Assembly: GCA_034422835.1 (NCBI GenBank)
Contig: DAOUJJ010000005.1
Location: forward strand, 74,891-138,890
Direction of reading: 5' to 3'
Origin: Dehalococcoidia bacterium
Lineage (GTDB): Bacteria > Chloroflexota > Dehalococcoidia > UBA6926
Length of the DNA stretch: 64,000 nucleotides
The position numbers and the translations under genes are program-made. The notes beneath the pieces were generated by a model that ran no database searches, had not been told where the DNA came from, and worked only from the letters and a program-made list of their open reading frames with translations. Each line of letters opens with the position of its first letter. Positions within the stretch are counted from its first letter, which is position 1. Shown piece by piece: positions 1 through 64,000 of the stretch.

Positions 1-210
1 GACGGATGCGGTGAGGATGGCGGGCTGGGTGTTGATGGTCTGCGTCAGGTCCTCCATGGGGCCCTCAAAGCAGAGCTGGGAGAGTGAGAACCCAAGGGCC
101 TCATCGGCCTCGTCAAAGATGGCCTTTGCGGCGGGAACGGCGTCATAGAGATCCTTGCCCATGCCGACTGCCTGCGCGCCCTGCCCGGGAAAGAGATATG
201 CGACTGTCAT
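1..210 (-). CDS. fabD: malonyl CoA-ACP transacylase, N-terminal fragment (gene runs off window start)
   Basis: Minus-strand translation from ATG (rc of cat 208-210) gives MTVAYLFPGQGAQAVGMGKDLYDAVPAAKAIFDEADEALGFSLSQLCFEGP..., carrying the FPGQG(A/S)Q acyltransferase motif. Not in the ORF track because it is truncated by the window edge. Confidence 0.6.
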   Translation of the reverse strand, partial: MTVAYLFPGQGAQAVGMGKDLYDAVPAAKAIFDEADEALGFSLSQLCFEGPMEDLTQTINTQPAILTASV

Positions 211-324
211 TTTCGGCTACTCCCTCTGTGTCCTTTGTCCTCGCGCTGTGCGCCCTGTGTGTTTCGCTTTCCGGCCTGCCGAGGGCGCTTTGGCAGGCTG
301 CCTCAAATAGTTGCAGACTTTCCG

Positions 325-516
325 CTATTCGGCGGCGCGGCGCGGCGTGGTGACCTGCCTGCCGTTATAGATGCCACAGGACGGGCAGACGCGGTGGGAA
401 ACTCTCCGGTTCCCGCAGTCGGGGCACAGTGACGTGAGGATTGTGGATTTGGCGGTGTGCGCCATGCGTTTGTTCTGGCGCGCCCGCGAGCGTCGCCTCT
501 TTGGAAGAGGTGGCAT
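325..516 (-). CDS. rpmF: 50S ribosomal protein L32
   Basis: 63 aa starting MPPLPKRRRSRARQNKRMAH with a CPDCGNRRVSHRVCPSCG zinc ribbon. It sits directly downstream of yceD, the classical yceD-rpmF pairing. Confidence 0.9.
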   Translation of the reverse strand: MPPLPKRRRSRARQNKRMAHTAKSTILTSLCPDCGNRRVSHRVCPSCGIYNGRQVTTPRRAAE

Positions 517-542
517 GCCGTGATGTTCCTTTCCTTTACGAG

Positions 543-1055
543 TTAATCATCGGATTTGGTCACCCATAGCTCTTGCAGCTTGGCCCACTCACTGCGAGCG
601 GGAACGGGCGGACATTTGCAGGATACCGTATTGCGGTCGACTCCGCACTGCGGACAGAGGCCGAGGCAATCGGTTTTGCAAACGGGGTTCTGCGGCTCAT
701 GGATGATCAGGTACTGGCGAACGGCATCAGCGACATCAAGATGATGCTGCTCGTTGATCTGCAGGTCCTCGAATGAATCACGCTCCGGCATCTTGCGGCC
801 GGTGGCGATATCAATGACGGGGAAGAACTCCTCATCAAAGGAGAATCGAAGTTTGTGAGGGTAGGGCTTGAGGCAGAGGGAGCAGGTCTGCTGGTTCTCC
901 GCGTCGCACGTGGCAGAGACAAGGACCCCGGCGTCCGTGCGCATAAGCTCGGCCTGGCAGTTGACGAGGGCAGTACCAACGTCTTCACCGATGAAGCCAT
1001 AGGATCGGCGCGCGCCGATCGGTTCCTGCATCAGCCCGCTGACGTTAATCAGCAT
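543..1055 (-). CDS. yceD: YceD/DUF177 family protein (large-subunit rRNA accumulation protein)
   Basis: 170 aa with C-terminal CxxC...CxxC (CLGLCPQCG...CKC). Immediately upstream of rpmF as in most bacteria. Confidence 0.8.
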   Translation of the reverse strand: MLINVSGLMQEPIGARRSYGFIGEDVGTALVNCQAELMRTDAGVLVSATCDAENQQTCSLCLKPYPHKLRFSFDEEFFPVIDIATGRKMPERDSFEDLQINEQHHLDVADAVRQYLIIHEPQNPVCKTDCLGLCPQCGVDRNTVSCKCPPVPARSEWAKLQELWVTKSDD

Positions 1056-1062
1056 GGCGAGG

Positions 1063-1479
1063 TTACTCTTCGGGGGCGGGGGTGCCCGTTACTTCGCGGG
1101 TGAAGTCGACGATTTCCTTGAGGCTGGTGCCGGGGCCGAAGATGCCCGCGATCCCCATCTGTGTGAGGGCGTCATAGTCCTCCTTGGGGATGATGCCGCC
1201 GGAGAACACAGGAATATCGAGGCCGTTTTCACGCAGGCCGTTGACGATTGCGGGCAGGAGATCAAGGTGCGCGCCGGAGAGGATGCTGAGGCCGATGGCA
1301 TCCACGTCCTCCTGCACCGCGGCCTGGACGATCATCTCAGGCGTCTGGCGGATGCCGGTGTAGATGACCTCAAAGCCGGCGTCGCGCAGCGCTCGCGCGA
1401 CAACCTTTGCGCCACGGTCGTGGCCGTCAAGGCCGGGCTTGGCGATAAGAACCCGCGCGGGGGCCGTTGCTGTTGTCAT
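1063..1479 (-). CDS. methylmalonyl-CoA mutase, B12-binding small subunit (stand-alone cobalamin-binding domain)
   Basis: 138 aa containing the [32 protein letters not shown] motif, the DxHxxG cobalamin-binding signature of MCM C-terminal domains. Confidence 0.85.
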
Positions 1480-1526
1480 CGTTACTGCTCCTCTCCCTTG
1501 GGCGGGCGCTGTCTGACGCGCCGCCC

Positions 1527-2414
1527 TTAGTGCGCTGCGCCGTCTGCGGGCTGCGTGCGGTTCATTCCCGCATGTGCCGCGTCGCGCTGCGCTATCAATA
1601 CTAGAGTACCGAGAAAATCAAGGGGGTGGACGGCGCGGAGCACGTTGGTGGGCTCGCCGTCATCGACGATCATACGGACGCCCGCCGCGCGCACGCGCTC
1701 TTCAACGGCCACCGGGTCGTCTGTCTCCAGCACGACGGCGTGCAGTCCCTCACCCATGAGCTTGAGGGCGCGGGCAACGGGGCCGTCTTCACGCAGGTCC
1801 TGAGCGAACTCGACCTCTGCATCTCCGGCGTCCAGCCACGCGGTGTCCATGCCGAACCCCTCGGAGACGGCGCGGCGCTTGAGCGGCATCCTGAACAGGT
1901 GCTGCCAGGTGGCCGACGCAGTGCCAACATCTGCCGTTCGGATGGTGACGTGGTGGAGGCCGATGTCCCGCGACGTGCCGGGCGTGAACAGGGTTGTTTC
2001 CTTGATCTCCACAGGAACGCCGCCGGTGCTGGCAGGGGAGATGATGGTGTTCTTGCCGGTGATGCCCTGTTGGGGAGTATGGACGATGAACTCACCGCCG
2101 CGTTCCTGGATCTCCGCCGTTGCCTGCTCAACGTCATCGACGTGGAAGCTGACGTGGTGCATACCCTCGCCGCGTTCCTCCAGTTGCTTGGCGAGCGGGG
2201 AGTCGTCGGTTGTGGGCTGGAGCAGCAAGAGACGGCCAAGCCGCAAAGGAATGATGGCGGCGCGATAACCCTCGTCATACGCATCCCGCTTGACGGTTGT
2301 GGTCAAGCCGAGAACGTCTTCGAATTTCTGTGCCGCCTCATCGATGTCTCGTACAAGGAGACCGACCTGGTCAAATCGCTGGAGGAGGAGGTCTTGCTGT
2401 TGGTCTGTCATCAT
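1527..2414 (-). CDS. two-domain VOC (glyoxalase/bleomycin-resistance/dioxygenase fold) protein, paralogue of the downstream gene
   Basis: 295 aa with two VOC modules. It shares the [14 protein letters not shown] motif with the adjacent 2433-3236 gene. Located between the two mutase subunits. Confidence 0.7.
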
Positions 2415-2432
2415 GGTTGCCTTTCCGAGCGT

Positions 2433-3236
2433 TTAGGCGCGCTGGTTGATCATGATGAGGGTGCCGAAGAAGTCCTGGGGGTGGACGACGCGGATGACGC
2501 TGTCGCCCTCAGGGTCTTCGATGACACGAAGTCCCTGCGATTTGATGTGCTCGGCCAGGCCGGCGGCGTCGTCTGACTCAAGGACGATGCCAAAGACACC
2601 AGGACCCCGTTCCTCGATGAACTTGGCCAACGGGCCCTCCTCCGAGGTCTGCTGGGCGAATTCGACCTCGGCGTCGCCCGCGTCCAGCCAGCCGGCGATG
2701 ATGCCGGCGTTCTCCCGCTCGGAGTTGCGATTTAGTTTGAGGTCAAAGCTCTTCGACCAGTTTGCGACCGCGGCGTCACGGTCAGGCGTTGCGATGGTGA
2801 TGTGGTGAAGCTTGAGGTCATGGTCGGTGGGGGTGCGGCGCGTGATCTGGGCAACCTCGACAAGGACGCCGTTGGCGGCGCGGGGGTGGATGAAGTCCAC
2901 CTCGCCGACAAAGCCGGTCTCAGGCTCGCCCTGGATGAGTTGGACCTCGCGTTCCTTTAGGGTGGCGATGGCAGCGTGAATGTCCTCCACCTCGAAACAG
3001 ACATGCTGTATGCCCTCGCCACGGCGTGCGATGAACCTGCCGACGGCGCTTTCCGGATCTATGGGCTGCATGACCTCAAAGCGGACGTTTGCGGTGGGGA
3101 GGAGGGCGGCAACGAGGCCGCGCTCTTCGATGACCTCCTGGGCGGCGATCTTCAGGCCGAAGAGATTTTCAAAGGCGTCCGTCGCCTCCTTGAGGTCACG
3201 GACGACGACGCCGATGTGGTCGATTGCTTTGAACAT
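2433..3236 (-). CDS. two-domain VOC protein, candidate methylmalonyl-CoA epimerase
   Basis: The ORF track extends it to 3746, but that extension is Arg/Ser-rich and overlaps the mutase gene in another frame. The true start is ATG at 3234-3236 (MFKAIDHIGVVVRDL...), preceded by an AAGGAGG Shine-Dalgarno (rc of 3251-3257). VOC fold (HIGVVV, HHITIA). Context between the MCM subunits supports an epimerase role. Confidence 0.7.
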   Translation of the reverse strand: MFKAIDHIGVVVRDLKEATDAFENLFGLKIAAQEVIEERGLVAALLPTANVRFEVMQPIDPESAVGRFIARRGEGIQHVCFEVEDIHAAIATLKEREVQLIQGEPETGFVGEVDFIHPRAANGVLVEVAQITRRTPTDHDLKLHHITIATPDRDAAVANWSKSFDLKLNRNSERENAGIIAGWLDAGDAEVEFAQQTSEEGPLAKFIEERGPGVFGIVLESDDAAGLAEHIKSQGLRVIEDPEGDSVIRVVHPQDFFGTLIMINQRA

Positions 3237-3292
3237 CTTTAAGTTTGGCCTCCTTGGTTTTACGGTTCGAGTTCGCGGTGTTTTGCTTCGTT

Positions 3293-3322
3293 CTGGATTC
3301 CCGCTTTCGCGGGAATGACGGG
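3293..3322. repeat. family-A palindromic element, copy 1 (TGGATTCCCGCTTTCGCGGGAATGACGGGTGG)
   Basis: Inverted repeat ATTCCCGC/GCGGGAAT around a TTTC loop, 27 nt 3' of the mutase large-subunit stop. Near-identical copies at 5143, 12321 and 37455. Confidence 0.8.
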
Positions 3323-3348
3323 TGGAAAGCAGGAATGGGCGATGGGTG

Positions 3349-5013
<1,665 letters not shown>

Positions 5014-5142
5014 GGGCTGATCCTCCCATCGGGCGCGTGCAGGTGTCGCGGCCTACGCGCGAATTTGCTCACAACAGGATACAGCGGCGATAGGCGTGTT
5101 GTCAGTTGGGGGCTGCCAAGGCAGCCCTGCGGGCGGCACTGG

Positions 5143-5175
5143 ATTCCCGTGTCAAGCACGGGAATGACGGGCGGG
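5143..5175. repeat. family-A palindromic element, copy 2 (GGATTCCCGTGTCAAGCACGGGAATGACGGGCGG)
   Basis: Stem ATTCCCGTG/CACGGGAAT with loop TCAAG, about 55 nt 3' of the ispG stop. Directly followed by the family-B motif. Confidence 0.75.
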
Positions 5176-5178
5176 GGG

Positions 5179-5203
5179 CCTTCGACAGGCTCAGGGCGAA
5201 CGG
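5179..5203. repeat. family-B motif, copy 1 (CCTTCGACAGGCTCAGGGCGAACGG)
   Basis: A 23-25-nt motif shared with 16244-16267 and 59726-59752 at 21-22 of 23 positions. GCTCAGGG(C/T)G is repeated again at 5211-5220. Confidence 0.65.
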
Positions 5204-5227
5204 GGGAGGCGCTCAGGGTGTGGGGGA

Positions 5228-6394
5228 TTAGGTGGTGGCGGCTTCGGGGTCGAGTTCAATCTGCTCAATCTCTTCCATGAGAGCGGAGACGAACTCGGAC
5301 TCGGGAACGACGCGAACCTTCTGGCCCTTGCGGAAGATGATGCCGCGGCCATTGCCTGCGGCGATCCCCACGTCGGCGTCCTTTGCCTCGCCGGGGCCGT
5401 TCACCTCACAGCCCATGACGGCCACGCGCACCGGCTTGTCCACCTGTTTGAGCGCCTCGTCCACCATCTCGGAGTACTTGATGATGTCAACGTCGGCGCG
5501 CCCGCAGGACGGGCAGGCGATGAGAGTGACGCCCTTGTTGCGCATGTTGAGCGACTTGAGAATCTCCCAACCGGCTTCGACTTCTTTGACAGGGTCTCCG
5601 GCGAGAGAGACGCGGATAGTATCGCCGATGCCCTCATAGAGAAGGTGTCCGAGACCGACGGCGCTGCGGATCGAGCCGCCAAACGGCGTGCCCGCCTCCG
5701 TGATCCCCAGGTGCAGGGGATAGTCAACCTGCTCAGCAACGCGGCGGTAGGCCTCAACGGTCATGGGGACATCGAATCCCTTGACGGAGATCTTGATTTG
5801 GTCGAAGTCCATCTCCTCGAGGATTCCGACCTCCCAAAGCGCAGTCGCCACCATGTGGTCAACGACGGTGTAGTCGCCCTCGCCCTCCTGGCTGGCCTTG
5901 GCGAGCTTGTTGACGCCGTCGGCGAGTCGATGGAAATCACCGGTCTTACCGATGCCGCCGATGGGGGGCAGGGAACCGAAGTTGACACCGATGCGGATGG
6001 GAATCTCGTATTCCTTGGCAAGCGTGACGACTTCCCGCACCTTGTCTGCGTCGCGGATGTTGCCGGGGTTCAGTCGGATGCCGCTGACGCCGCTCTTGAT
6101 CGCCTCAAGCGCGAGCAGGTGGTGGAAGTGGATGTCCGCGATAACGGGGATGGGGGCGCGGCTGCAGATCCATTTGAGGGCTTGTGCGGCGTCCATATTC
6201 GGGACGGCGCAGCGGATGATGTCACATCCGGCGGCGGCAACCTCATAGATCTGGGAGACCGTTGCTTCCACATCACGGGTATCAGTCTTGGTCATCGACT
6301 GCACGGCGACAGGCGCATCGCCGCCCACGGGGACCTTTCCAACATGGATTTGCCGAGAAACACGTCGCTCCGGCATGGTCTTTCTCCTATCCAT
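5228..6394 (-). CDS. ispG: 4-hydroxy-3-methylbut-2-enyl diphosphate synthase (flavodoxin)
   Basis: 388 aa showing [28 protein letters not shown], the hallmark IspG/GcpE N-terminus, and C-terminal CPSCGR cluster cysteines. The true start is possibly the internal MPERR. Confidence 0.9.
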   Translation of the reverse strand: [388 protein letters not shown]

Positions 6395-6470
6395 AAGGCG
6401 ACTCCAAACCTACCTACACGATACCACAGAGAGCCTAAGCGACAGGCTAGTTGAGACGGGTTATCAGAGG

Positions 6471-6890
6471 TTATGAGGTTTCCCAGGGATTGATGACATC
6501 GACACCTAGGCCGGTGAAGTCTCGTACATTGCGTGTGACTATAACCATGTCATTGACGCTTGCCGTTCCTGCGATCAAGGCATCGCCGAGTTCCAGTTCA
6601 CCGCCGCTCCGACGCACTTGCGCCTGGAACACTGCGGCACGTTCTGCTTCCCGTCTCCCAATAGGTGAGATACGCCCCTCATAGTCCTCGAGGAGCAGGT
6701 TTAACCACTCTCTCAACCTTTCGCGCCGGCGGCCTTGCGGCAAGATTTGTACTCCTAATTCCAACTCTTCAACAACGATGGCTGATAGCCACAGATCATC
6801 ATGGTTGCTCAGAAAGTCCAGCACAGTCGGGGCAGGGTCTTCCTTAGTGCGCTCCGAAACGACGTTTGTGTCTAGGAGAAAGCCGGTCAT
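6471..6890 (-). CDS. vapC: type II toxin VapC (PIN-domain ribonuclease)
   Basis: 139 aa carrying the PIN acidic residues (LLDTNVV..., ...GDALIAGTA..., ...IVTRNVRDF). It overlaps the upstream antitoxin by 4 nt. Confidence 0.8.
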   Translation of the reverse strand: MTGFLLDTNVVSERTKEDPAPTVLDFLSNHDDLWLSAIVVEELELGVQILPQGRRRERLREWLNLLLEDYEGRISPIGRREAERAAVFQAQVRRSGGELELGDALIAGTASVNDMVIVTRNVRDFTGLGVDVINPWETS

Positions 6891-7189
6891 TGGGCACTAT
6901 CTTCATCCTCTTCCAAGTCCTGGAAGGGAATCTCTCGATGGGACTCTCGACTGCGGGGCGGGATTTCAAGATTGGTTCCCCTGGGCGTGTTCTCGACCAG
7001 CCACTTTCCCAAGGGCATCCGGGGCTTCGCCTTTTCATCCCACACCGCTGCGGGCACGACAACGAAGGGTTTGCGAGCGCCGATGCGCTGCGGTCCTTCT
7101 TCCTCTGCCAGTCGTAGAATCTCAGATAGCCGCGCTTTCGCCTCAGTAACAGTCCAGATACGCTCAGAACCGGAGTGTTGAATGGCCAT
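6887..7189 (-). CDS. vapB: type II antitoxin, Phd/YefM-like
   Basis: 100 aa with the WTVTEAKARLSEILRLAEEEGPQRIGARKPFVVVP motif, typical of the Phd/YefM antitoxin N-domain. Its stop overlaps the vapC start (ATGA-type coupling). Acidic disordered C-terminus. Confidence 0.65.
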   Translation of the reverse strand: MAIQHSGSERIWTVTEAKARLSEILRLAEEEGPQRIGARKPFVVVPAAVWDEKAKPRMPLGKWLVENTPRGTNLEIPPRSRESHREIPFQDLEEDEDSAQ

Positions 7190-7204
7190 GACGCCTCCTC
7201 GATC

Positions 7205-7245
7205 AGAATACTAGTCTAATATAGACCAGATTATTGAAACTGTGT
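7205..7245 (-). promoter_or_regulatory. AT-rich promoter/operator region upstream of vapB with near-palindrome TAGTCTAATATAGACCA
   Basis: Only strongly AT-rich stretch in the neighbourhood. It lies immediately 5' of the antitoxin start and contains an imperfect dyad, as expected for TA autoregulation. Confidence 0.35.
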
Positions 7246-7302
7246 TGGTTGTAGCAAGGACATCATTGATTTCAGGTCGACGGAGGCTGGCCCACCTCTG
7301 TA

Positions 7303-8370
7303 TTACGGCAGGACGGAGTCTCCTTGCAGGAGGCGGGGAAGGTCTATGCCGACGGTGACGAAGAAGACCAGTGAGAGCAGGAAGACAAAGCCGATGAGGT
7401 GGACGAGGTTCTCACGCTGAGGAGAGAGGCGTCGTCCGCGACGGACCACCTCCAGGATGAGGAATGGGATGCGGCCGCCGTCCAGGGCAGGGATGGGCAG
7501 CAGGTTCAGGATGCCCAGGTTGAGGCTCAGCAGGGCGACGATAATCAGCAGGGAAATCGGCCCCTGCTGCGCCGCCTCCCCCGTCGCCTGCGCGATGCCC
7601 ACCGGCCCCGCAATGCCGGGGTTGCTTGAGGAACCGACGGCGCGTTGAATCTCCGTCGCAGTGCTTGTAACCACGTTGCCCATGAGCACGATGCCGTTCC
7701 ACGGCGCCTGCCAAACGGGGGCGGCACGGCGTTCAAAGACGGGATTGAGAAGGTGAATCGACACGCCCATCGGCCCCTCGCCGGGCAGAGGATTCGCACG
7801 GGGAGCGAGGTAGACGGCAAGCGGGACGCTCCCGCGCTGAACCCGCAACTCCACCTCATCGCCGTCGGCGCGGTTGATGCGGTCGGAGAGCTGCCCCAAT
7901 GTCAGCACGTCCTGGCCATCCACGGCTCGGATCACATCGCCCACTCGCAGGTCGGCCTCGTCCGCCGGGGACCCGGCGACAACTTCTTCAATCACGATTT
8001 CACTGTCAACGAGCCGGTCCACGGGCAGGGAGGCGAGGGCGCTGAAGATGAACCACGCGAGCAGGATGTTCATGGCGGAGCCGGCCACCAACACGATGAA
8101 GCGCGCCCAGACGGGCTTGCCCGCGTAGCCATCGGGCACGGTTGGATCGCTCTCGCCCTCCAGCCGCACAAACCCGCCGACGGGTATCCAGTTCAGGGAA
8201 TAGACGATGCCGTTGCGCCAGATGCCCTTGAGACGGGGCGGAAAGCCGATGCCGAGCTCCCGCACGCGAATGCCGAGCAGGCGCGCCGCCCAGAAATGGC
8301 CGAGTTCATGGATGAGCACGAGGAAGCTCAGGACAACGGCAAAGGCCGCGATGGTAACGAGGATCGACAT
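7303..8370 (-). CDS. rseP: RIP metalloprotease RseP (site-2 protease, M50 family, with PDZ domain)
   Basis: HELGH zinc motif in the first TM, a PDZ-like segment (GSPADEADLRVGDVIRAVDG) and C-terminal TMs. The start was moved to the MSILVT ATG at 8368-8370. The ORF track begins 15 codons upstream at 8415. Confidence 0.85.
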   Translation of the reverse strand: MSILVTIAAFAVVLSFLVLIHELGHFWAARLLGIRVRELGIGFPPRLKGIWRNGIVYSLNWIPVGGFVRLEGESDPTVPDGYAGKPVWARFIVLVAGSAMNILLAWFIFSALASLPVDRLVDSEIVIEEVVAGSPADEADLRVGDVIRAVDGQDVLTLGQLSDRINRADGDEVELRVQRGSVPLAVYLAPRANPLPGEGPMGVSIHLLNPVFERRAAPVWQAPWNGIVLMGNVVTSTATEIQRAVGSSSNPGIAGPVGIAQATGEAAQQGPISLLIIVALLSLNLGILNLLPIPALDGGRIPFLILEVVRRGRRLSPQRENLVHLIGFVFLLSLVFFVTVGIDLPRLLQGDSVLP

Positions 8371-8372
8371 TG

Positions 8373-9485
8373 TCAGCGCGCCTTTGCCGAGTTCCTGACG
8401 TGGTCGCGCGCCCACGCATCGACCGCAAGCAAGTCGTCAAGGGTCGGCTGATTTACAGGAGTGTGGGCGTCAAGCGCGTCGGCAATCAAAGACGGTATGG
8501 AGTTGAAGGGGATGGCGCCTGAGAGGAAGAATTCGACGGCGATCTCGTCGGCGGCGTTGAGAACGGCCGGGTACGTCTTGCCGCTTCGAGCAGCATCGAC
8601 GGCGAGCCAGAAACACGGGAATCGGCCACGATCCAGCGCCTCGAATGTCTGCTCAACCGAGTAGTCCATCTCGCGCCAATCAGCGGGGCGCTCGATGCGT
8701 TCTGGCCAGGCAAGCGCGTATTGGATGGGGAGGCGCATGTCCGGCATGGATAGCTGCGCCTTGAGCGTGCCGTTGGTGAACTCGACCATCGAGTGGACGA
8801 TGCTCTGGCGATGCACCATGACATCGATGCGGTCGTAATCGATGTCGTAGAGCCAGCGCGCCTCTATGACCTCCAGCGCCTTGTTCATCAGGGTGGCGGA
8901 GTCGATGGTGACTTTAGGCCCCATGCGCCACGTTGGATGTGCCAAAGCCTCGTCCGGCGTGACGGATTCAAGTTCCTCTTGGCTGCGGGCAAAGAACGGT
9001 CCCCCGGAGGCGGTCAGGATGAGGCGGCTGACAGAATCCGTCGGCTCTCCGGCCAGGCATTGCCAAAGCGCGTTGTGCTCACTGTCAACGGGGAGGAGCG
9101 CCGCGCCGGTTCTGGCCACCTCGCTCATCACAAGTTCACCGGCCACGACGAGGATTTCCTTGCTCGCAAAGGCAACGGTCTTGCCCGCCTCGATGGCGGC
9201 AAGGGCAGGGACGAGGGCGGCGAGGCCGGGGATGGCGAGGACGACGGCGTCCACATCGGGACTGCGGGCGATATCCGCGAGCTTCTCAGGCGTAGACGCC
9301 TCTCCTGAGGCGGAGAGAGCGGGGGTAAATTCCGCCACCTGCGCGTGAAAGGCGTCGCTGTCATGTCCGGCGGCAAGGCCAACCACGCGGAATCGGTCGG
9401 CATTTCGTCGGACAACATCCAGCGTTTGGGTGCCGATGGAGCCCGTTGATCCAAGGACGGCGATGCGTTTCTGTGCGTCACTCAT
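8373..9485 (-). CDS. dxr: 1-deoxy-D-xylulose 5-phosphate reductoisomerase
   Basis: 370 aa with the KRIAVLGSTGSIGTQTLDVV NADPH-binding N-terminus and conserved dxr-rseP synteny. Confidence 0.9.
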   Translation of the reverse strand: MSDAQKRIAVLGSTGSIGTQTLDVVRRNADRFRVVGLAAGHDSDAFHAQVAEFTPALSASGEASTPEKLADIARSPDVDAVVLAIPGLAALVPALAAIEAGKTVAFASKEILVVAGELVMSEVARTGAALLPVDSEHNALWQCLAGEPTDSVSRLILTASGGPFFARSQEELESVTPDEALAHPTWRMGPKVTIDSATLMNKALEVIEARWLYDIDYDRIDVMVHRQSIVHSMVEFTNGTLKAQLSMPDMRLPIQYALAWPERIERPADWREMDYSVEQTFEALDRGRFPCFWLAVDAARSGKTYPAVLNAADEIAVEFFLSGAIPFNSIPSLIADALDAHTPVNQPTLDDLLAVDAWARDHVRNSAKAR

Positions 9486-9486
9486 G

Positions 9487-10161
9487 TCATTCCATAGTAG
9501 TGACGATGGTCACATAGACAAGGACGGCGGGAAGAATCGGCAGCAGCGAATCAAGCCGGTCAAGGACGCCGCCGTGGCCGGGGAGCAGGTTGCCGGAATC
9601 CTTGACGCCTGCCTTTCGCTTGAGCCGGGACTCGGCCAGGTCCCCCAGCTGACCAAGCGCGGAGAGTACCGCGCCCAGTGGGATAGCCGCGACAAGCGGG
9701 AGAGTTTCCAAATCGATGAACAGAGCAAACCCGGCGCTCACCGCCGCCGCGCCGATGACTCCGCCCACCGCGCCCTCCCACGTCTTGCTCGGGCTGATCG
9801 ACGGGGCGAGTTGGTGGCGGCCAATGAGGCTGCCGACCGCGTAGGCGGCCGTATCGGAGGCGAACGTAATGAGGATGGCGTAGAAGAGCCACGCAAGGCC
9901 GTCGTTCGATTCCCGGAGCACCAAGCCGGACGCGAGGGCAGCGGCCACAATGAGGGATGCCAAGAGCCAGAGGATAAGGCTGAATCGCCGGAGCATGGCG
10001 CGCAGTTCCCAGATCGCGACCAGCGCCGCCGCCCCCGTTACAAGCAGTAGCGGGATGCCGCCCAGCCAGACAGCGGCGGCCAACAGCGGAATACCGACAA
10101 CTGCCGTGGCCAGCCGGAGCGGTAGAGAATCCCTGTTTCCCGCAGCGTCCTCCTGGTTCAT
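9487..10161 (-). CDS. cdsA: phosphatidate cytidylyltransferase
   Basis: Multi-TM protein carrying the SPSKTWEGAVGGVIG CdsA signature. The ORF track extends to 10245, which overlaps uppS. An internal MGMNQ start avoids that overlap. Confidence 0.8.
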   Translation of the reverse strand: MNQEDAAGNRDSLPLRLATAVVGIPLLAAAVWLGGIPLLLVTGAAALVAIWELRAMLRRFSLILWLLASLIVAAALASGLVLRESNDGLAWLFYAILITFASDTAAYAVGSLIGRHQLAPSISPSKTWEGAVGGVIGAAAVSAGFALFIDLETLPLVAAIPLGAVLSALGQLGDLAESRLKRKAGVKDSGNLLPGHGGVLDRLDSLLPILPAVLVYVTIVTTME

Positions 10162-10201
10162 ACCCATAGAGAGATTATGGGGGAGAGGGACGTAGCGCGG
10201 C

Positions 10202-10927
10202 TTATTCTCCCTCCACGCCTCCGAAACGCCGTTTGCGGGCGGCATATGAGTCTAGGGCTTTGGTGACTTCTTCGGGGCCGAAGTCGGGCCAGAGCGTCGA
10301 CGTGAAATAGAGTTCCGCGTAGGCGGCCTGCCACAGCAGGAAATTGCTGATGCGCAGTTCGCCGCCGGTGCGGATAATCAGGTCCGGGTCCGGCAGGCCG
10401 TTGGTGAACAGGCGGCTCGCGAATGCGGATTCGTCCAGGTCTTCGGGAGCAACATCATCTCGCAGCAGTGTTCTGGCCGCCTCAAGAATCTCCTCGCGGC
10501 CTCCGTAATCGAACGCGACACTGAGTGTGATGCCGGTATTGCCCTTCGTCATGTCAACAACGCGGTTGATGGCGGCGGCGATGTCCGGGCTGATGCGGTC
10601 GTTGCGTCCAAGATGGACCAGCCGCGCTCCCTCCTCGTGCAGACGGGGGGCGTCCTGCTTGATAGCCTCGGCGGCAAGCGTCATCAAACCCTGGACTTCT
10701 TCGGACGGACGCCGCCAATTCTCCGTGGAAAAGGCATAGAGCGTCAGATAGCGGACGCCTCGCTCAGAGAACGCGCGGACAACATCATGCAGCTTGATGC
10801 GGCCATGCTGATGCCCCTGCTCACGTGGGAGTTCCCGTTCCCGCGCCCATCGCCCATTGCCATCCATGACGATGGCGACGTGCTGCGGGGTGGCAGTGGG
10901 GAGGCGAGATTCGTCCGATGGTGTCAT
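10202..10927 (-). CDS. uppS: isoprenyl transferase (undecaprenyl-diphosphate synthase family)
   Basis: Shows HVAIVMDGNGRWA and YLTLYAFSTENWRRP, the canonical cis-prenyltransferase motifs. Confidence 0.9.
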   Translation of the reverse strand: MTPSDESRLPTATPQHVAIVMDGNGRWARERELPREQGHQHGRIKLHDVVRAFSERGVRYLTLYAFSTENWRRPSEEVQGLMTLAAEAIKQDAPRLHEEGARLVHLGRNDRISPDIAAAINRVVDMTKGNTGITLSVAFDYGGREEILEAARTLLRDDVAPEDLDESAFASRLFTNGLPDPDLIIRTGGELRISNFLLWQAAYAELYFTSTLWPDFGPEEVTKALDSYAARKRRFGGVEGE

Positions 10928-10945
10928 GCGCGGGCGGATACGACG

Positions 10946-11503
10946 CTAGACTTCCATGACCGCGGCTTCCTTGGCCGCACCCATCTCATCGACCTGCCCC
11001 GTGTAGCGGTCGGTGATCTTCTGGAGTTGGTCCGCCGCGCGGCGTTCCTCGTCTTCTGAGATTTCCTTGTCGCGCTGCAGTCGGCGCAGGTGGTCCATGG
11101 CGTCACGGCGGACGTTGCGTATGGCCACACGCTCATCCTCGGCCTTGGAGCGAACCAGCCGGCTCATCTCCTTGCGACGTTCCTCCGTCATCTGCGGAAT
11201 CGGGATGCGGAGCAATTGTCCGTCTGCAGCGGGGGATAGTCCCAGGTCTGTCTGAAGGATGGCGCGCTCGATGGCCGTCATGGCGGAGTGGTCATAGGGC
11301 TGAACGACGAGGAGGCGCGGTTCCGGGGCGGTGATGGTCGCCAGCTGTTTGAGCGGAGTGGGCGTCCCGTAGTAATCGACCCGGAGTTCCTCGATCAGGG
11401 TAGGGGAGGCGCGGCCGGTGCGGATGCCTGCCAACTCGCGGTCAAGAACCTCGCACGTGACCTGCATTCGGTGTTCTGCACCGTCGAGAATCTCTTGCGT
11501 CAT
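10946..11503 (-). CDS. frr: ribosome recycling factor
   Basis: 185 aa with typical RRF sequence (…ELRVDYYGTPTPLKQLATITAPEPRLLVVQPYD…). Confidence 0.9.
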   Translation of the reverse strand: MTQEILDGAEHRMQVTCEVLDRELAGIRTGRASPTLIEELRVDYYGTPTPLKQLATITAPEPRLLVVQPYDHSAMTAIERAILQTDLGLSPAADGQLLRIPIPQMTEERRKEMSRLVRSKAEDERVAIRNVRRDAMDHLRRLQRDKEISEDEERRAADQLQKITDRYTGQVDEMGAAKEAAVMEV

Positions 11504-11527
11504 GGCTTGTCCTCCCTCCGGGCGCGC

Positions 11528-12259
11528 CTAGCGTGTTCCGCTTGAGTTGACGAGCGTGCCGACCGTTTCACCCCTCAGTATTCTGCCAACGCTTCCCGCG
11601 TCAAAGATGTCAAAGACGACGATGGGCAGGCTGTTGTCCATGCAGAGGGTCAGCGCCGTGCTGTCCATGACGCCAAGCCGCAGATTGAGGGCCTCCATGT
11701 AGCTGATGGCGGAATACCGCTTCGCGTCAGGTTTCTCATTGGGGTCGGCGTCGTAGATGCCGTCCACCTTGTTCTTGGACATGAGGAGGACGTTCGCGCC
11801 CACTTCCACGGCGCGCAGGGAGGCCGCCGTGTCCGTCGTCATGTACGGGTTGCCGGTTCCGGCGGCGAAGATGACCACGCGGCCTTTCTCCATGTGGCGA
11901 ATGGCGCGGCGGCGGATGTACGGCTCCGCGACGGCCTGGATGGCGATGGCGGAGAGAGTGCGGACATCCGCGCCGAGGCTTTCAAGCGTCGTCTGGAGCG
12001 CGAGGGCGTTGATGACGGTGGCCAACATGCCGGAATAATCGGCGGTGGCGCGATCCATGCCGGACTCCTGGGCGATTCTGCCGCGCCAGATATTGCCGCC
12101 GCCCACGACGATGCCCATCTGCGCGCCGGTCTGCAGAACGTCATAGATCTCGGATGCGACGACACGGACGGTATCAACGTCAATGCCGGACGCACGAGGG
12201 CCCATCAGCGCCTCGCCACTGAGCTTGAGGAGGACTCGCCGCGGTTTGTCGCCGTCCAG
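11528..12259 (-). CDS. pyrH: UMP kinase
   Basis: Shows GGGNIWRG and [17 protein letters not shown]. The first ATG (12203-12205) would remove the conserved [15 protein letters not shown]-terminus, which is encoded in-frame upstream. No ATG, GTG or TTG lies between the upstream stop (12290-12292) and that ATG. The 5' end is therefore placed at a CTG (12257-12259) preceded by GAAAGG; see findings. Confidence 0.75.
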
Positions 12260-12320
12260 CGCCCCGTTCCTTTCTCTTTCGCCCTCATCCTAAACCCTCT
12301 CCAAGCGGGAGAGGAGATTC

Positions 12321-12350
12321 TGGATTCCCGCTTTCGCGGGAATGACGGGT
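12321..12350. repeat. family-A palindromic element, copy 3 (TGGATTCCCGCTTTCGCGGGAATGACGGGTAG)
   Basis: Identical to copy 1 over 29 nt, about 20 nt 3' of the tsf stop. Preceded by a second hairpin, CCCTCTCC-AAGC-GGGAGAGG (12295-12314). Confidence 0.8.
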
Positions 12351-12370
12351 AGTAGAGGAGATGTACCTGG

Positions 12371-12880
12371 CTACTCCTCGCCGATGCCGTAGCGGGCAAA
12401 TCGCCTGATGACGATATTTTCACCCACCTTGGCGACGGTGTCGGTGAGAAGGTTGCCGATTGTGAGGCTTGCGTCCTTGACGAATGGTTGGTGGAGAAGA
12501 CGTGGCTCGCCGGAGGACGTATCGAGATCATCGAGAGGGATTTCATCATCAATGGCCTGCGGATTCATCGCAGCGACCTGTAGGGCGATGTTGTGGGCGA
12601 GCTCCCTGAAATCCTCGGTGCGCGCAACGAAATCCGTCTCGCAGTTGAGCTCAACGATCACGCCGATGCGCCCGCCTGCGTGAACGTAGGTCTCGATGAG
12701 TCCCTCGTTTGCCGCGCGTGAGGCCTTCTTGGCAACGGTGGCGATGCCGCGCTCCTTGAGCAAGTCGCTTGCCTTGTCCATGTCGCCCTGCGCATCCTCA
12801 AGTGCACGTTTGCAGTCCATGATGCCCGCGCCGGTGCGCTCCCGCAGTTCCTTGATGGCATCAGCTGAGATTGTCGTCAC
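12371..12880 (-). CDS. tsf: elongation factor Ts (short form)
   Basis: 169 aa with the ISADAIKELRERTGAGIMDCKRAL UBA-like N-terminus and ELNCETDFVAR motif. Confidence 0.85.
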   Translation of the reverse strand: MTTISADAIKELRERTGAGIMDCKRALEDAQGDMDKASDLLKERGIATVAKKASRAANEGLIETYVHAGGRIGVIVELNCETDFVARTEDFRELAHNIALQVAAMNPQAIDDEIPLDDLDTSSGEPRLLHQPFVKDASLTIGNLLTDTVAKVGENIVIRRFARYGIGEE

Positions 12881-13008
12881 TTCATACTCCTGCCGTTATT
12901 TTCTGCGCGCCGCCGTTGCGAGCAGCGCGGTCAGCGCCTGTTTCTCATCGAAGCCCGCGCGATTGCAAGCTTGCGTCTTACGTGGTTGAGTTGGATCAGG
13001 GTAGGGGG

Positions 13009-13830
13009 TCAGGCAGTCGCTGCGGCGGCCTCGCCCTCCTGCCTCATGTTCTGTCCCTCGGTGGCGCCCTCGATGACGGCATCGGCGATGCGGCCGGTCA
13101 TCAGGCGAAGGGCGCGGATGGCGTCATCGTTGCCGGGAATCGGGTAATCAATGAGGTCAACGTTGCAGTCCGTATCGGCGATGGCGACGATTGGGATCCC
13201 CATCTTGCGCCCCTCGGCAATGGCGATCTTCTCGCGGGCCGCATCGATGACGTAGATCGCGCCCGGCATCTCCGTCATCTCCTTGATTCCGCCGAGATAA
13301 CGGTTGAGCTTGGCGATACGATCTTCAAGCCGTCCCGCCTCTTTCTTGGGCAGGAATGCGAACTCTCCTTTGGCGCGGCGATCCTCCTGCCGCACGAGGT
13401 AGTCGATGCGCGACTGAATGGTGCGGAAATTGGTGAGAGTACCGCCCAGCCAACGCTGGTTGACCCATGGCTGTTCGGCGCGTGTAGCCTCCGATGAAAT
13501 CGCGTCTTGCGCCTGCTTCTTGGTGCCGACGAAGAGCACCTTCTTGCCGGACATAGCGACTTCACGGACGAACTCAGCGGCCGCCTCAAGGCGATTGAGG
13601 GTCTTCTGGAGATCGATGATGTGGATGCCGTTGCGCTGCGTGAACACGAACGGCTTCATCTTGGGGTGCCAGCGGCGTGTGGGGTGTCCGAAATGGACTC
13701 CGGCCTCCAACAGGGTCTTCATCGTGATTTCAGGCTTATCCCCGTCTTCCGGAGTCGGCGGCGTCTCCGCCGCAGCCTGAATCGTCGTCGTTTCCTCGCC
13801 GGACGTTGTTGTCTCACCGTCAGTCGTCAA
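13009..13830 (-). CDS. rpsB: 30S ribosomal protein S2
   Basis: Shows [22 protein letters not shown] and the rest of the S2 core. The ORF as tracked starts at TTG 13828-13830 with an AAAGGGGTG Shine-Dalgarno, giving a 36-aa acidic Thr-rich extension. An alternative ATG at 13720-13722 gives the canonical N-terminus. The start is ambiguous. Confidence 0.85.
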
Positions 13831-14034
13831 GAGCCACCCCTTTGAATCCGCAATGCATATCTGGCTCAGTATAGCATGCGAGCCATGAGATGCTTAGGTT
13901 GACCGCAGATACAACCACACATACAATCTTATGTGCCGCCAAATACGAATTGGAATCGGAAATATGCCCGTATGGCCGGTGGCGGTTGACACGAAACCGG
14001 GTCAGTCCGGCCACGAGGGAACGGGGAAATAATC

Positions 14035-14298
14035 GTGCCACGATACGACTACGATTGCCCAGAATGCGACCTGCGCTTTGAGCTTCGGCAGAGTTTCGAT
14101 GCGGAACCCGTCGCGCCGTGTCCAACCTGCCAGGCGGAGAGCAAGCGCGTACTGCACGTTCCGCAGGTTGTCTATAACGCGGACGGATTCTATACGAGTG
14201 AGCAGAAGAAGACCGGCTTTGGCAGCTATTGGAATCGCAAGGCGGAGGCCGAGGACCAGGGCAAGATGGACCCTGACACGGGAGTCGGCGCTTACTAG
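14035..14298 (+). CDS. FmdB-family zinc-ribbon protein
   Basis: 87 aa from a GTG start, MPRYDYDCPECDLRFE...CPTC, with the FmdB-type CxxC-x(n)-CxxC arrangement and a GFY motif. Confidence 0.8.
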   Translation: MPRYDYDCPECDLRFELRQSFDAEPVAPCPTCQAESKRVLHVPQVVYNADGFYTSEQKKTGFGSYWNRKAEAEDQGKMDPDTGVGAY

Positions 14299-14360
14299 AT
14301 TGTAGGGCCGTCTCTGTCAGGCCTTTTCGATTCAATTACCAATCAACGGGAATAACAGTC

Positions 14361-14681
14361 ATGCCGATGTACGACTATGAGTGCCCATCATGCCCGCATC
14401 GCTTTACCGTGCGGCAGGGGTATCACGATGCTCGGAAGGCGACGTGCCCGGAGTGCGGCGACGAGGCAAAGCAGCGTATCTCCATGCCCGCCGTCGTGTT
14501 CAAGGGGAGCGGCTTCTATGTGAACGATTACGGCGGCAGGAAGACCGGGCAGCCGCCTGCAAGAGAGTCCGACGACGGCGGTGATTCCGGCGGAGACGCC
14601 TCAAGCGGCGATGATCACGACCATGCCTCCGCCGGCGCATCGGACCATTCCCACCCCCACCCCCATCCCCATCCTCACTAA
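14361..14681 (+). CDS. FmdB-family zinc-ribbon protein with acidic and His-rich (HPHPHPHPH) tail
   Basis: 106 aa, MPMYDYECPSCPHRF...CPECG, paralogous to the upstream gene. The C-terminus reads DDGGDSGGDASSGDDHDHASAGASDHSHPHPHPHPH. Confidence 0.8.
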   Translation: MPMYDYECPSCPHRFTVRQGYHDARKATCPECGDEAKQRISMPAVVFKGSGFYVNDYGGRKTGQPPARESDDGGDSGGDASSGDDHDHASAGASDHSHPHPHPHPH

Positions 14682-14687
14682 ACATCC

Positions 14688-15152
14688 GTGCGGGTCGTCA
14701 TTCAGCGAGTCTCACAGGCGAGCGTGCGCGTTGACGGCGAGATTATTGGTCAGACAGGGCACGGGGCGCTCATCCTGGCAGGTGTTAGGGACGGCGACAC
14801 CGAGGAGGACGTCCGCTACCTCGCGGGGAAGATACCCGGGCTCCGCATCTTTGCCGACGGCGAAAGCCATTTCCAAAACTCCGTGGCCGAGACGGGCGGC
14901 TCAGTGCTTGTCGTCAGCCAGTTCACCCTGTACGCGGATACGCGCAAGGGACGCAGGCCGAGTTTCGTGGAGGCGGCGCAGCCCGCAGAGGCTGAGCGGC
15001 TCTATGAACTGCTGGTCAGCGAGCTGCGCGAGCACGGGCTGACAGTCGAGACGGGACGTTTCGGGGCGATGATGGACGTGGAACTGGTCAACGACGGGCC
15101 AGTGACGATCATCATCGACAGCGAGGACAGGCAGCGGGCCAGACGCGGTTAA
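14688..15152 (+). CDS. dtd: D-aminoacyl-tRNA deacylase
   Basis: 154 aa with MRVVIQRVSQASV... and the SQFTL motif. GTG start. Confidence 0.9.
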   Translation: MRVVIQRVSQASVRVDGEIIGQTGHGALILAGVRDGDTEEDVRYLAGKIPGLRIFADGESHFQNSVAETGGSVLVVSQFTLYADTRKGRRPSFVEAAQPAEAERLYELLVSELREHGLTVETGRFGAMMDVELVNDGPVTIIIDSEDRQRARRG

Positions 15153-15661
15153 CCACCCAGATCCGGCGGTCGTATGGTCAATTCGGCGGAGATAAGAGCC
15201 AAAACGATCGCCACAATAACAACCAGCGAGATTCCAACGAACCACGGGATGTACTTCTGGAACGGCAGCGGCTCTTCAGGTCGCCTCAACGGCGGCCACA
15301 TCGCGCCACGATAGGCCAGAACCAGGTTCTCCAATGATTGGCCGGCGATAACCGTGACGCCGGCCTCCTCCACACGCTCCCGCGCGGCATCAGAAAGCTC
15401 TCCGTCAGTGATCAGAAAGGCAGCTGTCGCCTGGAGCGACTCCTTTTGGTTGCTGAACTCCTCCACCACGGACGGGTCGAGTTTTCCAGGCGACACGCCG
15501 AATTCGAATCGCGCAATTGCGCGATGGCCGCGACCGTGAAGGATAACGAGATCGCCGATGGGCGGCTCCTCGCCGGACTCATTGGTGGGCAGCATGTAGC
15601 CGCCGCGTCCGAGATAGCCGAGAACGACGTCTTTAACGGTCTCCGGCTCGTAACGCCTCAT
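15149..15661 (-). CDS. hypothetical membrane-anchored protein with a C-terminal TM (possible restriction-endonuclease-like/Mrr_cat-like fold, low confidence)
   Basis: 170 aa with a soluble N-domain (…GDLVILHGRGHRAIARFEFGVS…AAFLITDGELSDAARERVEEAGVTVIAGQSLENLVLAY) followed by the TM segment YIPWFVGISLVVIVAIVLALI. Good GC3 bias. Confidence 0.5.
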   Translation of the reverse strand: MRRYEPETVKDVVLGYLGRGGYMLPTNESGEEPPIGDLVILHGRGHRAIARFEFGVSPGKLDPSVVEEFSNQKESLQATAAFLITDGELSDAARERVEEAGVTVIAGQSLENLVLAYRGAMWPPLRRPEEPLPFQKYIPWFVGISLVVIVAIVLALISAELTIRPPDLGG

Positions 15662-15674
15662 GGCCCGCGGATAA

Positions 15675-16049
15675 TCAGCGCCTGCGGCGTCGGCGGTTGG
15701 CGTTGGGCCTCATGCTTGGCGGCAGGCGCTTGCCGCCGCCGGGACCACGATAGGACGGCTCACCGGGCTCCGGGTTCTCAATCGGCGCGGGCGCCTCTCT
15801 GCGAGGAGTCTGTCCGGCGTTGCGCCTCCGACGCCACAGCCAGATGTAGACGGGAATCATCACCGCCGTGAAGTAAACTGTCGCGCCAACAATGATCTGT
15901 GACTCATACGTGGCGACGAAATCGCCCAGCGGAGTGCCGGACCGATTGTCGATGACCCATTGCATCGTCCACGGCAGATGGAGTGGGTTCAAGACAATGA
16001 AGCCCACGGCCACGAGGCCGATGATGTAGTTTCGGTAGACCTTGTTCAT
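15675..16049 (-). CDS. hypothetical small membrane protein (2 TM, Arg-rich C-terminus)
   Basis: 124 aa with two hydrophobic helices and an RRRRNAGQTPRR...RRRRRR tail. Downstream of hflX on the same strand. Confidence 0.5.
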   Translation of the reverse strand: MNKVYRNYIIGLVAVGFIVLNPLHLPWTMQWVIDNRSGTPLGDFVATYESQIIVGATVYFTAVMIPVYIWLWRRRRNAGQTPRREAPAPIENPEPGEPSYRGPGGGKRLPPSMRPNANRRRRRR

Positions 16050-16228
16050 GTTGGATTATCGTGGGGTCAGGGGTTAGGGGATGTCAACGGCGAGAATCAC
16101 GGATCCCTTTCGGTTCACGTTTGCCCACCCTTATTTGAAAACAACATAATATCTATTGTGCGAAGTTGGGTACGGCATCAAGAAAACAGGCCGTGAGTCC
16201 CTGCCCGACAGTTTTGAGGCCAAGCTGG

Positions 16229-16272
16229 GAAGCTCCGTTCACTCTTCGACAGGCTCAGGGTGAACGGAGCTT
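16229..16272 (-). repeat. 12-bp perfect hairpin (AAGCTCCGTTCA...TGAACGGAGCTT) containing family-B motif copy 2
   Basis: Perfect inverted repeat with an 18-20 nt loop, about 35 nt 3' of the hflX stop. Family-B motif CTTCGACAGGCTCAGGGTGAACGG lies at 16244-16267. Confidence 0.7.
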
Positions 16273-16307
16273 TGTCATTCTGAATGGAGCGCAGCGGAGT
16301 GAAGAAT

Positions 16308-17480
16308 CTAGCGTCGCGTCGAGGCGGCGAGGTTGAACTCGATGGCGCTGCGGAGGTCATCAAGGCCGCGGCCCGAGAGCACCGATACCGGGATGATTGT
16401 GAGGTCTGGCGTCTTGCCGAGAGCCTGATCCAGCAGCGCGCGGTATTCCGGCGACGACTCTGCATCAACGAGGTCCATCTTGTTCATGACGAGAATGCGC
16501 GGCTTGTCCGCCACCTCAAGCTCGTCCAAGAGCGAGAGCACCGATTTGTAGTGCATTGACGCGGCAGGCGCGTTGGCGTCCTCCACGTGGAGTAGAAGGT
16601 CGGCATCCTGCAATTCCTCAAGCGTTGCCCTGAAGGCCGCGACGAGGCTGTGCGGGAGTTTCTGGATGAAACCGACCGTGTCCGTGAGCAGTCCTTCACC
16701 CCCGGCCGGAAGCCGCATCATGCGTGTGACGGGGTCAAGCGTCGCGAACGGCTTGTCCTCCGCAAGCACGTCGGCACGCGTGAGCGCGTTCATCAGGGTG
16801 CTCTTGCCCGCGTTCGTATAGCCAATGAGAGAGACGGTGGGCAGGCCCTTGTTTTTGCGCGATTCACGGTGTTGAGCGCGGCGGCGGCGCACATCCTCCA
16901 ACTGCCCCTTGAGACGGTGGATGCGGTTGCGGACAAGGCGGCGATCCGTTTCCAATTGAGATTCACCGGGGCCTCGCGTCCCGATGCCGCCGCCCAGACG
17001 CTCAAGGTGGCTCCACTGCCCCCGAATGCGCGGCAACAGGTACTCGTGCTGCGCCAATTCAACTTGCAGCCGCCCTTCCATGGACTGGGCGCGCTGCGCG
17101 AATATGTCCAGGATCAGCGCGGTCCTATCCAGCACCTTGACCTTGAAGGACTCTTCGAGGTTGCGCTGCTGCGTTGGGGTCAGCTCGTCATCGAGAATGA
17201 CAGTGGAAATCTCTTCGTCACGCGCGAGGTGGAGCATCTCTTCGAGCTTGCCGCTGCCCATGTAGTGAGCGGTGAAACGATCGAGCCGTTGGCGCTCAAC
17301 AGCCACGACTGTGGCGCCGGCGCTCTGCGCAAGGGCGCTGAGTTCTTCAAGAGACTCATCGAGCAACGAGGACGCTCCCCTGCCCTTGACCGCCGCGCCG
17401 ATGAGCAGCGCGCGTTCGTCGGGCCGGGCCGTTGCATGGCCGTTTGACCCCGGGCTGCTGCTGTTGCGTCGCTTGCTCAT
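16308..17480 (-). CDS. hflX: GTPase HflX
   Basis: Shows [20 protein letters not shown] (G1), DTVGFI (G3) and NKMD (G4). The start is placed at ATG 17478-17480 (MSKRRNSSS…) with a GGAGGCAG Shine-Dalgarno. The ORF track extends to 17576. Confidence 0.85.
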
Positions 17481-17608
17481 CTGCCTCCGCGTATGTCCCT
17501 TGTAACGACTACCCTCACGGGTCGTTGTGCGTTCAAGTATACGATGCAACGGCAGCAAACCCATCTTGGCGTACACCTTATGTGGCGCGCGTAGAATGAA
17601 ATCAGGTC

Positions 17609-19072
17609 ATGAATCTGCATCAACCTGAGTCCGAACACCGCTCTCCTGAGCCTCGACAGAACCCGGGCCGTGCGCTGTCGTTCACGGTTGGACTGTCCCT
17701 GCTCCTGGTGTTCATCGTCCTGGTCGCCGGCGTGCGTGAAACGTTCGTTGTGCGGGACGCTGATCGGATATCGTTCGGCGGCCCGGGAACCTTCGGCATT
17801 CTCTCTGAGGCGATACGTGTCTTTGAAGAGACCACGGGTATTCCACTGCGTCCCGACCAGGACGACATCGACCGCACCATCTATTTCATGACCATTGCGG
17901 CTTCCGGCGAGCGGGGTTTCAATACCGCCGAACGCATCCTGTCCGAAGTGCAAAGTTCGAGTGAGGAAGTGCCGTCCGCGGTGCCTCCCGGCCTCGAGGA
18001 CGTTTGGCGGGCGATGCAGATCCTCCGGCGAGATTACCCTGACGCGCCATTGGAGGCGGTCACGGAGGCTGCGCGGCGGGGACTGTTTGTGCGCGGCGAA
18101 GACCCTGCCCTCACGTTCCTGGATGCCGGACAGTATGAGGATGCGCAGGAGTTCTTCGCGGAGAGCTCCTATGAGGGCATCGGGGCGCGTGTCGGAAACA
18201 CGGGTGAGATCAACGTAATCTCGGACGTATTCATCGGCGGCCCCGCGGAAGCGGCAGGACTGCAGGCGGGCGACGGCATCGTGTCGGTAGACGGCGTGGA
18301 CGTGACGGGAATGGCAGTCAATGACCTGGTGGAAATCGTCAAGGGAGAGAGCGGCACTGAGGTCGTGCTTGAGATAAGGCGGCCATGGGACGACCCCGCT
18401 AACCGGATAAGCGTCACGGTCGTGCGTGGAGTGGTAGCGACATCCCTTGAGACGCGAATCTTTGGCGAGGACACAGGACGACCATTGATCGGCTACATAC
18501 GAGTCGAACGCTTTCACCGGGAAACCGGGGATGATTTCCGTGAAGCGCTGGGAAACCTGCTCGAGCGAGACATCGAGGGGCTGATCCTGGATGTTCGCTC
18601 GAATCCCGGCGGCTCACTGTCCGGCGCAGTCAGCATCGTCGGGGAATTCGTTCCGGATGGACTCGCGATGTACGAGGTGACGCGCGAGGGCCGCCGCATC
18701 GAATGGGAGGTCGACGAGGACGGACAGGCCTATGAACTACCCCTGGCGGTTCTTGTCAATGGATTCTCGGCCAGCGCGTCTGAGGTCGTGGCCGGCGCCC
18801 TGCAGGATCATGAACGTGCCACACTATACGGCACCCGAACATTCGGCAAGGGCAGCGTGCAGGCGTTCCAGGAACTGAGCGACGGTTCCGCACTGTACGT
18901 GACCGTCTCGAATTGGCACACGCCGTCAGGACGTCAGATCCAGGAAACAGGAATTGCACCGAACGTAGTGATAGTCCCAACGCTCGGCGACTACATCAAT
19001 GATCGTGATCCGTCGCTGGCAACAGCCTATTGGGACCTTGTTGATGAACTCGCGCCAGCGCCCGCGGCGTGA
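17609..19072 (+). CDS. ctpA: C-terminal processing peptidase (S41 family) with N-terminal TM and PDZ domain
   Basis: 487 aa with a PDZ segment (GGPAEAAGLQAGDGIVSVDG) and an S41 catalytic region (…LILDVRSNPGGSLS…VLVNGFSASASEVVAGALQD…TFGKGSVQ). Confidence 0.85.
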   Translation: MNLHQPESEHRSPEPRQNPGRALSFTVGLSLLLVFIVLVAGVRETFVVRDADRISFGGPGTFGILSEAIRVFEETTGIPLRPDQDDIDRTIYFMTIAASGERGFNTAERILSEVQSSSEEVPSAVPPGLEDVWRAMQILRRDYPDAPLEAVTEAARRGLFVRGEDPALTFLDAGQYEDAQEFFAESSYEGIGARVGNTGEINVISDVFIGGPAEAAGLQAGDGIVSVDGVDVTGMAVNDLVEIVKGESGTEVVLEIRRPWDDPANRISVTVVRGVVATSLETRIFGEDTGRPLIGYIRVERFHRETGDDFREALGNLLERDIEGLILDVRSNPGGSLSGAVSIVGEFVPDGLAMYEVTREGRRIEWEVDEDGQAYELPLAVLVNGFSASASEVVAGALQDHERATLYGTRTFGKGSVQAFQELSDGSALYVTVSNWHTPSGRQIQETGIAPNVVIVPTLGDYINDRDPSLATAYWDLVDELAPAPAA

Positions 19073-19078
19073 GCGCGA

Positions 19079-19324
19079 CTAGTCGTTGCTGTCAGAACCC
19101 TCGCCGCCGCCGAGATACGCTTCGGGGTTGCCGATAAACTTCTGCCGCTCGGACAGGCTCCTGAAGTAGTACCACCTGCCATCATGGCGGAACTTGGTGC
19201 CGACGCGGTTGTTGCCGTTGTCGATCTCCGTAACCTCGCTGTCGGAAAACTCGTACCCGGTAACAGGATCTGTTTCAGCCATCCCCACTCCCCCACTTTC
19301 TACGTGTTCAAGGCAATAATTCAT
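19079..19324 (-). CDS. YHS-domain-like small protein lacking the metal-binding cysteines
   Basis: 81 aa with the DPVTGYEF…GTKFRHDGRWYYFRSLSERQKFIGNPEAY motif. It matches the YHS/TRASH topology (DPVCG…YYFCS…F..NP..Y) but Cys is replaced by Thr/Arg. Confidence 0.5.
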   Translation of the reverse strand: MNYCLEHVESGGVGMAETDPVTGYEFSDSEVTEIDNGNNRVGTKFRHDGRWYYFRSLSERQKFIGNPEAYLGGGEGSDSND

Positions 19325-19432
19325 GCCGACTGTACGCCGCCGCCCAATTGCATGTCAAGAAGCGAGACGTGTCCTGGAGCGACCACGTTAGTATTGATGG
19401 GCAGTCATGCAACACGGAACGGCGCAAGAGGA

Positions 19433-20605
19433 ATGACAACAAGACACCTGCTGATTCGCTACCACGAGGTGGCGCTCAAGGGCAAGAACCGCGGCGTGTT
19501 TGTCGGCGCGTTGGCTAACAACGTGCGCAAGGCGCTGGCACGGGCCGGGCTGGATCATCCCGTTCGGCAGGAACGCAGCCAGATTCGTGTGGATCTGCCG
19601 GACGAGGCAGATGCCTCCCCTGCCCTGAGCGCGCTTTCCCGCGTCTATGGCATCGCCCGCATCGCACCGGCCCTCCGTACAGGCCTGGAGTTTGACGAGA
19701 TCGTCGACGGTGTCAGGGACGTTATTCGCGCCGAATGGAACGGCGCAGAGACCTTCCGCGTTTCCGCATCCCGGTCAGACAAACGCTATCCGTTGACCTC
19801 TGTCGACCTAAACAACCGTATCGGCGCTCTCGTGGAAGAGGAGACCGGCGCGGCGGTCAAGCTGCGCGGAGCGGATATCGATCTGCGTGTGGACGTACGG
19901 GAGAAGGGCGCGTTTGTCTACGTGGAGTCCATTCCCGGCGCGGGCGGGCTGCCGGTTGGCAGTTCCGGCCACGTCATGGCGCTGTTGTCAGGCGGCATCG
20001 ATTCGCCGGTCGCGGCGGCGCGTATGTTCCGGCGTGGGTGCACGGTGGACTTTGTCCACTTCCACAGTTTCCCGCTCGTGGACGGTTCATCGCGGGACAA
20101 GGCACGAGACCTCGTGCGCGTTCTGGATGAATCACAGTTCGGGTCACGGCTGCACCTCGTTCCGTTCGCGGACGCGCAGCGGCAGATCGTCGCGGCGGTC
20201 AACCCGGCGTATCGGGTAGTTGCCTACAGGCGATTCATGGTGCGGGCGGCGGAGGAACTCGCGAGGCGCGGCGGCGCGTTAGCGCTTGTAACGGGTGAGA
20301 GCATCGGGCAGGTGGCCAGCCAGACCGTGGAGAATATCGCCACCATTGACTCGGTGGCTACTATGCCCGTGCTGCGGCCTCTGGTCGGCATGGACAAGAA
20401 CGAGATCATCGCAGAGGCCCGAAGGCTGGAGACGTTTGATATTTCAATCTTGCCGGATGAGGACTGCTGCTCACTCTTCGTGCCGAAACATCCGGTTCTG
20501 CGGTCTTCGCCGGGCGAGGCTGAGCGCATGGAAAACGTGCTGGACGTGGACGAGCTGGTCAGGATGAGCGCGGACGCTGCACAGATGGTGACGTTCGGGG
20601 AGTGA
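19433..20605 (+). CDS. thiI: tRNA 4-thiouridine(8) synthase ThiI (THUMP plus PP-loop ATPase)
   Basis: Shows HLLIRYHEVALKGKNR (THUMP N-terminus) and ALLSGGIDSPVAA (PP-loop). The start is set at ATG 19433 with an AGAGGA Shine-Dalgarno. The ORF track starts at 19184 and would overlap the convergent YHS gene. Confidence 0.85.
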   Translation: MTTRHLLIRYHEVALKGKNRGVFVGALANNVRKALARAGLDHPVRQERSQIRVDLPDEADASPALSALSRVYGIARIAPALRTGLEFDEIVDGVRDVIRAEWNGAETFRVSASRSDKRYPLTSVDLNNRIGALVEEETGAAVKLRGADIDLRVDVREKGAFVYVESIPGAGGLPVGSSGHVMALLSGGIDSPVAAARMFRRGCTVDFVHFHSFPLVDGSSRDKARDLVRVLDESQFGSRLHLVPFADAQRQIVAAVNPAYRVVAYRRFMVRAAEELARRGGALALVTGESIGQVASQTVENIATIDSVATMPVLRPLVGMDKNEIIAEARRLETFDISILPDEDCCSLFVPKHPVLRSSPGEAERMENVLDVDELVRMSADAAQMVTFGE

Positions 20606-20710
20606 GGCAGAGAACCGAGCAGCGGCGCTAATGAGACTGAAATATCGCACGAGCGCATTGGCGCATGGGGCGCGGCGGCGGCTATACTGACTGCTCAAGC
20701 GCAATGCGCC

Positions 20711-22189
20711 TTGGGGGAGGTGTACGTGGTCTCATCCGACTATCCCGAATATGGCTACACCGTCACCATACGCCTGGAGTATCCGAACAAGATCGGAATG
20801 CTCGGCATGATTACAACCACTGTTGGCGAGCACGAGGCCGACATCACTGCCGTCGATCTCGTTCGCACGCGGGGTAAGCGCATCGTCCGTGACCTCACCA
20901 TCGGCGTGATGAACATGGAGCACGGACAGCGCGTCGCGCGGGCGCTGCGCAAGGCCGGCGCAAAGATCATCGCTTTCACAGACCCATCGTTCCTCGTCCA
21001 CACGGGCGGCAAGATCGAGATGCACACGCGGACACCCGTTGAGAACCACCGTGATCTCTCGCAGGTGTATACGCCGGGTGTTGGCCGCGTGGCCTCCTTC
21101 ATTGGTGAGAACCCGGAGTCCGTGTGGTCGCTCACGTCCAAAGCAAACACCGTGGCCGTTGTCTCGGACGGGACGGCGGTGTTGGGACTCGGCAACATCG
21201 GGCCTGAGGCCGCCCTGCCCGTCATGGAGGGCAAAGCCATTCTCTTCAAGGAACTCGCTGACGTGGACGCATGGCCGATCTGCCTGGACACCAGTGACCC
21301 GGACCAGATTGTGGACACGGTCAAGGCGCTGGCTGTTGGGTTCGGCGGCATCAATTTGGAGGACATCTCCGCGCCGCGCTGCTTCGAGATCGAGGAGCGG
21401 CTGAAGGAGGAGCTGGATATCCCCGTGTTCCATGACGACCAGCACGGGACCGCGGTTGTCGTGACCGCAGCCCTGATCAACGCGCTCAAGATCGTCGACA
21501 AGGACATCGGCCAGCTTCGCGCCGTCATGACCGGCGCCGGGGCGAGCGGCGTGGCCACGTCGCGGATGCTCGTTGCGGCGGGACTCCGTGACCTTATCGT
21601 CTTTGACCGGCAGGGCGCTATTCACCGCGACCGCGGCGATATTGAAGGCAATACTGGCAAGATGTGGCTTGCGGAGAACACAAACCCACGCAACTTCGCC
21701 GGTGATATTCGAGCCGGCCTGAACGACGCAGACCTCTTCATCGGCCTTTCCGGGCCGGGAGTCATCGAACCCGAAGACCTGGCAAGCATGAACAGCGACG
21801 GCATCGTCTTTGCGCTGGCCAACCCCGATCCCGAAGTGTCGCCGGAAGAGGCGCATCGATACGTGCGCGTGGTGGCGACGGGGCGCTCGGACTACCCGAA
21901 TCAGATCAACAACGCTCTCTGCTTCCCCGGCCTCTTTCGCGGGGTGTTGGACGTCCGCGCGCGCAGCATCAATGAGGACATGAAGATGGCGGCGGCGCAG
22001 GCTCTTGCCGCCGTCGTGTCCAATCGCGAACTGAGCGAGGAGAACATCATCCCCAGCCTCTTCAACTCACGCGTGGTGACGGCGGTCTCACGCGCCGTGA
22101 GCAAGGCGGCTCTGCGAACCGGTGTTGCGCGCCGCTCGCGCATCCACCACGGGGAGCACATGCCCGATCTGTCGCCGCTGGCGCATTAG
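20711..22189 (+). CDS. NAD(P)-dependent malic enzyme with N-terminal ACT domain
   Basis: The malic-enzyme core (…VYTPGVGRV…, VVSDGTAVLGLGNIGP, GINLEDISAPRCFEIE, VMTGAGASGVA) is preceded by about 75 aa of ACT-like sequence. The start may be GTG at 20726 just after the GGGGGAGG Shine-Dalgarno. Confidence 0.8.
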   Translation: MGEVYVVSSDYPEYGYTVTIRLEYPNKIGMLGMITTTVGEHEADITAVDLVRTRGKRIVRDLTIGVMNMEHGQRVARALRKAGAKIIAFTDPSFLVHTGGKIEMHTRTPVENHRDLSQVYTPGVGRVASFIGENPESVWSLTSKANTVAVVSDGTAVLGLGNIGPEAALPVMEGKAILFKELADVDAWPICLDTSDPDQIVDTVKALAVGFGGINLEDISAPRCFEIEERLKEELDIPVFHDDQHGTAVVVTAALINALKIVDKDIGQLRAVMTGAGASGVATSRMLVAAGLRDLIVFDRQGAIHRDRGDIEGNTGKMWLAENTNPRNFAGDIRAGLNDADLFIGLSGPGVIEPEDLASMNSDGIVFALANPDPEVSPEEAHRYVRVVATGRSDYPNQINNALCFPGLFRGVLDVRARSINEDMKMAAAQALAAVVSNRELSEENIIPSLFNSRVVTAVSRAVSKAALRTGVARRSRIHHGEHMPDLSPLAH

Positions 22190-22194
22190 ACGTC

Positions 22195-22248
22195 GTTAGG
22201 CACATCAGCCTTTTCGAGCGTTTGCCTAACCCCTCTTTCGTTTTCTCC
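22195..22248 (+). terminator. bidirectional hairpin terminator (GTTAGGCA…TGCCTAAC followed by a T-rich tract)
   Basis: 8-bp stem with a large loop, then CCCTCTTTCGTTTTCTCC. It lies between the convergent malic-enzyme and dedA genes. Confidence 0.45.
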
Positions 22249-22864
22249 ACCTGTAGGCGCGCCAGCCAAAGAAAGCCACGACAGCCACCGCTATCAATAT
22301 CAGCGTGGCGTTCTGATAAGGTCCCGTAATCTCCGTGATTCTCTCCCAATTCTCGCCAAGCACCCGGCCTATGTAGGTCTGGATGAGGCTCCAGATGAAT
22401 GTTCCGAGGGTCGTATACAGCAGAAACTTTAGAAGATTCATGCGGGTATAGCCCGCCGGAATCGAAATCACACTGCGGATGATGGGGATGAGCCGCCCAA
22501 AGACGATGGCAGCCTCCCCGTACTTTTCAAACCACGCAGTTGCGCGGTCGAGGTCGTTCTCGGAGATAAACGCATATTTCCCGTATACGGCGACAATATG
22601 GCGCACGCCGGCTTCCCGGGCGAAATAGCCTACGCCATAGAGAACCAGCGCCCCAATCACGGAGCCCGCCGTGCCGGCAGCAACAACGCCCCAGAAGTTC
22701 AGCTCGTCTCTTGCGGAGAGCGCGCCGGCGAATGGGAGAACGAATTCAGACGGCACCGGAGGAAAGATGTTCTCGGCGGCCATGAGAAAAACGATTCCGG
22801 GGTAGCCGATGGCAAGGATGACTTCCTGGATCCACCCGCCCAGAGTCTCAATGATGCCGGTCAC
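22226..22864 (-). CDS. DedA/SNARE-associated family membrane protein
   Basis: 212 aa, multi-TM, with the typical DedA core (…FLMAAENIFPPVPSEFVLPFAGAL…YTRMNLLKFLLYTTLGTFIW…). Confidence 0.8.
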   Translation of the reverse strand: MTGIIETLGGWIQEVILAIGYPGIVFLMAAENIFPPVPSEFVLPFAGALSARDELNFWGVVAAGTAGSVIGALVLYGVGYFAREAGVRHIVAVYGKYAFISENDLDRATAWFEKYGEAAIVFGRLIPIIRSVISIPAGYTRMNLLKFLLYTTLGTFIWSLIQTYIGRVLGENWERITEITGPYQNATLILIAVAVVAFFGWRAYRWRKRKRG

Positions 22865-22867
22865 GGC

Positions 22868-23662
22868 TTACGCCTTGAGAGTCTCCACCAACCAATTGAC
22901 GGCGATGTCCACGGCCTCCACGTTGCTGCGGAATCGATGCCCCGCCCCCGGCAGCATCATCAACTCCGTCACGGATTCATCGGACGCCGCCAACAGCGCG
23001 TGAGCGTCCCCCGGCGGCACAACGTCATCCGCGTCGCCGTGCATGAGCAGCAAAGGCCGCGGCGCCACACGGGCAACCGACTGCGTCACGTCCATTTCCC
23101 CGTACTCATCAGCCCATTTTTCAACGGACGGTGGAAAGTCGGGGTCACGGATGATGCCAACGTCTCTGGCGTTCTGCACCATCTCCTCCGGTGAGCGGCT
23201 CCACCGCGAGCGGGCCGGTGAGGCGAACGAGAGAACAGCCGCAACCTCCGGCCTGCGTGCCGCCACATGGATCGCCACACGCGCACCCATGCTTGAGCCA
23301 AGCACGCCGATGCGGTCGATGTCCACCTCGGGACGCTCCCACACCCATGACAGCACGGCCTCCAGGTCTTGCGCCCATCCCAGCGGATGAAAATTGCCGC
23401 CGCTCTCGCCCGTCCCACGGAAATTGAAAATCACGGCGGCAAGGCCGCGGTGGGCGCATAGCTCCGCAATCTCGGCGTACGTCAGGCCCTCATCTGTTGG
23501 CGCGGACAGTGTGATATCCGCCGTTGGCGTGGGGCGGGCGGCGGGCATCCCATGGCAGAGAACCACTGCCGGATGCGGCCCCTGCCCGTCCGGTATGGAG
23601 ATAGCGCCGACCAGCTCAATGCCGTCGCTGTCGATTGTTATGCGTTCAGTCGTGACGGGCAT
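22868..23662 (-). CDS. alpha/beta hydrolase (dienelactone-hydrolase-like)
   Basis: 264 aa with the nucleophile elbow GSSMG and a HG…oxyanion region (VVLCHGMPA). Confidence 0.75.
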   Translation of the reverse strand: MPVTTERITIDSDGIELVGAISIPDGQGPHPAVVLCHGMPAARPTPTADITLSAPTDEGLTYAEIAELCAHRGLAAVIFNFRGTGESGGNFHPLGWAQDLEAVLSWVWERPEVDIDRIGVLGSSMGARVAIHVAARRPEVAAVLSFASPARSRWSRSPEEMVQNARDVGIIRDPDFPPSVEKWADEYGEMDVTQSVARVAPRPLLLMHGDADDVVPPGDAHALLAASDESVTELMMLPGAGHRFRSNVEAVDIAVNWLVETLKA

Positions 23663-23706
23663 GATCTTGCCTCCGCGAACGCCCTGCCCTCGCTATTGCC
23701 GGCTTG

Positions 23707-24675
23707 CTAGGGCGCGCTAGCCGATGGGGCTGCTGATGGAGTCGAGCCGCCGCGTCCGCCGCCGATGAACGGCAGGCTGCCGAAACTCCGCGTCTCCCAT
23801 GACACGATCACCTGCGAGGCGGTGAAGATGGAGCTGTACGTTCCGGACACGACGCCAATGATCATCACGAAGAGGAAATCGCGAATCGTCGCCGGGCCAA
23901 GCAGGAACAGTGCCAACAGCACCACAAGGGTCGTAAAGCTCGTGTTGATTGAACGCCCCATGCTTTCCATGATCGAGTAGTTGGTGGTAGCGACGATGTC
24001 TCGGTTCGTATCTCGCAGGATGTTCTCGCGGATGCGGTCGAAGATAACGATGGTGTCATTGATGCTGTAGCCGAGCAGGGTCAGCACGCCGACGAGGAAC
24101 ATGCTGCTGATTTCAAGATGCAGCCATTGAGAGCCCACGAGCATGAACAGCCCCGCCATGGCAAATGCAACGGCGATGTCATGCACAAGGGCGATGATGG
24201 CCGCGATGCCATAGCGGAACGGGTGCCGGATACTGCGGAATGCGTAGACGATGTAGCCGAGAATGCCGACCACCGCGATGAGGACGGCGATCAGTCCGTT
24301 CCGCACCGTCTCACGGGCGACGGCGGGTGAGACCAGGTCAAAGCTGTAACCCTGCAGTGGCCCGGCGTATTCCTCCAACGCGTTGCGCACGTCCAACTGT
24401 TGGCGTTCGGAGGCGTCCGCCAACGGCAGCCGCAGGAAATACTCGCGGTCGCCAAACCCCTGCACCACCGCGCCCTCATATCCGAGTGATTCAATGGCGA
24501 GGTCCACGTCCTCCTGCTCAGTTGCATTGACGAACGTCGCGTCAACGGCGGCGCCGCTGCTGAACTCGATGCTGAAGCTCAGGCCGGGGCCGAGGAACAG
24601 CGCGGCCAGCCCGGCGGCGATAAGCACGAGGGAAAAGAGGAAGTACGTGGCGCGGTATTTGGCAAAGTTGATCAT
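23707..24675 (-). CDS. secF: protein-export membrane protein SecF
   Basis: SecF core followed by a Gly/Ser/Pro-rich C-terminal tail. The start is set at ATG 24673-24675 (MINFAKYRATYF) with an AAGGGAAG Shine-Dalgarno. The ORF track start at 24726 would overlap secD. Confidence 0.85.
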   Translation of the reverse strand: MINFAKYRATYFLFSLVLIAAGLAALFLGPGLSFSIEFSSGAAVDATFVNATEQEDVDLAIESLGYEGAVVQGFGDREYFLRLPLADASERQQLDVRNALEEYAGPLQGYSFDLVSPAVARETVRNGLIAVLIAVVGILGYIVYAFRSIRHPFRYGIAAIIALVHDIAVAFAMAGLFMLVGSQWLHLEISSMFLVGVLTLLGYSINDTIVIFDRIRENILRDTNRDIVATTNYSIMESMGRSINTSFTTLVVLLALFLLGPATIRDFLFVMIIGVVSGTYSSIFTASQVIVSWETRSFGSLPFIGGGRGGSTPSAAPSASAP

Positions 24676-24688
24676 TCTTGGCTTCCCT

Positions 24689-26392
24689 TTACGGAATATA
24701 GAGCCTCGTCTTGCGGAGTGGCTCAAAGTTGGTTACGAGGCGCAGCAGGCGGCGTGTGATGACGAGGGCGCTGAACATGCTGAGCACAACGCCGATAGCA
24801 AGAGTAAGCGCAAAGCCCTGCACGAGGCTTGCGCCGAGCCGCTCGCCGAACCAGAAGAGGATGGCGGCGATGATAAGCGTCGTGAAATTGCCGTCCCTGA
24901 TGGCGGGCCATGCGCGGTTGAATCCGATATCGATAGCCGAACCCATGCTGCGGCCTGCCCGCAATTCCTCCTTCATCCGTTCGAATATCAGGACATTGGC
25001 GTCAACAGCCAAGCCGAATGAGAGAACGAATGCCGCGAGGCCGGAGAGGGTTAGCACGACGGGAATCGACTTGAACACGCCAAGCACGAGGAGCGCATAG
25101 ATGATGAGCGCAATTGCCGCCACAACCCCGTTCATGCGGTAGTAGAGCACCATGAACAGCGCGACCAGCAGGATACCGACCATGCCGGCGCGGAGGCCGC
25201 GCTCAAGCGCGTCGGCCCCGAGGAATGCGTCCACGTCACGCTCAAGGATCGGCTCCTTTTCAAGCGGTATCGGGAACGCGCCCGCGTTGAGTTGGATGGC
25301 GAGGATCTGCGCCTCTTCAAGATCGAGTCCGGTTATGCGGGGGCTCGTTGGGATTTCGGACTGTATGCGCGGGGTGAGGATGGCTTCGCCGTCAAGGAAG
25401 ATGCCTAGCAGTTGGCCAACCATACGCCTTGACACCAGCCTGAACGCCTCACGGCCCTGGCTGTCCATCTGGAAATAGACTTCCGGAGCGCCCGTTGTGG
25501 GGTTGAATCCCACCTGCGCGGACCCCGGCTCAAGCCGGTCACCCGTCAGTTCAACCTCTTCTCCATCGACAACCGCCGTCGCAATCTCCCATTCCAGACG
25601 GAACTCCGGTTCAGGCTCAGGCGTCGGCGTTTCTTCCACCGCTTCGGTTTGGCCTTCCGCAGGAGTCGCTTCCGGGGTCGTTTCGGCAACGACAGTTGGC
25701 TCAGTATCGGCGGTTGGTTCAGGGGTTGTCTGAGCCGCTATTGATTGAGAGACGTTTGCAATCTTGGGCGCCGATGTCGTTCCGTCCGAGGGCCCCGCGG
25801 TTGAGTCCGCGGCATCGGACGGAGTTTGGTCAGCGGGCGCAGGTGTCGATTCCGCGCCCTCCCCAATGGTGGGCTCTGCTTCAGAAATTGCCTCCGCATC
25901 AGTCGCGTCATCGGATTCCGTTTCGGTTTCGGTGACTGTCTCCTCACCGGGTTCGATGGGTATCGGGATAAGCTCACGGAAATCAAGGACGGCGGGAGCG
26001 CCGATAAGGTCCTTGGCCGCCTGCACGTCCTGCACGCCCGGCAGCTGAACGACGATGCGGTTTGCGCCGAGCGTCTGAATGAGAGGCTCCGCCACGCCGA
26101 ATTGGTCGACGCGCGTGCGGATGATCTGCACCACGCCCTGCAGCTGCTCGGGGGTGGGATTCGGATCGACGGTTTCATAAACGAGATGGACGCCGCCCTG
26201 CAGATCGAGTCCGAGTGTGAGGCCAAGCGGCGTATCCTGCTGGCCCCGCTCGATGTCCGTCAGGGGGATGCGCCACTCATCGCGCACAAGGCTGAGCGCC
26301 GCAAACAAAACAAAGAGAACGATAAACCCGGGGATGATCCATCTGCGCAGCCGAAGGCCGACTGCGCCCAGTAAGCCGCTCAATCGCTCCAA
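24689..26392 (-). CDS. secD: protein-export membrane protein SecD, with roughly 110-aa acidic Thr/Pro/Glu-rich insertion
   Basis: Shows LGLDLQGGVHLVYE and C-terminal TM bundle motifs. A low-complexity insert EETVTETETESDDATDAEAISEAEP…TEAVEETPTPEPEPE lies in the periplasmic domain. Confidence 0.85.
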   Translation of the reverse strand: MERLSGLLGAVGLRLRRWIIPGFIVLFVLFAALSLVRDEWRIPLTDIERGQQDTPLGLTLGLDLQGGVHLVYETVDPNPTPEQLQGVVQIIRTRVDQFGVAEPLIQTLGANRIVVQLPGVQDVQAAKDLIGAPAVLDFRELIPIPIEPGEETVTETETESDDATDAEAISEAEPTIGEGAESTPAPADQTPSDAADSTAGPSDGTTSAPKIANVSQSIAAQTTPEPTADTEPTVVAETTPEATPAEGQTEAVEETPTPEPEPEFRLEWEIATAVVDGEEVELTGDRLEPGSAQVGFNPTTGAPEVYFQMDSQGREAFRLVSRRMVGQLLGIFLDGEAILTPRIQSEIPTSPRITGLDLEEAQILAIQLNAGAFPIPLEKEPILERDVDAFLGADALERGLRAGMVGILLVALFMVLYYRMNGVVAAIALIIYALLVLGVFKSIPVVLTLSGLAAFVLSFGLAVDANVLIFERMKEELRAGRSMGSAIDIGFNRAWPAIRDGNFTTLIIAAILFWFGERLGASLVQGFALTLAIGVVLSMFSALVITRRLLRLVTNFEPLRKTRLYIP

Positions 26393-26407
26393 CTCAGTTC
26401 CCTCTCC

Positions 26408-27934
26408 TCATTGCATTGTCTCCCCGCGCTCACCTGCCGGGGCGCCGAATCGTGCCTCCCATTCCCTGCGGGCAAACCCAAGCGCCTCCTCGGGGGTCGA
26501 CACCTCGTCCGCGGCCAACGCCTCCCTGACAGCCTCAAGTATCTGCCCCAACTGCGGGCCGGGGCCAACGCCAAGAGCTTTCATGAGCATGTGGCCATTC
26601 ACCACCATTGGCGCGGCCATGTCATCAGCGGGCTCGGCGAGAATCGACTCCATCACTAGGCTACAGTGGCTGACCCGCCTTCGCCACTCATTGGGGTCGA
26701 GCATGGGGCCCTTTGCGGCCAGAAAGTCGGCCATGCTCAGCCACACTGCTCCGATTGCCGCATCGCCGAGATCACGCTTGAAACGATAGAGAGCGCGGCG
26801 CGTTGGCGTCTGAAGATTGTTGCTGAGCTGCATGGGGCGCAGGTGCTGCCGCACAAGCAGGGTGACGTAGGCGTTGGCGCGGCGGCTGAAATGCAGCCGT
26901 TCCATCACGACCTCCGTCACATCGGCTCCCTGCTCCGGGTGGCCGAGAAAGCGCGTCCTGCCGGATTCTTCAACGGTCTTTGTCTCCGGCTTGGCGATGT
27001 CATGCAGCAGACATGCAAGCCTGGTCAGAACGGCCCGGTCTACTCCGCCGGACACCTCTTCCGCGAAATAGCCGGCAACGTGCTCGCTCCACGGCATCTG
27101 GGACAGGCTGGGATCGGCGATCCGTCTGTCACCGTCAAGCAGGCCGTCCATGAATCCGACGGTCTCCACAAGATGGTCGAACACGTCCCAGTAGTGCTCA
27201 ATCGGCTGCGTCACACCGCGCGCGGCATCAAGTTCCGGCAGAATCCGGCTGAGTACGCCGATGTCATCAAGAAGGCGCAGGGCGGATTTTGTATCGCTCA
27301 GCCCCAACAGCTTGCAGAACTCGTCACGTAGCCGATCCGGTGAAACATCCGCGATGTGGGCGGCGTCGCGCTTGGCCAGCTCCGTCGTCCCCTCATCGAC
27401 AGCGAAACCCAACTGCCCTGCCAGTCTCGCAAGGCGCATGAGTCGAATCCCATCATCGGCATAGATGGTGGGTTTGACGGCACGGAGAACACGTTCCTTG
27501 AGATCAGCGCAGCCGTCGAGCGGATCGATGAGATCATCCGGTGTCTGCCAGCTATCCAGCGGCAGCGCCATTGCGTTGACGGTGAAATCACGCCGCCCAA
27601 GTTCCGAGGCAATGTCCCGATTCCCAAGCGGCGTGATATCCAGAGTGGCGCGCTCCCCTGCTTCATCCACCGCGGAAAGCACACGGACATAGTTCCGGTC
27701 CTGGTCAAGGTGATAGAACGCGCCGCCGATCTCGTCCGCGAACTGTCTGCCCAGCTGCGGAACGTTCGCCGCATCCACCACCAGATCGGCGTCCGCGGTT
27801 GGAACGCCAAGGAGCATATCGCGAACGGAGCCGCCAACTACCCACGCTGCGGCCTGCCGCCCGGCAAGAAAGACGCGGGCGCGTTCGAGCATCTCGCCGA
27901 TAGCTGTCCCGCGAACGTCGGCGGGAGACACCAT
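26408..27934 (-). CDS. cca: CCA tRNA nucleotidyltransferase / poly(A) polymerase family protein with HD domain
   Basis: Shows GGSVRDMLLG…DADLVV (Pol-beta NTase), RDFTVNAMA and an HD region (LLHDIAKP). The internal ATG at 27932-27934 avoids overlap with def. The ORF track start is 27985. Confidence 0.75.
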   Translation of the reverse strand: MVSPADVRGTAIGEMLERARVFLAGRQAAAWVVGGSVRDMLLGVPTADADLVVDAANVPQLGRQFADEIGGAFYHLDQDRNYVRVLSAVDEAGERATLDITPLGNRDIASELGRRDFTVNAMALPLDSWQTPDDLIDPLDGCADLKERVLRAVKPTIYADDGIRLMRLARLAGQLGFAVDEGTTELAKRDAAHIADVSPDRLRDEFCKLLGLSDTKSALRLLDDIGVLSRILPELDAARGVTQPIEHYWDVFDHLVETVGFMDGLLDGDRRIADPSLSQMPWSEHVAGYFAEEVSGGVDRAVLTRLACLLHDIAKPETKTVEESGRTRFLGHPEQGADVTEVVMERLHFSRRANAYVTLLVRQHLRPMQLSNNLQTPTRRALYRFKRDLGDAAIGAVWLSMADFLAAKGPMLDPNEWRRRVSHCSLVMESILAEPADDMAAPMVVNGHMLMKALGVGPGPQLGQILEAVREALAADEVSTPEEALGFARREWEARFGAPAGERGETMQ

Positions 27935-27939
27935 CACGC

Positions 27940-28569
27940 TCACCGTCGACGCACGACCGGCGCAACGGGCCGGCGCAGTCGCCAAATAAGGTTTGGGTCG
28001 GGCGGCGGCTTTGGCTCCCCATCTTCAGACGCCTGCCTCTCAACGTCTACATCTGCCCGCAAATCGAGAGGGTACAAGTCCTCGATACGTTCCATGCGAT
28101 CGATGTACAGAATGCCGTTGAGGTGGTCGGTCTCATGCTCCAGCGCCTGCGCCAGCAGTCCGTCCGCCTTTATCCTTACCTCTTGTCCATCCAGGTCAAG
28201 GGCCTTGACGGTCACACGCTCTGAGCGAATCAGCTTGCCGCGCCAGCCCGGGATGCTAAGGCAGCCCTCCTCAACCTCCCGCTCGCCCACACGCCGTATG
28301 ATCTCCGGATTGATTAAGATGTGCGACACGTGCTCCTGCACAACGTTGCCGTCCTCATCGCGTTCCTCAGGAACCTCGATGTACGTCATACGCAGGCTGC
28401 GCCCCACCTGGTTGGCGGCGATTCCGACGCCGTGTTCCTTGTACATGGTCTCGATCATGTCATCGACAAGCGCACGCAGTGCGGGTGTAACGTTTGGCAC
28501 GCGCTTCGTCTTTTCGCGCAGGACGGGGTCAGGTATGTGACGAACGGGAATGACACTCATAAGCGGCAA
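27940..28569 (-). CDS. def: peptide deformylase
   Basis: Shows GVGIAANQVG, EGCLSIPG and HETDHLNG, the three PDF motifs. Confidence 0.9.
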   Translation of the reverse strand: MPLMSVIPVRHIPDPVLREKTKRVPNVTPALRALVDDMIETMYKEHGVGIAANQVGRSLRMTYIEVPEERDEDGNVVQEHVSHILINPEIIRRVGEREVEEGCLSIPGWRGKLIRSERVTVKALDLDGQEVRIKADGLLAQALEHETDHLNGILYIDRMERIEDLYPLDLRADVDVERQASEDGEPKPPPDPNLIWRLRRPVAPVVRRR

Positions 28570-28593
28570 CTTAGATTATAGCTGAGCCGCCAA

Positions 28594-29643
28594 CTACAAC
28601 AATTGAGGGCGGTTCGGGTCCGGGCCACTGTCCTGTGCGGGGGGCTCGACGCCGAGATGTTCATAGGCGCGGCGAGTGGCGCGACGGCCTCGCGGCGTCC
28701 TGTCCAGGAAGCCCAGCTGCAGCAGGTACGGCTCATAGACATCCATCACGGTGTCCGGCTCCTCAGCAATGGATGACGCCAATGTTTCCAGCCCCACCGG
28801 TCCCCCGCTAAACGTATTGATGAGGCTGTCCAGAACGCGGTGATCCGTGTCATCGAGCCCGAGCGAGTCGATGCCGAGACTGTTCAGTGCCTCACGCGCG
28901 GCCTCGCCTGTCACCGTGCCATCGCCCTTGACCTGAGCATAATCACGGACGCGGCGGAGCAGCCTGTTGGCAACACGCGGCGTTCCCCGGGACCGCCCCG
29001 CAATCTCCACAAGGCCGTCACTTCTCGCATCAACGTTCAGCACAGTGGCGGAGCGAACGAGAATCCTCTCGATCTCCTCCGGTGAGTAGAAGTCCAGCCG
29101 ATACGTCGCGCCGAAACGGTCGCGAAGGGGGTTGCTGAGGAGAGCATAGCGCGTCGTGGCGCCGACGAGCGTGAACGGCGGCAGGCTCACGCGCACGGAA
29201 TGCGCGCCCGGCCCCTTGCCGATCATGATGTCCAGCACGTGATCCTCCATGACGGGATAGAGCACCTCCTCAACGGAGCGCGGTAGACGGTGGAACTCAT
29301 CCACAAACAGCACATCGTGCGGACGGAGTTGGGTGAGCATCTGCGCGAGATCGCCCGCGCGAGTGAATGACGGCCCGGCGGTGACGCGGACGCTGACGCC
29401 CATCTCTGCCGCGATGATAAACGCGAGCGTCGTCTTGCCGAGGCCGGGAGGTCCGTGCATGAGAACGTGATCCAGCGGCTCATTCCGCTGCAGGGCGGCC
29501 TGGATGGAGACCTTGAGATTGTCGATGACGCGGCTTTGGCCGACGTAGTCCGGCAGGCGGCGAGGGCGCAGACCGCTCTCAAGCGCGGTGTCCTCGTTCT
29601 GCGTTTCCGGCGCGACTAGCCGATCCTCTGTAGGCTCCGTCAT
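28594..29643 (-). CDS. ruvB: Holliday junction branch-migration helicase RuvB
   Basis: Shows [20 protein letters not shown] (Walker A), [10 protein letters not shown] (Walker B) and a C-terminal winged helix. No ruvA is adjacent. Confidence 0.9.
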
Positions 29644-29655
29644 GCCGGTATTGTG

Positions 29656-30363
29656 TCACGTACGGGCGCGAGACTGCATCCGCCGTTGCATGGCCTCGGA
29701 TGGCTTGGCCATCTTGTGGCCGGTGGTGAGTTTGTTCTGCACTTCCCGGATGATGCGGGGCGCGAGCCTGCCCTTATGCCGCTCGATGAACGCCAGGACG
29801 GGCGCGGGATCGCGTTGGCCGAGTTCACGCAATGCCCAGCTCAGCGCCTTTATGTGCAGGTCCGCCCGTTCATCGATGAACAACTCGCAGATCGCCAACG
29901 TTCGCGCGGCATCGCCCTTGCCAAGATGCCGTTCGTTCAGAGCGATGGTCGAGACCAGCCCTACCCTCTGCCACCAGAAGTTTTTTGACCGTGCCCACGC
30001 CAGCACATCGGAATCAGCGATCTGGCCACGCTGCCAAGCGGGGCCGCTCAGCTTGCGGGCAAAGTGATCGACCGATGCCCACCCGTCCAGCGTTCGGCCA
30101 AGTCGTTCCAGCATCCGCCCATCCAGGGAGTCCCGCAGTCCGCGATGACGATATGCAATCTCAAACGCAACCGTTCGCGCAGCATCATGGAGTTCGTCAG
30201 TTTCAATCAGCGCGTCACACAGAGCAAATACCGACTCGGCATCCACGCCGTCGGCCTTGAGTTGCTTAGTAGCGGCAGTTGCTACCGCACGCATGACAGG
30301 CCTGCGGAGAGGCTGTTCGCTCTCTACAAGCGAACGCAGGATGGATTCAACCGTGACCGGCAT
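29656..30363 (-). CDS. DNA alkylation repair protein (AlkD/AlkC-like HEAT-repeat glycosylase family)
   Basis: 235 aa, all-helical, with motifs …WARSKNFWWQRVGLVS…IKALSWALRELGQRD…, typical of the DNA alkylation repair enzyme family. Confidence 0.65.
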   Translation of the reverse strand: MPVTVESILRSLVESEQPLRRPVMRAVATAATKQLKADGVDAESVFALCDALIETDELHDAARTVAFEIAYRHRGLRDSLDGRMLERLGRTLDGWASVDHFARKLSGPAWQRGQIADSDVLAWARSKNFWWQRVGLVSTIALNERHLGKGDAARTLAICELFIDERADLHIKALSWALRELGQRDPAPVLAFIERHKGRLAPRIIREVQNKLTTGHKMAKPSEAMQRRMQSRART

Positions 30364-30394
30364 GTGCCCGCTCCGGCAGAGCAGTCCTGCCTGT

Positions 30395-32626
30395 CTATTG
30401 ATTCAATGCGCGGTGGAGTTTCTCCGCGGTGAACGGCGCGCTCTTGAGCCTTATGCCGACGGCGTCATCGATGGCGTTGGCGATAGCCGGGAGAGTGGTC
30501 AGGTTGGAATGCTCGCCGACGGCCTTGACGCGGTACGCACCCCTGCCCTCGCTCGTCTCAACGATACCCACGCGGAGTTCGGGAATGTCCGGCTCGGTGG
30601 GCATCTTGAAATCGGCGAACGACGGATTCGTCACACGGCCGCCCTCATCCACCGTCAACTCCTCCATCATTGCAAAGCCGTAGGCGTTGATCATGCCGCC
30701 CTCGATCTGTCCATAGAATCCGACGGGATTGATGATGCGGGACGTGTCATGGACTGCCGTGATGACCTTGACCTGGGGCTCGCCCGTCTCCCGATCGACC
30801 TCAACCTCTGCAACCTGCGCCACGAAGGACGTATAGGGGCTTTGGTCGGCCTCTTCCAGCCTACCCAGACCCGACACCGGCTCGCCCGATCTTTCGGCAA
30901 TTCGCTCCATCGGCACCGACTCGCCGGTTCGCGTGTTGGTGAGAGCGCCCGCCCCAAACTCGACGATCTCCTCGTCCCAGCCATTGAACTCCGCCGCCAG
31001 CCGCTTGAGCTTGCCACGGACATCATCTGCGGCCATGAAAGCCGACTCCGTGATGATGAAGCTGCCGCGGCTGCCGCCAACGCCGGTGTCAAAATCCGCC
31101 TGGTCCGTGTTGAGCGGAACAACAGACACGCGTGAGATGTCAATGCCCAACTCATCCGCCGTGACCTGCTGCATCATCGTGTGGTTGCCCATGCCGGGAT
31201 CGTAGATGGAGCTTGCGGCGAGGACGCTGCCGTCCGCGTTGACAGTGATGTTGATGGTGGTCTGACCGCCGCCCTGCGTGCGATGCCCAAAGGCGATGCC
31301 CCGCCCAACGTTCTCAGCCTTGGGCGTGTCCCAGCCGGATAGCCGCCCGGCCTCACGCAGAACTTCTTCGGCCTTGACGTCGAGGAAAACGCGGCCAACC
31401 GGCGTCTCGTCGCCGTCATGAAGGACGTTCCTGATTCGCAGCTCCAGCGGGTCCATGCCGAGTTCCTGCGCGATGAGGTCCATGTGGGACTCGCCGGCGA
31501 AGATGCCCTGCACCTCGCCGGGCGAACGATGGAATCCGCACGGAACCGTGTTGGTGTAGACCTGGTAGGCGTCAATCTGGACGTGAGGTATCACGTACGG
31601 GCCCGCAATCTCGGCGATGCCGGGGAGGTTGGAGCCGGGCACGGGTTTGTAGCTGCCATAGGCGCCGGAGTTGAAATAGACCTCTGCCTCCCATGCCGTG
31701 AGAGTGCCGTCACGCTTGACGCCTGCCTTGACGCGCATCGTGCTCTCATGACGGGGATTCATGGCGTAGAACTCTTCCGAGTAATCGAACGCCAGCTTGA
31801 CGGGCCTGCCCGTCTTCTTTGCAAGGAAATAGCAGATGGGCGCGCCGTTGATGTCGCCCTTGCCGCCGAAATCCCCACCCACGTACGCGTAATTCACAGT
31901 GATGTTGTCCGGCTCCTCGCCGATAACAAGTGCAATTGCGCGGCGGTTGGCGAATGGCGACTTTGATCCCAGCCAGACCTGAACGTGGCCGGTCTCATCG
32001 ATCCAGACAATAGTGTTGTGGACCTCAAGGTAGCCCTGGTGCGTGCGGGGAGTTGTGTACTCGTGCTCGACAATGAGATCAGCCTCCGCGAACCCTTCAG
32101 AAACGTCTCCCTTGCCCCAGGTTCCCTTCGCGAAGATATTGGACGGCGTTTCCTGTTCACCGGGGATGCCAAAGTACGTATTGAATTCCGGGTGCAGAAT
32201 CGGCGCGCCGTCGGCCAGCGCCTCGTCCATCGTGACCACGCCGGGAAGTTCCTCGTATTCAACGTCGAGGAGTTCGAGCGCTCGCTCGGCGATGTCCTCA
32301 TCCTCAGCGGCGACGGCTGCGATTGCGTCCCCGATATAGCGCGCCGCATCATACGCCAAAACGTGCTCATCCATGATCCGCTTGCCGAAACGCAGTCCCT
32401 GCACGTCCTCCGGCGTCAGAACCGCATGTACTCCCGGCAGCGCGAGCGCGGCGGAGGTGTCTATGGACTTAACGCGGGCGTGCGGGTACGGGGATCGGAG
32501 GACTTTGCACCACAACATCCCGGGCAGCGTCACGTCAAGCGCGTATTGACCGATTCCCGTCACCTTGTCCGGGCCGTCCGAGCGACCTATCGGCGCTCCG
32601 ACGGCAGGCTGCTGCGCTGTTGCCAT
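30395..32626 (-). CDS. xanthine dehydrogenase/aldehyde oxidase-family molybdopterin-binding large subunit (orphan; no adjacent FeS/FAD subunits)
   Basis: 743 aa with the DKVTGIGQYALDV N-terminus and MoCo-domain motifs. The active-site region reads CGFHRSPG. It lacks both the form-I AYXCSFR and the form-II AYRGAGR CoxL signatures. Confidence 0.85.
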   Translation of the reverse strand: MATAQQPAVGAPIGRSDGPDKVTGIGQYALDVTLPGMLWCKVLRSPYPHARVKSIDTSAALALPGVHAVLTPEDVQGLRFGKRIMDEHVLAYDAARYIGDAIAAVAAEDEDIAERALELLDVEYEELPGVVTMDEALADGAPILHPEFNTYFGIPGEQETPSNIFAKGTWGKGDVSEGFAEADLIVEHEYTTPRTHQGYLEVHNTIVWIDETGHVQVWLGSKSPFANRRAIALVIGEEPDNITVNYAYVGGDFGGKGDINGAPICYFLAKKTGRPVKLAFDYSEEFYAMNPRHESTMRVKAGVKRDGTLTAWEAEVYFNSGAYGSYKPVPGSNLPGIAEIAGPYVIPHVQIDAYQVYTNTVPCGFHRSPGEVQGIFAGESHMDLIAQELGMDPLELRIRNVLHDGDETPVGRVFLDVKAEEVLREAGRLSGWDTPKAENVGRGIAFGHRTQGGGQTTINITVNADGSVLAASSIYDPGMGNHTMMQQVTADELGIDISRVSVVPLNTDQADFDTGVGGSRGSFIITESAFMAADDVRGKLKRLAAEFNGWDEEIVEFGAGALTNTRTGESVPMERIAERSGEPVSGLGRLEEADQSPYTSFVAQVAEVEVDRETGEPQVKVITAVHDTSRIINPVGFYGQIEGGMINAYGFAMMEELTVDEGGRVTNPSFADFKMPTEPDIPELRVGIVETSEGRGAYRVKAVGEHSNLTTLPAIANAIDDAVGIRLKSAPFTAEKLHRALNQ

Positions 32627-32657
32627 TGTGTGTTTCTCCCCTACCCGTTTACCTCGT

Positions 32658-32683
32658 CAAAAAGGAGGCCGGACGGCCTCCGC
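32658..32683 (-). terminator. intrinsic terminator of the GYD gene (GGAGGCC-GUCC-GGCCUCC followed by UUUUUU on the minus-strand transcript)
   Basis: Perfect 7-bp GC stem at 32664-32682 with an A6 run (T6 on the minus strand) immediately 3' in the transcript sense. It is about 70 nt downstream of the GYD stop. Confidence 0.6.
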
Positions 32684-32754
32684 CGACTGTGTGATTCCTG
32701 TAACAAAGTATAGGGAAACGGATTATCCGCCGCTAGGGAGGGGCGCAGGTCTCC

Positions 32755-33129
32755 CTAGGTGGACACCGGCCCCGCAAAGTCTGGCGAATCATCGCCGTCA
32801 TCAGTTGCAAGAACCGGCCGTTGCACGGAAGTCAGCGTCTCAAGCGTCTCATCGGACCCGTCGGCCAGTTGGCGGACGGCAATGGTGACGAGCGTCTCTA
32901 TGTGGACGTGGGCGCGGGCGCCGAGTTCGAGTGACAGGCGGGCGGCATCCTCATGGGTGCGGGCCTCGACCATGGCAACGTAATCGTATTGTCCGAGGAC
33001 GGCGTAGCGCGCCAGCAACTGTGTGCCATCCACGTTAACCTCGTCGGCGACGTGAGAAAACATCTCCGGGTCGCGCAGCATCGCCTGCTGGCCCTCTTCA
33101 GTGACGGTACACAGGAATATGTAGAGCAT
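32755..33129 (-). CDS. GYD-domain protein
   Basis: 124 aa with the GYD signature (…YAVLGQYDYVAMVEARTHEDAARLSLELGA…). The C-terminal roughly 30 aa is acidic and disordered. Confidence 0.7.
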   Translation of the reverse strand: MLYIFLCTVTEEGQQAMLRDPEMFSHVADEVNVDGTQLLARYAVLGQYDYVAMVEARTHEDAARLSLELGARAHVHIETLVTIAVRQLADGSDETLETLTSVQRPVLATDDGDDSPDFAGPVST

Positions 33130-33213
33130 CCCGCCCTCCGATGATAATCATTGACATAGTAACGCAACGGGGACGGTTGCTGGGAGAAGGTGACGCCTTC
33201 TCCAATCAAACCT

Positions 33214-33747
33214 TTAGGTCAGTCCCCCCTCCATGTAGAGATAGCGGAGGAGGCCGGCGATTGATTTGGCGTCACGGATCTCGCCGCTGCGGATGAGGTC
33301 CGGGATATCGGCGGGAGGCGTCGGCACGACGGTGATTTCCTCGTCTGCGTCCGGCTCCACACCCTCAATGGGTGTCAGACCTGTAGCAAGAAAGAGATGC
33401 AGGAATTCGTCGCAGAAGCCGGGGGCGCTGTAGAAACCGCCCAGCGGCGCCATCGCCCCCGGATCGTGGGCAATCTCTTCCTGCAGCTCGCGCCGCGCCG
33501 TTATCTCGGGCTCTTCGCCTTCTTCACGTGTTCCGGCGGGGAGTTCAAGCAAGACATCACGGGCTGATGGACGGGGCTGGCGCACAAGCAGAATGTTGCC
33601 ATCAGAATCGACGGGCACCATGACAGCTGCGCCCGGATGCTGAATGGTCGTCCACATCTGCTCCCGTCCGCCGTCCAATCGCATATGGTCCTCATAGACG
33701 GTGACAATGCGGCCCTCATGGACGGCGCGGCGTGAAAGGCGTTCCAT
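33214..33747 (-). CDS. NUDIX hydrolase (ADP-ribose pyrophosphatase-like)
   Basis: Nudix box ELPAGTREEGEEPEITARRELQEEIA. Confidence 0.8.
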   Translation of the reverse strand: MERLSRRAVHEGRIVTVYEDHMRLDGGREQMWTTIQHPGAAVMVPVDSDGNILLVRQPRPSARDVLLELPAGTREEGEEPEITARRELQEEIAHDPGAMAPLGGFYSAPGFCDEFLHLFLATGLTPIEGVEPDADEEITVVPTPPADIPDLIRSGEIRDAKSIAGLLRYLYMEGGLT

Positions 33748-33770
33748 AGCGTCCTCCGGTTGCCTAAGCG

Positions 33771-34349
33771 CTAAGCGCGGGTTGGAATGGGATCGAGAAG
33801 ATCATCGTCGTCCGGCAGGTCAGCCGTGAACTCCCGGGCCACCGGCCTGCTCATCGCGATCTCGTTGCAGTTGGAGAACTTGGGGCAGCGGATGCACTCC
33901 GACCACACTTTGCGCGGAAATGCGAGTACATCGGCACGCTCGAATTGCAGCTTTTCATAGAAACCGGGCTTGTGCGTCAGGACGAAGACAGTCGGCAGCT
34001 CCATCCGCGCCGCTTCCTCAACGCATTTCTCCACGAGGTACGCGCCAATGCCCTGCCCGTGCAGAGCCTCGCTGACGGCGACGGATTTTATCTCGGCCAG
34101 GTCGTCCCAGAGGATATGGAGCGCGGCGGTGGCAGCCACCTCGTCGTTCTCATCCGCAATGATGAGGAAATCGCGGATATTCTCATAGAGCTCGGACGCG
34201 CTGCGCGGCAGCATCTCACCCTGGCTGGCAAAGTTGTTGATCATCTCGGCCATCCGGGGAACATCAGCCAGGCGCGCCGACCTGACGCGGAAGCCGCGTT
34301 GCGCGAGGGCGGCTTCCCTGACGGCAAGCGCTTCAGAAAGGGTGGTCAT
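33771..34349 (-). CDS. GNAT family N-acetyltransferase (amino-acid N-acetyltransferase-like)
   Basis: 192 aa with the acetyl-CoA motif (…LHGQGIGAYLVEKCVEEAAR…). Overlaps nadK by 4 nt. Confidence 0.75.
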   Translation of the reverse strand: MTTLSEALAVREAALAQRGFRVRSARLADVPRMAEMINNFASQGEMLPRSASELYENIRDFLIIADENDEVAATAALHILWDDLAEIKSVAVSEALHGQGIGAYLVEKCVEEAARMELPTVFVLTHKPGFYEKLQFERADVLAFPRKVWSECIRCPKFSNCNEIAMSRPVAREFTADLPDDDDLLDPIPTRA

Positions 34350-35230
34350 GGCGCCGTAACTCCCTGCGGCGCGGCAACGTCATCACCAGCGCCGTCCACA
34401 TCCAGCAAGTCTGGGTGACGGCGGCGGCGGTTCAACAGATCACCGAGGCTGCGGTAGAAGTAACCGGAATCACGGAATCGCAGGAGGCGCGCCTGATGAG
34501 GGCTCCGGCGAACGGTGACAACAGTGTCGTCATGGACATCGAAATCATCCTGCCCGTCAAAGCTGAGAACCGCGCCGTGATCCGTTCTGATGCGAATCAC
34601 AATCTCTGCGTCAGGCTCAACGAGGACGGGGGACTCAGACACGGGGTGCGCCGAAACGGGATTGATGATTAACTCTGCCGTCGTGGGCGGCAACACGGGC
34701 CCTCCGGCGGCGAGATTGTAAGCGGTGCTGCCGGTGGCGGTGGCGACAATAACGCCGTCGCCGCGAAAGGCAAGCAGTTCAACGCCGTTCACGGTGACGC
34801 CGACCTGCACAGTGCGGGCGGGGCCACCACGGCTGATGATGGCGTCATTGAGGGCATAGGACGTTGCGTCGTCATGATCGACTGCCAGCATCGTCCTCTC
34901 CTCGATTCGGCCTTCACCGTTCAGGGCCCGCGGCAACAGTTCAGACGAGGTGGATGCGTCAATCTCCGTAAGGAAACCGAGTCTACCGGCGTTGACGCCG
35001 AGGATGGGGATGCCCGAAGGGGCGACGACACGGGCAACCCGCAGGAGGGTCCCGTCACCCCCCACACTGACGATCAGGTCCGTACCCCGGTTGATTTGAT
35101 CGATGCCGTCATCCCAGGACGATTGGAGCCACACATCACGGCCCAGCGCCCGCGCCTGGTCGGCCAGCATCGACGCAACCGTTTCCGGTTCCGCCGTTCG
35201 TGTCTGGTAGAGGATGCCGACTCGTTTCAT
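34346..35230 (-). CDS. nadK: NAD(+) kinase
   Basis: Shows the GGDGTLL motif and the NAD kinase C-terminal beta-domain. Confidence 0.85.
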   Translation of the reverse strand: MKRVGILYQTRTAEPETVASMLADQARALGRDVWLQSSWDDGIDQINRGTDLIVSVGGDGTLLRVARVVAPSGIPILGVNAGRLGFLTEIDASTSSELLPRALNGEGRIEERTMLAVDHDDATSYALNDAIISRGGPARTVQVGVTVNGVELLAFRGDGVIVATATGSTAYNLAAGGPVLPPTTAELIINPVSAHPVSESPVLVEPDAEIVIRIRTDHGAVLSFDGQDDFDVHDDTVVTVRRSPHQARLLRFRDSGYFYRSLGDLLNRRRRHPDLLDVDGAGDDVAAPQGVTAP

Positions 35231-35331
35231 GGGAACGCCATTATGCCGGGATTGCGCGGCGGCGTCAGACGGTCGGCGCGGTCTCGTCTCTCTAGATCAG
35301 GCGAAAACCGTCTCGCGCCCCTGCCCCGCCG

Positions 35332-36243
35332 CTATGCCTCGTCCTTCACTATCTGAATGAGCACTCCCGCCGCGCTCTTGGGATGAATCCACGCGAACTC
35401 GTCATTCGGCTTGCCGATGAGCTTCAGGCCGTTGCCCTGCACGAAATCGGCCGCGGCCTTGACGTCCTTCGTCGCAAAAGCGATGTGGTGCATGGTGCCG
35501 CTTGCGCTGCCGCCGTACTTCTCCAGGAAACGCGCCGTGCCGCTCGTGCTGTCATCCGGCGAGACGGCGAGGATCCCGCCGCCATTGTCGCCGGCAGGGA
35601 TGCTCAGCACGCGGACGTTGTCCGACTCGATCTTTCGACCGCCCTTGAGGACGTTCGTCCTGAGCATGTCGGCTCGCATGCCGATGACGTTGCACCAGAA
35701 ATGGCGGGCCTTCTCCATATCGCCTGCGACGACGCCGATGTGGTTCATCCGCGTGAAAACGCCCTTGCCCTGGTAGCGCTTGCCGACGTGATGGTCGTCC
35801 GTGAACCAGATCTCCAGCAGGATGCCCATGCAGTCGCGCGGGTGGAAGAACGCAACGCTGTCGAATGGCTCGTTCCTGGCAAGCTCCTCCGGTGAGGCGG
35901 CAATCTGCTGGATGCCGGACGCGCGCAGGTGCGCAACGTCATCGGGCACGTTCGTGGAGTGCAGGCAGACGTGGTGGAGCGCACCAACGCCGCCGCGCCG
36001 CTCGATGAATGTATGCGTTCCGCCGGGCGGGGTGCCGTCCGCAGGCGGAGCGTTCATCTCAAGCTCAGCGTTGCCGATGGGAATATCGAGAATGTCCGTG
36101 GGATCCGGGCCGCGCTGCTTGCTGCCCTCCGGCAGCGGTGAGCGGGTCTGGTCGACGTTCAGGCCGAGCCCGTCCGCAAAGACGTTCTTGGCCGTCACGA
36201 GGTCGGCGATGGCGATTCCTGCGTGGTGAATTCTGTCAAACAA
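35332..36243 (-). CDS. two-domain VOC-fold protein (MFDRIHHAGIA… type), paralogue of 36291-37322
   Basis: 303 aa with two VOC modules (FDRIHHAGIAI…ALHHVCLHS; FTRMNHIGVVAGD…GTMHHIAFAT). Roughly 60% identical by eye to the neighbouring gene. Confidence 0.7.
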   Translation of the reverse strand: MFDRIHHAGIAIADLVTAKNVFADGLGLNVDQTRSPLPEGSKQRGPDPTDILDIPIGNAELEMNAPPADGTPPGGTHTFIERRGGVGALHHVCLHSTNVPDDVAHLRASGIQQIAASPEELARNEPFDSVAFFHPRDCMGILLEIWFTDDHHVGKRYQGKGVFTRMNHIGVVAGDMEKARHFWCNVIGMRADMLRTNVLKGGRKIESDNVRVLSIPAGDNGGGILAVSPDDSTSGTARFLEKYGGSASGTMHHIAFATKDVKAAADFVQGNGLKLIGKPNDEFAWIHPKSAAGVLIQIVKDEA

Positions 36244-36290
36244 TGTTGTATTTCCTTATGGATTGTGTGTTGTCGTCAGTTCCGGCTGCC

Positions 36291-37322
36291 TTACTCGCCC
36301 ACTATCTCGGCGACCTCAGCTTCAGTCACGCCGTATTCGCTCGCAAGCTCCCTATTTGTTCGGCCTACCGTCTTGCCCTGCCGGATTGCGCGCGCTCGCT
36401 CTGATGGGCTGAGCGGCCTGGGTTTGCCCAGATCGTCCTTGACGATCTGGATCAGGACGCCTGAGGCGCTCTTCGGATGAATCCATGCGCTGTCGTCAGT
36501 TGCGGCGCCGATGAGCTGAAGGCCGCGTGACTGCACAACGTCCGCGGCGGTCTTGACGTCGGCAGTGGCCAACGCGATGTGGTGCATCGTGCCACCGGCC
36601 CGCGCGCCGTACTTCTCAAGGAAACGCGCCGTGCCGCTCTCGCTGTCGTCGGGATGAACGCACGTGATGCCGGAATCGCCCATCGGCAGATTCAGAACAG
36701 TCACGTTGTCGGATTCCACGTGCCGGCCGCCCTTGAGGACGTTCGACCTGAACATATCGACACGGAAGCCAATGATATTCGTCCAGAAGTGGCGAGACTT
36801 CTCGATGTCTGTCGCCACGACGCCGATGTGCGCCATCCGTGTGAATAGGCCTTCACCCTGGTAGCGCATATCAACGCGGTGATTCTCAGTCGGCCATATC
36901 TCAAACAGGATGCCCATGCAGTCCCGCGGATGGAAGAATGCAACGTCCGTCCACGGCTCGTTCTCGGCAAGGACCTCCAGCGGCGCGGCAACCTGCTGTA
37001 GGCCGGAGGCCCGCAGGTGGCCTACGTCGTCTGCCATGTTGGTGGTATGCAGGCACACATGGTGGAGCGCGCCCAGCCCACCGCGTGATTCCACAAACCG
37101 ATGAACGCCCGTGCCCTCTGCGGCGGCGGCGTTCAGTTCAAGTTCTGAGTGCCCGATGGGAATATCGATGATGTCCGTCGGGTCCGCCCCTCGCTGCGCT
37201 CGACCCTGGGGCCGTGGAGAGCGAATCCCGTCGACGCGAAGCCCAAGTGCGTCTGCAAAGATGTCCGTAGCTCCCTGGAGATCGCCAACGGCGATTCCGG
37301 CGTGGTGGACACGGTCAAACAT
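36291..37322 (-). CDS. two-domain VOC-fold protein with a roughly 45-aa C-terminal HTH-like extension
   Basis: 343 aa with the same architecture as 35332-36243. It carries the tail LGKPRPLSPSERARAIRQGKTVGRTNRELASEYGVTEAEVAEIVGE, which resembles a helix-turn-helix of the sigma region-4 or transposase N-terminal type. Confidence 0.7.
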   Translation of the reverse strand: MFDRVHHAGIAVGDLQGATDIFADALGLRVDGIRSPRPQGRAQRGADPTDIIDIPIGHSELELNAAAAEGTGVHRFVESRGGLGALHHVCLHTTNMADDVGHLRASGLQQVAAPLEVLAENEPWTDVAFFHPRDCMGILFEIWPTENHRVDMRYQGEGLFTRMAHIGVVATDIEKSRHFWTNIIGFRVDMFRSNVLKGGRHVESDNVTVLNLPMGDSGITCVHPDDSESGTARFLEKYGARAGGTMHHIALATADVKTAADVVQSRGLQLIGAATDDSAWIHPKSASGVLIQIVKDDLGKPRPLSPSERARAIRQGKTVGRTNRELASEYGVTEAEVAEIVGE

Positions 37323-37454
37323 AGTTGCTTACCTCCGATAGGTTCTGTGTCCGGGCCTCAGGCCGCAATGGCGCTGTTGCCGTCACTTGTTAGGAAATCA
37401 TAGCGCATAGGCGCGGACTTGCGTTATTGAACGTAGCTGACCAAACGTGATTCA

Positions 37455-37490
37455 GATTCCCGCCTTCGCGGGAATGACGAGTGGCGGAGC
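37455..37490. repeat. family-A palindromic element, copy 4 (AGATTCCCGCCTTCGCGGGAATGACGAGTGG plus a partial second unit)
   Basis: About 40 nt 3' of the nuoN stop. A second half-unit, GCGGGAATTACGGG, follows at 37478-37494. Confidence 0.75.
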
Positions 37491-37529
37491 GGGAATTACG
37501 GGTCCTGAAACACCAAGAGCAAATGAGAT

Positions 37530-39041
37530 TTATGGTGTGAAGGACGCGGCGGCCTCCGTTGCGCGGGTGATGAGCCAGAACGGAACGATGCCCAGGATAA
37601 TGACGCCGATGAGGCTGACGGCCATTGATGCCCGCAGCGAGAGGGAGCGCCCGGGTTCGCTCTCTGTCGCGGCGGGACCGCCGGACTGCCACAGCCGGCG
37701 CACGGGGCGCAGGTAGTAGTACGCGGAGACGAAGCTGTTGAGGGCGCCCGCCAGCGCCAGCCACCAGAGATCGCCCTGCACCGCCCCGTAGAAGAGGTAG
37801 ATCTTGCCAACAAAGAGCCCCGTGGGCGGCAGACCCACCAGTGAGATGAGCGCCACCGTCAGGACAACTGCGGCGAACGGCGACCGGGAGAATCCACCTG
37901 TCAATTCCTCGATGGAGTCGTTGCCGTTGGGCCGGCTGAGGGCGATGAGAGCACCGAACGCGGCCAGGTTTGAGAACGTGTAGGCCGCGAGGTAGAAGAT
38001 GACGCCGCTCGTTGCCAGTTCATAGACGTTCGCCGCGCTGTTGCCCATCACGGCAACGCCGATCAGGATGTAACCGGCCTGCGCTATCGTGCTGTAGGCT
38101 AGCAGTCGCTTGATGTTGGTCTGGATGATGGCAACCACGTTGCCGATGGTCATGGAGGCGATGGCAAGCGCGCCGATGAGCAGCGGCCAGTCCAGCGCAT
38201 CCAACCCCGCCTGCTCAAACGTAACGATGAAGAACCGCAGGAGGACGGCAAATCCGGCGGCTTTGGATGCCACGGAAAGGTAACCAACGATGGGCGTGGG
38301 CGCGCCCTCATAGACCGCAGGAACCCACATCTGGAACGGCACGCTGGAGATCTTGAAGCCGAACCCGACGATAATCAGCACGGCGGCCATGACTAGCGCG
38401 AGGTTGTTGGCTACGCCGCCTTCTGCGACGCGCTCCGCCACCACACCCGGCATGTCCGCGATGAACGTCGTGCCGGTCAGGCCAAACAGGATCGCCATTC
38501 CGTACAACATGACGGCCGTCGCGACGGCGCTGAGCAGCAGGAATTTCAGGGCTGATTCCGTGGAGCGCTCGTCCTTGAGCAGCGCTATCAGGGCGACAAG
38601 CGCAAATGTCTGGATCTCAAGCGCCAGAACGATGGAGATCAAGTCACCCATCGAGACGAGCAGCATCATGCCGACGGTCGCCAGCAGAAGGAGGCCGTAG
38701 TATTCGCCGTGGAAACGAGCTAGGCGGCGTTCAACGTAGGCGGGCGAGAAGAGAATAGCCAGCAGCGTCCCGCCAAGCACGATGAGCTTGAACATCGTGC
38801 CGAAGAGGTCTGTGACGACGATGCCGGAGTAGCTTGTGCCGGAGGCATCGGACGTCCAGAGCCAAACGGCAGCGCCGCCCGCCATGGCTACGCCCAGAGC
38901 GCTAAGCCACGCGAGAACTCGTTTGTCCCGCGCGATGAGGTCAACCAGGACAACGGCGATGGCGGCAAGCGTCAGGATGATCTCCGGCGCGAGATGCCCA
39001 AAGTCGATGCCCAGAGAGGCGGCGTCTATCTGCGTCGGCAT
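37530..39041 (-). CDS. nuoN: NADH-quinone oxidoreductase subunit N
   Basis: 503 aa with about 14 TM, the last gene of the nuo cluster. Antiporter-like fold. Confidence 0.9.
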   Translation of the reverse strand: MPTQIDAASLGIDFGHLAPEIILTLAAIAVVLVDLIARDKRVLAWLSALGVAMAGGAAVWLWTSDASGTSYSGIVVTDLFGTMFKLIVLGGTLLAILFSPAYVERRLARFHGEYYGLLLLATVGMMLLVSMGDLISIVLALEIQTFALVALIALLKDERSTESALKFLLLSAVATAVMLYGMAILFGLTGTTFIADMPGVVAERVAEGGVANNLALVMAAVLIIVGFGFKISSVPFQMWVPAVYEGAPTPIVGYLSVASKAAGFAVLLRFFIVTFEQAGLDALDWPLLIGALAIASMTIGNVVAIIQTNIKRLLAYSTIAQAGYILIGVAVMGNSAANVYELATSGVIFYLAAYTFSNLAAFGALIALSRPNGNDSIEELTGGFSRSPFAAVVLTVALISLVGLPPTGLFVGKIYLFYGAVQGDLWWLALAGALNSFVSAYYYLRPVRRLWQSGGPAATESEPGRSLSLRASMAVSLIGVIILGIVPFWLITRATEAAASFTP

Positions 39042-39047
39042 GACCGC

Positions 39048-40529
39048 CTACCCTCCGCCCACCAGCAGGGTCACGCCGTCACGGAACACGTCGGCCACGA
39101 GCGCGGGATAGACGCCGACAATGATGATCGGCAGAACAAGCAGCGCCATCGCCACGAAATCGGCTCGTGATGCGTCCTTTACGGACTGCCACCGCTCCTT
39201 CAACGGGCCGAGCAGCACGCGCTCCACCGTCCACAGGATGTAGCCCGCAGTCAGGACGATGCCCAGCACGGCGAAACCGGTCTGCCATGGATAGGCGTCG
39301 AAGCTGCCGAGGAAGACCATCAACTCCGCCGCGAATCCGCTCAACAACGGCAGGCCGAGGCTCGCGAGTCCGGCAAAGACAAACACCGCGCCAACAATGG
39401 GCATCCGCGCCATGAGACCGCCGAGGTCCGGGATGTGGCGGGTGTGCGCGTTCTCATAGATGATTCCGACGACAAGGAACAGCAGGCCGGTGATCGTGCC
39501 ATGCGCGAACATCTGCAAGGCCGCGCCCGTCACGCTCACGGCGCCAAGCGAGGCCACACCCAATAAGACCAGTCCCATATGGCTCACGCTTGAGTACGCG
39601 ACAAGTCGTTTGAGGTCCGTCTGTCTGAACACCACCGCCGCGCCGTAGAGCACGCTGATGACGGAAAAGGCCACGAGTACCGGCGCCCATTGCTCCATCT
39701 CAGCAGGGAACATGCCCACGTTGATGCGGATCAGGCCGTAGCCGCCCATCTTTAGCAGCACGCCGGCAAGGAGCACGCTGACGGCGGTCGGCGCGTCCGT
39801 GTGCGCGTCCGGCAGCCACGTGTGCAGCGGCCAGACCGGCAGCTTGATGGCGAACGCGGCCAGGAACATGAGGAAGATGGCATCCAGCCCGAGGAAGGCG
39901 ACGCGGAGAGTGTCCTCCTGCCCTGCCAGCGTCATCGCGCCCATATCGAATGAGCCGATGGCGAATCTCAGCGCAAGCACGCCCACAAGCATGAACGCGC
40001 TCCCAAAGAGCGTATACAAAACGAATTTCATGGCGGAGTATTCGCGGTGGCCGGTGCCCCACATCGCGATGAGGAAATACATCGGCACCAGCTCCACCTC
40101 CCAGAACAGGAAGAAGAGGAGCAGATCGCCCGCCACGAACACTCCCTGCACGCCGGTCAGCAGAAGCAACAGCCAGACATGGTACTCGCGGACGCGCTCC
40201 TTGACGTGCCACGACCCGAGCACGGCCACGACTCCCAACAGCGCCGTCAGGAAAACGAGCGGCATTGAGAGGCCGTCGATGGTCAGCAGATAGGAGGCGT
40301 TGACACCCGGAATCCACGGGTCTGACCCGTATTGTCCAAGCTGTTCGATGATCGGGCCGTTCGCGTTATAGGAGAGCCACGCGTAGGTTGCGAGAATGAG
40401 GTCAAGGATCATCGCTCCAAGCGCGATGCGCCGCACCAACATCTGCTCGCGTCCCGCAATCGCGACGGCCGCCGCTCCCGCCACAGGCAGGAAAACGATG
40501 AGGGTTATGAGGCCGTCGAAGGCTTGCAT
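39048..40529 (-). CDS. nuoM: NADH-quinone oxidoreductase subunit M
   Basis: 493 aa antiporter-like subunit, placed between nuoL and nuoN. Confidence 0.9.
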   Translation of the reverse strand: MQAFDGLITLIVFLPVAGAAAVAIAGREQMLVRRIALGAMILDLILATYAWLSYNANGPIIEQLGQYGSDPWIPGVNASYLLTIDGLSMPLVFLTALLGVVAVLGSWHVKERVREYHVWLLLLLTGVQGVFVAGDLLLFFLFWEVELVPMYFLIAMWGTGHREYSAMKFVLYTLFGSAFMLVGVLALRFAIGSFDMGAMTLAGQEDTLRVAFLGLDAIFLMFLAAFAIKLPVWPLHTWLPDAHTDAPTAVSVLLAGVLLKMGGYGLIRINVGMFPAEMEQWAPVLVAFSVISVLYGAAVVFRQTDLKRLVAYSSVSHMGLVLLGVASLGAVSVTGAALQMFAHGTITGLLFLVVGIIYENAHTRHIPDLGGLMARMPIVGAVFVFAGLASLGLPLLSGFAAELMVFLGSFDAYPWQTGFAVLGIVLTAGYILWTVERVLLGPLKERWQSVKDASRADFVAMALLVLPIIIVGVYPALVADVFRDGVTLLVGGG

Positions 40530-40532
40530 GAC

Positions 40533-42509
40533 CTAGCCCACGCCTCCCCATGCGATGTATGCGGCAATGATGATCACCGCGCCGATGGAGAGCACGGTGA
40601 TGGACGTTTGCAGCTGCCCGTTCTCGACCACGCGGATGCCCTTGCCCACGTTGCGCCCCACCAGGCCAAGCGTGTTGACCGCCCTGTCCACGACTCCCTT
40701 GTCGCTGTCGAACCACGCGAGGAACCGCCACATCCAGCCGTACAACGCCTTGCCGACAAACAGGTTCTCGTATAGCTCGTCCATGTAGTACTTGCGGGTG
40801 ATGAGGTTTGCTATTGGTGCTAGCGGGCCGCTGACGGACGGCGCGCTTGTCCTCCCGCCCCGGTATAGAACCGTCACCACGCTGATGCCAAGCAGTCCGG
40901 CCACAAGTCCGATAGCGGCGGGGATGACTTGAATCTCCTCCACGTGCGCGCCCAGCGGCTTCAGAAGATCGGTGAACCAGTGCGTGACCGGGAAATTGAT
41001 GAACCAGGAGCCGATGGCCAGCACCGCGAGAATCGCCATCGGGATGACCATGACCCACGGCGATTCGTGCGGGGTCGCGCCATGCCCCTCGTCATGGGTT
41101 TCATGGGCATCAGCGGAGCCGTCAGCTTCCTGCACCTCCCCGCCCCGGTATTGGCCGTGGAAAGTCATATACAGCGCGCGGAAGATGTAGGCGGCGGTCA
41201 TGAACGCGCCCACGATGGCCAGCACGAACAGGATCATTCCGAGTGCGCCTTCGTATGACCACGCGATACCGAGTATCTCGTCCTTGCTCCAGAAGCCAGA
41301 GAACGGTGGGATGCCAGCAAGGCTCAGCGAACCGATGAGAAAGACGCCGTAAGTCCACGGCATGACACGGCGCAGCCCGCCCATCAGGCGCATATCGAAC
41401 GTGCCGGTGGCGTGGTTGACGGAGCCGGAACCGAGGAACAGCAGCGCCTTGAAGAAAGCGTGGTTGAACAGGTGGAACAGCGCGGGGCCGAGCGCGCCAA
41501 GGCCGAGTGCCAGGAACATATAGCCCAACTGGCTGACGGTGGAATAGGCGAGAACGCGCTTGATGTCGTTCATCACGAGGCCCATCGACGCCGCAAAAAC
41601 GACGGTGAATCCGCCGATGAGCGCCACGATGGTCCGTGCAGTCTCCGCCTCCTCGAACAGCGGCAGGAATCGCGCCACGAGGAATACGCCTGCGGCAACC
41701 ATCGTAGCGGCGTGGATGAGCGCGCTGACGGGCGTGGGACCCTCCATCGCGTCCGGCAGCCACGTGTGGAGAGGGAATTGTGCGCTCTTGCCCGCCGCGC
41801 CCGCCATGATTCCCAGGCAGATAAGTGTCAGTCCCGTTCCCGTCAACGCCGCCCCGCCCGCGCTGAGCAGGTCCATGGAGGCGTTCGGGGCGCTGAGGGC
41901 GAACGTGACAGGTTGGTCATCCGGCCACAGCAGGAAGATTCCGAGAATGGCGAGTAGGAAGAAGAGGTCGCCGAATCTTGTGATGATAAAGGCCTTCTTG
42001 GCCGCTGCCGCCGCGCTCGGCCGCGTGAACCAGAACCCGATCAGCAGATACGAGCACAGCCCAACAAGTTCCCATCCCACGAACAGCAGGATCAGGTTGT
42101 TGGCAAGCACCAGCGTCAGCATCGCCGCCGTAAACAGGGCCATGAATGTGTAGTACCGGACGTAGCTCCTGTCGTCGCGCATGTAGCCATGTGAATAGAT
42201 CTGCACGAGGAGGCTCACGGACGTGACGACCACCAGCATGATGGCCGTCAGGCCGTCGAGGAGTAGTCCTATTCGAAGCGAAAATTCATCGACACGGATA
42301 ATCTCGTGGAGGGGTAGCACAACCTCCTGGTCTGTCCAAACGGCGTACAGCGCCCAGAGCGAGAGAATGAACGACAAACCGATGGCGCCAACGGTCGCGT
42401 CGAATGCGACACGCGACACCGGCCCACGCAGAGGACGGATAATCAGGCCGTTGAAAACGGCCGCCGCGAGCGGCGCGGCAATGATCAACCAGACTGCTGC
42501 CTCGGGCAT
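40533..42509 (-). CDS. nuoL: NADH-quinone oxidoreductase subunit L
   Basis: 658 aa with a long C-terminal amphipathic helix region, typical of NuoL. Confidence 0.9.
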   Translation of the reverse strand: MPEAAVWLIIAAPLAAAVFNGLIIRPLRGPVSRVAFDATVGAIGLSFILSLWALYAVWTDQEVVLPLHEIIRVDEFSLRIGLLLDGLTAIMLVVVTSVSLLVQIYSHGYMRDDRSYVRYYTFMALFTAAMLTLVLANNLILLFVGWELVGLCSYLLIGFWFTRPSAAAAAKKAFIITRFGDLFFLLAILGIFLLWPDDQPVTFALSAPNASMDLLSAGGAALTGTGLTLICLGIMAGAAGKSAQFPLHTWLPDAMEGPTPVSALIHAATMVAAGVFLVARFLPLFEEAETARTIVALIGGFTVVFAASMGLVMNDIKRVLAYSTVSQLGYMFLALGLGALGPALFHLFNHAFFKALLFLGSGSVNHATGTFDMRLMGGLRRVMPWTYGVFLIGSLSLAGIPPFSGFWSKDEILGIAWSYEGALGMILFVLAIVGAFMTAAYIFRALYMTFHGQYRGGEVQEADGSADAHETHDEGHGATPHESPWVMVIPMAILAVLAIGSWFINFPVTHWFTDLLKPLGAHVEEIQVIPAAIGLVAGLLGISVVTVLYRGGRTSAPSVSGPLAPIANLITRKYYMDELYENLFVGKALYGWMWRFLAWFDSDKGVVDRAVNTLGLVGRNVGKGIRVVENGQLQTSITVLSIGAVIIIAAYIAWGGVG

Positions 42510-42703
42510 TAGACTTTTCGCTCAATCTCTTCGGCGACGTGTTCACGGGCACGGGGGATGCAGACCTTGAACTCGGCGAACTCGTCGCCCCACTGCTCCA
42601 CGCGGTCGGGCATGATGCGTGTGGGCAGGCCCTCTCCTTCATAGAGGGTCTTCCACATCTCCGCGGCCTTCAGTCCCTTCACCCGCTTGAACTCAACCCA
42701 CAT
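42509..42703 (-). CDS. small conserved-looking hypothetical protein (64 aa) embedded between nuoK and nuoL
   Basis: The sequence is MWVEFKRVKGLKAAEMWKTLYEGEGLPTRIMPDRVEQWGDEFAEFKVCIPRAREHVAEEIERKV. Strong Shine-Dalgarno AGGAAAGAGAC before the ATG. Its TAA overlaps the nuoL ATG (TAATG). High GC3. The protein is soluble and charged with no TM. Confidence 0.55.
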   Translation of the reverse strand: MWVEFKRVKGLKAAEMWKTLYEGEGLPTRIMPDRVEQWGDEFAEFKVCIPRAREHVAEEIERKV

Positions 42704-42719
42704 GTCTCTTTCCTGTCCG

Positions 42720-43031
42720 TCACTTCAACAGATTGATCTCCGCCGCATCCACCGTGTTCCGCCGCGCAAAGATGGTCAGCAGAATCGCCAAGCCGATGGC
42801 AACCTCCGCCGCCGCCACGGTGATGATGAAAATGGCGAAGATATGGCCTGCAAGCTCGTCCACCGGGGAGTAGCGTGAAAACGCCACGAGCGCCACGTTA
42901 ACACCGTTCAGCATCAGTTCGATGGCCATGAGAATCACAACGACGTTGCGCTTGGCGAGAACGCCGACCAGTCCAACGGCAAATAGCCCGGCGGAAAGCA
43001 GGAGGTAGTGTTCAAGCGCGAGCGCGTCCAT
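42720..43031 (-). CDS. nuoK: NADH-quinone oxidoreductase subunit K
   Basis: 103 aa with 3 TM (…ELMLNGVNVALVAFSRY…). Confidence 0.9.
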   Translation of the reverse strand: MDALALEHYLLLSAGLFAVGLVGVLAKRNVVVILMAIELMLNGVNVALVAFSRYSPVDELAGHIFAIFIITVAAAEVAIGLAILLTIFARRNTVDAAEINLLK

Positions 43032-43043
43032 GCCCTGCCCGCC

Positions 43044-43547
43044 TCACCGCTCCCGCGCGATCACGAGCGCGCCAATCGTCGCAACAAGCAGCAGAAGTCC
43101 CGCCAGTTCGAACGGCAGGAGATACGTGCTGAACAACAGGTCAGGCAGGTGGACGCCTCCCGATGCCGCGTCGCCGACCATGGGTGAGATCGTTTCACCC
43201 CTGTCCTCACTGCGCCATTCCGTGTTGATCATGATGTACGCCAACCCGGCGAGCGTCGCCGCTCCGGTCAGCAGGCCGAGCGGCCAGAGTCGGTGGGAGT
43301 TGCTCGCCCTATTGATCTGCGCCGTCATCATCACCGCGAAGACGATGAGCACGGCAATGCCGCCAACGTAAATCAGGAACTGCGCGAGCGCTAGAAAGTC
43401 GGCGTCCAGCGTGATGTAGATGCCCGCGACGGCTGCGAGACTGACAAGCAGGCCCAACGCGGCATAGAAGAGGTTGCGCGCTGTCACGACGGCAAGCGCG
43501 CCGATCATGGCGGCGGTGGCGAGAAAGAAAAAAGCTAGAGTGACCAA
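43044..43547 (-). CDS. nuoJ: NADH-quinone oxidoreductase subunit J
   Basis: 167 aa hydrophobic protein with NuoJ-like sequence. Confidence 0.85.
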   Translation of the reverse strand: MVTLAFFFLATAAMIGALAVVTARNLFYAALGLLVSLAAVAGIYITLDADFLALAQFLIYVGGIAVLIVFAVMMTAQINRASNSHRLWPLGLLTGAATLAGLAYIMINTEWRSEDRGETISPMVGDAASGGVHLPDLLFSTYLLPFELAGLLLLVATIGALVIARER

Positions 43548-44041
43548 CGTCCCGCCTCGTGCTCCTCAAGCTCGTCCTTGCCTGTGTGCCCAATCATCTC
43601 CATCTGCGGGCGGAACTGCGTGCGCGGCTTCTTGGGCATCGCCTTCAGGTCCTCAACGCTGATAACCATGTCCTCACGGCCGTATGACGCTTGCTCGAAA
43701 TCACCGCCCATGTGGAGCGCATCGTAGGGGCAGACCTCCACGCAGAGCGCGCAGAACATGCAGCGGCCCGTATCGATGTCGAAAACATCAACGTGATAGT
43801 CGCTGCCTACCTGTGAGTGTGGTTCCGGGTGCGTGACGATGCGAATGATGCCGAGCGGGCAGCCCTTGGCGCACGTGGCGCAGCCAGTGCAGCGCTCCTC
43901 GTACCAGACGAAGGTGTTGCCGCGGAATCTTGGCGACTGCTCCAGCTTCTCTTCCGGATACTGCGTGGTGAACGGCTTGCGGCGGAGGTAGCCGAGCGTC
44001 ACCATCAGCCCCTTGATTGCTCCCGCGCCGAATAGAGCCAT
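43535..44041 (-). CDS. nuoI: NADH-quinone oxidoreductase subunit I (2x[4Fe-4S] ferredoxin)
   Basis: Carries two CxxCxxCxxxCP motifs (CTGCATCAKGCP, CMFCALCVEVCP). Confidence 0.9.
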   Translation of the reverse strand: MALFGAGAIKGLMVTLGYLRRKPFTTQYPEEKLEQSPRFRGNTFVWYEERCTGCATCAKGCPLGIIRIVTHPEPHSQVGSDYHVDVFDIDTGRCMFCALCVEVCPYDALHMGGDFEQASYGREDMVISVEDLKAMPKKPRTQFRPQMEMIGHTGKDELEEHEAGRWSL

Positions 44042-44050
44042 GGCCTCCTC

Positions 44051-45214
44051 CTACACCTGCGCTCCTGCCGGCGCAGCCAGTTGTTGATCGAATTTCGCAA
44101 GGCCGGGCACGCGCGCCAACAGCGCCAACACAACCACGGTCAGGCCGATATTGATGGCTGCGATGATGGCCAGCGCGGCGGTCGGCAGCGCCTCCCCGGG
44201 CTCCAGCGAGAACAGCGCTTGCATCGCCAAGATCTCTCCTGCCGTGACAAGGATGTTGATCGTCGCGAGCGGGAAAAGCAGCTTCCACGCCAGCGCAAGC
44301 ATCTGGTCGATGCGGACGCGCGGCCATGTGCCGCGGAACCAGAAGAAGAGGAACACAATCACCGAGGTCTTGAGGCCGAACCAGATAACGCCGCCGATAT
44401 CCGGCTTCCAGCCGGCGAAGAACAGCGTGACGATGACGGCCGACCAGCCGAGCGCGGCGACATACTCCGCGCCGTAGATGAGCGCGAATTTGGTGCCCGT
44501 GTACTCCGTGTGGAATCCGGCAACGATCTCCGACTCGGCCTCGTTGATGTCAAACGGCGTGCGGTTCAATTCCGCCGTCACGGCGATCAGCATGATGAGG
44601 AATCCGAGCGGCTGAACGAGAACGAAGGGGATGCCCTGCGCTTCGACAATCTCCTGCAGGTTCAGGGAACCGGCCAGCACAACGACGGACGTGACGGCCA
44701 GGATCAGCGGAACTTCATAACTGACGAGCTGCGCCACGCCGCGCACCGCGCCATAGAGTGAATACTTGTTGTTGGATGCCCATCCCGCCGCAAACGCGGC
44801 CAGCGACGATATGGACGTCACAGCGATGACATACACGATGCCCGCGTCCAGGTCCGCCACCGTCCAGCCGTCGAAGAACGGCACAACGGCAAACAAGGCG
44901 ATGGCGGGCGCAAAGAAGAGGATAGGCGCGATGAGAAAGACGAGTCTGTCGGCCGCGCGCGGCGTCAAGTCCTCTTTGAGCACCAGTTTCATGAGGTCGG
45001 CGACACCCTGCAGCAGGCCGAACGGACCAACACGGTTGGGGCCGATGCGATTCTGCATCCGGGCGACGAGTCGGCGCTCGGCGTAGGTCAGCATGACGGC
45101 GCTGCCGAGCAGGATGTTGACGACAATGAACAGCCCCAGCAGCGGCATGAGGATGTCAACCCAATCAACCGGCAGGTATCCCTCAAGGATGTCGCGAGTA
45201 AGGTCGGCAATCAT
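44051..45214 (-). CDS. nuoH: NADH-quinone oxidoreductase subunit H
   Basis: 387 aa with 8-9 TM (…RIGPNRVGPFGLLQ…). Confidence 0.9.
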   Translation of the reverse strand: MIADLTRDILEGYLPVDWVDILMPLLGLFIVVNILLGSAVMLTYAERRLVARMQNRIGPNRVGPFGLLQGVADLMKLVLKEDLTPRAADRLVFLIAPILFFAPAIALFAVVPFFDGWTVADLDAGIVYVIAVTSISSLAAFAAGWASNNKYSLYGAVRGVAQLVSYEVPLILAVTSVVVLAGSLNLQEIVEAQGIPFVLVQPLGFLIMLIAVTAELNRTPFDINEAESEIVAGFHTEYTGTKFALIYGAEYVAALGWSAVIVTLFFAGWKPDIGGVIWFGLKTSVIVFLFFWFRGTWPRVRIDQMLALAWKLLFPLATINILVTAGEILAMQALFSLEPGEALPTAALAIIAAINIGLTVVVLALLARVPGLAKFDQQLAAPAGAQV

Positions 45215-46365
45215 CGGTCAACCTCGCCCACGTTGATATCCAGCGTGCCGAAATTCACGATGAGATCGGCCAACTTCCAACCGATGCAGAGTTCGCGCAG
45301 GACGGTCAGGTTGATGAACGACGGAGCGCGGATACCGCAGCGGTACGGCGCAATAGTGCCGTCGCTGACAAGGTAGAAACCAAGCTCGCCCTTGGTGGCC
45401 TCGATGGCGCTATAGACCTCGCCGGCGGGCGGCCGGATGAAAAAGTCGGCGGGTGTGCGCGTGATGCCCTCAGGCAACTCGGCCATGCACTGCCGCACCA
45501 TCTTTGCGGACTCTTTCATCTCCTGCAGGCGCACCCACATGCGATCCCAGTTGTCCCCGTTCTGCGTTACAGGAACATCAAAATTCATGCGGTCGTAGAC
45601 CTCGTACGGCGCCTGCTTGCGGAGATCGAAATTGACGCCGGATGCTCGCAAGTTGGGGCCGGTGACGGAGCACTCGATAGCGCGTTCACCCGTCAACGAC
45701 GCGATGCCTTTCATGCGGGAGACAAGAATCTCGTTCTCCAGCAGCAGTTTCTCGTATTCCGCCACGCGCTCCTCAAAATCATCCAGGAAACCGTTGACGG
45801 CGGTGTCGAACCCAGGCGGCAGGTCGTGGGAGACGCCGCCGATTCTCATATAGCTGAACGTGATGCGCGCGCCGCAGATCATCTCAAACAGGTCCAGCAC
45901 CTTCTCGCGCTCGCGGAACATGTGCATGAGCGGCGTGACCCATGCGCCGAGGTCGTTGATGAGGAATCCGAGCGCCATCAGATGGCTGGCGATGCGCATC
46001 AGTTCGGCGGTCATCACGCGCAGATACTGCGCCCGCTCAGGCACCTCGACTCCCGCCAAGGCCTCCACGGCGCGGACGTAGGCGAGGTTGTTGGTCATGC
46101 CGGAGAGATAATCGAGGCGATCCGTCAGCGTGATGACCTGTGTGTAGCTCCGCTCCTCCGCGAGCTTGGAACTGCCCCGGTGCAGGTAACCGAACACCGG
46201 CTCAACGTCCACAACCTCCTCGCCGTCCAACAGCGCCCGTATGCGGAACACGCCGTGCGTGGACGGGTGCTGTGGCCCCAGGTTGAGCAGCACCGGCTCG
46301 ATATCATAGTCGGGCGAGTCGACCGTGTTGGGTTGTTGTGGCGACTGCATGGCAGGTCTACGCAA
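45211..46365 (-). CDS. nuoD: NADH-quinone oxidoreductase subunit D (49-kDa)
   Basis: Shows LNLGPQHPSTHGVFR and the NiFe-hydrogenase-like fold. Follows nuoC directly. No nuoE/F/G lies between D and H. Confidence 0.9.
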   Translation of the reverse strand: MRRPAMQSPQQPNTVDSPDYDIEPVLLNLGPQHPSTHGVFRIRALLDGEEVVDVEPVFGYLHRGSSKLAEERSYTQVITLTDRLDYLSGMTNNLAYVRAVEALAGVEVPERAQYLRVMTAELMRIASHLMALGFLINDLGAWVTPLMHMFREREKVLDLFEMICGARITFSYMRIGGVSHDLPPGFDTAVNGFLDDFEERVAEYEKLLLENEILVSRMKGIASLTGERAIECSVTGPNLRASGVNFDLRKQAPYEVYDRMNFDVPVTQNGDNWDRMWVRLQEMKESAKMVRQCMAELPEGITRTPADFFIRPPAGEVYSAIEATKGELGFYLVSDGTIAPYRCGIRAPSFINLTVLRELCIGWKLADLIVNFGTLDINVGEVDR

Positions 46366-46798
46366 AGTCTTTCCGCAGGGGATGGCCCGGAAAACCCTCC
46401 CACAGCAGGATCCGTTTCATGTTCGGATGGCCGTCAAACTCGATGCCGAACAGGTCATAGATCTCGCGCTCCTGCAGATTCGCGCCCTCCCACACCGGCG
46501 TCACGGACGGCAGGCTGAGCTCATCCCTGCCCCACACACGGACCTTGAGCGTGGCCTCCTGGTTGCGGCGGATGGAAAGCAGGCCGTAGCGCAACTCGAA
46601 CCGGTCGATGAAATCGACGGCGTCGATAGAGCGGAGCATCCGGAAATCAGTCTCATCATCGTCCCGGAGAAGCCGGCACACGTCTGCAATGGACTCAGGA
46701 GAGACAACAACCCACTCGTCGCGCTCCTCCTCAACTGCGTCCGGCAGCGCGGCACGGAGTTTCTCGGCGATGTCGTGACCTGACAGGGTGGTTGTCAT
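46358..46798 (-). CDS. nuoC: NADH-quinone oxidoreductase subunit C (30-kDa)
   Basis: 146 aa with NuoC-like sequence (…EGANLQEREIYDLFGIEFDGHPNMKRILL…). Confidence 0.85.
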   Translation of the reverse strand: MTTTLSGHDIAEKLRAALPDAVEEERDEWVVVSPESIADVCRLLRDDDETDFRMLRSIDAVDFIDRFELRYGLLSIRRNQEATLKVRVWGRDELSLPSVTPVWEGANLQEREIYDLFGIEFDGHPNMKRILLWEGFPGHPLRKDFA

Positions 46799-46804
46799 AC
46801 GGCC

Positions 46805-47470
46805 TCAGGAGATGAGTTTTCTCAGGCGCGGCCCACTCTCTTTCACAAGGGACTCGCGCTTGATCTTTTCCTGCAGCTTGAGGAGGCCGTGAAGCAAGGC
46901 GTCGGGACGCGGGGGGCAGCCGGGCACATAGACGTCGACGGGCACCAAGCGATTGACGCCCGGAACGACGCTGTAGCCCTGGTAATACGGCCCGCCGCTT
47001 GTGGCGCAGACACCCATGGAGATGACCCACTTGGGGTTCGGCATCTGCTCATAGATGCGGCGGACGACGGGCGCCATCTTCCACGTCACCGTGCCGGAGA
47101 CGATCATCAGATCAGCCTGTCGCGGCGAGGCGCGGAAGATCTCCATGCCGAATCGCGCTTGGTCGAATCGCGGCATCACGGCGGCGATCATCTCAAAGGC
47201 GCAGCAGGCGAGGCCAAGCGTAACGGGCCACACGGAGTTGGAGCGGCCCCAATCCAGCAGCGCATCAAGGGATGTGACGAGAACCGAGCGCTTGAGCGAC
47301 TCGGGAACCTCAATCGGCTCATCGACGTGCTGCTCCGTCGCCAGGGCGCGCAGCCGCTCGATAACCTCTCCCTCTTCATTGTCCAACTGGTTCGTGGTAA
47401 CTGTGAGAGGAATGCCGTAGGGCGAGGGCAGCTGCTCAGGCCCGGGCGGCGTGGGGGTCATTTCTGCCAC
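46805..47470 (-). CDS. nuoB: NADH-quinone oxidoreductase subunit B (20-kDa, N2 cluster)
   Basis: Shows GLACCAFEM…GVCATSGG…VPGCPP cluster-binding cysteines and a long acidic N-terminal extension. Confidence 0.9.
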
Positions 47471-47850
47471 TCAAGCGCCTCCTTTTTCCATTCATAGAGG
47501 AATCCAACGAGCACAAACAGGAGGAATATCGCCATGCCGATGAACGCCACCCATCCCAGTGAGAGAAATCGCGCCGCCCATGGCAGCAGGAAGATCACTT
47601 CAACGTCAAAGATGACAAAGAGCAGGGCGAACAGGTAGAAGCGGAAGTTGAATTGCACATTTGCCTCTCCCGTTGGGACCATTCCGGACTCATACGTCAT
47701 GCGCATGAACCGGGGCTCCTGGTCGGCGGGTGTGGAGGGTCGAATGCGGATGCGCTGAAGCATCCCGGAGAAGATCATCAGGCTCAGCGGAACGAGTACG
47801 GCGGCAACTGCCATAGCCGCGATAATCCAATACTTGCCACTCTCAACCAC
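47458..47850 (-). CDS. nuoA: NADH-quinone oxidoreductase subunit A
   Basis: 130 aa with 3 TM (…YESGMVP…[12 protein letters not shown]…), the first gene of the cluster. Confidence 0.85.
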
Positions 47851-47902
47851 TGTCGAGGCTCCCTAGGCAGGTCGGGTTCCGCTTGGCACCATAGCTCACT
47901 CT

Positions 47903-48958
47903 ATGTACGCGCGCGCGGCCATGTCAAATGGCATGGGTCGAAACGTGCCGTATCCTAATCGCATGACAATTCCTGCCGAACCGCTGCTAAGCGTGGACAA
48001 TCTGCACACGTCCTTTTTCACCCAGGACGGCACCGTCAAGGCCGTTCAGGAAACGAGCTTTGCCGTTCGCCCCGGGGAAATCCTGGGCATCGTCGGCGAG
48101 AGCGGCTGCGGCAAGACGACGGCGGGCCTCTCCGTGATGGGACTCGTGCCCTACCCCGGCCGGGTGGTGGACGGGCGCATCAGCTTCAGGGGAACCGACC
48201 TGGATGAGATGGACGAGGACGATCGTCGCATCCTGCGCGGCGAGGCGATGGCCATGATATTCCAGGACCCGCAGGCCGCGCTAAATCCCCTTATCACCAT
48301 CGGCGACCAGATCGCGGAGATATTCAACGCGCACGGGCGCATTGACGCGGATGAGGTGCGTGAGCAAACGCTGACGGCCCTGGCCTCGCTCGGCCTGCCG
48401 GACCCCGAGCACGTCATGCAAAGCTATCCGTGGGAGATGAGTGGCGGCATGTGCCAGCGGGCGATGCTGGCGATGATGCTGGTGCTGGAACCGGAGCTGC
48501 TCATCGCGGATGAGCCGACATCCGCGCTCGACGTGACGCTGCAAGCCGAGATTCTGGAACGAATCATGGGGTTGGCGAAAGACTCCGGCACGGCAATCAT
48601 CCTCATCACCCACGATATGGGTGTCATTGCGCGGGCGGCGGATAAGGTATTGGTGATGTACGGCGGGCGCATCGTGGAATCCGCCGACACGGTCACGCTG
48701 TTCCACAACCCCAGGCATCCCTATACCGCGGCGTTGTTGAACGCCGTACCCCGCCTGGACAGGGATACCAGGCCATTGCACGGCATTCCGGGGGCGCCGC
48801 CGGACCTGCTTGACCCGCCGGACGAGTGCCCATTCCTGCCCCGCTGCAACAAGGCAACCGTCGTCTGCCGCACAAATCCGATGCCGCCGCTGGTCACCAT
48901 CGATGAGGGGCACACCCTCGCCTGCTACAACCCCCTCACAGAGCCGCGGGTACGCTAA
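47903..48958 (+). CDS. ABC transporter ATP-binding protein (oligopeptide/dipeptide DppD/OppD type), orphan
   Basis: Walker A GESGCGKTT, signature MSGGMCQRA, Walker B LLIADEPTSALD and the C-terminal Opp-type extension. No permease or substrate-binding-protein genes are adjacent. The start is possibly ATG 47963. Confidence 0.75.
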   Translation: MYARAAMSNGMGRNVPYPNRMTIPAEPLLSVDNLHTSFFTQDGTVKAVQETSFAVRPGEILGIVGESGCGKTTAGLSVMGLVPYPGRVVDGRISFRGTDLDEMDEDDRRILRGEAMAMIFQDPQAALNPLITIGDQIAEIFNAHGRIDADEVREQTLTALASLGLPDPEHVMQSYPWEMSGGMCQRAMLAMMLVLEPELLIADEPTSALDVTLQAEILERIMGLAKDSGTAIILITHDMGVIARAADKVLVMYGGRIVESADTVTLFHNPRHPYTAALLNAVPRLDRDTRPLHGIPGAPPDLLDPPDECPFLPRCNKATVVCRTNPMPPLVTIDEGHTLACYNPLTEPRVR

Positions 48959-48962
48959 CCCA

Positions 48963-50030
48963 TTAGCCCCTCTGCGGCGTCCCAACGCCGCAGAGGTCTG
49001 CGATGAGCAGCTCCATCGCCGTGTCCTCGTTGAGCTGGCCGGTCTTGAGCGCGATGTCATAGTCCAGGATGGCCCGGTGCATCTCACGAAGGCGGGGCAT
49101 CGTGAAACTGCGGCTCTGGTTCACCGTTTTGCGGATAGCGAAATCGGAGCGCGTGCCGATAGCATCCTGGAGTTCGGACTGTGAGACGCGGCGATCCGTC
49201 GCGTCCTTGGCTGCCAGTAGCCGCCTGACCTGCGTGCCAAGCATGGCCATGATCTGCGGCACGGCTGCCCCGGTGTCCGCTCTCAGCCTCTCGATTCGCT
49301 CCCGGGCGCGGGGGTAGCGGCGCTCAATCACGTCATCGACCATCGCGAAGATGTTTTCCTCACGCGTTGCCCCGGTCATGGAGCTAACATCCTCAACCGT
49401 GATCGGCCTGTCGGGTCCAGCGTAGAGCAGTAGCTTGTCGATCTCGTTGGAGAGCGCCCAAAGATTGCTGCCATGAGCATCGGCGAGCGCGCGCTGGGCC
49501 GCATTATCTATTCGGCCTCCTCGTTCGTGGACAGTTTGGCCGATCCATCCGGTCAGATCGTTGCCGCGCATGGGCGCGAACACACGAACGTTGGCAACGG
49601 GCGCGAGATGCCGCAGCAGCGGATTGGAGTCCGTGGCCGCATTATCCGACAGCACGAGGACGTTCGATTCCGGCAAGCCCGGGGCGATGTCCTTCAGTTG
49701 GCCCCACCCACGAAACGAGTCTGTTGATTGTGGCTCAGAATCCTGAAGAGCAGTCTGCCGGGAACGTGAAGACCGCCCAGCCCCTCTGCCGCCCCCGCCG
49801 CCCTGTGAACGGGAGAACATGCCCAGCAGCCCCTCAACAACCACAAGGCGGCCATTGGCGAGAAACGGCACCGCGCCCGCCTGTGCCACAACTTCCGCCG
49901 GAGTCGTGTCGGCTGCATTCAGCGTCACGGAATTGAGAGACGCCATCTCCGGGTCGCCGAGCTGTTCCCGGAGCGCATCGATGGCGCGCTTACGGGAATA
50001 GTCGTCCTCTCCGTAGTAGATCTCAAGCAT
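48963..50030 (-). CDS. holA: DNA polymerase III subunit delta
   Basis: HolA-like (…LEIYYGEDDY…LVLSDNAATDSNPLLRHLA…) with a low-complexity Gly/Arg/Ser insertion. The start is placed at ATG 50028-50030. The ORF track extends to 50135. Confidence 0.75.
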   Translation of the reverse strand: MLEIYYGEDDYSRKRAIDALREQLGDPEMASLNSVTLNAADTTPAEVVAQAGAVPFLANGRLVVVEGLLGMFSRSQGGGGGRGAGRSSRSRQTALQDSEPQSTDSFRGWGQLKDIAPGLPESNVLVLSDNAATDSNPLLRHLAPVANVRVFAPMRGNDLTGWIGQTVHERGGRIDNAAQRALADAHGSNLWALSNEIDKLLLYAGPDRPITVEDVSSMTGATREENIFAMVDDVIERRYPRARERIERLRADTGAAVPQIMAMLGTQVRRLLAAKDATDRRVSQSELQDAIGTRSDFAIRKTVNQSRSFTMPRLREMHRAILDYDIALKTGQLNEDTAMELLIADLCGVGTPQRG

Positions 50031-50094
50031 GACGGTTCCCTGCTTTTCCTGTTGCCGCGCGGCACGCGTCTCCGTACAATATGCCGCAATACCT

Positions 50095-52428
50095 ATGACA
50101 TCATCGCCCGCGTCGCTGCAAGAGCGATACGACATTATTGCCGCCCTGCCCGGGACATCCCTGTATTCAGTCTATTCCGCCATCGAACGTGAAAGCGGCG
50201 ATGCGGTAGAAATCCGAGAGCCGCGTGTTCGCGCCCTTGAGAATACGTCCACGCTGGGGCCGTTTCACTCGCTCATGGACCGGCATCTGGATGTCCATCA
50301 TGCGCATCTGGGCAGATTGTTGGAAATCCACCCGGACGGCGAGACATTCTGGATGGTGTATGAGCCGGCGCGCGGCGAGCAGCTCCGCGGATGGCTCACA
50401 CGAGGGCTGCAGCTTGATGAGGCGCTGCAGCTCATAGCTCAGGCAGCGTCGGGACTACAGGCGCTGCATGACGCAGGCCTCATCCACGGTGACGTTAATT
50501 CTCGCGATGTCTTTGTCACGCCCGTGTCCGGCGCGCAGCTCCGGAACGCCGGGCTGTCCGAGTTGTCTATCAGTATGAGCGGCCTGCAGTCGTCTCTGCA
50601 GATTCCTCTGCCCGCATTCATGGCGCCGGAGGTCCTGCGCGGTTCCGAGCCGGGGCCAAAGTCGGACATCTTCTCACTCGGCATGGTGCTGTATGAGACG
50701 CTGACCGGCCATTTGCCCTTCACCGGCAACAATCGTGACACCGTGCGGGTTAAGCAGCAGGAGGGGCGTATCGCGCCTGTTACCGCGCTGAACCCTGCAC
50801 TGCCCGCCGCGCTGGACGAGATTGTGGGCAGGGCGCTTGCATGGGACCCGAACGAGCGCTTCGCATCCGCGCAGGAGATGCGGGAAACGCTGTTGGAGTT
50901 TCGGAACAACCTCCCCATGCCGGAGGCGCAGATTGTTGTCCCCGACGAGGCTGCGCGGCAGGAGATCCTGGAGGACATCGCTCAATTCGAGCCAACGCGC
51001 ATGAGCGTGGATGGGGACGGAACAGGCAAGTTCCGCGTTTGCGGGGAGTGCCTCGCCATCAATCTTGCAAGCGTGACACGCTGCGCTGTGTGCTGGCGGG
51101 ATATTCGAGATGCGCCCGTGCTGAGTCGCACTGAGGCAGAGGAATTTGCGCAGGGCACTCAACGCCGGCGAACCAGACAGAAGTGGGTACGCCGCGGAGC
51201 AGTCGCCTTTGCCGTGCTCGCCCTGCTCGTCCTGTTCATCTATGACCGCGGCGCTCCGCCCGGCCTTTTGACCGGCCCCCCAACAACCACGCTAACGGCG
51301 CAAATCGGCGACGGCCTGTGGACGACTCCGCGTGGCGGGGCCGCCAGCATGGGCAGCGCCACTACCGTAGATGCCGTGCCGCAGGGAGTTGAGCGCTGGC
51401 GCACGGAAATCGGGGCGGAGGTGACGTCGTCGCCGACAATCGCCGATGGCCGCGTATTCGTCACGACTCTCGATGCCCGGATCTTTGCATATTCGACTGA
51501 AGACGGTTCACTGATCTGGGAACGGCCGGGGCCCGGCCCAATGGACGCGTCGCCAATAGTCGCGGATGATCGGCTCTACATCGCATACAGAAATTCGAGA
51601 TTGGCCGCGCTTGAAGCCGACACCGGTGAGACAATCTGGGAATCCGTGATCTCGAACCCGCTTTTCTCCTGGGTCAACGTTGCTGATGGCAGCGTGTACC
51701 TTTCGTCCCAGAACGGCGTGATCCAGGCGTTTGATGCCGGAACAGGCGAGAAGCGATGGGAGATAGAGACCGGAGACGGTATGTTCGCGCCTCCATCCAT
51801 CAGCGAGGGGATGGTCATCATCCCGACGCGGGGCAACCAGGTTCTTGTTCTCGTCGGCGAGACGGGGCAGACACGGCTCAGTTATGTTGTTCCCGCCGCG
51901 GTTGAGGGGGCCGCTGCGGTGAGTCACGGTACGGCCGCGTTCGGCGACGTGCGCGGATTCATTTACGCCATCGACATCCGAGCACAGAACCTTCCATTCG
52001 AAAAGACAGTTCTCAGATTCTGGGCCCAGTTCGCCATCTGGGGTCTCGCCCCTTTCCCGCCTGCGCAGAGCGGCACGGCATGGACTCACAGCATTCGGGA
52101 AGAGGTCTGGGCTGACGCAGCCATCGCTGGCAATCGCGCATTCTTCGCAACGCGAGAGGGCAATGTCTACGCTTTCACTCTTACCGGCGGCCAGGAACTG
52201 TGGAAGACGGCGCTGGGCGACGAGCCTGCCTGGGCCGGCTCGCCCACGGTCGTAGATGACGTGCTGTACGTCGGATCACAAGACGGGCGCCTCTATGCTC
52301 TTGACACAGTCACAGGCGACCACGTGTGGAGCCTTGACCTCGAGTACTCGGTGTCCTCAGCGCCGGCCTATGCTGACGGCGGCCTCTTTGTGCTGACCGA
52401 CAACGGCACGCTCTACGCTTTCGAGTAG
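50095..52428 (+). CDS. membrane-anchored protein with a kinase-fold (predicted pseudokinase) domain, zinc-ribbon, TM and PQQ-repeat beta-propeller
   Basis: The N-terminal roughly 270 aa align to Ser/Thr protein kinases (APE: FMAPEV; SDIFSLGMVLYETLTGHLPF). Catalytic residues are substituted: the VAIK Lys becomes Arg (VEIRE), HRD becomes HGD, the catalytic-loop K becomes N and N becomes D (HGDVNSRD), and DFG becomes NAG. A CGECLA…CAVCW zinc ribbon follows, then the TM AVAFAVLALLVLFIY, then about 400 aa of repeated PQQ-like WxxxxG… motifs (LIWER…, TIWES…, KRWEI…, ELWKT…, HVWSL…). Confidence 0.75.
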   Translation: MTSSPASLQERYDIIAALPGTSLYSVYSAIERESGDAVEIREPRVRALENTSTLGPFHSLMDRHLDVHHAHLGRLLEIHPDGETFWMVYEPARGEQLRGWLTRGLQLDEALQLIAQAASGLQALHDAGLIHGDVNSRDVFVTPVSGAQLRNAGLSELSISMSGLQSSLQIPLPAFMAPEVLRGSEPGPKSDIFSLGMVLYETLTGHLPFTGNNRDTVRVKQQEGRIAPVTALNPALPAALDEIVGRALAWDPNERFASAQEMRETLLEFRNNLPMPEAQIVVPDEAARQEILEDIAQFEPTRMSVDGDGTGKFRVCGECLAINLASVTRCAVCWRDIRDAPVLSRTEAEEFAQGTQRRRTRQKWVRRGAVAFAVLALLVLFIYDRGAPPGLLTGPPTTTLTAQIGDGLWTTPRGGAASMGSATTVDAVPQGVERWRTEIGAEVTSSPTIADGRVFVTTLDARIFAYSTEDGSLIWERPGPGPMDASPIVADDRLYIAYRNSRLAALEADTGETIWESVISNPLFSWVNVADGSVYLSSQNGVIQAFDAGTGEKRWEIETGDGMFAPPSISEGMVIIPTRGNQVLVLVGETGQTRLSYVVPAAVEGAAAVSHGTAAFGDVRGFIYAIDIRAQNLPFEKTVLRFWAQFAIWGLAPFPPAQSGTAWTHSIREEVWADAAIAGNRAFFATREGNVYAFTLTGGQELWKTALGDEPAWAGSPTVVDDVLYVGSQDGRLYALDTVTGDHVWSLDLEYSVSSAPAYADGGLFVLTDNGTLYAFE

Positions 52429-52435
52429 CCCCGCC

Positions 52436-53536
52436 ATGGACGTTGGCATCATCGGCCTGCCCTCAAGCGGCAAGACCACATTGCTCAACGCTCTCACACA
52501 TGCCCACGCGGAGACGGGCGCATTCAGCGCCGCCCAACAGCCCAACCTTGGAGTCGTCCGCATCCCTGATCCCCGGCTGGACCGCATCTCGGAGTTGGTT
52601 GAACCGAAGCGCGTTGTGCAGGCAGAGCTTTCGTTCATCGATATTCCGGGACAGCCGCCGGAGATGGGCAAGTCGCGCGGCATCCAGGGGCAGTACCTGC
52701 TGGAGGTGAGCCAGGCCGACGCGCTTCTGCTGGTGGTTCGCGGTTTTCGTTCTCCGGCTCTGCCCGATCCGACGCCGGACACCGACGTCGAAACGATGCT
52801 CATGGAGATGGTGTTCGCAGACATGGCCATCGTCACACGGCGGCTTGAGCGCATCGATGATTCCCTGAAAGGGGCCCGCGCCACGGAACGAGACACAATG
52901 TTGGCCGAGGCTGATCTGCTACGTCGACTCCACGGCGCGCTCGAAAACAGCGAAGCTATCCGAAGCGTGGACATGACTCCCGACGAGGAGCGGATGATCT
53001 CCGGTTTCACATTCCTGACGACCAAGCCGCTGATCATCGTGCTGAACATTTCAGAGGACGATTTGGCACGCAGTGATGAATTGTCGATGGAGTGGAACAC
53101 CACACACGGCGGCTCCACTACAGGCTGCATCGCGCTCTCAGCCCGGCTGGAAGAGGAATTATCCCAGCTTGAGCCGGAGGAGGCCGCAGCGTTCCGTGAG
53201 GAGATGGGCGCGCCGCATGATGCCACCGGCGAGTTGTCACGACTTGCCCAGAACGTGGCGGGCCTCATCACGTTCTACACGGTTGGGCCAAACGAGACAC
53301 GGGCATGGCAGCTTGAGACGGACACACCTGCCCCACAGGCAGCGGGCAGGAAGATTCACACGGACATGGAACGTGGTTTCATCCGCGCTGAGGTCACGTC
53401 CTACCATGACTTCATCGCGGTGGAGGGCAAGTTCGCCGAGGCGCGCCGCCGCGGCACACTCCGCCAGGAGGGCAAGACCTACATCATCCAGGACGGAGAC
53501 GTCGTAACGTTCCTGTTCAACGTCTCAGGGCGGTAA
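52436..53536 (+). CDS. ychF: redox-regulated ATPase YchF/OLA1 (Obg-family GTPase with C-terminal TGS domain)
   Basis: N-terminal P-loop GIIGLPSSGKTTLLNALT and the C-terminal TGS-like segment …GFIRAEVTSYHDFIAVEG…GKTYIIQDGDVVTFLFNVS. Confidence 0.8.
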   Translation: MDVGIIGLPSSGKTTLLNALTHAHAETGAFSAAQQPNLGVVRIPDPRLDRISELVEPKRVVQAELSFIDIPGQPPEMGKSRGIQGQYLLEVSQADALLLVVRGFRSPALPDPTPDTDVETMLMEMVFADMAIVTRRLERIDDSLKGARATERDTMLAEADLLRRLHGALENSEAIRSVDMTPDEERMISGFTFLTTKPLIIVLNISEDDLARSDELSMEWNTTHGGSTTGCIALSARLEEELSQLEPEEAAAFREEMGAPHDATGELSRLAQNVAGLITFYTVGPNETRAWQLETDTPAPQAAGRKIHTDMERGFIRAEVTSYHDFIAVEGKFAEARRRGTLRQEGKTYIIQDGDVVTFLFNVSGR

Positions 53537-55867
53537 CTACCCCTGCGCGTCCTGGATGGCGCGCCAGACACGCTCGGGCGTTAGCGGCATCTCAATGTGG
53601 CTGACACCGAGAGGAGAAAGTGCATCGACGACCGCGTTTACCACGGCGGACGGCGCGCCCGTCGTCGGGCCTTCGCCCATTCCCTTGACACCCAGTGAGT
53701 TCAGCGGGGAGGGCGTCTCCGAAAACGCCACGACGAATTCCGGCGTCATCTCAGCCGTCGGTATCGCATAATCCATCAGCGAGGCATTCAGGAGCTGTCC
53801 GGCCTGATCGTATTCGGAAATCTCGTACAGTGCCTGGCCGATGCCCTGCGTCGCGCCGCCATGCACCTGCCCCACCACCGTCATCGGGTTCACGATGACA
53901 CCCTGATCGTCGACGGTGTACAGGCGCTGTAGGTCAACGTCACCTGTTTCGATGTCTACATCAACGACGGCGATATACGTGCCGAAGTTGTACGTAAGGC
54001 CGCTCGGCTGGAAGAACGAGTCCTCATCCAGGCCGAATTCCATATCCGCCGGGCGCGCGAGCACCTGGAAAGACGCGTCGGCAACCTCGGCGAACGGGAG
54101 TCGTCGCTCCCCGTCCGTGGTGCAGATGAACACGCCGCCTTCCAGCGTTACCTGATCCGGCTCGCAGTTCATCATGTGGGCGGCGAGTTTCAGCATCTTG
54201 TCGCGCACCTTTTCGGCGGCGATCTTGGCGGACATGCCGCCCGTCACAAGCGCGCGGCTGCCGTATGTCCCGACTCCGTGCGCGATGGTGGCCGTGTCGC
54301 CATGGAGAACGGTCACGTCGGCATCTGAAATGCCAAAAACGTCGGCGACTATCTGGGCAAAGACGGTCTCGCCGCCCTGCCCATGTGGGGACGAGCCGGT
54401 GAACAGCGTGACCTTGCCGCCGCGGTCAACACGCACCCTGCCCCATTCGTAGCGGCTGCTGCTGGGATCAACCGGGCTGGGGCCGGAGCCGCCCGTCTTG
54501 ACCCAAGAGGCGATGCCGACGCCCATGTGACGCCCCTCCGCCCGTGCCTGCTGCTGCTGTTCTCGCAGTTGCTGATAGCTGCTGAGCTCCATGACTTGAT
54601 CCAAGGAGGCTTCGTAGTTTCCGCTGTCGAAAACATCCCCGCCGCCCGAGCGCATCGGCTGATCAAACGGCGGGAGGTAGTTGCGGCGTCGAATCTCTGT
54701 TGGATCGAGGCCAAGCTCACTGGCAAGTCGGTCCAGTCCGCGCTCGATGAGGTGAATGCCCTCCGGCCTGCCCGCGCCGCGGTACGGTCCCTGCGGCGTT
54801 GTATTCGTGTAGCCGTTCTCGACCTCGAATTCCACATTGGGTATGTCGTAGACACCGGTTGAAATCATGGCGGATGAGGCGGACAAGGACGGCTCAGGCC
54901 CCTTGGCGTACGCGCCGAGATCATGCAGATGGCGCACGCGGAGGCCGGTCAACTTGCCGTCCGCATCTGCGGAAACCTCCAGGTAGGATGTCTTGCCGCG
55001 CGCCTGGTGCATCGCCAAAAAGTCCTCGGTGCGCGTGGCAACCCACTTGACGGGCACGCCAAGCTGCATCGAGGCGATGCAGATGAGCGCATACTCCGGG
55101 TCCTCATGCTTCACGCCGAAACCGCCGCCAACATCCGGCGCAACCACGCGGACGCTGTCATTCGTCAGATGCAGGATCTCGGCAAGGTGATCACGCAGCG
55201 CGTGCGGCGTTTGAACCGTCGCCCACAGGCTCATCGTCTCCTGTACGGCGTCCCAGTGCGCGAGGCCGGCGCGGGGTTCCATCGGCACACCATGGATCTT
55301 CTGGTTCACGATCCGTTCACGAACGATAACCGCGGCCTCCTCGAATGCCTGGGAGACGTTCCCGAGTTGATAGCGCCAGTGGATGATCCCGTTCGGTCGG
55401 TCGTCATGGACGCGCGGGGCATCGTCTCTCAGCGCTTTCTCCACCTCGATTGCCGCCTCCAGCGGCTCGTAGTCGACAAAGATGAGGTCCGCCGCGTCCC
55501 GCGCTCCGTAGCGGGTATCAGCAACGACTACAGCGACAACTTCGCCGACATGTCGCGCCTTATCGACTGCAATCAGGTCATATGGAGCCGATTCCGCGTC
55601 GTAAAACTTCAGAGAGACGGTTGGATTGGTGCCGAATCGCGGGTGAATATCCTTTCCTGTCAGCACTGCGGTGACGCCGGGCGTCTGCAAGGCTGTCGAG
55701 GTGTCGATGCTGCGGATGCGCGCATGGGCGTGTGGACTGCGGACAAGGCTGGCCCATTGGATGCCGGGAACCTTGATGTCCTCGACAAACGCGCCGCGGC
55801 CACGCAGGAGCTTGTCATCCTCCCGCCGGGCGACCGACTGACCAACGAGTTTCGTATCCGTGGCCAT
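53537..55867 (-). CDS. form-II CoxL-like molybdopterin-binding large subunit (paralogue L')
   Basis: Shows MATDTKLVGQSVARREDDKLLRGRGAFVEDI and the active-site loop GPYRGAGRPEG (AYRGAGR type, not the AYXCSFR of bona fide CO dehydrogenase). The start is placed at ATG 55865-55867 with an AAAGGA Shine-Dalgarno, 20 nt after the FAD-subunit stop. Confidence 0.85.
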   Translation of the reverse strand: MATDTKLVGQSVARREDDKLLRGRGAFVEDIKVPGIQWASLVRSPHAHARIRSIDTSTALQTPGVTAVLTGKDIHPRFGTNPTVSLKFYDAESAPYDLIAVDKARHVGEVVAVVVADTRYGARDAADLIFVDYEPLEAAIEVEKALRDDAPRVHDDRPNGIIHWRYQLGNVSQAFEEAAVIVRERIVNQKIHGVPMEPRAGLAHWDAVQETMSLWATVQTPHALRDHLAEILHLTNDSVRVVAPDVGGGFGVKHEDPEYALICIASMQLGVPVKWVATRTEDFLAMHQARGKTSYLEVSADADGKLTGLRVRHLHDLGAYAKGPEPSLSASSAMISTGVYDIPNVEFEVENGYTNTTPQGPYRGAGRPEGIHLIERGLDRLASELGLDPTEIRRRNYLPPFDQPMRSGGGDVFDSGNYEASLDQVMELSSYQQLREQQQQARAEGRHMGVGIASWVKTGGSGPSPVDPSSSRYEWGRVRVDRGGKVTLFTGSSPHGQGGETVFAQIVADVFGISDADVTVLHGDTATIAHGVGTYGSRALVTGGMSAKIAAEKVRDKMLKLAAHMMNCEPDQVTLEGGVFICTTDGERRLPFAEVADASFQVLARPADMEFGLDEDSFFQPSGLTYNFGTYIAVVDVDIETGDVDLQRLYTVDDQGVIVNPMTVVGQVHGGATQGIGQALYEISEYDQAGQLLNASLMDYAIPTAEMTPEFVVAFSETPSPLNSLGVKGMGEGPTTGAPSAVVNAVVDALSPLGVSHIEMPLTPERVWRAIQDAQG

Positions 55868-55887
55868 GTCTTTGTCCTTTCTCGCGG

Positions 55888-56760
55888 TTATTCCCGGGCG
55901 CGCTCCACCGCCTGCGTGAGCGCGCGTTTGGTCAGCACGCGGCACAGATTCTGCCGATACTCCGGGGATCCGTGCAGGTCTGCAATGCACTCAAGGCCAT
56001 CCGCCGCCATGGCGGACGCCGCTGCAATGGCGTCCGGTGTCGGCACCTGCCCTCTCAGCGTCTCTTCGACGGCCGTTGCGCGGGCTGCGCGCGACGCCGC
56101 GCCGGTGATGCCCACGGCGACACGGGACAGGTAACCGCTGTCATCCAACGAAACGGCCGCGGCCACGCCGACGATGGCAAAGTGTGACGCCTTGTTCGCG
56201 AATTTGAGATAAGCCGCGCCCGTCCGCCCCTCTGAGATGGGGATGATAATCTCCGTGATGATCTCGTCCTCGGCAAGCGTTGTGATGAACGCGTCCATGA
56301 TGAGTTCATCAACGGATACGACGCGCACGCCGTTCGGCCCTGCAATCTCAACCTGCGCGTCAAGCGCAAGCAAGGTGGCGGGATAGTCGGCGACGGGGTC
56401 GGCGTGCGCGATGCTGCCGCCGAGCGTGCCGAGATTCCGCACCTGCACATCTGCGATCTCCGCGGCCGTTTCAGCCAGGACCGGAATCGTGTCAAGGACG
56501 ACGTCGGACCCGGCGACGTGAGCATGACTCGTCATCGAGCCGATTCGCAGATTGTTGCCGTCCGAGCTGATGTGGGACAACTCGCCGCGCGTCTTGCGCA
56601 AATCAACCACGAGGCCGGGCATGGCGACGCGGAGCTTCATCATCGGAAGGAGGCTCTGACCACCGGCAATGACCTTACCCTCGCCGGGCCGCTGTTGAAG
56701 GAGGATGATTGCCTCCGCAACAGAATCAGGGGCGGCGTAGTCGAATGCTCCGGGAATCAT
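55888..56760 (-). CDS. xanthine-dehydrogenase-family FAD-binding medium subunit (CoxM-like)
   Basis: Shows MIPGAFDYAAPDSVAEAI…GGQSLLPMMKLR. Its ATG overlaps the upstream L-subunit TGA (ATGA). Confidence 0.85.
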   Translation of the reverse strand: MIPGAFDYAAPDSVAEAIILLQQRPGEGKVIAGGQSLLPMMKLRVAMPGLVVDLRKTRGELSHISSDGNNLRIGSMTSHAHVAGSDVVLDTIPVLAETAAEIADVQVRNLGTLGGSIAHADPVADYPATLLALDAQVEIAGPNGVRVVSVDELIMDAFITTLAEDEIITEIIIPISEGRTGAAYLKFANKASHFAIVGVAAAVSLDDSGYLSRVAVGITGAASRAARATAVEETLRGQVPTPDAIAAASAMAADGLECIADLHGSPEYRQNLCRVLTKRALTQAVERARE

Positions 56761-59120
56761 GACTGATCTCCATTCTGCGCGTCCTGTATGGCGCGCCACA
56801 CGCACTCCGGCGTTAGCGGCATCGCGATGTCACGAACATTGAACGGGGCGAGAGCGTCAACAACTGCGTTGACCACGGCGGGGGGCGCGCCCGTCGTCGG
56901 CCCCTCTCCCATGCCCTTGACACCGAGTGGATTAGTTGGCGACGGAGTCTCGATGAATTCGGAGATGAATTCCGGCATCATCTCCGCCGTCGGCAGCGCA
57001 TAGTCCATTAGGGACCCGCTGAGCAGCTGGCCGTTCTCGTCGTAGACGATGTCCTCATAGAGCGCCTGGCCGATTCCCTGCGCTGCGCCGCCGTGAACCT
57101 GCCCCTCCACGATGACCGGATGCACGACCACGCCCTGGTCATCCACGCAGAACAATTGCTGCAGGTCTACGTCGCCTGTTTCAGGATCAACCTCCACCAC
57201 AGCGACATATGTGCCGTAGTTGAAGGTGAGGTGAGTCGGCTGGTAGAACGACGATTCGTCCAGTCCCATTTCCATGCTGGGCGGCCGCTCCAAGACCTGG
57301 TTGATTCGGGCAGCAACCTCGCGGAAGGTGATTGACGAGCCGTTGGCTGCGAACACGCCGTCCGTGAACTGCACGCCGTCCGGCTCTGCACCCAACGTGT
57401 GGGCAGCGAACCGGGTCATCTTTGCGAGGATCTTCTGGGAAGCCTGGAGCACGGCCATTCCGCCCACAACCATGTTCCGGCTGGCGAATGTGCCCATGCC
57501 ATACGTCACTGTCGCCGTATCACCGTGTGTGACGGAGATGTCGTCCAGTGGGACATGAAGAGTGTCCGCTGCCACCTGCGCGTAGGTTGTGTAGTTGCCC
57601 TGCCCGTGCGGCGAGGAACCCGTGTAGATGGTCACTGCTCCAGCGGGAGACACCTTCACACGCGCCCACTCAGGCATGGACGAGGAAGGGTCGAGGGACG
57701 ACGGGCCGAAGCCGCCGGTCTTGACCCAGGACGCGAGCCCGATCCCCAGATATTTCCCGTCTTCGCGCATTTCGCGTTGCCGCGCGCGCAAGCCCTCGTA
57801 GTCACTGACCTCAAGAGCCCGCTCCAGCGCCTCGGGGTAGTTTCCGCTGTCGTAGATGTCTCCGCCGGGCGTGCGGTAGTACGGGAACTCCTCCGGTTGG
57901 ATCATGTTCCGCCTGCGGATTTCCGCAGGGTCGATGTCGAGGTCACGCGCCAGCATGTCCATGGCGCGTTCGATCAGGTAGATTCCCTCGGGTCGACCGT
58001 ACCCGCGGTAGGCCCCCTCCGGCGTGTGGTTGGTGTAGACGGAATGGACTTCAAACGCGGCCTCTCGAATGCCATAGACACCGGTCGCGATGATGGCGGA
58101 TGTTTGCGCGACGATTGGAGTTGCGCCCTTGGGAAACGCGCCCAAATCCGTAGTGTGGCGGAGGCGCAGCGCCTTGACGCGACCGTCACGATCGGCGGCA
58201 ATCTCAAACTCCGAGGTTTTTCCACGCGCGTGGCTGAGGGATAGGAACTCTTCCGTGCGCGATGCAGCCCACTTGACCGGCAAGCCGAGCTCCATTGACG
58301 CGATGGCCAGAAGGAAGTACTCGACCTCTCCACCGTGTTTCGCGCCAAATCCCCCGCCGACGTCCGGCGCGACGGAGCGAATCTGATCGGGAGAAATGCC
58401 CAGCACCTCCGCCATCTGCGTTCGCAGTTCATGCGCACCCTGGATGGATGCCCAGATAGTCAGGAACTGCGTGGCGGGGTCCCAGTGGGCGATGCCGGCG
58501 CGCGGCTCCATGGGGACAGCGTGAATTCGCTGGTTGTTGAAATCATGCCGCAGGATAATCTCGGAGTCCTCGAACGTGCGGGACACATTCTCCGTGCTCT
58601 TGAGCCACCGAACCTGCTCATTGGAGCGGCCGTCATGCACTTCAGGCGCGCCGGGCTCCATCGCCTGCTCCGGTGTGTTGGCTACCCGCAGCGGCTCATA
58701 GTCGACTCTCAGCAGATCAGCCGCGTCGCGCGCCGCCTCCCGCGTCTCTCCAACGACAATGGCAACGATTTCCCCGGCGTACTTGGCCTTGTTCCTGGCG
58801 ATGAGGGTGAACGCGGGAGCGCCGCCTTCGTTGTCGCGATTCTCCGCGTCTCGCACGGCGAGAACGGGCGGAATCGGGTTATAGCGCGGATGGACATCCT
58901 CTCCGGTGAGAACACGCAGCGCTCCCGGATGAGCCAGCGCAGCCGAAGAATCGATATTGAGGATGCGGGCGTGAGCATGCGGGCTGCGGACGAAGTGCGC
59001 CCAGACGGTTCCAGGTATGTTGATGTCGTCGGAGAACGCGCCCTGCCCACGCAGCAGGCGATCATCTTCCTTGCGCCGGGGCGACTGGCCGATCTGACGA
59101 GGCGGGCTGTCTGTGGTCAT
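56757..59120 (-). CDS. form-II CoxL-like molybdopterin-binding large subunit (paralogue L)
   Basis: Shows MTTDSPPRQIGQSPRRKEDDRLLRGQGAFSDDI and the active-site loop GAYRGYGRPEG. The start is ATG 59118-59120 with a GGTGAGGTGAG Shine-Dalgarno, 10 nt after the S-subunit stop. Confidence 0.85.
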   Translation of the reverse strand: MTTDSPPRQIGQSPRRKEDDRLLRGQGAFSDDINIPGTVWAHFVRSPHAHARILNIDSSAALAHPGALRVLTGEDVHPRYNPIPPVLAVRDAENRDNEGGAPAFTLIARNKAKYAGEIVAIVVGETREAARDAADLLRVDYEPLRVANTPEQAMEPGAPEVHDGRSNEQVRWLKSTENVSRTFEDSEIILRHDFNNQRIHAVPMEPRAGIAHWDPATQFLTIWASIQGAHELRTQMAEVLGISPDQIRSVAPDVGGGFGAKHGGEVEYFLLAIASMELGLPVKWAASRTEEFLSLSHARGKTSEFEIAADRDGRVKALRLRHTTDLGAFPKGATPIVAQTSAIIATGVYGIREAAFEVHSVYTNHTPEGAYRGYGRPEGIYLIERAMDMLARDLDIDPAEIRRRNMIQPEEFPYYRTPGGDIYDSGNYPEALERALEVSDYEGLRARQREMREDGKYLGIGLASWVKTGGFGPSSLDPSSSMPEWARVKVSPAGAVTIYTGSSPHGQGNYTTYAQVAADTLHVPLDDISVTHGDTATVTYGMGTFASRNMVVGGMAVLQASQKILAKMTRFAAHTLGAEPDGVQFTDGVFAANGSSITFREVAARINQVLERPPSMEMGLDESSFYQPTHLTFNYGTYVAVVEVDPETGDVDLQQLFCVDDQGVVVHPVIVEGQVHGGAAQGIGQALYEDIVYDENGQLLSGSLMDYALPTAEMMPEFISEFIETPSPTNPLGVKGMGEGPTTGAPPAVVNAVVDALAPFNVRDIAMPLTPECVWRAIQDAQNGDQS

Positions 59121-59130
59121 GACACTCACC

Positions 59131-59610
59131 TCACCTGGAAAGTTGCTCCGCCGCGAATTCGATCGCCAGGACGATGTTCTGGTACCCCGTGCATCGACAC
59201 ATATTGCCCGCAAGCGCGTGACGTATTTCGTCACGGGTGGGGTTCGGGTTCTCGTTGAGGAGCGCCTTGGAGAGCATCAACATGCCGGGCGTGCAGAAAC
59301 CACATTGCAGTCCGTGCTTCTCCGCAAACGCCTGTTGGATGGGATGCAGATCGCCATCCGCGGCGGCAAGGCCCTCCACGGTCTCAATCTCTTGCCCGTC
59401 CGCCTGCGCGGCAAGCATCGAGCATGACTTGACCGCTTCCCCGTTAAGCAGAACCGTGCATGAGCCGCACTGGGACGTATCGCAACCGACGTGTGTGCCC
59501 GTCAGGCCGATGACATCACGGATGGCGTGAACAAGCAATAAGCGCGGCTCAACGTCTATGGAATGCTCGGTATTGTTGACGGTTAACGTAATTGACACCA
59601 AATCAGCCAT
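59131..59610 (-). CDS. (2Fe-2S)-binding small subunit (CoxS-like)
   Basis: Shows CxxGxCGxCxV…C (plant-type) and the C-terminal CGFCTPG…CRCTGY cluster motifs. The start is ATG 59608-59610 with a GGAGGGGAGG Shine-Dalgarno. Confidence 0.85.
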   Translation of the reverse strand: MADLVSITLTVNNTEHSIDVEPRLLLVHAIRDVIGLTGTHVGCDTSQCGSCTVLLNGEAVKSCSMLAAQADGQEIETVEGLAAADGDLHPIQQAFAEKHGLQCGFCTPGMLMLSKALLNENPNPTRDEIRHALAGNMCRCTGYQNIVLAIEFAAEQLSR

Positions 59611-59685
59611 AGCGCAGCAAGCCTCCCCTCCGTTTGCTACCCTCGCCGATGCTATTCCCACTGTGCGCGGGCGGTCAACTATTTA

Positions 59686-59752
59686 CAACCGCTCGTGGTG
59701 AGCCTGTCGAACCATGAACAGAACGCCCTTCGACAAGCTCAGGGCGAGCGGG
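59686..59752. repeat. imperfect 23-nt inverted repeat containing family-B motif copy 3 (CCTTCGACAAGCTCAGGGCGAGCGG)
   Basis: Left arm CCGCTCGTGGTGAGCCTGTCGAA pairs with right arm TTCGACAAGCTCAGGGCGAGCGG at about 20 of 23 positions, around a 16-nt spacer. It lies in the coxG-coxS intergenic gap. Confidence 0.65.
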
Positions 59753-59756
59753 AAGG

Positions 59757-60200
59757 CTATCCCTGCGCAGCAGCCTCTCGTGAGAGAGCCTCAAAGAACT
59801 GCCCCATCAGCATCCGCACGGCGGTCTGGATCATGCGCGATCCGATCTGCGCCAACGTCCCGCCCACCTGCGCGTCTGCCTCAACAGCGACAAGCGTGCC
59901 GTCACCGTCGGGGGAGAGTGTGATCGCGCCCTCTCCGGAGACGAAACCTGTCGGCCCCTGCCCACTCAGCGTCATCTTGTATGACTCGTTGACGGCAATG
60001 TCTTCAATTTCCACCGTGCCGTTGAATCGTCCCCTGATTGGACCAACGCCAACCGCAAGCATCGCGGAGAATTTTGTGGGCGTCTCCACGTCAAGGCTCT
60101 GACATCCCGGAACCATCCGCTGCAAAGCAACGGGGTCATGCAGCAATTCCCACACACGCTCACGCGGCGCATGGACGGTATGGCTGCCGCTGATGTTCAT
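59757..60200 (-). CDS. coxG: CoxG-like SRPBCC-fold protein (carbon monoxide dehydrogenase subunit G family)
   Basis: 147 aa with the MNISGSHTVHAPRERVWELLHDPVALQRMVPGCQSL… CoxG N-terminal signature. Confidence 0.75.
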   Translation of the reverse strand: MNISGSHTVHAPRERVWELLHDPVALQRMVPGCQSLDVETPTKFSAMLAVGVGPIRGRFNGTVEIEDIAVNESYKMTLSGQGPTGFVSGEGAITLSPDGDGTLVAVEADAQVGGTLAQIGSRMIQTAVRMLMGQFFEALSREAAAQG

Positions 60201-60205
60201 GCGGG

Positions 60206-61198
60206 TTAGTCAGTCGGTCCTGCGACGGGTGTGGCCGGGCGCGGCGGCTCAATAGCCACGCGCATTCCCTCTTCAAGTTGCCCGCGCACATCGTCGATGC
60301 TGGTGAGATGATGTTGTTCCACATAGGTCTTCAACCCGTCGATGACGTCCAGCATCGTTGTGGGACGTGTGAAATTGGCGGTGCCGACCGCGACGGCCGT
60401 CGCGCCCGCAAGGATGAACTCTAACGCATCCTTGGCAGACGTGATGCCGCCCATCCCGATAACAGGGAGCGAAACTGCAGCGCACACCTGCCAGACCATG
60501 CGAACGGCAATGGGACGGATGGCGGGACCGGAGACGCCGCCGGTCATCGTGCCCGTGACGGTTCTCTGATTGTCCACGTCGATAACCATGCCGGACAGGG
60601 TGTTGATGGCGGAGATGGCCGTCGCACCGCCCTGCTCTGAGGCCTGCGCGATATCAGCGATATTGGTGATATTCGGCGTGAGCTTGGCGATGACGGGGCC
60701 ATCGAAACGGTCCGACACGCCGCGCACAACGCGTTCAACATTGGCCGGGCTTGCGCCGATCTCCATGCCGCCCGCCTCAAGGTTCGGGCAGGAGATATTG
60801 ACCTCAAGCCCCGCGACGCCCGGTTCGCCGTTCAGCCGCTCAGCAAGGCGGTCGTATTCCTCGATCCCCAGCCCGCCGATGCTCACGACGACGGGCGAAT
60901 CGTACTTCGTATACTCGGGCAGGAGCTCGGTGAGGAAATGCTCGACGCCGCGCGACGGGATGCCGATGGAGTTGAGCATTCCGGCGGGAGATTCGGCGGT
61001 GCGGGGGGCGGGATTGCCTGCGCGTTCACCGTAGAAGATGGTCTTGGGAACGAGCGCGCCGAGCCGGCCAAGGTCAAACAGGGTTCCCATCTCCGGCCCG
61101 AAACAGCCGGATGCGGGCATGACCGGATTCTTGAGGGTCAGCCCGGCGCCGAGGTCAACCCCTAGCCTGCTGTCGGTCTCAGTGTCCTGTACGGCCAT
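60206..61198 (-). CDS. dihydroorotate-dehydrogenase-like flavoprotein, catalytic subunit (class 1B PyrD fold; possible dihydropyrimidine dehydrogenase subunit)
   Basis: Shows LKNPVMPASGCFGPE, …VNISCPNLEAGG… (active-site Cys) and …GGVSGPAIRPIA…, a TIM-barrel FMN enzyme of the DHOD/DPD family. Confidence 0.8.
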   Translation of the reverse strand: MAVQDTETDSRLGVDLGAGLTLKNPVMPASGCFGPEMGTLFDLGRLGALVPKTIFYGERAGNPAPRTAESPAGMLNSIGIPSRGVEHFLTELLPEYTKYDSPVVVSIGGLGIEEYDRLAERLNGEPGVAGLEVNISCPNLEAGGMEIGASPANVERVVRGVSDRFDGPVIAKLTPNITNIADIAQASEQGGATAISAINTLSGMVIDVDNQRTVTGTMTGGVSGPAIRPIAVRMVWQVCAAVSLPVIGMGGITSAKDALEFILAGATAVAVGTANFTRPTTMLDVIDGLKTYVEQHHLTSIDDVRGQLEEGMRVAIEPPRPATPVAGPTD

Positions 61199-61201
61199 CC
61201 C

Positions 61202-62119
61202 CTATACAGTAACGCCTGCCGGGTGACAGCGAAAGACGGGGCCGTCACGGCATACGAGCGGTGATTCCGCCGACTCCCCAAACGCGCCCGTTGCGCAGGA
61301 ATGGCAGTAGCCCAGACCGCAGGCCATATGGGCCTCAAGGGAGACGTACGTCTCAACATCCGCAGGAGCGGCGAGTCGGGTTGTCAGTTCGATCAGGCGG
61401 TTAGAGCCGCAGACGTAGGCCTGGTCGACGCGGCCCGAGTCAATGATCTCGCTGATCCACGGCTCCACGTTCCTGACGTCGCTGCTCCCATCAGCATCGT
61501 CGACATAGAGGGCGTGGCCGCGAGCCCTTTTGATGATGTCTTGCCCAAGGATGACATTCTTGTTGCGGGCGCTGAACACCGCGTATATCTCGATATTGCG
61601 CTGCTTGGCCTCGTCGATAAGCGTTGTCAGGGAACACACGCCGATGCCGCGCCCCACGATAAGAATGCCGTTGGCGTCATCGGAAATCGGGAATGGCCTC
61701 CCTACGGGGCCGACAATCTCCACGATATCCCCCGCCCTGCGCTGTGCCATCGCCGCCGTTCCATACCCCACAACGCGATAGACAAAATCAGCAGTGCCCG
61801 CCGCCTTGTCATAGCGATAAACGGCCATGGGGCGCGGCAGGATGGGGTGGACGTCCGTCGCTGAGCCGGGACGGATCACGCCGAATTGACCCGGCTCGCC
61901 GTTCGCCAATGCCTCGGAGCGCACGCGCATCAGATAGTGCTCCGGCGCGATCTCGTCGTTGGAGATGATCTCGGTTTCGACGAATGTCGCAGGCGGCGTA
62001 TGCGACCCGTTCGTGCGCATCACTTCCAGCCGCACGCTGGACGGCAGCCGTAGTTGCGGGACGTGCGTACCCGCGAAAACGGGAATCGTCCCGTTGGCGT
62101 CCATGAGTTCAGCTGTCAT
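61202..62119 (-). CDS. PyrK-like electron-transfer subunit (FAD/NAD-binding plus C-terminal [2Fe-2S])
   Basis: An FNR-like flavin domain plus the C-terminal MACGLGYCHSCATG…C cysteine cluster characteristic of PyrK. Overlaps the amidase gene by 4 nt. Confidence 0.75.
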   Translation of the reverse strand: MTAELMDANGTIPVFAGTHVPQLRLPSSVRLEVMRTNGSHTPPATFVETEIISNDEIAPEHYLMRVRSEALANGEPGQFGVIRPGSATDVHPILPRPMAVYRYDKAAGTADFVYRVVGYGTAAMAQRRAGDIVEIVGPVGRPFPISDDANGILIVGRGIGVCSLTTLIDEAKQRNIEIYAVFSARNKNVILGQDIIKRARGHALYVDDADGSSDVRNVEPWISEIIDSGRVDQAYVCGSNRLIELTTRLAAPADVETYVSLEAHMACGLGYCHSCATGAFGESAESPLVCRDGPVFRCHPAGVTV

Positions 62120-63453
62120 TCGGCAACCTCTTTCGTCAGGAAGGAGTCAATGTCCCGGATGCTCTCCGCGAGCGCCTGCGCGCCGATGGCGATGTCCTCC
62201 ATGCTCGTCCATTCTTCCGGGCAGTGGCTGAGACCGTCGCGGCTCGGCACAAAGAGCATTGCGGCAGGGATGGTGCGAGAGAGGATGCCGGCATCGTGCC
62301 CCGCCCCGCTCGTCGTCACTCGGTGCGGCACGCCAAGGCGGTCCGTGGCTGCGGTGGTGAGATCACGCAGCCACTTGGGCAGCACCACGGGTGAGGTATC
62401 CGACACAACCTCCCAGTCACAGCGCAGTCCGCGGCGGGCAGCCGTTTCCTCAGCGCGCGTAACAATGTCATTCGTCGTCAGCCGTTGGCGGTCGCTGTCC
62501 ACGTCGCGCACGTCAAGATAGAACTCCACGTCGCCGGGGATGGTGGTGATGCTGTTGGGAAAGACGTGGAGACGTCCGACGGTAGCAACGGTGGCGCGGC
62601 GGCGCGGCTCATTAGCAATGGACTCCGCTGCAAGAATGACTTCAGCTGCGGCGGCCAACGCATCACGCCGCTGGGACATGGGGGTGCCGCCTGAATGGTC
62701 CTGGCGGCCTCGTATCACAAGACGGATGCGGGTGTTTCCCGCGATGGCGTCCACAAGGCCGATGCGCTCTCCCGATTCCTCCAGTGACCGCGCCTGCTCA
62801 ATGTGCAGCTCAAGGAAGGCGGCAAGAGTGTTCGGAGCCCATCGCGCCTGCGGCAAGGCAAGAGGATCGAAGCTCAGCGCGCGCATCGCTTGGGCGAGCG
62901 TGGTGCCGTTCGCGTCACGCAGTCGCTCAAGATCGCGTTCCTGCAGGACACCGGCTATAGCCTTGCTGCCAAGGCACGGCTCGCCGAATCGCGCGCCTTC
63001 CTCAGAGGCAAATGCAATCGCCATGAGCGGATGGGCTGTTTTGATGTCTGCTTCAGTGAACATGCGGATGACTTCCAGCGCGGCAAGAACGCCAACGGCT
63101 CCGTCAAATCGCCCGCCGTGCGGTACGGAATCAAGATGTGAGCCGAAACCGATAGCGGGCCGGTTCGGGTCAGTCCCGGGCAGTGTTGCGACTGTGTTGC
63201 CGAAACTGTCCGTGCGGACGGAGAGGCCGAGGTCTACCATCCAACCTGAGACAAGATCGTGGGCCGCGCGCTCTTCCTGCGAAAACGCAATGCGCGAGAC
63301 GCCGCTGCCCGGCTCTGCGCCAATCTCTGACAAGCGTTCCAAGTCGGCTGCGATACGGCCGGGATCGGCGCGCAGCTCAGAGACAGCGACCTCGGATTCC
63401 TCCGCCGCGTCCGCCGATCCGGCCGCGAGCTCCTGCTCAGTCGTTGCCATCAA
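62116..63453 (-). CDS. M20-family Zn-dependent carbamoyl-amidohydrolase (allantoate amidohydrolase / N-carbamoyl-amino-acid or beta-ureidopropionase type)
   Basis: 445 aa carrying metal-ligand motifs of the AllC/HyuC/AmaB family (GSHLDSVPHGGRFDGAVGVLAALE, …EEGARFG…, …DHSGGTPM…, …GAGHDAG…). Confidence 0.8.
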   Translation of the reverse strand: MMATTEQELAAGSADAAEESEVAVSELRADPGRIAADLERLSEIGAEPGSGVSRIAFSQEERAAHDLVSGWMVDLGLSVRTDSFGNTVATLPGTDPNRPAIGFGSHLDSVPHGGRFDGAVGVLAALEVIRMFTEADIKTAHPLMAIAFASEEGARFGEPCLGSKAIAGVLQERDLERLRDANGTTLAQAMRALSFDPLALPQARWAPNTLAAFLELHIEQARSLEESGERIGLVDAIAGNTRIRLVIRGRQDHSGGTPMSQRRDALAAAAEVILAAESIANEPRRRATVATVGRLHVFPNSITTIPGDVEFYLDVRDVDSDRQRLTTNDIVTRAEETAARRGLRCDWEVVSDTSPVVLPKWLRDLTTAATDRLGVPHRVTTSGAGHDAGILSRTIPAAMLFVPSRDGLSHCPEEWTSMEDIAIGAQALAESIRDIDSFLTKEVAE

Positions 63454-63931
63454 CCCTCACCCTTACTGATATGAGCGAAAGCTCGTTTGCAACCTCACCC
63501 ACCCCAACCAGGGAGGCGGTAACCGCCAACCTGCCGCCCCTGTTCTCGACGAAAGCCCTGGCAAGATTGGCGTCGCGTTCGCTGAGAGTAACGCCCACCA
63601 AGGCGACTTCCTGCCCCGCCCCAACGTTGCCGGAAGCCGTGACAAGCCCCTCTGCATCAGACAGCAGGATGACAGGCTTGTCTACTCGCACGCCGATGGC
63701 AAATGCTAACACGACGTTGGACAGCCCCGGCCACGCGGCGATGATATCAGGCGCAGGAGATGGCAGCGCGTCCGACAGGCATCCGGCCAGTTCAGAGACG
63801 GCAGTGGGATTCGCCAGCGGCTCCATCGCCCCGGCAACCCAGCCGCTTTGGCCGTCGTCGGAATCCTCCAACTGCCCCTCAATAAGGCAGCCGGTGGACT
63901 TTAAAAGGTCAACAATATTCGTGTCATTCAT
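63437..63931 (-). CDS. hypothetical protein (weak phosphoribosyltransferase-like impression only)
   Basis: 164 aa, acidic, overlapping the amidase by 17 nt. Good GC3 bias. There is no convincing motif. The segment VALVGVTLSERDA resembles a PRPP-binding loop only loosely. Confidence 0.4.
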   Translation of the reverse strand: MNDTNIVDLLKSTGCLIEGQLEDSDDGQSGWVAGAMEPLANPTAVSELAGCLSDALPSPAPDIIAAWPGLSNVVLAFAIGVRVDKPVILLSDAEGLVTASGNVGAGQEVALVGVTLSERDANLARAFVENRGGRLAVTASLVGVGEVANELSLISVRVRVDGND

Positions 63932-64000
63932 TGGACTAGGTGTTGTGGCGTATCTTTCTTGTTTACCGGGCTGCGTGTTGTCAAGTTTAAAACATTCAGA

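What the first reader, a model, noticed from the sequence alone, without database searches (positions are those of the whole stretch)
3293..3322. Family-A 30-bp GC-rich palindromic element: four copies, each immediately 3' of a minus-strand gene
Near-identical units occur at four sites:
- 3293-3322, about 27 nt after the mutase large-subunit stop;
- 5143-5175, after ispG;
- 12321-12350, after tsf, identical to copy 1 over 29 nt;
- 37455-37490, after nuoN, with an extra half-unit.
The consensus is GGATTCCCG-N4-7-CGGGAATGACGRGTRG. In the mRNA sense it folds as CAUUCCCGC-GAAA/GAAG-GCGGGAAUC, an 8-9 bp stem with a GNRA-like tetraloop. The flank CCCGUCAUUCCCG is conserved. No U-tract follows, so these are not canonical intrinsic terminators. 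They look like a REP/BIME-type family that may stabilise 3' ends or punctuate operons. Four copies in 64 kb implies hundreds genome-wide.
Basis: seen in the sequence. Interest (0 to 1): 0.5.

Follow-up and report, generated by a model that had tools for sequence, protein, structure and literature searches.

The report
Known NTS/dRS3 hairpin repeats, Chloroflexota
The four GC-rich palindromes are real, but they are copies of an already described repeat (Neisseria dRS3/NTS, a "CGTC-tagged REP") whose published partner is a small single-strand DNA nuclease called Ssn, so the finding is ordinary apart from its host, an uncultured Chloroflexota bacterium.

Summary
Four same-strand copies of a tagged hairpin lie in intergenic DNA downstream of the mutase, ispG, tsf and nuoN genes, where chance predicts none.

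On the minus strand they read CGTC-ATTCCCGC-GAAA/GAAG-GCGGGAAT-CCAG. Two copies match the published 28-nt Neisseria Transformation Sequence (NTS) with 0 mismatches, and one with 1 mismatch. The fourth fits the published degenerate Ssn-related motif (SRM).

The same element is the CGTC-1 REP of Di Nocera 2013, which is dRS3 in Neisseria. Chenal et al. 2025 showed that it is the single-stranded-DNA target of Ssn, a single-domain GIY-YIG nuclease.

I re-found that link independently. In loci fetched by the repeat alone, 10 of 11 small GIY-YIG genes are flanked on both sides by the repeat, against 8 of 1228 control genes.

The exact 24-mer occurs in at least ten phyla, including 13 Dehalococcoidia loci.

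No Ssn gene, RAYT or other transposase is seen in about 79 kb of this scaffold. Copies 1-3 are absent from the same intergenic sites in relatives whose mutase is 89-96% identical. Orientation relative to transcription is random across taxa, so a dedicated RNA 3'-end role is not supported.

Verdict: a real feature that is already known, of low to moderate interest.

The parts
3293..3320 (-). NTS copy 1: CGTCATTCCCGCGAAAGCGGGAATCCAG (hairpin core 3297-3316), between the methylmalonyl-CoA mutase gene and a glyoxalase-family gene
   Evidence: 0 mismatches to the published NTS consensus. Folds as ssDNA into an 8-bp stem with a 4-nt loop, -9.0 kcal/mol, z = -4.3. Sequence read.
5139..5169 (-). Variant copy 2: CGTCATTCCCGTGCTTGACACGGGAATCCAG (9-bp stem, 5-nt loop), between ispG and the mutase gene
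   Evidence: Matches the published degenerate SRM pattern but not the strict NTS. Stem position 8 changes C-G to T-A, a compensatory change. ssDNA fold -9.6 kcal/mol, z = -3.7.
12320..12347 (-). NTS copy 3: CGTCATTCCCGCGAAAGCGGGAATCCAG, between tsf and pyrH
   Evidence: 0 mismatches to NTS. Identical to copy 1 over 33 nt. ssDNA fold -9.0 kcal/mol, z = -4.3.
37452..37479 (-). NTS copy 4: CGTCATTCCCGCGAAGGCGGGAATCTGA, downstream of nuoN
   Evidence: 1 mismatch to NTS. ssDNA fold -8.9 kcal/mol, z = -3.7. The same sequence is present in the independent assembly locus L001.
37489..37500 (-). Truncated NTS: tag plus 5' arm only (CGTAATTCCCGC). It lies 9 nt upstream (minus sense) of copy 4, in direct orientation
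   Evidence: Read. No complementary 3' arm follows. The same CGTA tag variant occurs in the full copy of relative L125.

Best explanation
The four elements are copies of the NTS / Ssn-related motif. This is the same element as the CGTC-1 class of tagged REPs and includes the Neisseria dRS3 palindrome.

Mechanism, taken from the published system: when the minus strand is single-stranded, the element folds into an 8-9 bp hairpin. A single-domain GIY-YIG nuclease of the Ssn family (cd10448) binds the hairpin together with the C that follows it. It reads the GTC just 5' of the stem and nicks the single strand a few nucleotides upstream of the CGTC tag. It does not act on dsDNA, RNA or the complementary strand.

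The repeats are thought to spread from IS-like NTS-ssn-NTS units, and in Neisseria they restrict the integration of transforming ssDNA.

Shown here:
- sequence identity to the NTS;
- the ssDNA hairpin;
- retention in all four copies of the bases that are critical for Neisseria SsnA;
- intergenic placement;
- the repeat-nuclease association in other genomes;
- gain and loss of copies between close relatives.

Inferred, not shown:
- that this Chloroflexota genome encodes a cognate Ssn somewhere outside the about 79 kb examined;
- that these four copies are cleaved;
- that they arrived by Ssn-dependent mobilisation rather than by recombination.
For: - **Match to the NTS.** Copies 1 and 3 match CGTCATTCCCGCGMAVGCGGGAATCYRG at 28 of 28 positions and copy 4 at 27 of 28. 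Copy 2 matches the SRM pattern (consensus from PMC11893778).
- **Fit to CGTC-1.** The architecture is a CGTC tag, an 8-bp stem starting AT, a 4-nt loop and a CCA tail. This fits the CGTC-1 description, which that paper equates with dRS3 (PMC3733652).
- **Critical bases kept.** All four copies keep GTC before the palindrome and C after it. These are the positions reported as critical for cleavage and binding. Among 387 one-sided-tagged copies from other genomes, 384 have C after the palindrome, although that base was not in the search pattern.
- **Structure.** Stable ssDNA hairpins, z between -3.7 and -4.3. In 590 copies there are 147 compensatory Watson-Crick changes against 101 non-Watson-Crick pairs.
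- **Nuclease association, found independently.** Of 11 GIY-YIG (PF01541) genes in 2.08 Mb of repeat-selected loci, 10 are flanked on both sides by the repeat, against 8 of 1228 control genes; Fisher p = 2e-19. One of the 11 is in an Anaerolineales (Chloroflexota) MAG, L227.
- **Breadth.** These include 13 Dehalococcoidia loci.
- **Turnover.** Copies 1-3 are absent at orthologous sites in L123, L124 and L125, while L125 has a copy at a site that is empty in the window.
Against: - No Ssn-like ORF is found in the window, in the about 15 kb of extra scaffold fetched (L246, L247) or in the three syntenic relatives. The profile search gives E > 0.8.
- None of the 13 Dehalococcoidia loci carries an Ssn gene.
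- The published family is mainly in Pseudomonadati.
- All window copies are singletons, whereas CGTC-1 elements are described as mostly head-to-head dimers.
- No clean empty-site versus filled-site junction could be recovered. The intergenic DNA of the closest relative is unalignable, so mobilisation as such is not demonstrated.
- Ssn activity has been tested only for three Neisseria and one Wolbachia enzyme.
Confidence: 0.8

Rival explanations
1. RNA-level element. Transcribed as the 3' end of the upstream gene, the hairpin blocks 3' exonucleases or pauses/terminates transcription, and so punctuates operons.
For: - All four copies lie 23-58 nt after a stop codon, in mRNA sense.
- Canonical hairpin-plus-T-tract terminators are rarer than chance in window 1-20000: 7 found against 14.3 expected. 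Other 3' structures could therefore matter here.
- Across taxa the repeat favours convergent (59) over divergent (30) intergenic regions.
- Di Nocera 2013 considers many REPs plausibly transcribed.
- REP stabilisation of upstream mRNA in E. coli is established knowledge.
Against: - The orientation of the strongly conserved asymmetric tag and tail relative to transcription is random: 65 sense and 55 antisense overall, and 3 and 7 in other Chloroflexota.
- The copies are absent from the same operon junctions in relatives with 89-96% identical mutase.
- SsnA does not bind the RNA form.
- The bias toward 3' regions is equally explained by purifying selection against insertions into promoters.
Confidence: 0.12
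2. Orphan relics. The copies were brought in by past mobilisation or horizontal transfer, the genome no longer has an Ssn partner, and the copies are decaying with no present role.
For: - No Ssn gene in about 79 kb of the scaffold.
- Low density: 4 copies in about 79 kb.
- One truncated half-copy and one tail-variant copy.
- Relatives have 0-2 copies per 21.7 kb.
- In the published survey 19% of genomes with more than 200 SRMs had no SsnA homologue.
Against: - Copies 1 and 3 are identical over 33 nt and perfect matches to the consensus. This suggests recent origin or maintenance rather than long decay.
- Only a small fraction of the genome could be inspected.
Confidence: 0.2
3. Classical GTAG REP/BIME family mobilised by a RAYT (IS200/IS605-like Y1 transposase).
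For: - Short extragenic palindrome with an unpaired conserved tag.
- Copy 3 happens to be followed by GTAG on the plus strand.
Against: - The conserved tag is CGTC 5' of the stem. The plus-strand tetramers after the copies are GTGG, GCGG, GTAG and GTGG, so GTAG is not conserved.
- No Y1_Tnp domain appears among the window's genes.
- CGTC repeats are reported never to flank RAYT genes.
- There is no BIME-like alternation of inverted units.
Confidence: 0.02
4. Attachment or target sites for a site-specific recombinase, as dRS3 serves for Neisseria filamentous prophages.
For: [quoted passage not shown] The motif is common in IMG/VR contigs.
Against: - No prophage, integrase or IS110-type gene lies next to any of the four copies (Pfam lists).
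- Target use would be secondary and would not explain the origin of the repeat.
Confidence: 0.05

Closest known systems
NTS (Neisseria Transformation Sequence) / SRM, the target of Ssn GIY-YIG ssDNA endonucleases (Chenal et al., Nat Commun 2025, PMC11893778)
   Same: - The 28-nt sequence is identical or nearly so: 0, 0 and 1 mismatches, plus one SRM-type variant.
- Directional tag, hairpin, and the conserved C after the stem.
- Intergenic location.
- In other genomes sampled here, NTS-ssn-NTS units occur.
   Different: - The host is an uncultured Chloroflexota bacterium, not Pseudomonadati.
- Density is low.
- Copies are singletons rather than clusters.
- No ssn gene was seen in the DNA available.
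- No link to natural transformation is known for this lineage.
CGTC-1 family of tagged REPs (Di Nocera, De Gregorio & Rocco, BMC Genomics 2013, PMC3733652)
   Same: - CGTC tag, 8-bp stem beginning AT, 4-nt loop and CCA tail.
- Extragenic, and mostly between unidirectional or convergent genes.
- No adjacent transposase.
   Different: - That paper found CGTC repeats in five phyla, not including Chloroflexi, and mostly as head-to-head dimers.
- Here they are singletons.
- Copy 2 has the 9-bp stem and 5-nt loop geometry described for families CGTC-3 and CGTC-4.
Neisseria dRS3 (ATTCCC-N8-GGGAAT) and NIME mosaics
   Same: - Copies 1, 3 and 4 fit ATTCCC-N8-GGGAAT exactly.
- Copies 2 and 3 sit next to other short repeats, so the intergenic DNA is a small mosaic.
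   Different: - No large clusters.
- No association with surface-protein genes or prophages.
- Copy 2 has N11.
E. coli/Pseudomonas REP-BIME/REPIN elements with RAYT
   Same: Short tagged extragenic hairpins, probably recognised as ssDNA by a small dedicated nuclease whose gene is flanked by the repeats.
   Different: - Different tag (GTAG).
- Different enzyme fold (HUH Y1 transposase rather than GIY-YIG).
- Inverted doublets are the rule.

Membership tests
NTS / SRM (Ssn target) | Sequence fits CGTCATTCCCGCGMAVGCGGGAATCYRG with at most 1 mismatch (the published search criterion), or the degenerate SRM pattern | tested here: met
   Copies at 3293, 12320 and 37452 have 0, 0 and 1 mismatches. The copy at 5139 fits the SRM pattern.
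NTS / SRM (Ssn target) | Directional: conserved GTC immediately 5' of the palindrome and C immediately 3' of it | tested here: met
   All four copies. 384 of 387 copies elsewhere have the 3' C.
NTS / SRM (Ssn target) | Forms a hairpin as single-stranded DNA | tested here: met
   -8.9 to -9.6 kcal/mol, z from -3.7 to -4.3.
NTS / SRM (Ssn target) | The genome encodes a cd10448-type single-domain GIY-YIG (Ssn), typically flanked by the repeats | tested here: inconclusive
   None in the window, L246 or L247 (about 79 kb) or in three relatives. The rest of the genome is not available. The association is confirmed in other genomes.
NTS / SRM (Ssn target) | Cleaved by the cognate Ssn only as ssDNA and only on the tagged strand | not testable with these tools
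   Biochemical assay needed. Published for Neisseria and Wolbachia enzymes only.
NTS / SRM (Ssn target) | Rarely inside genes | tested here: met
   4 of 4 intergenic in a window about 90% coding.
CGTC-1 tagged REP | CGTC tag, 8-bp stem with A-T in the first two positions, 4-nt loop, 3-nt tail close to CCA | tested here: met
   Copies 1 and 3 fit exactly. Copy 4 has tail CTG. Copy 2 has a 9-bp stem and 5-nt loop.
CGTC-1 tagged REP | Units predominantly in head-to-head dimers | tested here: not met
   The window has four singletons plus one truncated direct half. Dimers are common in other taxa: 173 inverted pairs within 200 nt.
CGTC-1 tagged REP | Tens to thousands of copies per genome | not testable with these tools
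   Only about 79 kb of the genome was seen. 4 copies there extrapolate to roughly 50 per Mb.
GTAG REP / BIME with RAYT | Conserved GTAG tetranucleotide at one end of the hairpin | tested here: not met
   The tag is CGTC. GTAG is present after copy 3 only.
GTAG REP / BIME with RAYT | Associated IS200/IS605-like Y1 transposase gene | tested here: not met
   No Y1_Tnp among the Pfam annotations that cover the window's genes. Genome-wide presence is unknown.
Intrinsic (Rho-independent) terminator | GC-rich hairpin immediately followed by a T/U tract | tested here: not met
   No T tract after any copy. None of the copies is listed by the terminator scan of window 1-20000.
Rfam RNA families | Match to a curated covariance model at gathering score | tested here: not met
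   No match anywhere in the window.

The most novel reading that the evidence does not exclude
NTS elements may be actively gained and lost in this Dehalococcoidia-like Chloroflexota lineage. Copies differ between genomes whose flanking proteins are 88-96% identical, and two copies are identical over 33 nt. If a Chloroflexota Ssn is encoded elsewhere in the genome, this lineage would be a natural system outside Pseudomonadati for catching NTS-ssn-NTS units behaving as a true mobile element. The 2025 paper raises that idea only as a hypothesis.
Probability: 0.3. Interest if true: 0.5.

Novelty: already known. Interest (0 to 1): 0.22.

Why it matters
For annotation, these four sites should be labelled as NTS/SRM (CGTC-1 REP) repeats. 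They should not be labelled as terminators or as a new family.

The modest added value is threefold:
- The exact NTS consensus is common in Dehalococcoidia-class Chloroflexota MAGs: 13 of the first 120 loci returned by the genome scan.
- It shows presence/absence differences between close relatives.
- The Ssn-repeat association can be recovered blind from repeat-selected loci, which supports the 2025 report.

Whether Ssn mobilises the repeats, and what they do outside Neisseria, remains open.

Tried and rejected
- **Rfam scan of the whole window:** nothing at gathering score.
- **Orientation relative to transcription**, using a crude GC3-based gene caller on 198 GC-rich loci: no bias, so no support for a directional RNA role. 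The 41 'intragenic' calls are probably mostly gene-caller artefacts. Window copy 1 was miscalled this way.
- **G-T versus A-C asymmetry** in 590 copies, to find the functional strand: 22 against 44 (p = 0.009). The signal comes mainly from the tag-distal arm carrying about twice as many one-sided transitions (43 against 23). I read it as stronger sequence constraint on the tag-proximal arm, not as evidence for a strand, and I treat it as suggestive only.
- **GC skew** to infer replication direction and a lagging-strand bias: too weak to use.
- **Search for near-identical strains** to obtain clean empty or filled sites: the exact EF-Ts protein occurs only on this scaffold. One look-up failed because of a wrong start codon.
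- **Alignment of intergenic regions with the closest relative (96%):** flanks align, but intergenic DNA is unrelated, so no insertion junction or target duplication could be defined.
- **Homologue search with a Chloroflexota-MAG Ssn** to find named Dehalococcoidia homologues: thousands of hits, but the named ones were all proteobacterial.
- **Supplementary tables of the 2025 paper** are not held, so I could not check whether Chloroflexota genomes were already listed.
- **The SRM pattern also hits 27900-27930**, inside the CCA-adding/polyA-polymerase gene. I judged this a chance match of a very degenerate pattern.

Full report
**1. Observation**

The four sites exist as described.
- The pattern ATTCCCG-N(3-12)-CGGGAAT gives exactly four matches, all in one orientation: 3297-3316, 5143-5165, 12324-12343 and 37456-37475. 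None occurred in 100 dinucleotide-preserving shuffles.
- Copies 1 and 3 are identical over 33 nt.
- Pfam confirms the neighbours: methylmalonyl-CoA mutase, GcpE/IspG, EF-Ts and a NuoN-type antiporter subunit.
- Each copy lies 23-58 nt after the stop codon of a minus-strand gene.
- The window is about 90% coding, so four of four copies being intergenic has a chance of about 9e-5.
- 50 of 61 genes are on the minus strand, so the shared orientation relative to genes is less striking than it looks.

Minor corrections:
- Copy 2 has a longer spacer, giving a 9-bp stem and a 5-nt loop.
- The stem is 8 bp in the other copies.
- The 'half-unit' after copy 4 is a tag plus 5' arm only (37489-37500).

**2. 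Anatomy**

Read on the minus strand, the unit is CGTC-ATTCCCGC-GAAA/GAAG-GCGGGAAT-CCAG (CTGA in copy 4). As single-stranded DNA each copy folds into the expected hairpin at -8.9 to -9.6 kcal/mol, with z from -3.7 to -4.3. No T tract follows any copy. Terminator-like sites are in any case fewer than chance in the first 20 kb, 7 against 14.3 expected. Rfam has no matching family.

**3. What it is**

The architecture is a CGTC tag, an 8-bp stem beginning AT, a 4-nt loop and a CCA tail. This is how Di Nocera et al. 2013 describe family CGTC-1 of tagged REPs, which they equate with Neisseria dRS3 and Rickettsia RPE-6. They state that CGTC repeats have no dedicated transposase (PMC3733652).

Chenal et al. 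2025 defined the 28-nt Neisseria Transformation Sequence (NTS), CGTCATTCCCGCGMAVGCGGGAATCYRG, and a degenerate Ssn-related motif (SRM) (PMC11893778). Copies 1 and 3 match the NTS with 0 mismatches and copy 4 with 1. Copy 2 matches the SRM pattern.

**4. The partner**

I found the partner before I found the 2025 paper. Among loci fetched only by the repeat pattern, eight had two inverted copies 330-356 nt apart enclosing a conserved small ORF. That ORF is a GIY-YIG domain protein (PF01541).
- In 2.08 Mb of such loci there are 11 of these genes.
- 10 are flanked on both sides within 150 nt by the repeat, and 1 on one side.
- Among control genes of the same loci, 8 of 1228 are flanked on both sides (Fisher p = 2e-19).

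A literature search then showed this is the published Ssn family, cd10448. According to that paper:
- SsnA binds the NTS only as ssDNA, and not dsDNA, RNA or the reverse strand.
- It depends most on the C just after the palindrome for binding, and on the three bases before it for cleavage.
- It cuts a few nucleotides upstream.
- In N. meningitidis it lowers integration of NTS-containing transforming DNA.
- NTS-ssnA-NTS is noted to look like an insertion sequence.

All four window copies keep GTC before the stem and C after it. In 387 tagged copies from other genomes, 384 have that C, although it was not part of my search pattern. 78% have the CCA tail.

**5. Breadth and host**

The mutase is 70-78% identical to proteins named Chloroflexi, SAR202 and Dehalococcoidia. 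The window comes from a 164-kb metagenomic scaffold.

Record titles include:
- Alpha-, Beta-, Gamma- and Deltaproteobacteria, and Campylobacterota;
- Bacteroidota, Planctomycetota (including Brocadiia) and Verrucomicrobiota;
- Acidobacteriota, Gemmatimonadota and Nitrospirota;
- Cryosericota and a Peribacteria MAG;
- 13 Dehalococcoidia loci (12 MAGs), plus one Thermoflexales and one Anaerolineales MAG.

Some MAG assignments may reflect mis-binning. However, cultured isolates and closed long-read chromosomes are among the hits.

**6. This genome**

A profile of the 11 Ssn proteins finds nothing in the window, in about 15 kb of additional scaffold, or in three syntenic relatives (E > 0.8). Pfam annotation of the window's genes shows housekeeping functions only, with no Y1, IS110 or other transposase. 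No further NTS copies occur in the extra scaffold DNA, so the count is 4 in about 79 kb. Whether a partner gene exists elsewhere in the genome cannot be decided here.

**7. Turnover**

Three syntenic loci from relatives were compared, with mutase identity of 96%, 89% and 88%.
- They lack copies 1, 2 and 3 at the orthologous intergenic sites.
- The 88% relative has an NTS (2 mismatches) between the two glyoxalase-family genes, a site that is only 18 nt long and empty in the window. It has another copy at the locus edge.
- Where the window has copy 1, the 96% relative has a different palindrome.

The intergenic DNA is otherwise unalignable, so exact insertion junctions cannot be defined. This shows gain and loss on a short evolutionary scale. 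It does not show how that happens.

**8. Testing the RNA idea**

In 590 copies (at most 4 substitutions) there are 147 compensatory Watson-Crick changes against 101 non-Watson-Crick pairs, so the stem is maintained.

The tagged strand is not oriented relative to transcription. In unidirectional contexts it is sense in 65 and antisense in 55. In other Chloroflexota it is 3 and 7.

Convergent intergenic regions are favoured over divergent ones, 59 against 30. This fits either a 3' function or selection against promoter disruption.

Together with the published lack of RNA binding by SsnA, the conserved asymmetry is better explained at the ssDNA level. An incidental effect of the hairpin on mRNA remains possible.

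**9. Mechanism**

Best supported: these are NTS-type Ssn target hairpins that act when the minus strand is single-stranded. They arrived by the still-uncharacterised process that spreads NTS copies from NTS-ssn-NTS units.
- Shown: identity, structure, retention of critical bases, placement, association in other genomes, and turnover.
- Inferred: presence of a cognate Ssn in this genome, cleavage of these copies, and the mode of spread.

**10. Verdict**

This is a real feature that was observed correctly. It belongs to an element family described in 2000 (dRS3), 2013 (CGTC-1 REP) and 2025 (NTS/SRM with Ssn). The occurrence in Chloroflexota and the presence/absence differences between relatives are small extensions. 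Novelty: already known. Interest: low to moderate.

Noticed in passing
window 5179-5203, 16243-16267, 59727-59751 (minus sense CCGTTCGCCCTGAGCCTGTCGAAGG); also once in L123: A second short intergenic repeat family. The copy at 5179 abuts NTS copy 2. The copy at 16243 sits inside a 12-bp perfect inverted repeat (AGCTCCGTTCAC...GTGAACGGAGCT). It is rare in the other fetched loci: 6 matches in 3 loci.
   Followed up: partly
window 12295-12315 (CCCTCTCCAAGCGGGAGAGGA, then GGTTTAGGATGAGGG in minus sense); L123 about 11690-11725: A third palindromic motif lies directly beside NTS copy 3. A relative of it (CCCTCTGCCTAAAGGAGAGGGTTGGGTGAGGG) occupies the mutase-glyoxalase intergenic site in L123, where the window has NTS copy 1. 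A loose pattern for it hits 33 times in 25 of the loci from diverse phyla, so it may be another widespread repeat family.
   Followed up: partly
L245 7719-7952 (Dehalococcoidia MAG CBDESW010000012.1): Three NTS copies in direct orientation with an exact 107-nt period. This is a tandem repeat whose unit contains the NTS. L157 (119 nt) and L227 (93 nt) also have direct pairs. Direct arrays are described as negligible for CGTC repeats in the 2013 survey.
   Followed up: no
window 6471-7189 (minus strand): A PIN-domain (VapC-like) ORF preceded by an overlapping 100-aa ORF with no Pfam hit. This is probably a toxin-antitoxin pair. It lies between ispG and the M50 peptidase gene. The 96% relative L123 has an unrelated 305-aa ORF at this spot and L124 has nothing, so it is a variable spot.
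   Followed up: partly
window 35339-36248 vs 36433-37327, and 1527-3238: Tandem paralogous two-domain glyoxalase/VOC-family genes (71-77% nucleotide identity) lie directly downstream of nuoN. A similar pair lies downstream of the mutase gene. NTS copies 1 and 4 each sit just upstream of such a pair.
   Followed up: no
window about 39048-47850 (L001 1192-11512): The nuo operon has 11 subunits (A, B, C, D, H, I, J, K, L, M, N) with no nuoE/F/G genes, plus a 64-aa ORF without a Pfam hit between nuoK and nuoL.
   Followed up: no
window 1-20000: Canonical hairpin-plus-T-tract terminator-like sites are about half as frequent as in shuffled sequence (7 against 14.3 +/- 4.1). This suggests the organism makes little use of classical intrinsic terminators.
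   Followed up: no
590 NTS copies in loci L003-L245: One-sided transitions are about twice as frequent in the tag-distal arm (43) as in the tag-proximal arm (23). C-to-T changes in the proximal arm are depleted: 7 against 23 for the mirror change. This is consistent with sequence-specific reading of the tag-proximal arm, but the sample is small.
   Followed up: partly
one search hit table (Ssn homologues): Most Ssn-family proteins in the metagenome protein collection sit on very short contigs (about 0.5-3 kb). This is what would be expected if their flanking repeats break short-read assemblies, so Ssn genes may be systematically missing from MAGs.
   Followed up: no

What the first reader, a model, noticed from the sequence alone, without database searches (positions are those of the whole stretch)
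42509..42703. Unannotated-type 64-aa soluble protein gene embedded between nuoK and nuoL
The ORF (MWVEFKRVKGLKAAEMWKTLYEGEGLPTRIMPDRVEQWGDEFAEFKVCIPRAREHVAEEIERKV) has an excellent Shine-Dalgarno (AGGAAAGAGAC-ATG). It starts 16 nt after the nuoK stop. Its TAA overlaps the nuoL ATG (TAATG). It has the genome's GC3 codon bias, so it is very likely translated as part of the complex-I operon. No known Nuo subunit sits at this position. A small charged protein here could be a lineage-specific accessory or assembly subunit of the 11-subunit complex.
Basis: seen in the sequence. Interest (0 to 1): 0.55.

Follow-up and report, generated by a model that had tools for sequence, protein, structure and literature searches.

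The report
Conserved small protein inside complex-I operon
A real, strongly conserved 64-residue soluble protein gene sits between nuoK and nuoL in the complex-I operons of Dehalococcoidia bacteria; its relatives sit beside other complex-I genes, so it is a good but untested candidate for a new accessory or regulatory subunit.

Summary
The ORF is real, on the minus strand at 42509-42703. It starts 16 nt after the nuoK stop and its TAA overlaps the nuoL ATG. It is a genuine gene: 88 of 88 loci keep an intact ATG-started ORF of 64 aa (four have 69 aa), always between nuoK and nuoL. Median dN/dS is 0.12, and it is as conserved as the core Nuo subunits. At least 345 species-level genomes encode it, and the 80 loci fetched are all labelled Dehalococcoidia, Chloroflexota or SAR202.

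It has a family, though a remote one. The peptide itself hits no Pfam model, but profile searches place it as a divergent branch of DUF2007 (PF09413). The model is confident (pLDDT 94) with a beta-alpha-beta-beta-alpha, PII-like fold.

Relatives also lie next to complex-I-type genes in two other arrangements. One is nuoI-X-nuoJ, in an Anaerolineae MAG. The other is X-(AAA_26)/DRTGG-nuoE-like-nuoF-like, seen in about 19 loci.

The best reading is a cytoplasmic accessory subunit or bound regulator of complex-I-type enzymes, possibly tied to electron input. Physical association with the complex is untested. Public records call it only "hypothetical protein", and I found no literature on it.

The parts
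42509..42703 (-). ORF64 ('X'): 64-aa, 7.65-kDa, pI 5.8 soluble protein, a divergent DUF2007-like domain. Predicted elements: beta1 2-9, alpha1 11-23, beta2 29-32, loop 33-43, beta3 44-50, alpha2 54-63.
   Evidence: Sequence. Conservation and selection. Structure. DUF2007 link.
42708..42714 (-). Partial Shine-Dalgarno-like AGGAAAG, 4-10 nt upstream of the ATG.
   Evidence: Only 42 of 87 homologous loci have an SD-like 4-mer, so this is weak support on its own.
42507..42511 (-). TAATG: the ORF64 stop overlaps the nuoL start by one base, an arrangement that allows translational coupling.
   Evidence: Relatives have -1 to about 135 nt here, so the overlap itself is not conserved.
42720..43031 (-). 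nuoK (103 aa), immediately upstream.
   Evidence: PF00420 at 92 bits and NF004320 at 107.5 bits, above its cutoff of 57.
40533..42509 (-). nuoL (658 aa), immediately downstream.
   Evidence: NF005141 at 653 bits, above its cutoff of 556, plus PF00361 and PF00662.
37530..47850 (-). Whole operon nuoA-B-C-D-H-I-J-K-X-L-M-N. It has 12 tightly packed genes and no nuoE, nuoF or nuoG.
   Evidence: nuoH and nuoI are assigned by tblastn correspondence to loci whose products hit PF00146 and Fer4. No terminator-like site lies at the K-X-L junctions.
47898..47927 (-). The only sigma-70-like promoter match in the region (TTGACA-18-TAGAGT), upstream of nuoA.
   Evidence: This is a consensus match only: 1 found against 2.5 expected in shuffles.

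Best explanation
ORF64 is a genuine protein-coding gene, transcribed and translated as part of the nuoABCDHIJK-X-LMN operon. It encodes a small cytoplasmic, mildly acidic protein with a single beta-alpha-beta-beta-alpha (PII-like, DUF2007-type) domain.

The most likely role is a lineage-specific accessory subunit, or a tightly bound regulator, of the complex-I-type enzyme of Chloroflexota. It would dock on the cytoplasmic face.

Two surfaces differ between sub-families, which makes them candidates for contacting the partner:
- the beta2-beta3 loop (residues 33-43, with conserved P32 and W38), which is topologically where PII proteins carry their T-loop;
- the exposed charged face of helix alpha2 (R53-E54-H55...E58-E59...R62-K63), which is nearly invariant in the nuoK/L-linked sub-family.

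A sister sub-family is encoded directly upstream of NuoE/NuoF-type genes, the NADH-oxidising module. The role may therefore concern attachment or control of electron input.

Shown: gene reality, purifying selection, operon embedding, the fold, the DUF2007 relationship, and three different complex-I-linked gene contexts.
Inferred: physical binding, location, interaction surfaces, and any link to electron input.
For: **Real gene**
- 88 of 88 loci have an intact ATG-started ORF, 84 of 64 aa and 4 of 69 aa.
- 86 distinct DNA sequences encode 60 distinct proteins.
- Entropy per codon position is 0.55/0.42/1.29 bits.
- Median omega is 0.124 over 1,729 pairs, and every pair is below 1.
- Protein identity of 77% is kept in a relative whose gene has 40% GC against 60% in the window gene.

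**Operon embedding**
- 87 of 87 fetched loci have nuoK directly upstream. nuoL is directly downstream wherever the contig extends (86 of 87; L030 ends just after X).
- At the distance where X is 55-60% identical, NuoK is 43-53%, NuoL 47-53%, NuoJ 31-43% and NuoI 55-63%.
- 345 species-level genomes encode it.
- The gene survives a GIY-YIG gene insertion next to it and variable spacers.

**Independent contexts**
- nuoI-X-nuoJ in L088-L090.
- X-(AAA_26)/DRTGG-NuoE-like-NuoF-like in L093, L096-L100, L102-L107 and L109-L115.
- L112 has a nuoD 3' end on the same strand 5 kb upstream.

**Homology between sub-families**
- hhalign gives 99.3% probability, E 6e-21.

**Fold**
- pLDDT 93.8.

**Background**
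- The electron donor and possible extra subunits of 11-subunit complex-I-like enzymes are an acknowledged open question (PMC11238625).
Against: - There is no proteomic, expression or structural evidence that X is made or binds the complex.
- Gene adjacency is circumstantial.
- The three contexts share no single neighbouring subunit (K/L, I/J, DRTGG/NuoE/NuoF), so no one docking partner is implied.
- The NuoE- and NuoF-like neighbours score below NCBIfam's NuoE and NuoF cutoffs. They could belong to another NADH-linked enzyme.
- Canonical DUF2007 proteins at the fringe of the family are not nuo-linked. One follows dnaE.
- The SD is weak or absent in about half the loci.
- I could not show that genomes with nuoK-X-nuoL also carry a NuoEF module.
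Confidence: 0.55

Rival explanations
1. X is a transient assembly factor or chaperone for complex-I-type modules, for example for membrane insertion or joining of the NuoL module, or for cofactor delivery. It would not be a component of the mature enzyme.
For: - It has the same operon embedding and conservation.
- It has different neighbours in different lineages: K/L, I/J and NuoE/F. That fits a factor acting on several modules better than a subunit with one fixed contact.
Against: - No similarity to any known assembly factor.
- It has no cofactor-binding motif in the nuoK/L-linked sub-family.
- It is as conserved as the core subunits, which is more typical of a stoichiometric partner.
Confidence: 0.2
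2. X is a small sensor or regulator of the PII-like kind. Its target is not complex I itself, for example another enzyme or a signalling partner, and it merely shares the operon's expression.
For: - Pfam labels DUF2007 as a putative signal-transducing domain with a PII-like fold.
- Fringe family members occur in unrelated contexts.
- The sister clade is always next to a DRTGG-domain protein. That domain is homologous to the N-terminal region of phosphate acetyltransferase. From memory only, that region is regulatory; I did not test this.
Against: - A strictly internal position between two membrane-subunit genes is kept in 88 of 88 loci, across more than 40% sequence divergence.
- It appears in an independent second position inside another nuo operon.
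- It has no T-loop-length insertion and lacks the fourth strand of true PII proteins.
Confidence: 0.15
3. The ORF is not functional as a protein. It is either a chance ORF in GC-rich DNA or a leader ORF whose translation matters only for coupling to nuoL.
For: - Many chance ORFs of this size exist in the window.
- The stop overlaps the nuoL start.
Against: - The amino-acid sequence is under strong purifying selection: omega is 0.12 and variability is concentrated at the third codon position.
- Length is constant across hundreds of species.
- The predicted fold is confident.
- It is homologous to a Pfam domain family.
- The overlap with nuoL is not conserved, while the protein is.
Confidence: 0.02

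Closest known systems
DUF2007 (Pfam PF09413, 'putative prokaryotic signal transducing protein'; reference structure PDB 2HFV)
   Same: - Same size, about 65 aa.
- Same beta-alpha-beta-beta-alpha layout.
- Same motif pattern: A-E-x-W/L in helix 1, the E-G-I/L-P turn, and V-P before helix 2.
- hhalign gives 99.2% probability to a DUF2007-positive set.
- 19 of 43 family members hit the Pfam model.
   Different: - ORF64 itself and its close relatives do not reach the Pfam model at all.
- They have their own near-invariant signature (MWVEF..., EGLPTR, REHVAEEI-RK).
- Unlike ordinary DUF2007 genes, they are locked inside nuo operons.
- No member of DUF2007 has a known function.
PII-like regulators encoded beside the membrane protein they bind (GlnK with AmtB, SbtB with SbtA)
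   Same: - A small soluble ferredoxin-like protein encoded directly next to genes for a membrane ion-translocating protein.
- The variable beta2-beta3 loop sits where PII proteins carry the target-binding T-loop.
- SbtB and GlnK are among the weak Foldseek hits.
- The GlnK-AmtB and SbtB-SbtA biology is from established knowledge and was not tested here.
   Different: - 64 aa instead of about 112.
- It lacks the last strand and a long T-loop.
- No PII Pfam match.
- Trimer formation and nucleotide binding are unknown.
Lineage-specific accessory subunits of bacterial complex I. These are Nqo15 and Nqo16 of Thermus, NdhS, NdhO and NdhV and others of cyanobacterial NDH-1, the NDUFS4, NDUFS6 and NDUFA12 homologues of Paracoccus, and the NDUFA9-like subunit of Mycobacterium.
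   Same: - A small soluble non-core protein restricted to one lineage.
- It is associated here by operon position with the complex.
- Cyanobacterial extra subunits serve electron input to an 11-subunit-type core (PMC11238625; PMC12361115).
   Different: - No sequence or top-ranking structural similarity to any of them.
- Those subunits were found in purified complexes, and X has not been.
- I recall no example of those genes embedded between nuoK and nuoL. That is memory, not a test.
MrpE of the Mrp antiporter, a relative of the complex-I membrane arm
   Different: The score is no better than dozens of unrelated ferredoxin-like folds. MrpE is membrane-anchored and X has no hydrophobic segment. 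There is no sequence similarity.

Membership tests
DUF2007 (PF09413) | Direct match of the protein to the Pfam HMM at or above the gathering score of 25.7 bits. | tested here: not met
   ORF64 has no Pfam hit even at E <= 10, and member 1 of A3 has none.
DUF2007 (PF09413) | Homology shown through intermediate sequences or profile-profile comparison. | tested here: met
   - Family members found with the ORF64 profile hit PF09413: P0140 at 40.9 bits, P0150 at 37.4 and P0101 at 27.5, all above 25.7.
- 19 of 43 members hit at E <= 0.1.
- hhalign of A2 against the DUF2007-positive set gives 99.2%, E 9e-20.
DUF2007 (PF09413) | Single small alpha/beta domain with the fold of PDB 2HFV. | tested here: met
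PII / GlnB family | About 112-aa b-a-b-b-a-b protein with a T-loop that matches the PII HMM. | tested here: not met
   It has 64 aa, no fourth strand and no PII Pfam match. Foldseek TM is only about 0.55-0.58 to SbtB and GlnK.
PII / GlnB family | Trimer that binds adenine nucleotides or 2-oxoglutarate. | not testable with these tools
   No oligomer or ligand prediction is available here.
Core complex-I subunits (NuoA-N) | Match to any Nuo, Ndh or Fpo family model. | tested here: not met
   No such hit in Pfam or NCBIfam. The neighbours all match strongly in the same searches.
Known accessory subunits of bacterial or cyanobacterial complex I | Sequence or structural similarity to a described accessory subunit. 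| tested here: not met
   - No Pfam family at E <= 10.
- No PDB sequence relative.
Accessory subunit of complex I (functional class) | Encoded with, and co-conserved with, the core subunit genes. | tested here: met
   It lies between nuoK and nuoL in 88 of 88 loci, is as conserved as the core subunits, and is present in 345 species genomes.
Accessory subunit of complex I (functional class) | Co-purifies with, or is resolved in, the assembled complex. | not testable with these tools
   This needs biochemistry or cryo-EM. Structure prediction returns no inter-chain information and does not accept joined chains.

The most novel reading that the evidence does not exclude
[quoted passage not shown] The same small domain is encoded either with the core (nuoK-X-nuoL, nuoI-X-nuoJ) or with the donor module (X-DRTGG-nuoE-nuoF). 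If so, it would give a handle on the long-open question of how 11-subunit complex-I-like enzymes receive electrons.
Probability: 0.12. Interest if true: 0.8.

Novelty: new variant of a known kind. Interest (0 to 1): 0.55.

Why it matters
Complex-I-like enzymes that lack the NADH-oxidising NuoEFG module are widespread. Their electron donors and any extra subunits are unknown (PMC11238625).

This work identifies a strongly conserved, uncharacterised small protein that is a fixed part of such operons in Dehalococcoidia, including at least one SAR202 MAG. Its sister clade is fixed next to NuoE/NuoF-type genes.

If it binds the complex, three things follow:
- It would add a new kind of bacterial accessory subunit.
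- It would give DUF2007 its first functional context.
- It would provide a concrete candidate to test for docking or regulating electron input.

It also corrects public annotation. The gene is labelled 'hypothetical' and is called with inconsistent starts of 49 to 91 aa.

Tried and rejected
**Searches that found nothing useful**
- Direct Pfam and NCBIfam scans of ORF64 found no meaningful hit. The only NCBIfam hit scored 14.8 bits against a cutoff of 355, which is noise.
- A profile search of PDB sequences found nothing, with the best E at 0.4.
- Foldseek against PDB gave no hit at E <= 0.001.
- Literature searches for DUF2007, for nuoK/nuoL intergenic genes and for Chloroflexota accessory subunits found nothing on this gene.
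- Rfam gave no hit anywhere in the window.

**Tools or approaches that did not work**
I repeated it with A2.

**Tests that were inconclusive**
- I tested whether the window encodes nuoE, nuoF or a DRTGG protein. None was found.
- A distant AAA_26/DRTGG homologue (L101) lies next to an ADP-forming acetyl-CoA synthetase with no X or NuoEF. The X link is therefore limited to a sub-clade of that family.

**Ideas considered and dropped**
- Co-folding X with NuoJ, NuoK and NuoL as a linker-joined chain. The tool bars sequences other than window or database proteins, and it returns no PAE or coordinates, so an interface could not be read.
- Long proteins with repeated partial hits to profile positions 2-26, such as P0146. 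These are repeats of a helix motif and not relatives.
- Homology to type-III-secretion ring-building motifs or to MrpE. I treat this as generic fold resemblance.
Full report
**1. Observation**

Reading the window confirms a 64-codon ORF at 42509-42703 with exactly the reported translation. It is on the minus strand. It lies inside a minus-strand operon:

| Gene | Coordinates |
|---|---|
| nuoA | 47458-47850 |
| nuoB | 46805-47470 |
| nuoC | 46358-46798 |
| nuoD | 45211-46365 |
| nuoH | 44051-45214 |
| nuoI | 43535-44041 |
| nuoJ | 43044-43547 |
| nuoK | 42720-43031 |
| ORF64 | 42509-42703 |
| nuoL | 40533-42509 |
| nuoM | 39048-40529 |
| nuoN | 37530-39041 |

- Pfam and NCBIfam confirm the neighbours.
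- The ATG is 16 nt after the nuoK TGA, and the TAA shares a base with the nuoL ATG.
- All twelve genes are packed with gaps of -13 to +16 nt.
- ORF64 has the same GC1/2/3 profile (0.65/0.37/0.78) as the nuo genes.
- The only promoter-like match lies upstream of nuoA, and no terminator-like site lies at the K-X-L junctions. These scans are weak evidence.
- The 'excellent' Shine-Dalgarno is really a partial AGGAAAG. Only 42 of 87 homologous loci have an SD-like 4-mer.
- A 64-codon ORF alone means little in 62% GC DNA, because one search lists many overlapping chance ORFs. The case must rest on conservation.

**2. It is a real gene**

- A search of 5.8 billion proteins found 34 relatives at 51-97% identity, nearly all exactly 64 aa, from Chloroflexi and Dehalococcoidia MAGs.
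- A scan of one genome per GTDB species found 345 genomes that encode it. The 80 loci fetched are all titled Dehalococcoidia, Chloroflexota or SAR202.
- Across the window plus 87 loci, 84 ORFs are 64 aa and 4 are 69 aa, and all start with ATG.
- 86 distinct DNA sequences encode 60 distinct proteins.
- Column entropy is 0.55/0.42/1.29 bits at codon positions 1/2/3.
- Nei-Gojobori omega has a median of 0.124 over 1,729 pairs, and every pair is below 1 (first estimates).
- One relative keeps 77% protein identity although its gene has 40% GC, against 60% for the window's gene.
- This rules out a chance ORF. It also rules out a leader ORF whose sequence does not matter.

**3. The position is conserved**

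- tblastn with the window's Nuo proteins shows the order nuoH-I-J-K-X-L-M in all 87 loci, as far as each contig reaches. Gene calls with Pfam labels agree.
- At the divergence where X is 55-60% identical, NuoK is 43-53%, NuoL 47-53%, NuoJ 31-43%, NuoI 55-63% and NuoM 54-57%. X is therefore as constrained as the core subunits.
- The gene persists despite local rearrangement. Close relatives have 10-135 nt between X and nuoL, including one or two copies of a repeat of about 60 nt.
- One relative (L025) has a 317-aa GIY-YIG gene inserted between nuoK and X.

**4. What the protein is**

- ORF64 itself matches no Pfam, NCBIfam or PDB sequence.
- A profile of the close family, searched against 1.84 billion representatives, finds only 117 proteins at E <= 0.001. 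Most are 60-66 aa and start with MW, so the family is small.
- Its more distant members match Pfam DUF2007 (PF09413). P0140 scores 40.9 bits, P0150 scores 37.4 and P0101 scores 27.5, against a cutoff of 25.7.
- 19 of 43 members of a broad alignment hit DUF2007 at E <= 0.1.
- Profile-profile comparison of the close family with the DUF2007-positive set gives 99.2% probability, E 9e-20.
- AlphaFold2 with the family alignment gives a confident model, with pLDDT 93.8 and pTM 0.77. Its elements are beta1 (2-9), alpha1 (11-23), beta2 (29-32), a less confident loop (33-43), beta3 (44-50) and alpha2 (54-63).
- The protein is 7.65 kDa, pI 5.8 (family median 5.4), hydrophilic, and has no hydrophobic segment. 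A cytoplasmic soluble protein is the plain reading, by inference.

**5. Relatives sit beside complex-I-type genes in two other arrangements**

This is the main new evidence.

(a) *nuoI-X-nuoJ.* P0101, a 64-aa family member that also passes the DUF2007 cutoff, lies between nuoI and nuoJ in nuoD-H-I-X-J-K clusters (L088-L090). A member of its cluster is annotated from an Anaerolineae MAG.

(b) *X with a NuoEF-type module.* A sister sub-family is 30-36% identical to ORF64. hhalign gives 99.3%, E 6e-21.
- It lies at the head of a four-gene module: X, an (AAA_26)/DRTGG protein, a NuoE-like gene and a NuoF-like gene.
- In a metagenome scan with that sub-family, 13 of 16 loci have the DRTGG gene directly downstream.
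- All 9 loci with enough DNA continue with the NuoE-like and then the NuoF-like gene.
- Two more loci are nuoK-X-nuoL.
- The flanks of the module vary (TPR, PMT, sugar genes), so the four genes are the conserved unit.
- In L112 the 3' end of a nuoD gene lies on the same strand about 5 kb upstream. That is where nuoE and nuoF would follow in a 14-gene operon.
- This sub-family has two conserved cysteines, at positions 28 and 45, which ORF64's sub-family lacks.

(c) *Caveats.*
- The NuoE- and NuoF-like proteins score below NCBIfam's NuoE and NuoF cutoffs: 125 against 141, and 439 against 559. 'NuoEF-type diaphorase module' is the safe label.
- A distant AAA_26/DRTGG homologue lies elsewhere, next to an acetyl-CoA synthetase and without X.
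- Canonical DUF2007 genes at the fringe are not nuo-linked. One follows dnaE.

**6. Mechanism**

- *Shown:* X is a conserved protein, co-located with complex-I genes in three different gene orders.
- *Inferred:* it works physically with complex-I-type enzymes as a small cytoplasmic accessory subunit or bound regulator.
- The parts conserved across the whole family are likely the structural core. These are MW at the N-terminus, A14, W17, E22, P27, the V-P before helix 2, and R53/H55/V56.
- The beta2-beta3 loop and the distal half of helix alpha2 are nearly invariant within the nuoK/L sub-family (P32, W38, E58-E59-I60, R62-K63). They differ in the NuoEF-linked sub-family. That is the pattern expected for partner-specific contact surfaces.
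- The loop is topologically where PII proteins carry their T-loop. This is an analogy from established knowledge of GlnK-AmtB and SbtB-SbtA, not a membership claim.
- One sub-family travels with the core and another with an NADH-oxidising module. The donor of 11-subunit enzymes is unknown (PMC11238625). A role in docking or controlling electron input is therefore the most interesting reading, but nothing here tests it.
- An assembly-factor role is the main rival.

**7. Comparison with what is known, and novelty**

- It is a divergent member of the DUF2007 superfamily, which has no known function. The six papers that mention DUF2007 do so once each, and none of the five listed has it in its title or abstract; I did not open them.
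- It is not a PII protein, not a core Nuo subunit, and not similar to any described accessory subunit.
- Recent surveys of prokaryotic complex I and its accessory subunits do not mention it (PMC12361115). Nor do the papers on 11-subunit enzymes.
- Public records label it 'hypothetical protein', for example MYD35901.1, with inconsistent start sites of 49-91 aa.
- I rate it a new variant of a known kind: a bacterial complex-I operon with a lineage-specific extra small protein, here of a family not previously tied to complex I.

**8. Verdict**

- Probability that the gene is real: about 0.97.
- Probability that it works with complex-I-type enzymes in any role: about 0.75.
- Probability that it is specifically a stable accessory subunit or bound regulator: about 0.55.
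- Interest: 0.55.

Noticed in passing
window 3297-3316, 12324-12343, 37456-37475: Three copies of a REP-like palindrome, GATTCCCGC[T/C]TTCGCGGGAATGACG, against 0.07 expected by chance. One lies about 55 nt downstream of the nuoN stop. The shared core is about 30 nt and the flanks are unrelated. Its translation (IPAFAGMT / TRHSREGGN) resembles peptide repeats inside the L025 insertion.
   Followed up: partly
L008-L013, L024, L025, about 4196-4330 (the spacer between X and nuoL): Close relatives of the window carry one or two tandem copies of a unit of about 60 nt (…CACAGCGGAATCTTCACCGCCAAACACTGAAACTAATGCAAGAGGCCCAAG…) between X and nuoL. The window and L019 have none and instead have the TAATG overlap. 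The nature of the unit (mobile repeat or RNA element) is unknown.
   Followed up: partly
L025 2992-3945: A 317-aa gene is inserted between nuoK and X. It has a GIY-YIG nuclease domain (PF01541, 31 bits) and proline-rich repeats. It looks like a mobile or homing element that landed inside the operon without disrupting X.
   Followed up: partly
L096, L097, L099, L104-L115 (sister sub-family; alignment A5): The NuoEF-linked sub-family of X has two conserved cysteines, C28 on beta2 and C45 on beta3, that the nuoK/L-linked sub-family lacks. They could form a redox or metal site.
   Followed up: no
L039, L050, L053, L071, L075, L078, about 2900-3640: In these loci about 700 nt separate the end of the nuoJ match from nuoK. 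This could be a much longer NuoJ or an additional gene.
   Followed up: no
window 35332-36243 and 36291-37322 (minus strand): Two tandem paralogous double-domain glyoxalase/VOC-family genes lie directly downstream of nuoN. The same pair follows nuoN in L005 and L007, which share 77% identity for X. In more distant loci an NAD kinase and a NUDIX gene follow instead.
   Followed up: partly
public records for the same gene (P0004, P0005, P0010-P0013, P0170, P0184): Gene callers give this gene inconsistent starts, producing forms of 49, 53, 79, 86, 87 and 91 aa. The conserved MWVEF N-terminus, and an ATG at that position in 88 of 88 loci, show that the 64-aa form is right.
   Followed up: yes
L112 166-837 and L114 175-696 (opposite strand, upstream of X): A NuoI-like 2x[4Fe-4S] ferredoxin gene of 223 aa in L112 (Pfam) is encoded divergently from the X-DRTGG-nuoE-nuoF module; L114 shows a NuoI-like tblastn hit at the equivalent spot. 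In L096 the divergent neighbours are an SdhA/AprA-like flavoprotein and a 68-aa ferredoxin.
   Followed up: partly
window 1-64000: No Rfam family reaches its gathering score anywhere in the 64-kb window on either strand. There are no riboswitches, no rRNA, and no tRNA by Rfam. ARAGORN was not run.
   Followed up: partly

What the first reader, a model, noticed from the sequence alone, without database searches (positions are those of the whole stretch)
50095..52428. Membrane pseudokinase fused to a zinc ribbon and an extracellular PQQ beta-propeller
The N-terminal domain is unmistakably kinase-fold: the APE motif FMAPEV, the αF/αG region SDIFSLGMVLYETLTGHLPF, and …DPNERFASAQEM. Every catalytic residue is altered. 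The VAIK Lys is Arg, HRD is HGD, the catalytic-loop Lys and Asn are Asn and Asp (HGDVNSRD), DFG is NAG, and the Gly-rich loop is degenerate (PGTSLYSV). It is therefore predicted to be catalytically dead. A C4 zinc ribbon, one TM helix and about 400 aa of PQQ-type WD-like repeats follow. This is a sensor-like architecture resembling AfsK/PknD-type kinases, but with an inactive kinase module. It could be a scaffold or allosteric partner of an active kinase, or a novel signalling mode. It is divergent from holA with only a short intergenic gap.
Basis: partly seen in the sequence, partly recalled or inferred. Interest (0 to 1): 0.55.

Follow-up and report, generated by a model that had tools for sequence, protein, structure and literature searches.

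The report
Conserved membrane pseudokinase with BamB-like propeller
This Dehalococcoidia gene encodes a single-pass membrane receptor whose inner kinase-like domain has lost most catalytic residues but is strongly conserved, so it is a real, selected "dead kinase", a new variant of a recently described kind of bacterial protein.

Summary
Window 50095-52428 (+) encodes a 777-aa protein with five parts: a Hanks-type kinase fold, a C4 zinc ribbon, one TM helix (N-in), an 8-bladed BamB-like propeller, and a conserved insertion in that propeller.

Alignment to PknB and to active kinases confirms the register:
- β3 Lys is Arg41.
- αC Glu is Leu60.
- HRD is HGD.
- Catalytic-loop Lys and Asn are Asn and Asp.
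- DFG is NAG.
- The Gly loop is degenerate.

One correction: the catalytic Asp (D133) is retained and invariant.

The degeneracy is not recent decay. 23 orthologues (39-98% identity) share it. The pseudokinase domain has the lowest dN/dS of all domains (0.05-0.08).

The clade is nested in a Chloroflexota-wide family that sits in the same holA / receptor / ychF-like gene order. In that family, 16 of 42 representatives keep all four catalytic residues, 17 have HxN, and some positional orthologues lack the kinase domain entirely.

Most likely function: a non-catalytic scaffold or allosteric module of a surface receptor. It is probably co-transcribed with a divergent YchF-like ATPase; any functional link to it is speculative.

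Pseudokinase plus PQQ-propeller proteins are already described (ActPs1, 2025), but this clade fails ActPs1 and ActPs2 descriptors. Verdict: new variant of a known kind, moderate interest.

The parts
50052..50080 (+). Promoter-like site TTGCCG-17-TACAAT. The -10 box ends 14 nt before the ATG and no Shine-Dalgarno is visible, which implies a very short leader.
   Evidence: This is the only match in 49900-50250, against 0.1 expected. TTGCC is invariant, the -10 box is conserved, and the spacing is fixed in L002-L008. The sequence was read directly.
50095..52428 (+). Whole gene: a 777-aa single-pass (N-in/C-out) receptor-like pseudokinase, stop codon included.
   Evidence: The exact protein is present in public collections.
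50116..50910 (+). Pseudokinase domain (residues 8-272) with a Hanks-type fold.
   Evidence: Pfam Pkinase E 7.8e-23. PknB E 5.5e-27. AF2 C-lobe pLDDT is 80-96. dN/dS is 0.05-0.08.
50215..50217 (+). Arg41 in place of the β3 (VAIK) Lys. It is invariant within the clade.
   Evidence: There is no Lys anywhere in residues 1-90.
50485..50508 (+). Catalytic loop HGDVNSRD (residues 131-138). H, G and D are invariant. The catalytic-loop Lys is Asn. The Mg-binding Asn position is variable (D/N/S/A/V).
50545..50553 (+). NAG (residues 151-153) in place of DFG. Both the metal-binding Asp and the regulatory-spine Phe are lost.
   Evidence: Variants in the clade are NAG, NGG, GAG, GGG and GSG.
50605..50631 (+). 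Activation-segment end IPLPAFMAPE (residues 171-179 are PLPAFMAPE). P171 and P173 replace the Ser/Thr-kinase P+1 'GT' motif. APE is retained.
   Evidence: PxPxY is a superfamily-wide signature.
51028..51102 (+). C4 zinc ribbon (residues 312-336, CxxC-x10-CxxCW), on the cytoplasmic side next to the membrane.
   Evidence: The four Cys are invariant and are the only Cys in the protein. Short β-strands are modelled here. The ribbon is present in most superfamily members and in the kinase-less orthologues.
51196..51243 (+). Single transmembrane helix (hydrophobic core, residues 368-383).
   Evidence: The only Kyte-Doolittle peak above 1.6 lies here. Flanking charges are +7/-3 on the N side and +1/-1 on the C side. 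AF2 models a helix at 345-383.
51385..52425 (+). Extracytoplasmic 8-bladed β-propeller (residues 431-777) of PQQ_2 / BamB type.
   Evidence: Pfam PQQ_2 E 1.3e-46. The model has 32 strands in 8 blades. The best Foldseek matches are BamB structures (3q7m TMt 0.83, E 4e-26).
51976..52074 (+). Insertion between blades 5 and 6 (residues 628-660, NLPxEKTVLRFWxQFxIWGxAPFPPAQSG). It is the most conserved segment of the protein and the family signature.
   Evidence: Mean pairwise identity is 0.87, against 0.60-0.68 for the blades. It is present in the whole superfamily and in the kinase-less forms, and absent from canonical AfsK-like kinase + PQQ proteins. pLDDT is low, 43-54.
52436..53536 (+). Downstream YchF-like ATPase gene, 7 nt after the stop codon. 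It is probably co-transcribed. Its switch-I region is divergent.
   Evidence: Pfam YchF-GTPase_C E 3.4e-32. TIGR00092 scores 260.5 bits against a cut-off of 279.2. No promoter-like or terminator-like site lies between the two genes. Adjacency is conserved in every orthologous locus examined except one.
48963..50030 (-). Divergent upstream neighbour holA (DNA polymerase III delta). It is context only, not part of the system.
   Evidence: TIGR01128 scores 199.6 bits against a cut-off of 80. The ATG at 50030 was read.

Best explanation
The gene encodes a conserved, catalytically inactive receptor-like pseudokinase of Dehalococcoidia.

Topology (shown from sequence and model). The N-terminal kinase fold and the C4 zinc ribbon are cytoplasmic. 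One TM helix follows. An 8-bladed BamB-like propeller with a strongly conserved aromatic insertion faces outward.

Origin (shown by comparison). The gene is the positional orthologue of a Chloroflexota-wide receptor family in the holA / receptor / ychF-like gene order. Some members of that family keep all catalytic residues. Many have lost the catalytic Asp (HxN). A few have lost the whole kinase domain. The window's clade lost the β3 Lys, the αC Glu, the catalytic-loop Lys and Asn, and the DFG Asp and Phe. It has kept the domain under strong purifying selection since.

Mechanism (inferred). The propeller binds an extracytoplasmic protein or envelope ligand. The signal passes through the TM helix and the zinc ribbon to the pseudokinase domain. 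That domain acts without phosphotransfer, as a dimerising scaffold or allosteric docking module. The conserved αG (TVRVKQ) and activation-segment (PxPxY) surfaces are the likely contact sites.

Candidate partner (weak inference from gene order only). The leading candidate is the co-transcribed divergent YchF-like ATPase. An unlinked active Hanks kinase is the alternative.
For: Fold and register.

Loss of catalytic residues:
- K>R41, L60 at the αC Glu position, the HGDVNSRD catalytic loop, NAG in place of DFG, and the PGTSLY Gly loop.
- No Lys in residues 1-90, so WNK-type compensation is not possible.
- The regulatory-spine Phe of DFG is replaced by Ala, Gly or Ser.

Selection:
- 23 orthologues at 39-98% identity share the substitutions.
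- dN/dS of the pseudokinase domain is 0.05-0.08, against 0.12-0.16 for the propeller.
- C-lobe pairwise identity is 0.78, against 0.60-0.68 for the blades.

Derived state:
- The clade is nested in the NJ tree, next to P0124 and P0125, which keep K and DFG.
- 16 of 42 superfamily representatives keep all four catalytic residues.
- Positional orthology is shown by conserved gene order.

Core module: kinase-less positional orthologues retain zinc ribbon, TM helix and propeller.

Propeller: BamB-like, TMt 0.83.

Operon with ychF-like:
- The gap is 7 nt, with no promoter-like or terminator-like site between the genes.
- The gap is 6-43 nt in all eight kinase-bearing loci tabulated.

Precedent: bacterial pseudokinase families with TM and PQQ_2 domains are described, and non-catalytic roles are proposed for them (PMC12599244).
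Against: No biochemical data exist for any member. 'Dead' is inferred from sequence alone.

The invariant D133 and R41 leave room for nucleotide binding or an unusual catalysis. The review notes that K>R pseudokinases such as KSR1 and EphB6 still bind ligands, and that ActPs2 is modelled with ATP.

The link to YchF rests on gene order only. That gene order sits in small genomes inside a block of unrelated housekeeping genes (holA, hemN-like, selB, nurA). It also persists in kinase-less loci.

No partner kinase, phosphatase or FHA protein was looked for genome-wide.

The ligand of the propeller is unknown. The AF2 model has only moderate confidence overall (mean pLDDT 72.7). It is poor for the insertion and for the αG-preceding loop 210-224.
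Confidence: 0.6

Rival explanations
1. It is an atypical but active enzyme. Arg41 and the retained catalytic Asp133 would support ATP binding and phosphotransfer, or another nucleotide-dependent reaction, by a non-canonical and possibly metal-independent mechanism. Several eukaryotic 'pseudokinases' turned out to work this way.
For: D133, H131 and R41 are invariant. The domain is under the strongest purifying selection of the protein. The literature notes ligand binding by K>R pseudokinases and ATP docking in ActPs2 models.
Against: Several elements are lost at once: the Mg-binding Asn (a variable position), the DFG Asp, the DFG Phe, the αC Glu, G1 and G2 of the Gly loop, and the P+1 'GT' motif. 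There is no alternative Lys in the N-lobe. Kinase-less positional orthologues exist, so catalysis is not essential to the locus.
Confidence: 0.12
2. It is the non-catalytic partner or substrate of an unlinked active Hanks kinase. It would be phosphorylated on its activation segment (S166 aligns with PknB pThr173) or would allosterically activate that kinase by dimerising with it.
For: S166 and S167 lie at the PknB phospho-site position, and S167 is at least 90% conserved. The αG and C-lobe surfaces are conserved. Kinase-pseudokinase pairs are well established in eukaryotes (general knowledge; reviewed in PMC12599244).
Against: No second kinase-like ORF lies in the 64-kb window or within 10 kb of 15 orthologous loci. 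S166 is Ala in several orthologues. Genome-wide kinase content could not be examined with these tools.
Confidence: 0.15
3. The kinase fold is a functionally vestigial cytoplasmic appendage. The working unit is the zinc ribbon, TM helix and propeller, and the pseudokinase is retained only because it must fold and stay soluble.
For: Positional orthologues of 477-525 aa lack the domain entirely but keep zinc ribbon, TM helix, propeller and the signature insertion. Catalytic residues erode repeatedly across the superfamily.
Against: The pseudokinase domain has the lowest dN/dS (0.05-0.08) and higher identity than the propeller. Surface motifs with no fold-maintenance role are invariant (TVRVKQ in αG, PxP in the activation segment).
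Confidence: 0.1
4. It is a recent, strain-specific decay of an active kinase (an incipient pseudogene), or the alignment register is wrong.
For: Distant positional orthologues carry canonical K/HRD/N/DFG. One orthologous locus (L009) has a frameshift.
Against: The substitutions are fixed across 23 intact orthologues down to 39% identity. dN/dS is far below 1. The register is confirmed by two independent alignments.
Confidence: 0.01

Closest known systems
ActPs1 bacterial pseudokinase family (O'Boyle et al. 2025; PMC12599244 and bioRxiv 10.1101/2025.01.12.632604)
   Same: A Hanks-fold pseudokinase that lacks the VAIK Lys and the DFG Asp, with a C-terminal PQQ_2 β-propeller. Its function is unknown and presumed non-catalytic.
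   Different: - 99-100% of ActPs1 members lack the HRD Asp; here that Asp is invariant.
- About 60% of ActPs1 members lack the G helix; here αG is present and conserved.
- ActPs1 is actinobacterial and derived from Act1; this clade is from Chloroflexota and nested in its own receptor family.
- No zinc ribbon or propeller insertion is reported for ActPs1.
ActPs2 bacterial pseudokinase family (same sources)
   Same: A conserved Arg replaces the β3 Lys, and a C-terminal TM region follows.
   Different: ActPs2 has HRD Asp>Asn, a deleted DFG, a ~30-aa β3-αC insertion and a 200-250-aa activation-loop insertion. None of these is present here. ActPs2 has no propeller.
AfsK (Streptomyces) and RqkA/DR2518 (Deinococcus): active Ser/Thr kinases with PQQ-repeat propellers
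   Same: The architecture is kinase fold, linker, then PQQ-type propeller. RqkA is cited in the review as PQQ-stimulated.
   Different: Those are catalytically competent. Canonical kinase + PQQ proteins recovered here (P0192, P0201, P0219 and others) have GxGxFG, VAVK, HRDxKPxN, DFG and GTxxY, and lack both the zinc ribbon and the propeller insertion. The AfsK model scores 119.8 bits against a cut-off of 1300.
PknB / StkP (PASTA receptor kinases)
   Same: These are the closest solved kinase domains (E 5.5e-27). They share the N-in single-pass receptor topology and a core-genome location.
   Different: They are active kinases with PASTA ectodomains. NF033483 scores 130.7 bits against a cut-off of 450.
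BamB (outer-membrane protein assembly factor)
   Same: An 8-bladed PQQ_2-type propeller that serves as a protein-interaction scaffold. It gives the best structural matches (TMt 0.82-0.83).
   Different: BamB is a periplasmic lipoprotein of diderm BAM complexes. Sequence identity is only 20%. TIGR03300 scores 168.8 bits against a cut-off of 285.2. Here the propeller is tethered by a TM helix and carries a family-specific insertion.
MviN/MurJ-linked pseudokinase of M. tuberculosis (ActPs3)
   Same: A membrane-tethered bacterial pseudokinase with a solved kinase-like fold and a scaffold role. It is mentioned in the atlas.
   Different: It is fused to a flippase and has an attenuated activation loop. 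Its lineage and motifs differ.

Membership tests
Hanks-type (eukaryotic-like) protein kinase fold, Pfam PF00069 | Sequence match above the Pfam gathering score, and a bilobal fold with APE, the αF Asp and the αH-αI Arg. | tested here: met
   81.6 bits against a cut-off of 31.7. PknB E 5.5e-27. APE, D191 and R255 are invariant. The AF2 model shows a kinase fold.
Catalytically competent Hanks kinase | β3 (VAIK) Lys paired with the αC Glu. | tested here: not met
   R41 and L60 occupy these columns. R41 is invariant in 24 sequences. There is no Lys in residues 1-90.
Catalytically competent Hanks kinase | Catalytic-loop Asp (HRD). | tested here: met
   HGD, with D133 invariant.
Catalytically competent Hanks kinase | Catalytic-loop Lys and Mg-binding Asn (HRDxKxxN). 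| tested here: not met
   The loop is HGDVNSRD. The Asn column varies (D/N/S/A/V) within the clade.
Catalytically competent Hanks kinase | DFG Asp (metal binding) and DFG Phe (regulatory spine). | tested here: not met
   The motif is NAG, NGG, GAG, GGG or GSG.
Catalytically competent Hanks kinase | Gly-rich loop GxGxxG. | tested here: not met
   PGTSLY aligns to GxGxxG.
Catalytically competent Hanks kinase | Phosphotransfer activity or ATP binding. | not testable with these tools
   Needs biochemistry.
ActPs1 pseudokinases | VAIK Lys and DFG Asp absent (100% of members). | tested here: met
ActPs1 pseudokinases | HRD Asp absent (99-100% of members). | tested here: not met
   D133 is invariant.
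ActPs1 pseudokinases | Monophyletic offshoot of the actinobacterial Act1 family. | tested here: inconclusive
   The clade is from Chloroflexota and nested among Chloroflexota receptor (pseudo)kinases in an NJ tree. No Act1 or ActPs1 reference sequences were available to include.
ActPs1 pseudokinases | C-terminal PQQ_2 domain (many members). | tested here: met
   PQQ_2 E 1.3e-46.
ActPs2 pseudokinases | β3 Lys>Arg conserved. | tested here: met
   R41 is invariant.
ActPs2 pseudokinases | HRD Asp>Asn, DFG deleted, a ~30-aa β3-αC insertion and a 200-250-aa activation-loop insertion. | tested here: not met
   The motif is HGD, NAG is present, and there are no such insertions. The domain aligns to PknB with only small gaps.
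AfsK (NCBIfam NF053615) | Score above the curated cut-off. | tested here: not met
   119.8 bits against a cut-off of 1300.
BamB (TIGR03300) | Score above the curated cut-off; lipoprotein of a BAM complex. | tested here: not met
   168.8 bits against a cut-off of 285.2. The fold is similar (TMt 0.83), but the protein is TM-anchored and there is no lipobox.
PQQ-dependent alcohol/glucose dehydrogenases (TIGR03075 / TIGR03074) | Score above the curated cut-off. | tested here: not met
   74.2 bits against a cut-off of 480, and 35.1 bits against a cut-off of 833.
Chloroflexota receptor (pseudo)kinase superfamily defined here | End-to-end match combining a degenerate G-loop, a PxPxY activation segment, a C4 zinc ribbon, a TM helix and an 8-blade propeller with the Q..WG..PP..G insertion, located between holA and ychF-like. 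| tested here: met

The most novel reading that the evidence does not exclude
The holA-adjacent receptor and the divergent YchF-like ATPase form an ancient two-gene signalling module of Chloroflexota. In it, a kinase fold that no longer needs catalysis (and is repeatedly degraded or deleted) couples an extracytoplasmic BamB-like propeller, through a juxtamembrane zinc ribbon, to a ribosome-associated ATPase. That would be a phosphorylation-independent transmembrane route from the cell surface to translation control.
Probability: 0.1. Interest if true: 0.75.

Novelty: new variant of a known kind. Interest (0 to 1): 0.45.

Why it matters
Bacterial pseudokinases were catalogued only recently. Seven families are listed, none from Chloroflexota, and none has been characterised experimentally beyond a few cases.

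This locus adds a distinct family with a different pattern of loss: K>R and DFG>NAG, with the catalytic Asp kept.

More usefully, it offers a natural series of positional orthologues in one fixed gene order:
- forms with canonical-looking catalytic residues,
- HxN forms,
- K/DFG-less forms,
- forms with no kinase domain at all.

Such a series would let one ask what a receptor kinase fold does once catalysis is gone. It would also let one ask whether the whole family was ever a conventional kinase.

The public annotation of these proteins ('PQQ-binding-like beta-propeller repeat protein') hides the kinase fold. The finding does not overturn anything known.

Tried and rejected
- Partner kinase nearby. 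An HMM built from six active kinases found only this ORF in the 64-kb window. It found only the orthologous gene within ±10 kb of 15 Dehalococcoidia loci. A genome-wide search was not possible with these tools.
- Named family. No NCBIfam model reaches its cut-off (PknB-PASTA, AfsK, BamB, MAD6, PglW, PQQ dehydrogenases).
- Fold search. The afdb50 library was unavailable, so the UniProt/AFDB distribution was not obtained.
- Co-evolution of YchF switch-I loss with kinase degeneracy. Rejected. The divergent YchF accompanies canonical, degenerate and one kinase-less form alike. Only L013 has a canonical YchF.
- Second TM or re-entrant segment in the propeller insertion. Hydropathy is only 0.76 over its core, so it is not a TM helix.
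- WNK-type relocated Lys. Excluded, because there is no Lys in residues 1-90.
- Opposite-strand ORFs inside the gene (50439-50978, 50674-51162, 51508-52089, 51576-51836). They were listed mechanically and not tested further. I treated them as by-products of the 62% G+C content. The + strand frame is the conserved one.
- tRNA and Rfam scans of the window found nothing.
- Two literature searches failed on syntax. The repeat searches found no paper on this family in Chloroflexota.
Full report
**1. What is there**

The ORF listing gives one ORF, 50029..52428 (+). The ATG at 50029 would overlap holA, whose own ATG is at 50030 on the minus strand.

The 777-aa product matches Pfam Pkinase at residues 26-262 (81.6 bits, cut-off 31.7). 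It matches PQQ_2 / Beta-prop_ACSF4 over residues 430-776. The window is 61-64% G+C throughout, with no compositional break at the gene.

**2. Register of the catalytic motifs**

The best solved relative is M. tuberculosis PknB (3f61, E 5.5e-27). In that HMMER alignment:
- HGDVNSRD lies on HRDVKPAN.
- NAG lies on DFG.
- FMAPE lies on YLSPE.
- SDIFSLG lies on SDVYSLG.

A MAFFT alignment with seven canonical bacterial kinases found adds the N-lobe:
- VEIR41 lies on VA(V/L)K.
- L60 lies on the αC Glu.
- LPGTSLYSVY lies on LGxGGMGxVY.

One correction is needed: the catalytic Asp of HxD (D133) is kept.

The DFG Phe, which is the regulatory-spine residue RS2 (established kinase knowledge), is also lost (A152). 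So is the Ser/Thr-kinase P+1 'GT' motif, which reads PLP here. The N-lobe (residues 1-90) contains no Lys at all, so a relocated WNK-style Lys is excluded.

**3. Rest of the anatomy**

- *Zinc ribbon.* The only four Cys of the protein form CxxC-x10-CxxCW at residues 316-333, and all four are invariant.
- *TM helix.* A single hydrophobic peak lies at residues 364-388. It is preceded by a +7/-3 stretch and followed by a +1/-1 stretch. This gives N-in/C-out by the positive-inside rule.
- *AF2 model.* The model was built with the 24-sequence alignment. Mean pLDDT is 72.7 and pTM is 0.50. It shows a kinase fold with C-lobe pLDDT of 80-96 and a small β zinc-ribbon element. It also shows one long helix at 345-383 and 32 strands arranged as 8 four-stranded blades.
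- *Propeller fold.* Foldseek against the PDB returns BamB structures first (3q7m, TMt 0.83, E 4e-26, 20% identity). The quinoprotein dehydrogenase models and the BamB equivalog all score far below their NCBIfam cut-offs. The propeller is best described as a BamB-like scaffold. 'PQQ' here names the repeat, not a demonstrated cofactor.
- *Insertion.* A 33-residue insertion lies between blades 5 and 6 (residues 628-660, NLPxEKTVLRFWxQFxIWGxAPFPPAQSG). It is the most conserved stretch of the protein, with mean pairwise identity 0.87. It is modelled with low confidence and is not hydrophobic enough to be a TM segment.

**4. Is the degeneracy selected?**

A search of 5.8 billion proteins found 23 full-length orthologues (98% down to 39% identity, all about 777 aa). 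After them the score drops sharply from 634 to 136 bits. Where named, they come from Dehalococcoidia MAGs with chromosomes of 1.7-2.4 Mb.

In all of them I40-R41, H131-G132-D133 and G153 are invariant. The DFG position reads NAG, NGG, GAG, GGG or GSG. The column of the Mg-binding Asn is variable.

Nei-Gojobori dN/dS was computed between the window and four orthologous loci:

| Region | dN/dS |
|---|---|
| Pseudokinase domain | 0.05-0.08 |
| Propeller | 0.12-0.16 |
| Linkers | 0.11-0.23 |

The kinase-like domain is therefore the most constrained part of the protein. This excludes recent decay.

**5. Wider family and origin**

A profile search of 1.84 billion cluster representatives found many further proteins of about 750-830 aa that match positions 1-777 in a single stretch. 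Aligning 56 of them and reading the motif columns defines a superfamily with these features:
- a degenerate G-loop (LGSTGLATVY),
- a PxPxY-APE activation segment,
- the C4 zinc ribbon (lost in some members),
- a TM helix,
- the propeller insertion.

Canonical AfsK-like kinase + PQQ proteins in the same hit list lack the zinc ribbon and the insertion.

Retention of catalytic residues among 42 superfamily representatives:

| Residue | Kept | Replaced |
|---|---|---|
| β3 Lys | 37 | 4 Arg (the window clade), 1 gap |
| HxD Asp | 23 | 17 Asn, 2 Gly |
| Catalytic Asn | 39 | 3 |
| DFG Asp | 33 | 9 |
| All four | 16 | n/a |

In an NJ tree of the kinase domain, the window clade is nested next to P0124 and P0125, which keep K and DFG. 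One named member is from 'Chloroflexota bacterium' (MBI2872004.1).

**6. Positional orthology**

The order holA(-) / receptor(+) / ychF-like(+), usually followed by hemN-like, selB and nurA, is found in these places:
- the window,
- the 39% orthologue,
- L002-L008,
- seven distant superfamily members: P0130, P0145, P0170, P0134, P0146, P0141 and P0242.

Only P0136 lies elsewhere. These are therefore orthologues by position.

Some of them have canonical-looking catalytic sets: P0145 and P0146 have VALK/VAIK, HRD..N and DFG. The window clade's state is derived, but old.

Three positional orthologues have no kinase domain at all: L013, L014 and L089 (477-525 aa). They start just before the zinc ribbon, and only about 110 nt separate them from holA. 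Zinc ribbon, TM helix and propeller are thus the invariant core of the locus.

**7. Expression context**

A σ70-like site, TTGCCG-17-TACAAT, lies at 50052-50080. It is the only match in 49900-50250, where shuffles give 0.1. Its -35 box is invariant, and its -10 box keeps its sequence and spacing in L002-L008. It ends 14 nt before the ATG and no Shine-Dalgarno is visible. I infer a leader of roughly 7 nt.

The YchF-like gene starts 7 nt after the stop codon. No promoter-like or terminator-like site lies between the two genes. The gap is 6-43 nt in all eight kinase-bearing loci tabulated, and 174-229 nt in two kinase-less loci.

The paired YchF lacks the canonical switch-I FTTIEPN in every locus except L013. 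It scores just under the TIGR00092 cut-off (260.5 against 279.2). This divergence does not track the state of the kinase domain, so I do not claim co-evolution.

E. coli YchF is reported to be phosphorylated on the P-loop Ser16, by an unknown kinase and with unknown consequence (PMC8779481). This is a lead only.

**8. Mechanism**

*Shown:* topology, fold, loss of five of the six catalytic or ATP-binding elements, strong purifying selection, derived state, and a conserved operon-like pairing.

*Inferred:* the domain works without phosphotransfer, as a scaffold or allosteric module of a surface receptor. The family-invariant non-core surfaces are the likely contact sites:
- TVRVKQ in αG. Superfamily-wide this reads xVxAKQ. 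In PknB this is a dimer and substrate-docking surface (my own knowledge).
- The PxPxY activation segment.

The partner is not identified. The co-transcribed YchF-like ATPase is the leading candidate, from gene order alone. An unlinked Hanks kinase is the alternative. None lies in the window or near any orthologue, but whole genomes could not be scanned.

**9. Comparison with what is known**

A 2025 atlas and review classify bacterial Ser/Thr kinases into 35 canonical and 7 pseudokinase families.

- *ActPs1* (Actinobacteria) combines a triple-degenerate pseudokinase with a C-terminal PQQ_2 domain, so the architecture as a kind is known. However, 99-100% of ActPs1 members lack the HRD Asp and about 60% lack the G helix. 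Here both are present and conserved.
- *ActPs2* shares the K>R change. It has HRN, a deleted DFG and two large insertions that are absent here.
- *CCM1*, a canonical family, has a Chloroflexota branch and a PQQ subfamily. It is described with an N-terminal TM or FHA domain, unlike this protein.

The atlas used RefSeq and UniProt. These MAG proteins are GenBank-only, and where named they are labelled just 'PQQ-binding-like beta-propeller repeat protein'. I could not place the clade in a tree with the atlas reference sequences, so formal non-membership of ActPs1 rests on the HRD-Asp descriptor and on taxonomy.

**10. Verdict**

This is a selected pseudokinase receptor. It is a new variant of a recently described kind, not a new kind.

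Its main value is the natural series of positional orthologues, which runs from canonical residues through HxN and K/DFG-less forms to kinase-less forms, together with the conserved pairing with a YchF-like ATPase. Interest is moderate (0.45).

Noticed in passing
L013:9956-11389 (+), L014:6732-8225 (+), L089:3088-4665 (+): Positional orthologues between holA and ychF have no kinase-like domain at all (477-525 aa). They start just before the C4 zinc ribbon and keep the TM helix, the propeller and the WG.AP.PP..G insertion.
   Followed up: partly
window 52436-53536 (+); also L012, L083-L089: The YchF-like ATPase paired with the receptor lacks the canonical switch-I motif FTTIEPN (the window reads SAAQQPN). 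It scores just below the TIGR00092 cut-off. Only the kinase-less locus L013 has a canonical YchF. Whether these genomes hold a second, canonical ychF is unknown.
   Followed up: partly
window 51976-52074 (+): A 33-residue aromatic, proline-rich insertion between propeller blades 5 and 6 is the most conserved part of the protein (0.87 identity) and a superfamily signature. It is modelled with low confidence. Its role (ligand lid, membrane-interface anchor or partner site) is unexplained.
   Followed up: partly
window 50052-50097 (+): A conserved promoter-like TTGCCG-17-TACAAT ends 14 nt before the ATG, and no Shine-Dalgarno is visible. This implies a near-leaderless mRNA. YchF has been linked to leaderless-mRNA translation in E. 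coli, going by the title of PMC8138138, which I did not read.
   Followed up: partly
L009:10001-12332 (CAXXET010000001.1): This orthologue is 2332 nt long, one base more than the others, and has a frameshift inside the kinase-like domain. The domain splits into two ORF pieces. This is either an assembly error or a real pseudogene in that MAG.
   Followed up: no
window 53537-56805 (-): Downstream of ychF the window carries a molybdenum hydroxylase large subunit (Ald_Xan_dh_C, MoCoBD_1 and MoCoBD_2) and its FAD subunit (FAD_binding_5, CO_deh_flav_C) on the minus strand. More distant orthologous loci have hemN-like, selB and nurA there. This is a local rearrangement.
   Followed up: partly
L083:5503-5850, L084:5334-5681, L087:1678-2001: In several distant loci a small DUF1232 (PF06803) gene sits between holA and the receptor, on the receptor's strand. 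It is absent from the window, which has only 64 nt there.
   Followed up: no
window 1-64000: No tRNA genes and no Rfam families at gathering threshold in the whole 64-kb window. The nuo operon (nuoA and nuoB at 46805-47850, minus strand) and an oligopeptide-type ABC ATPase (47903-48958) lie upstream of holA, as in the orthologous loci.
   Followed up: yes
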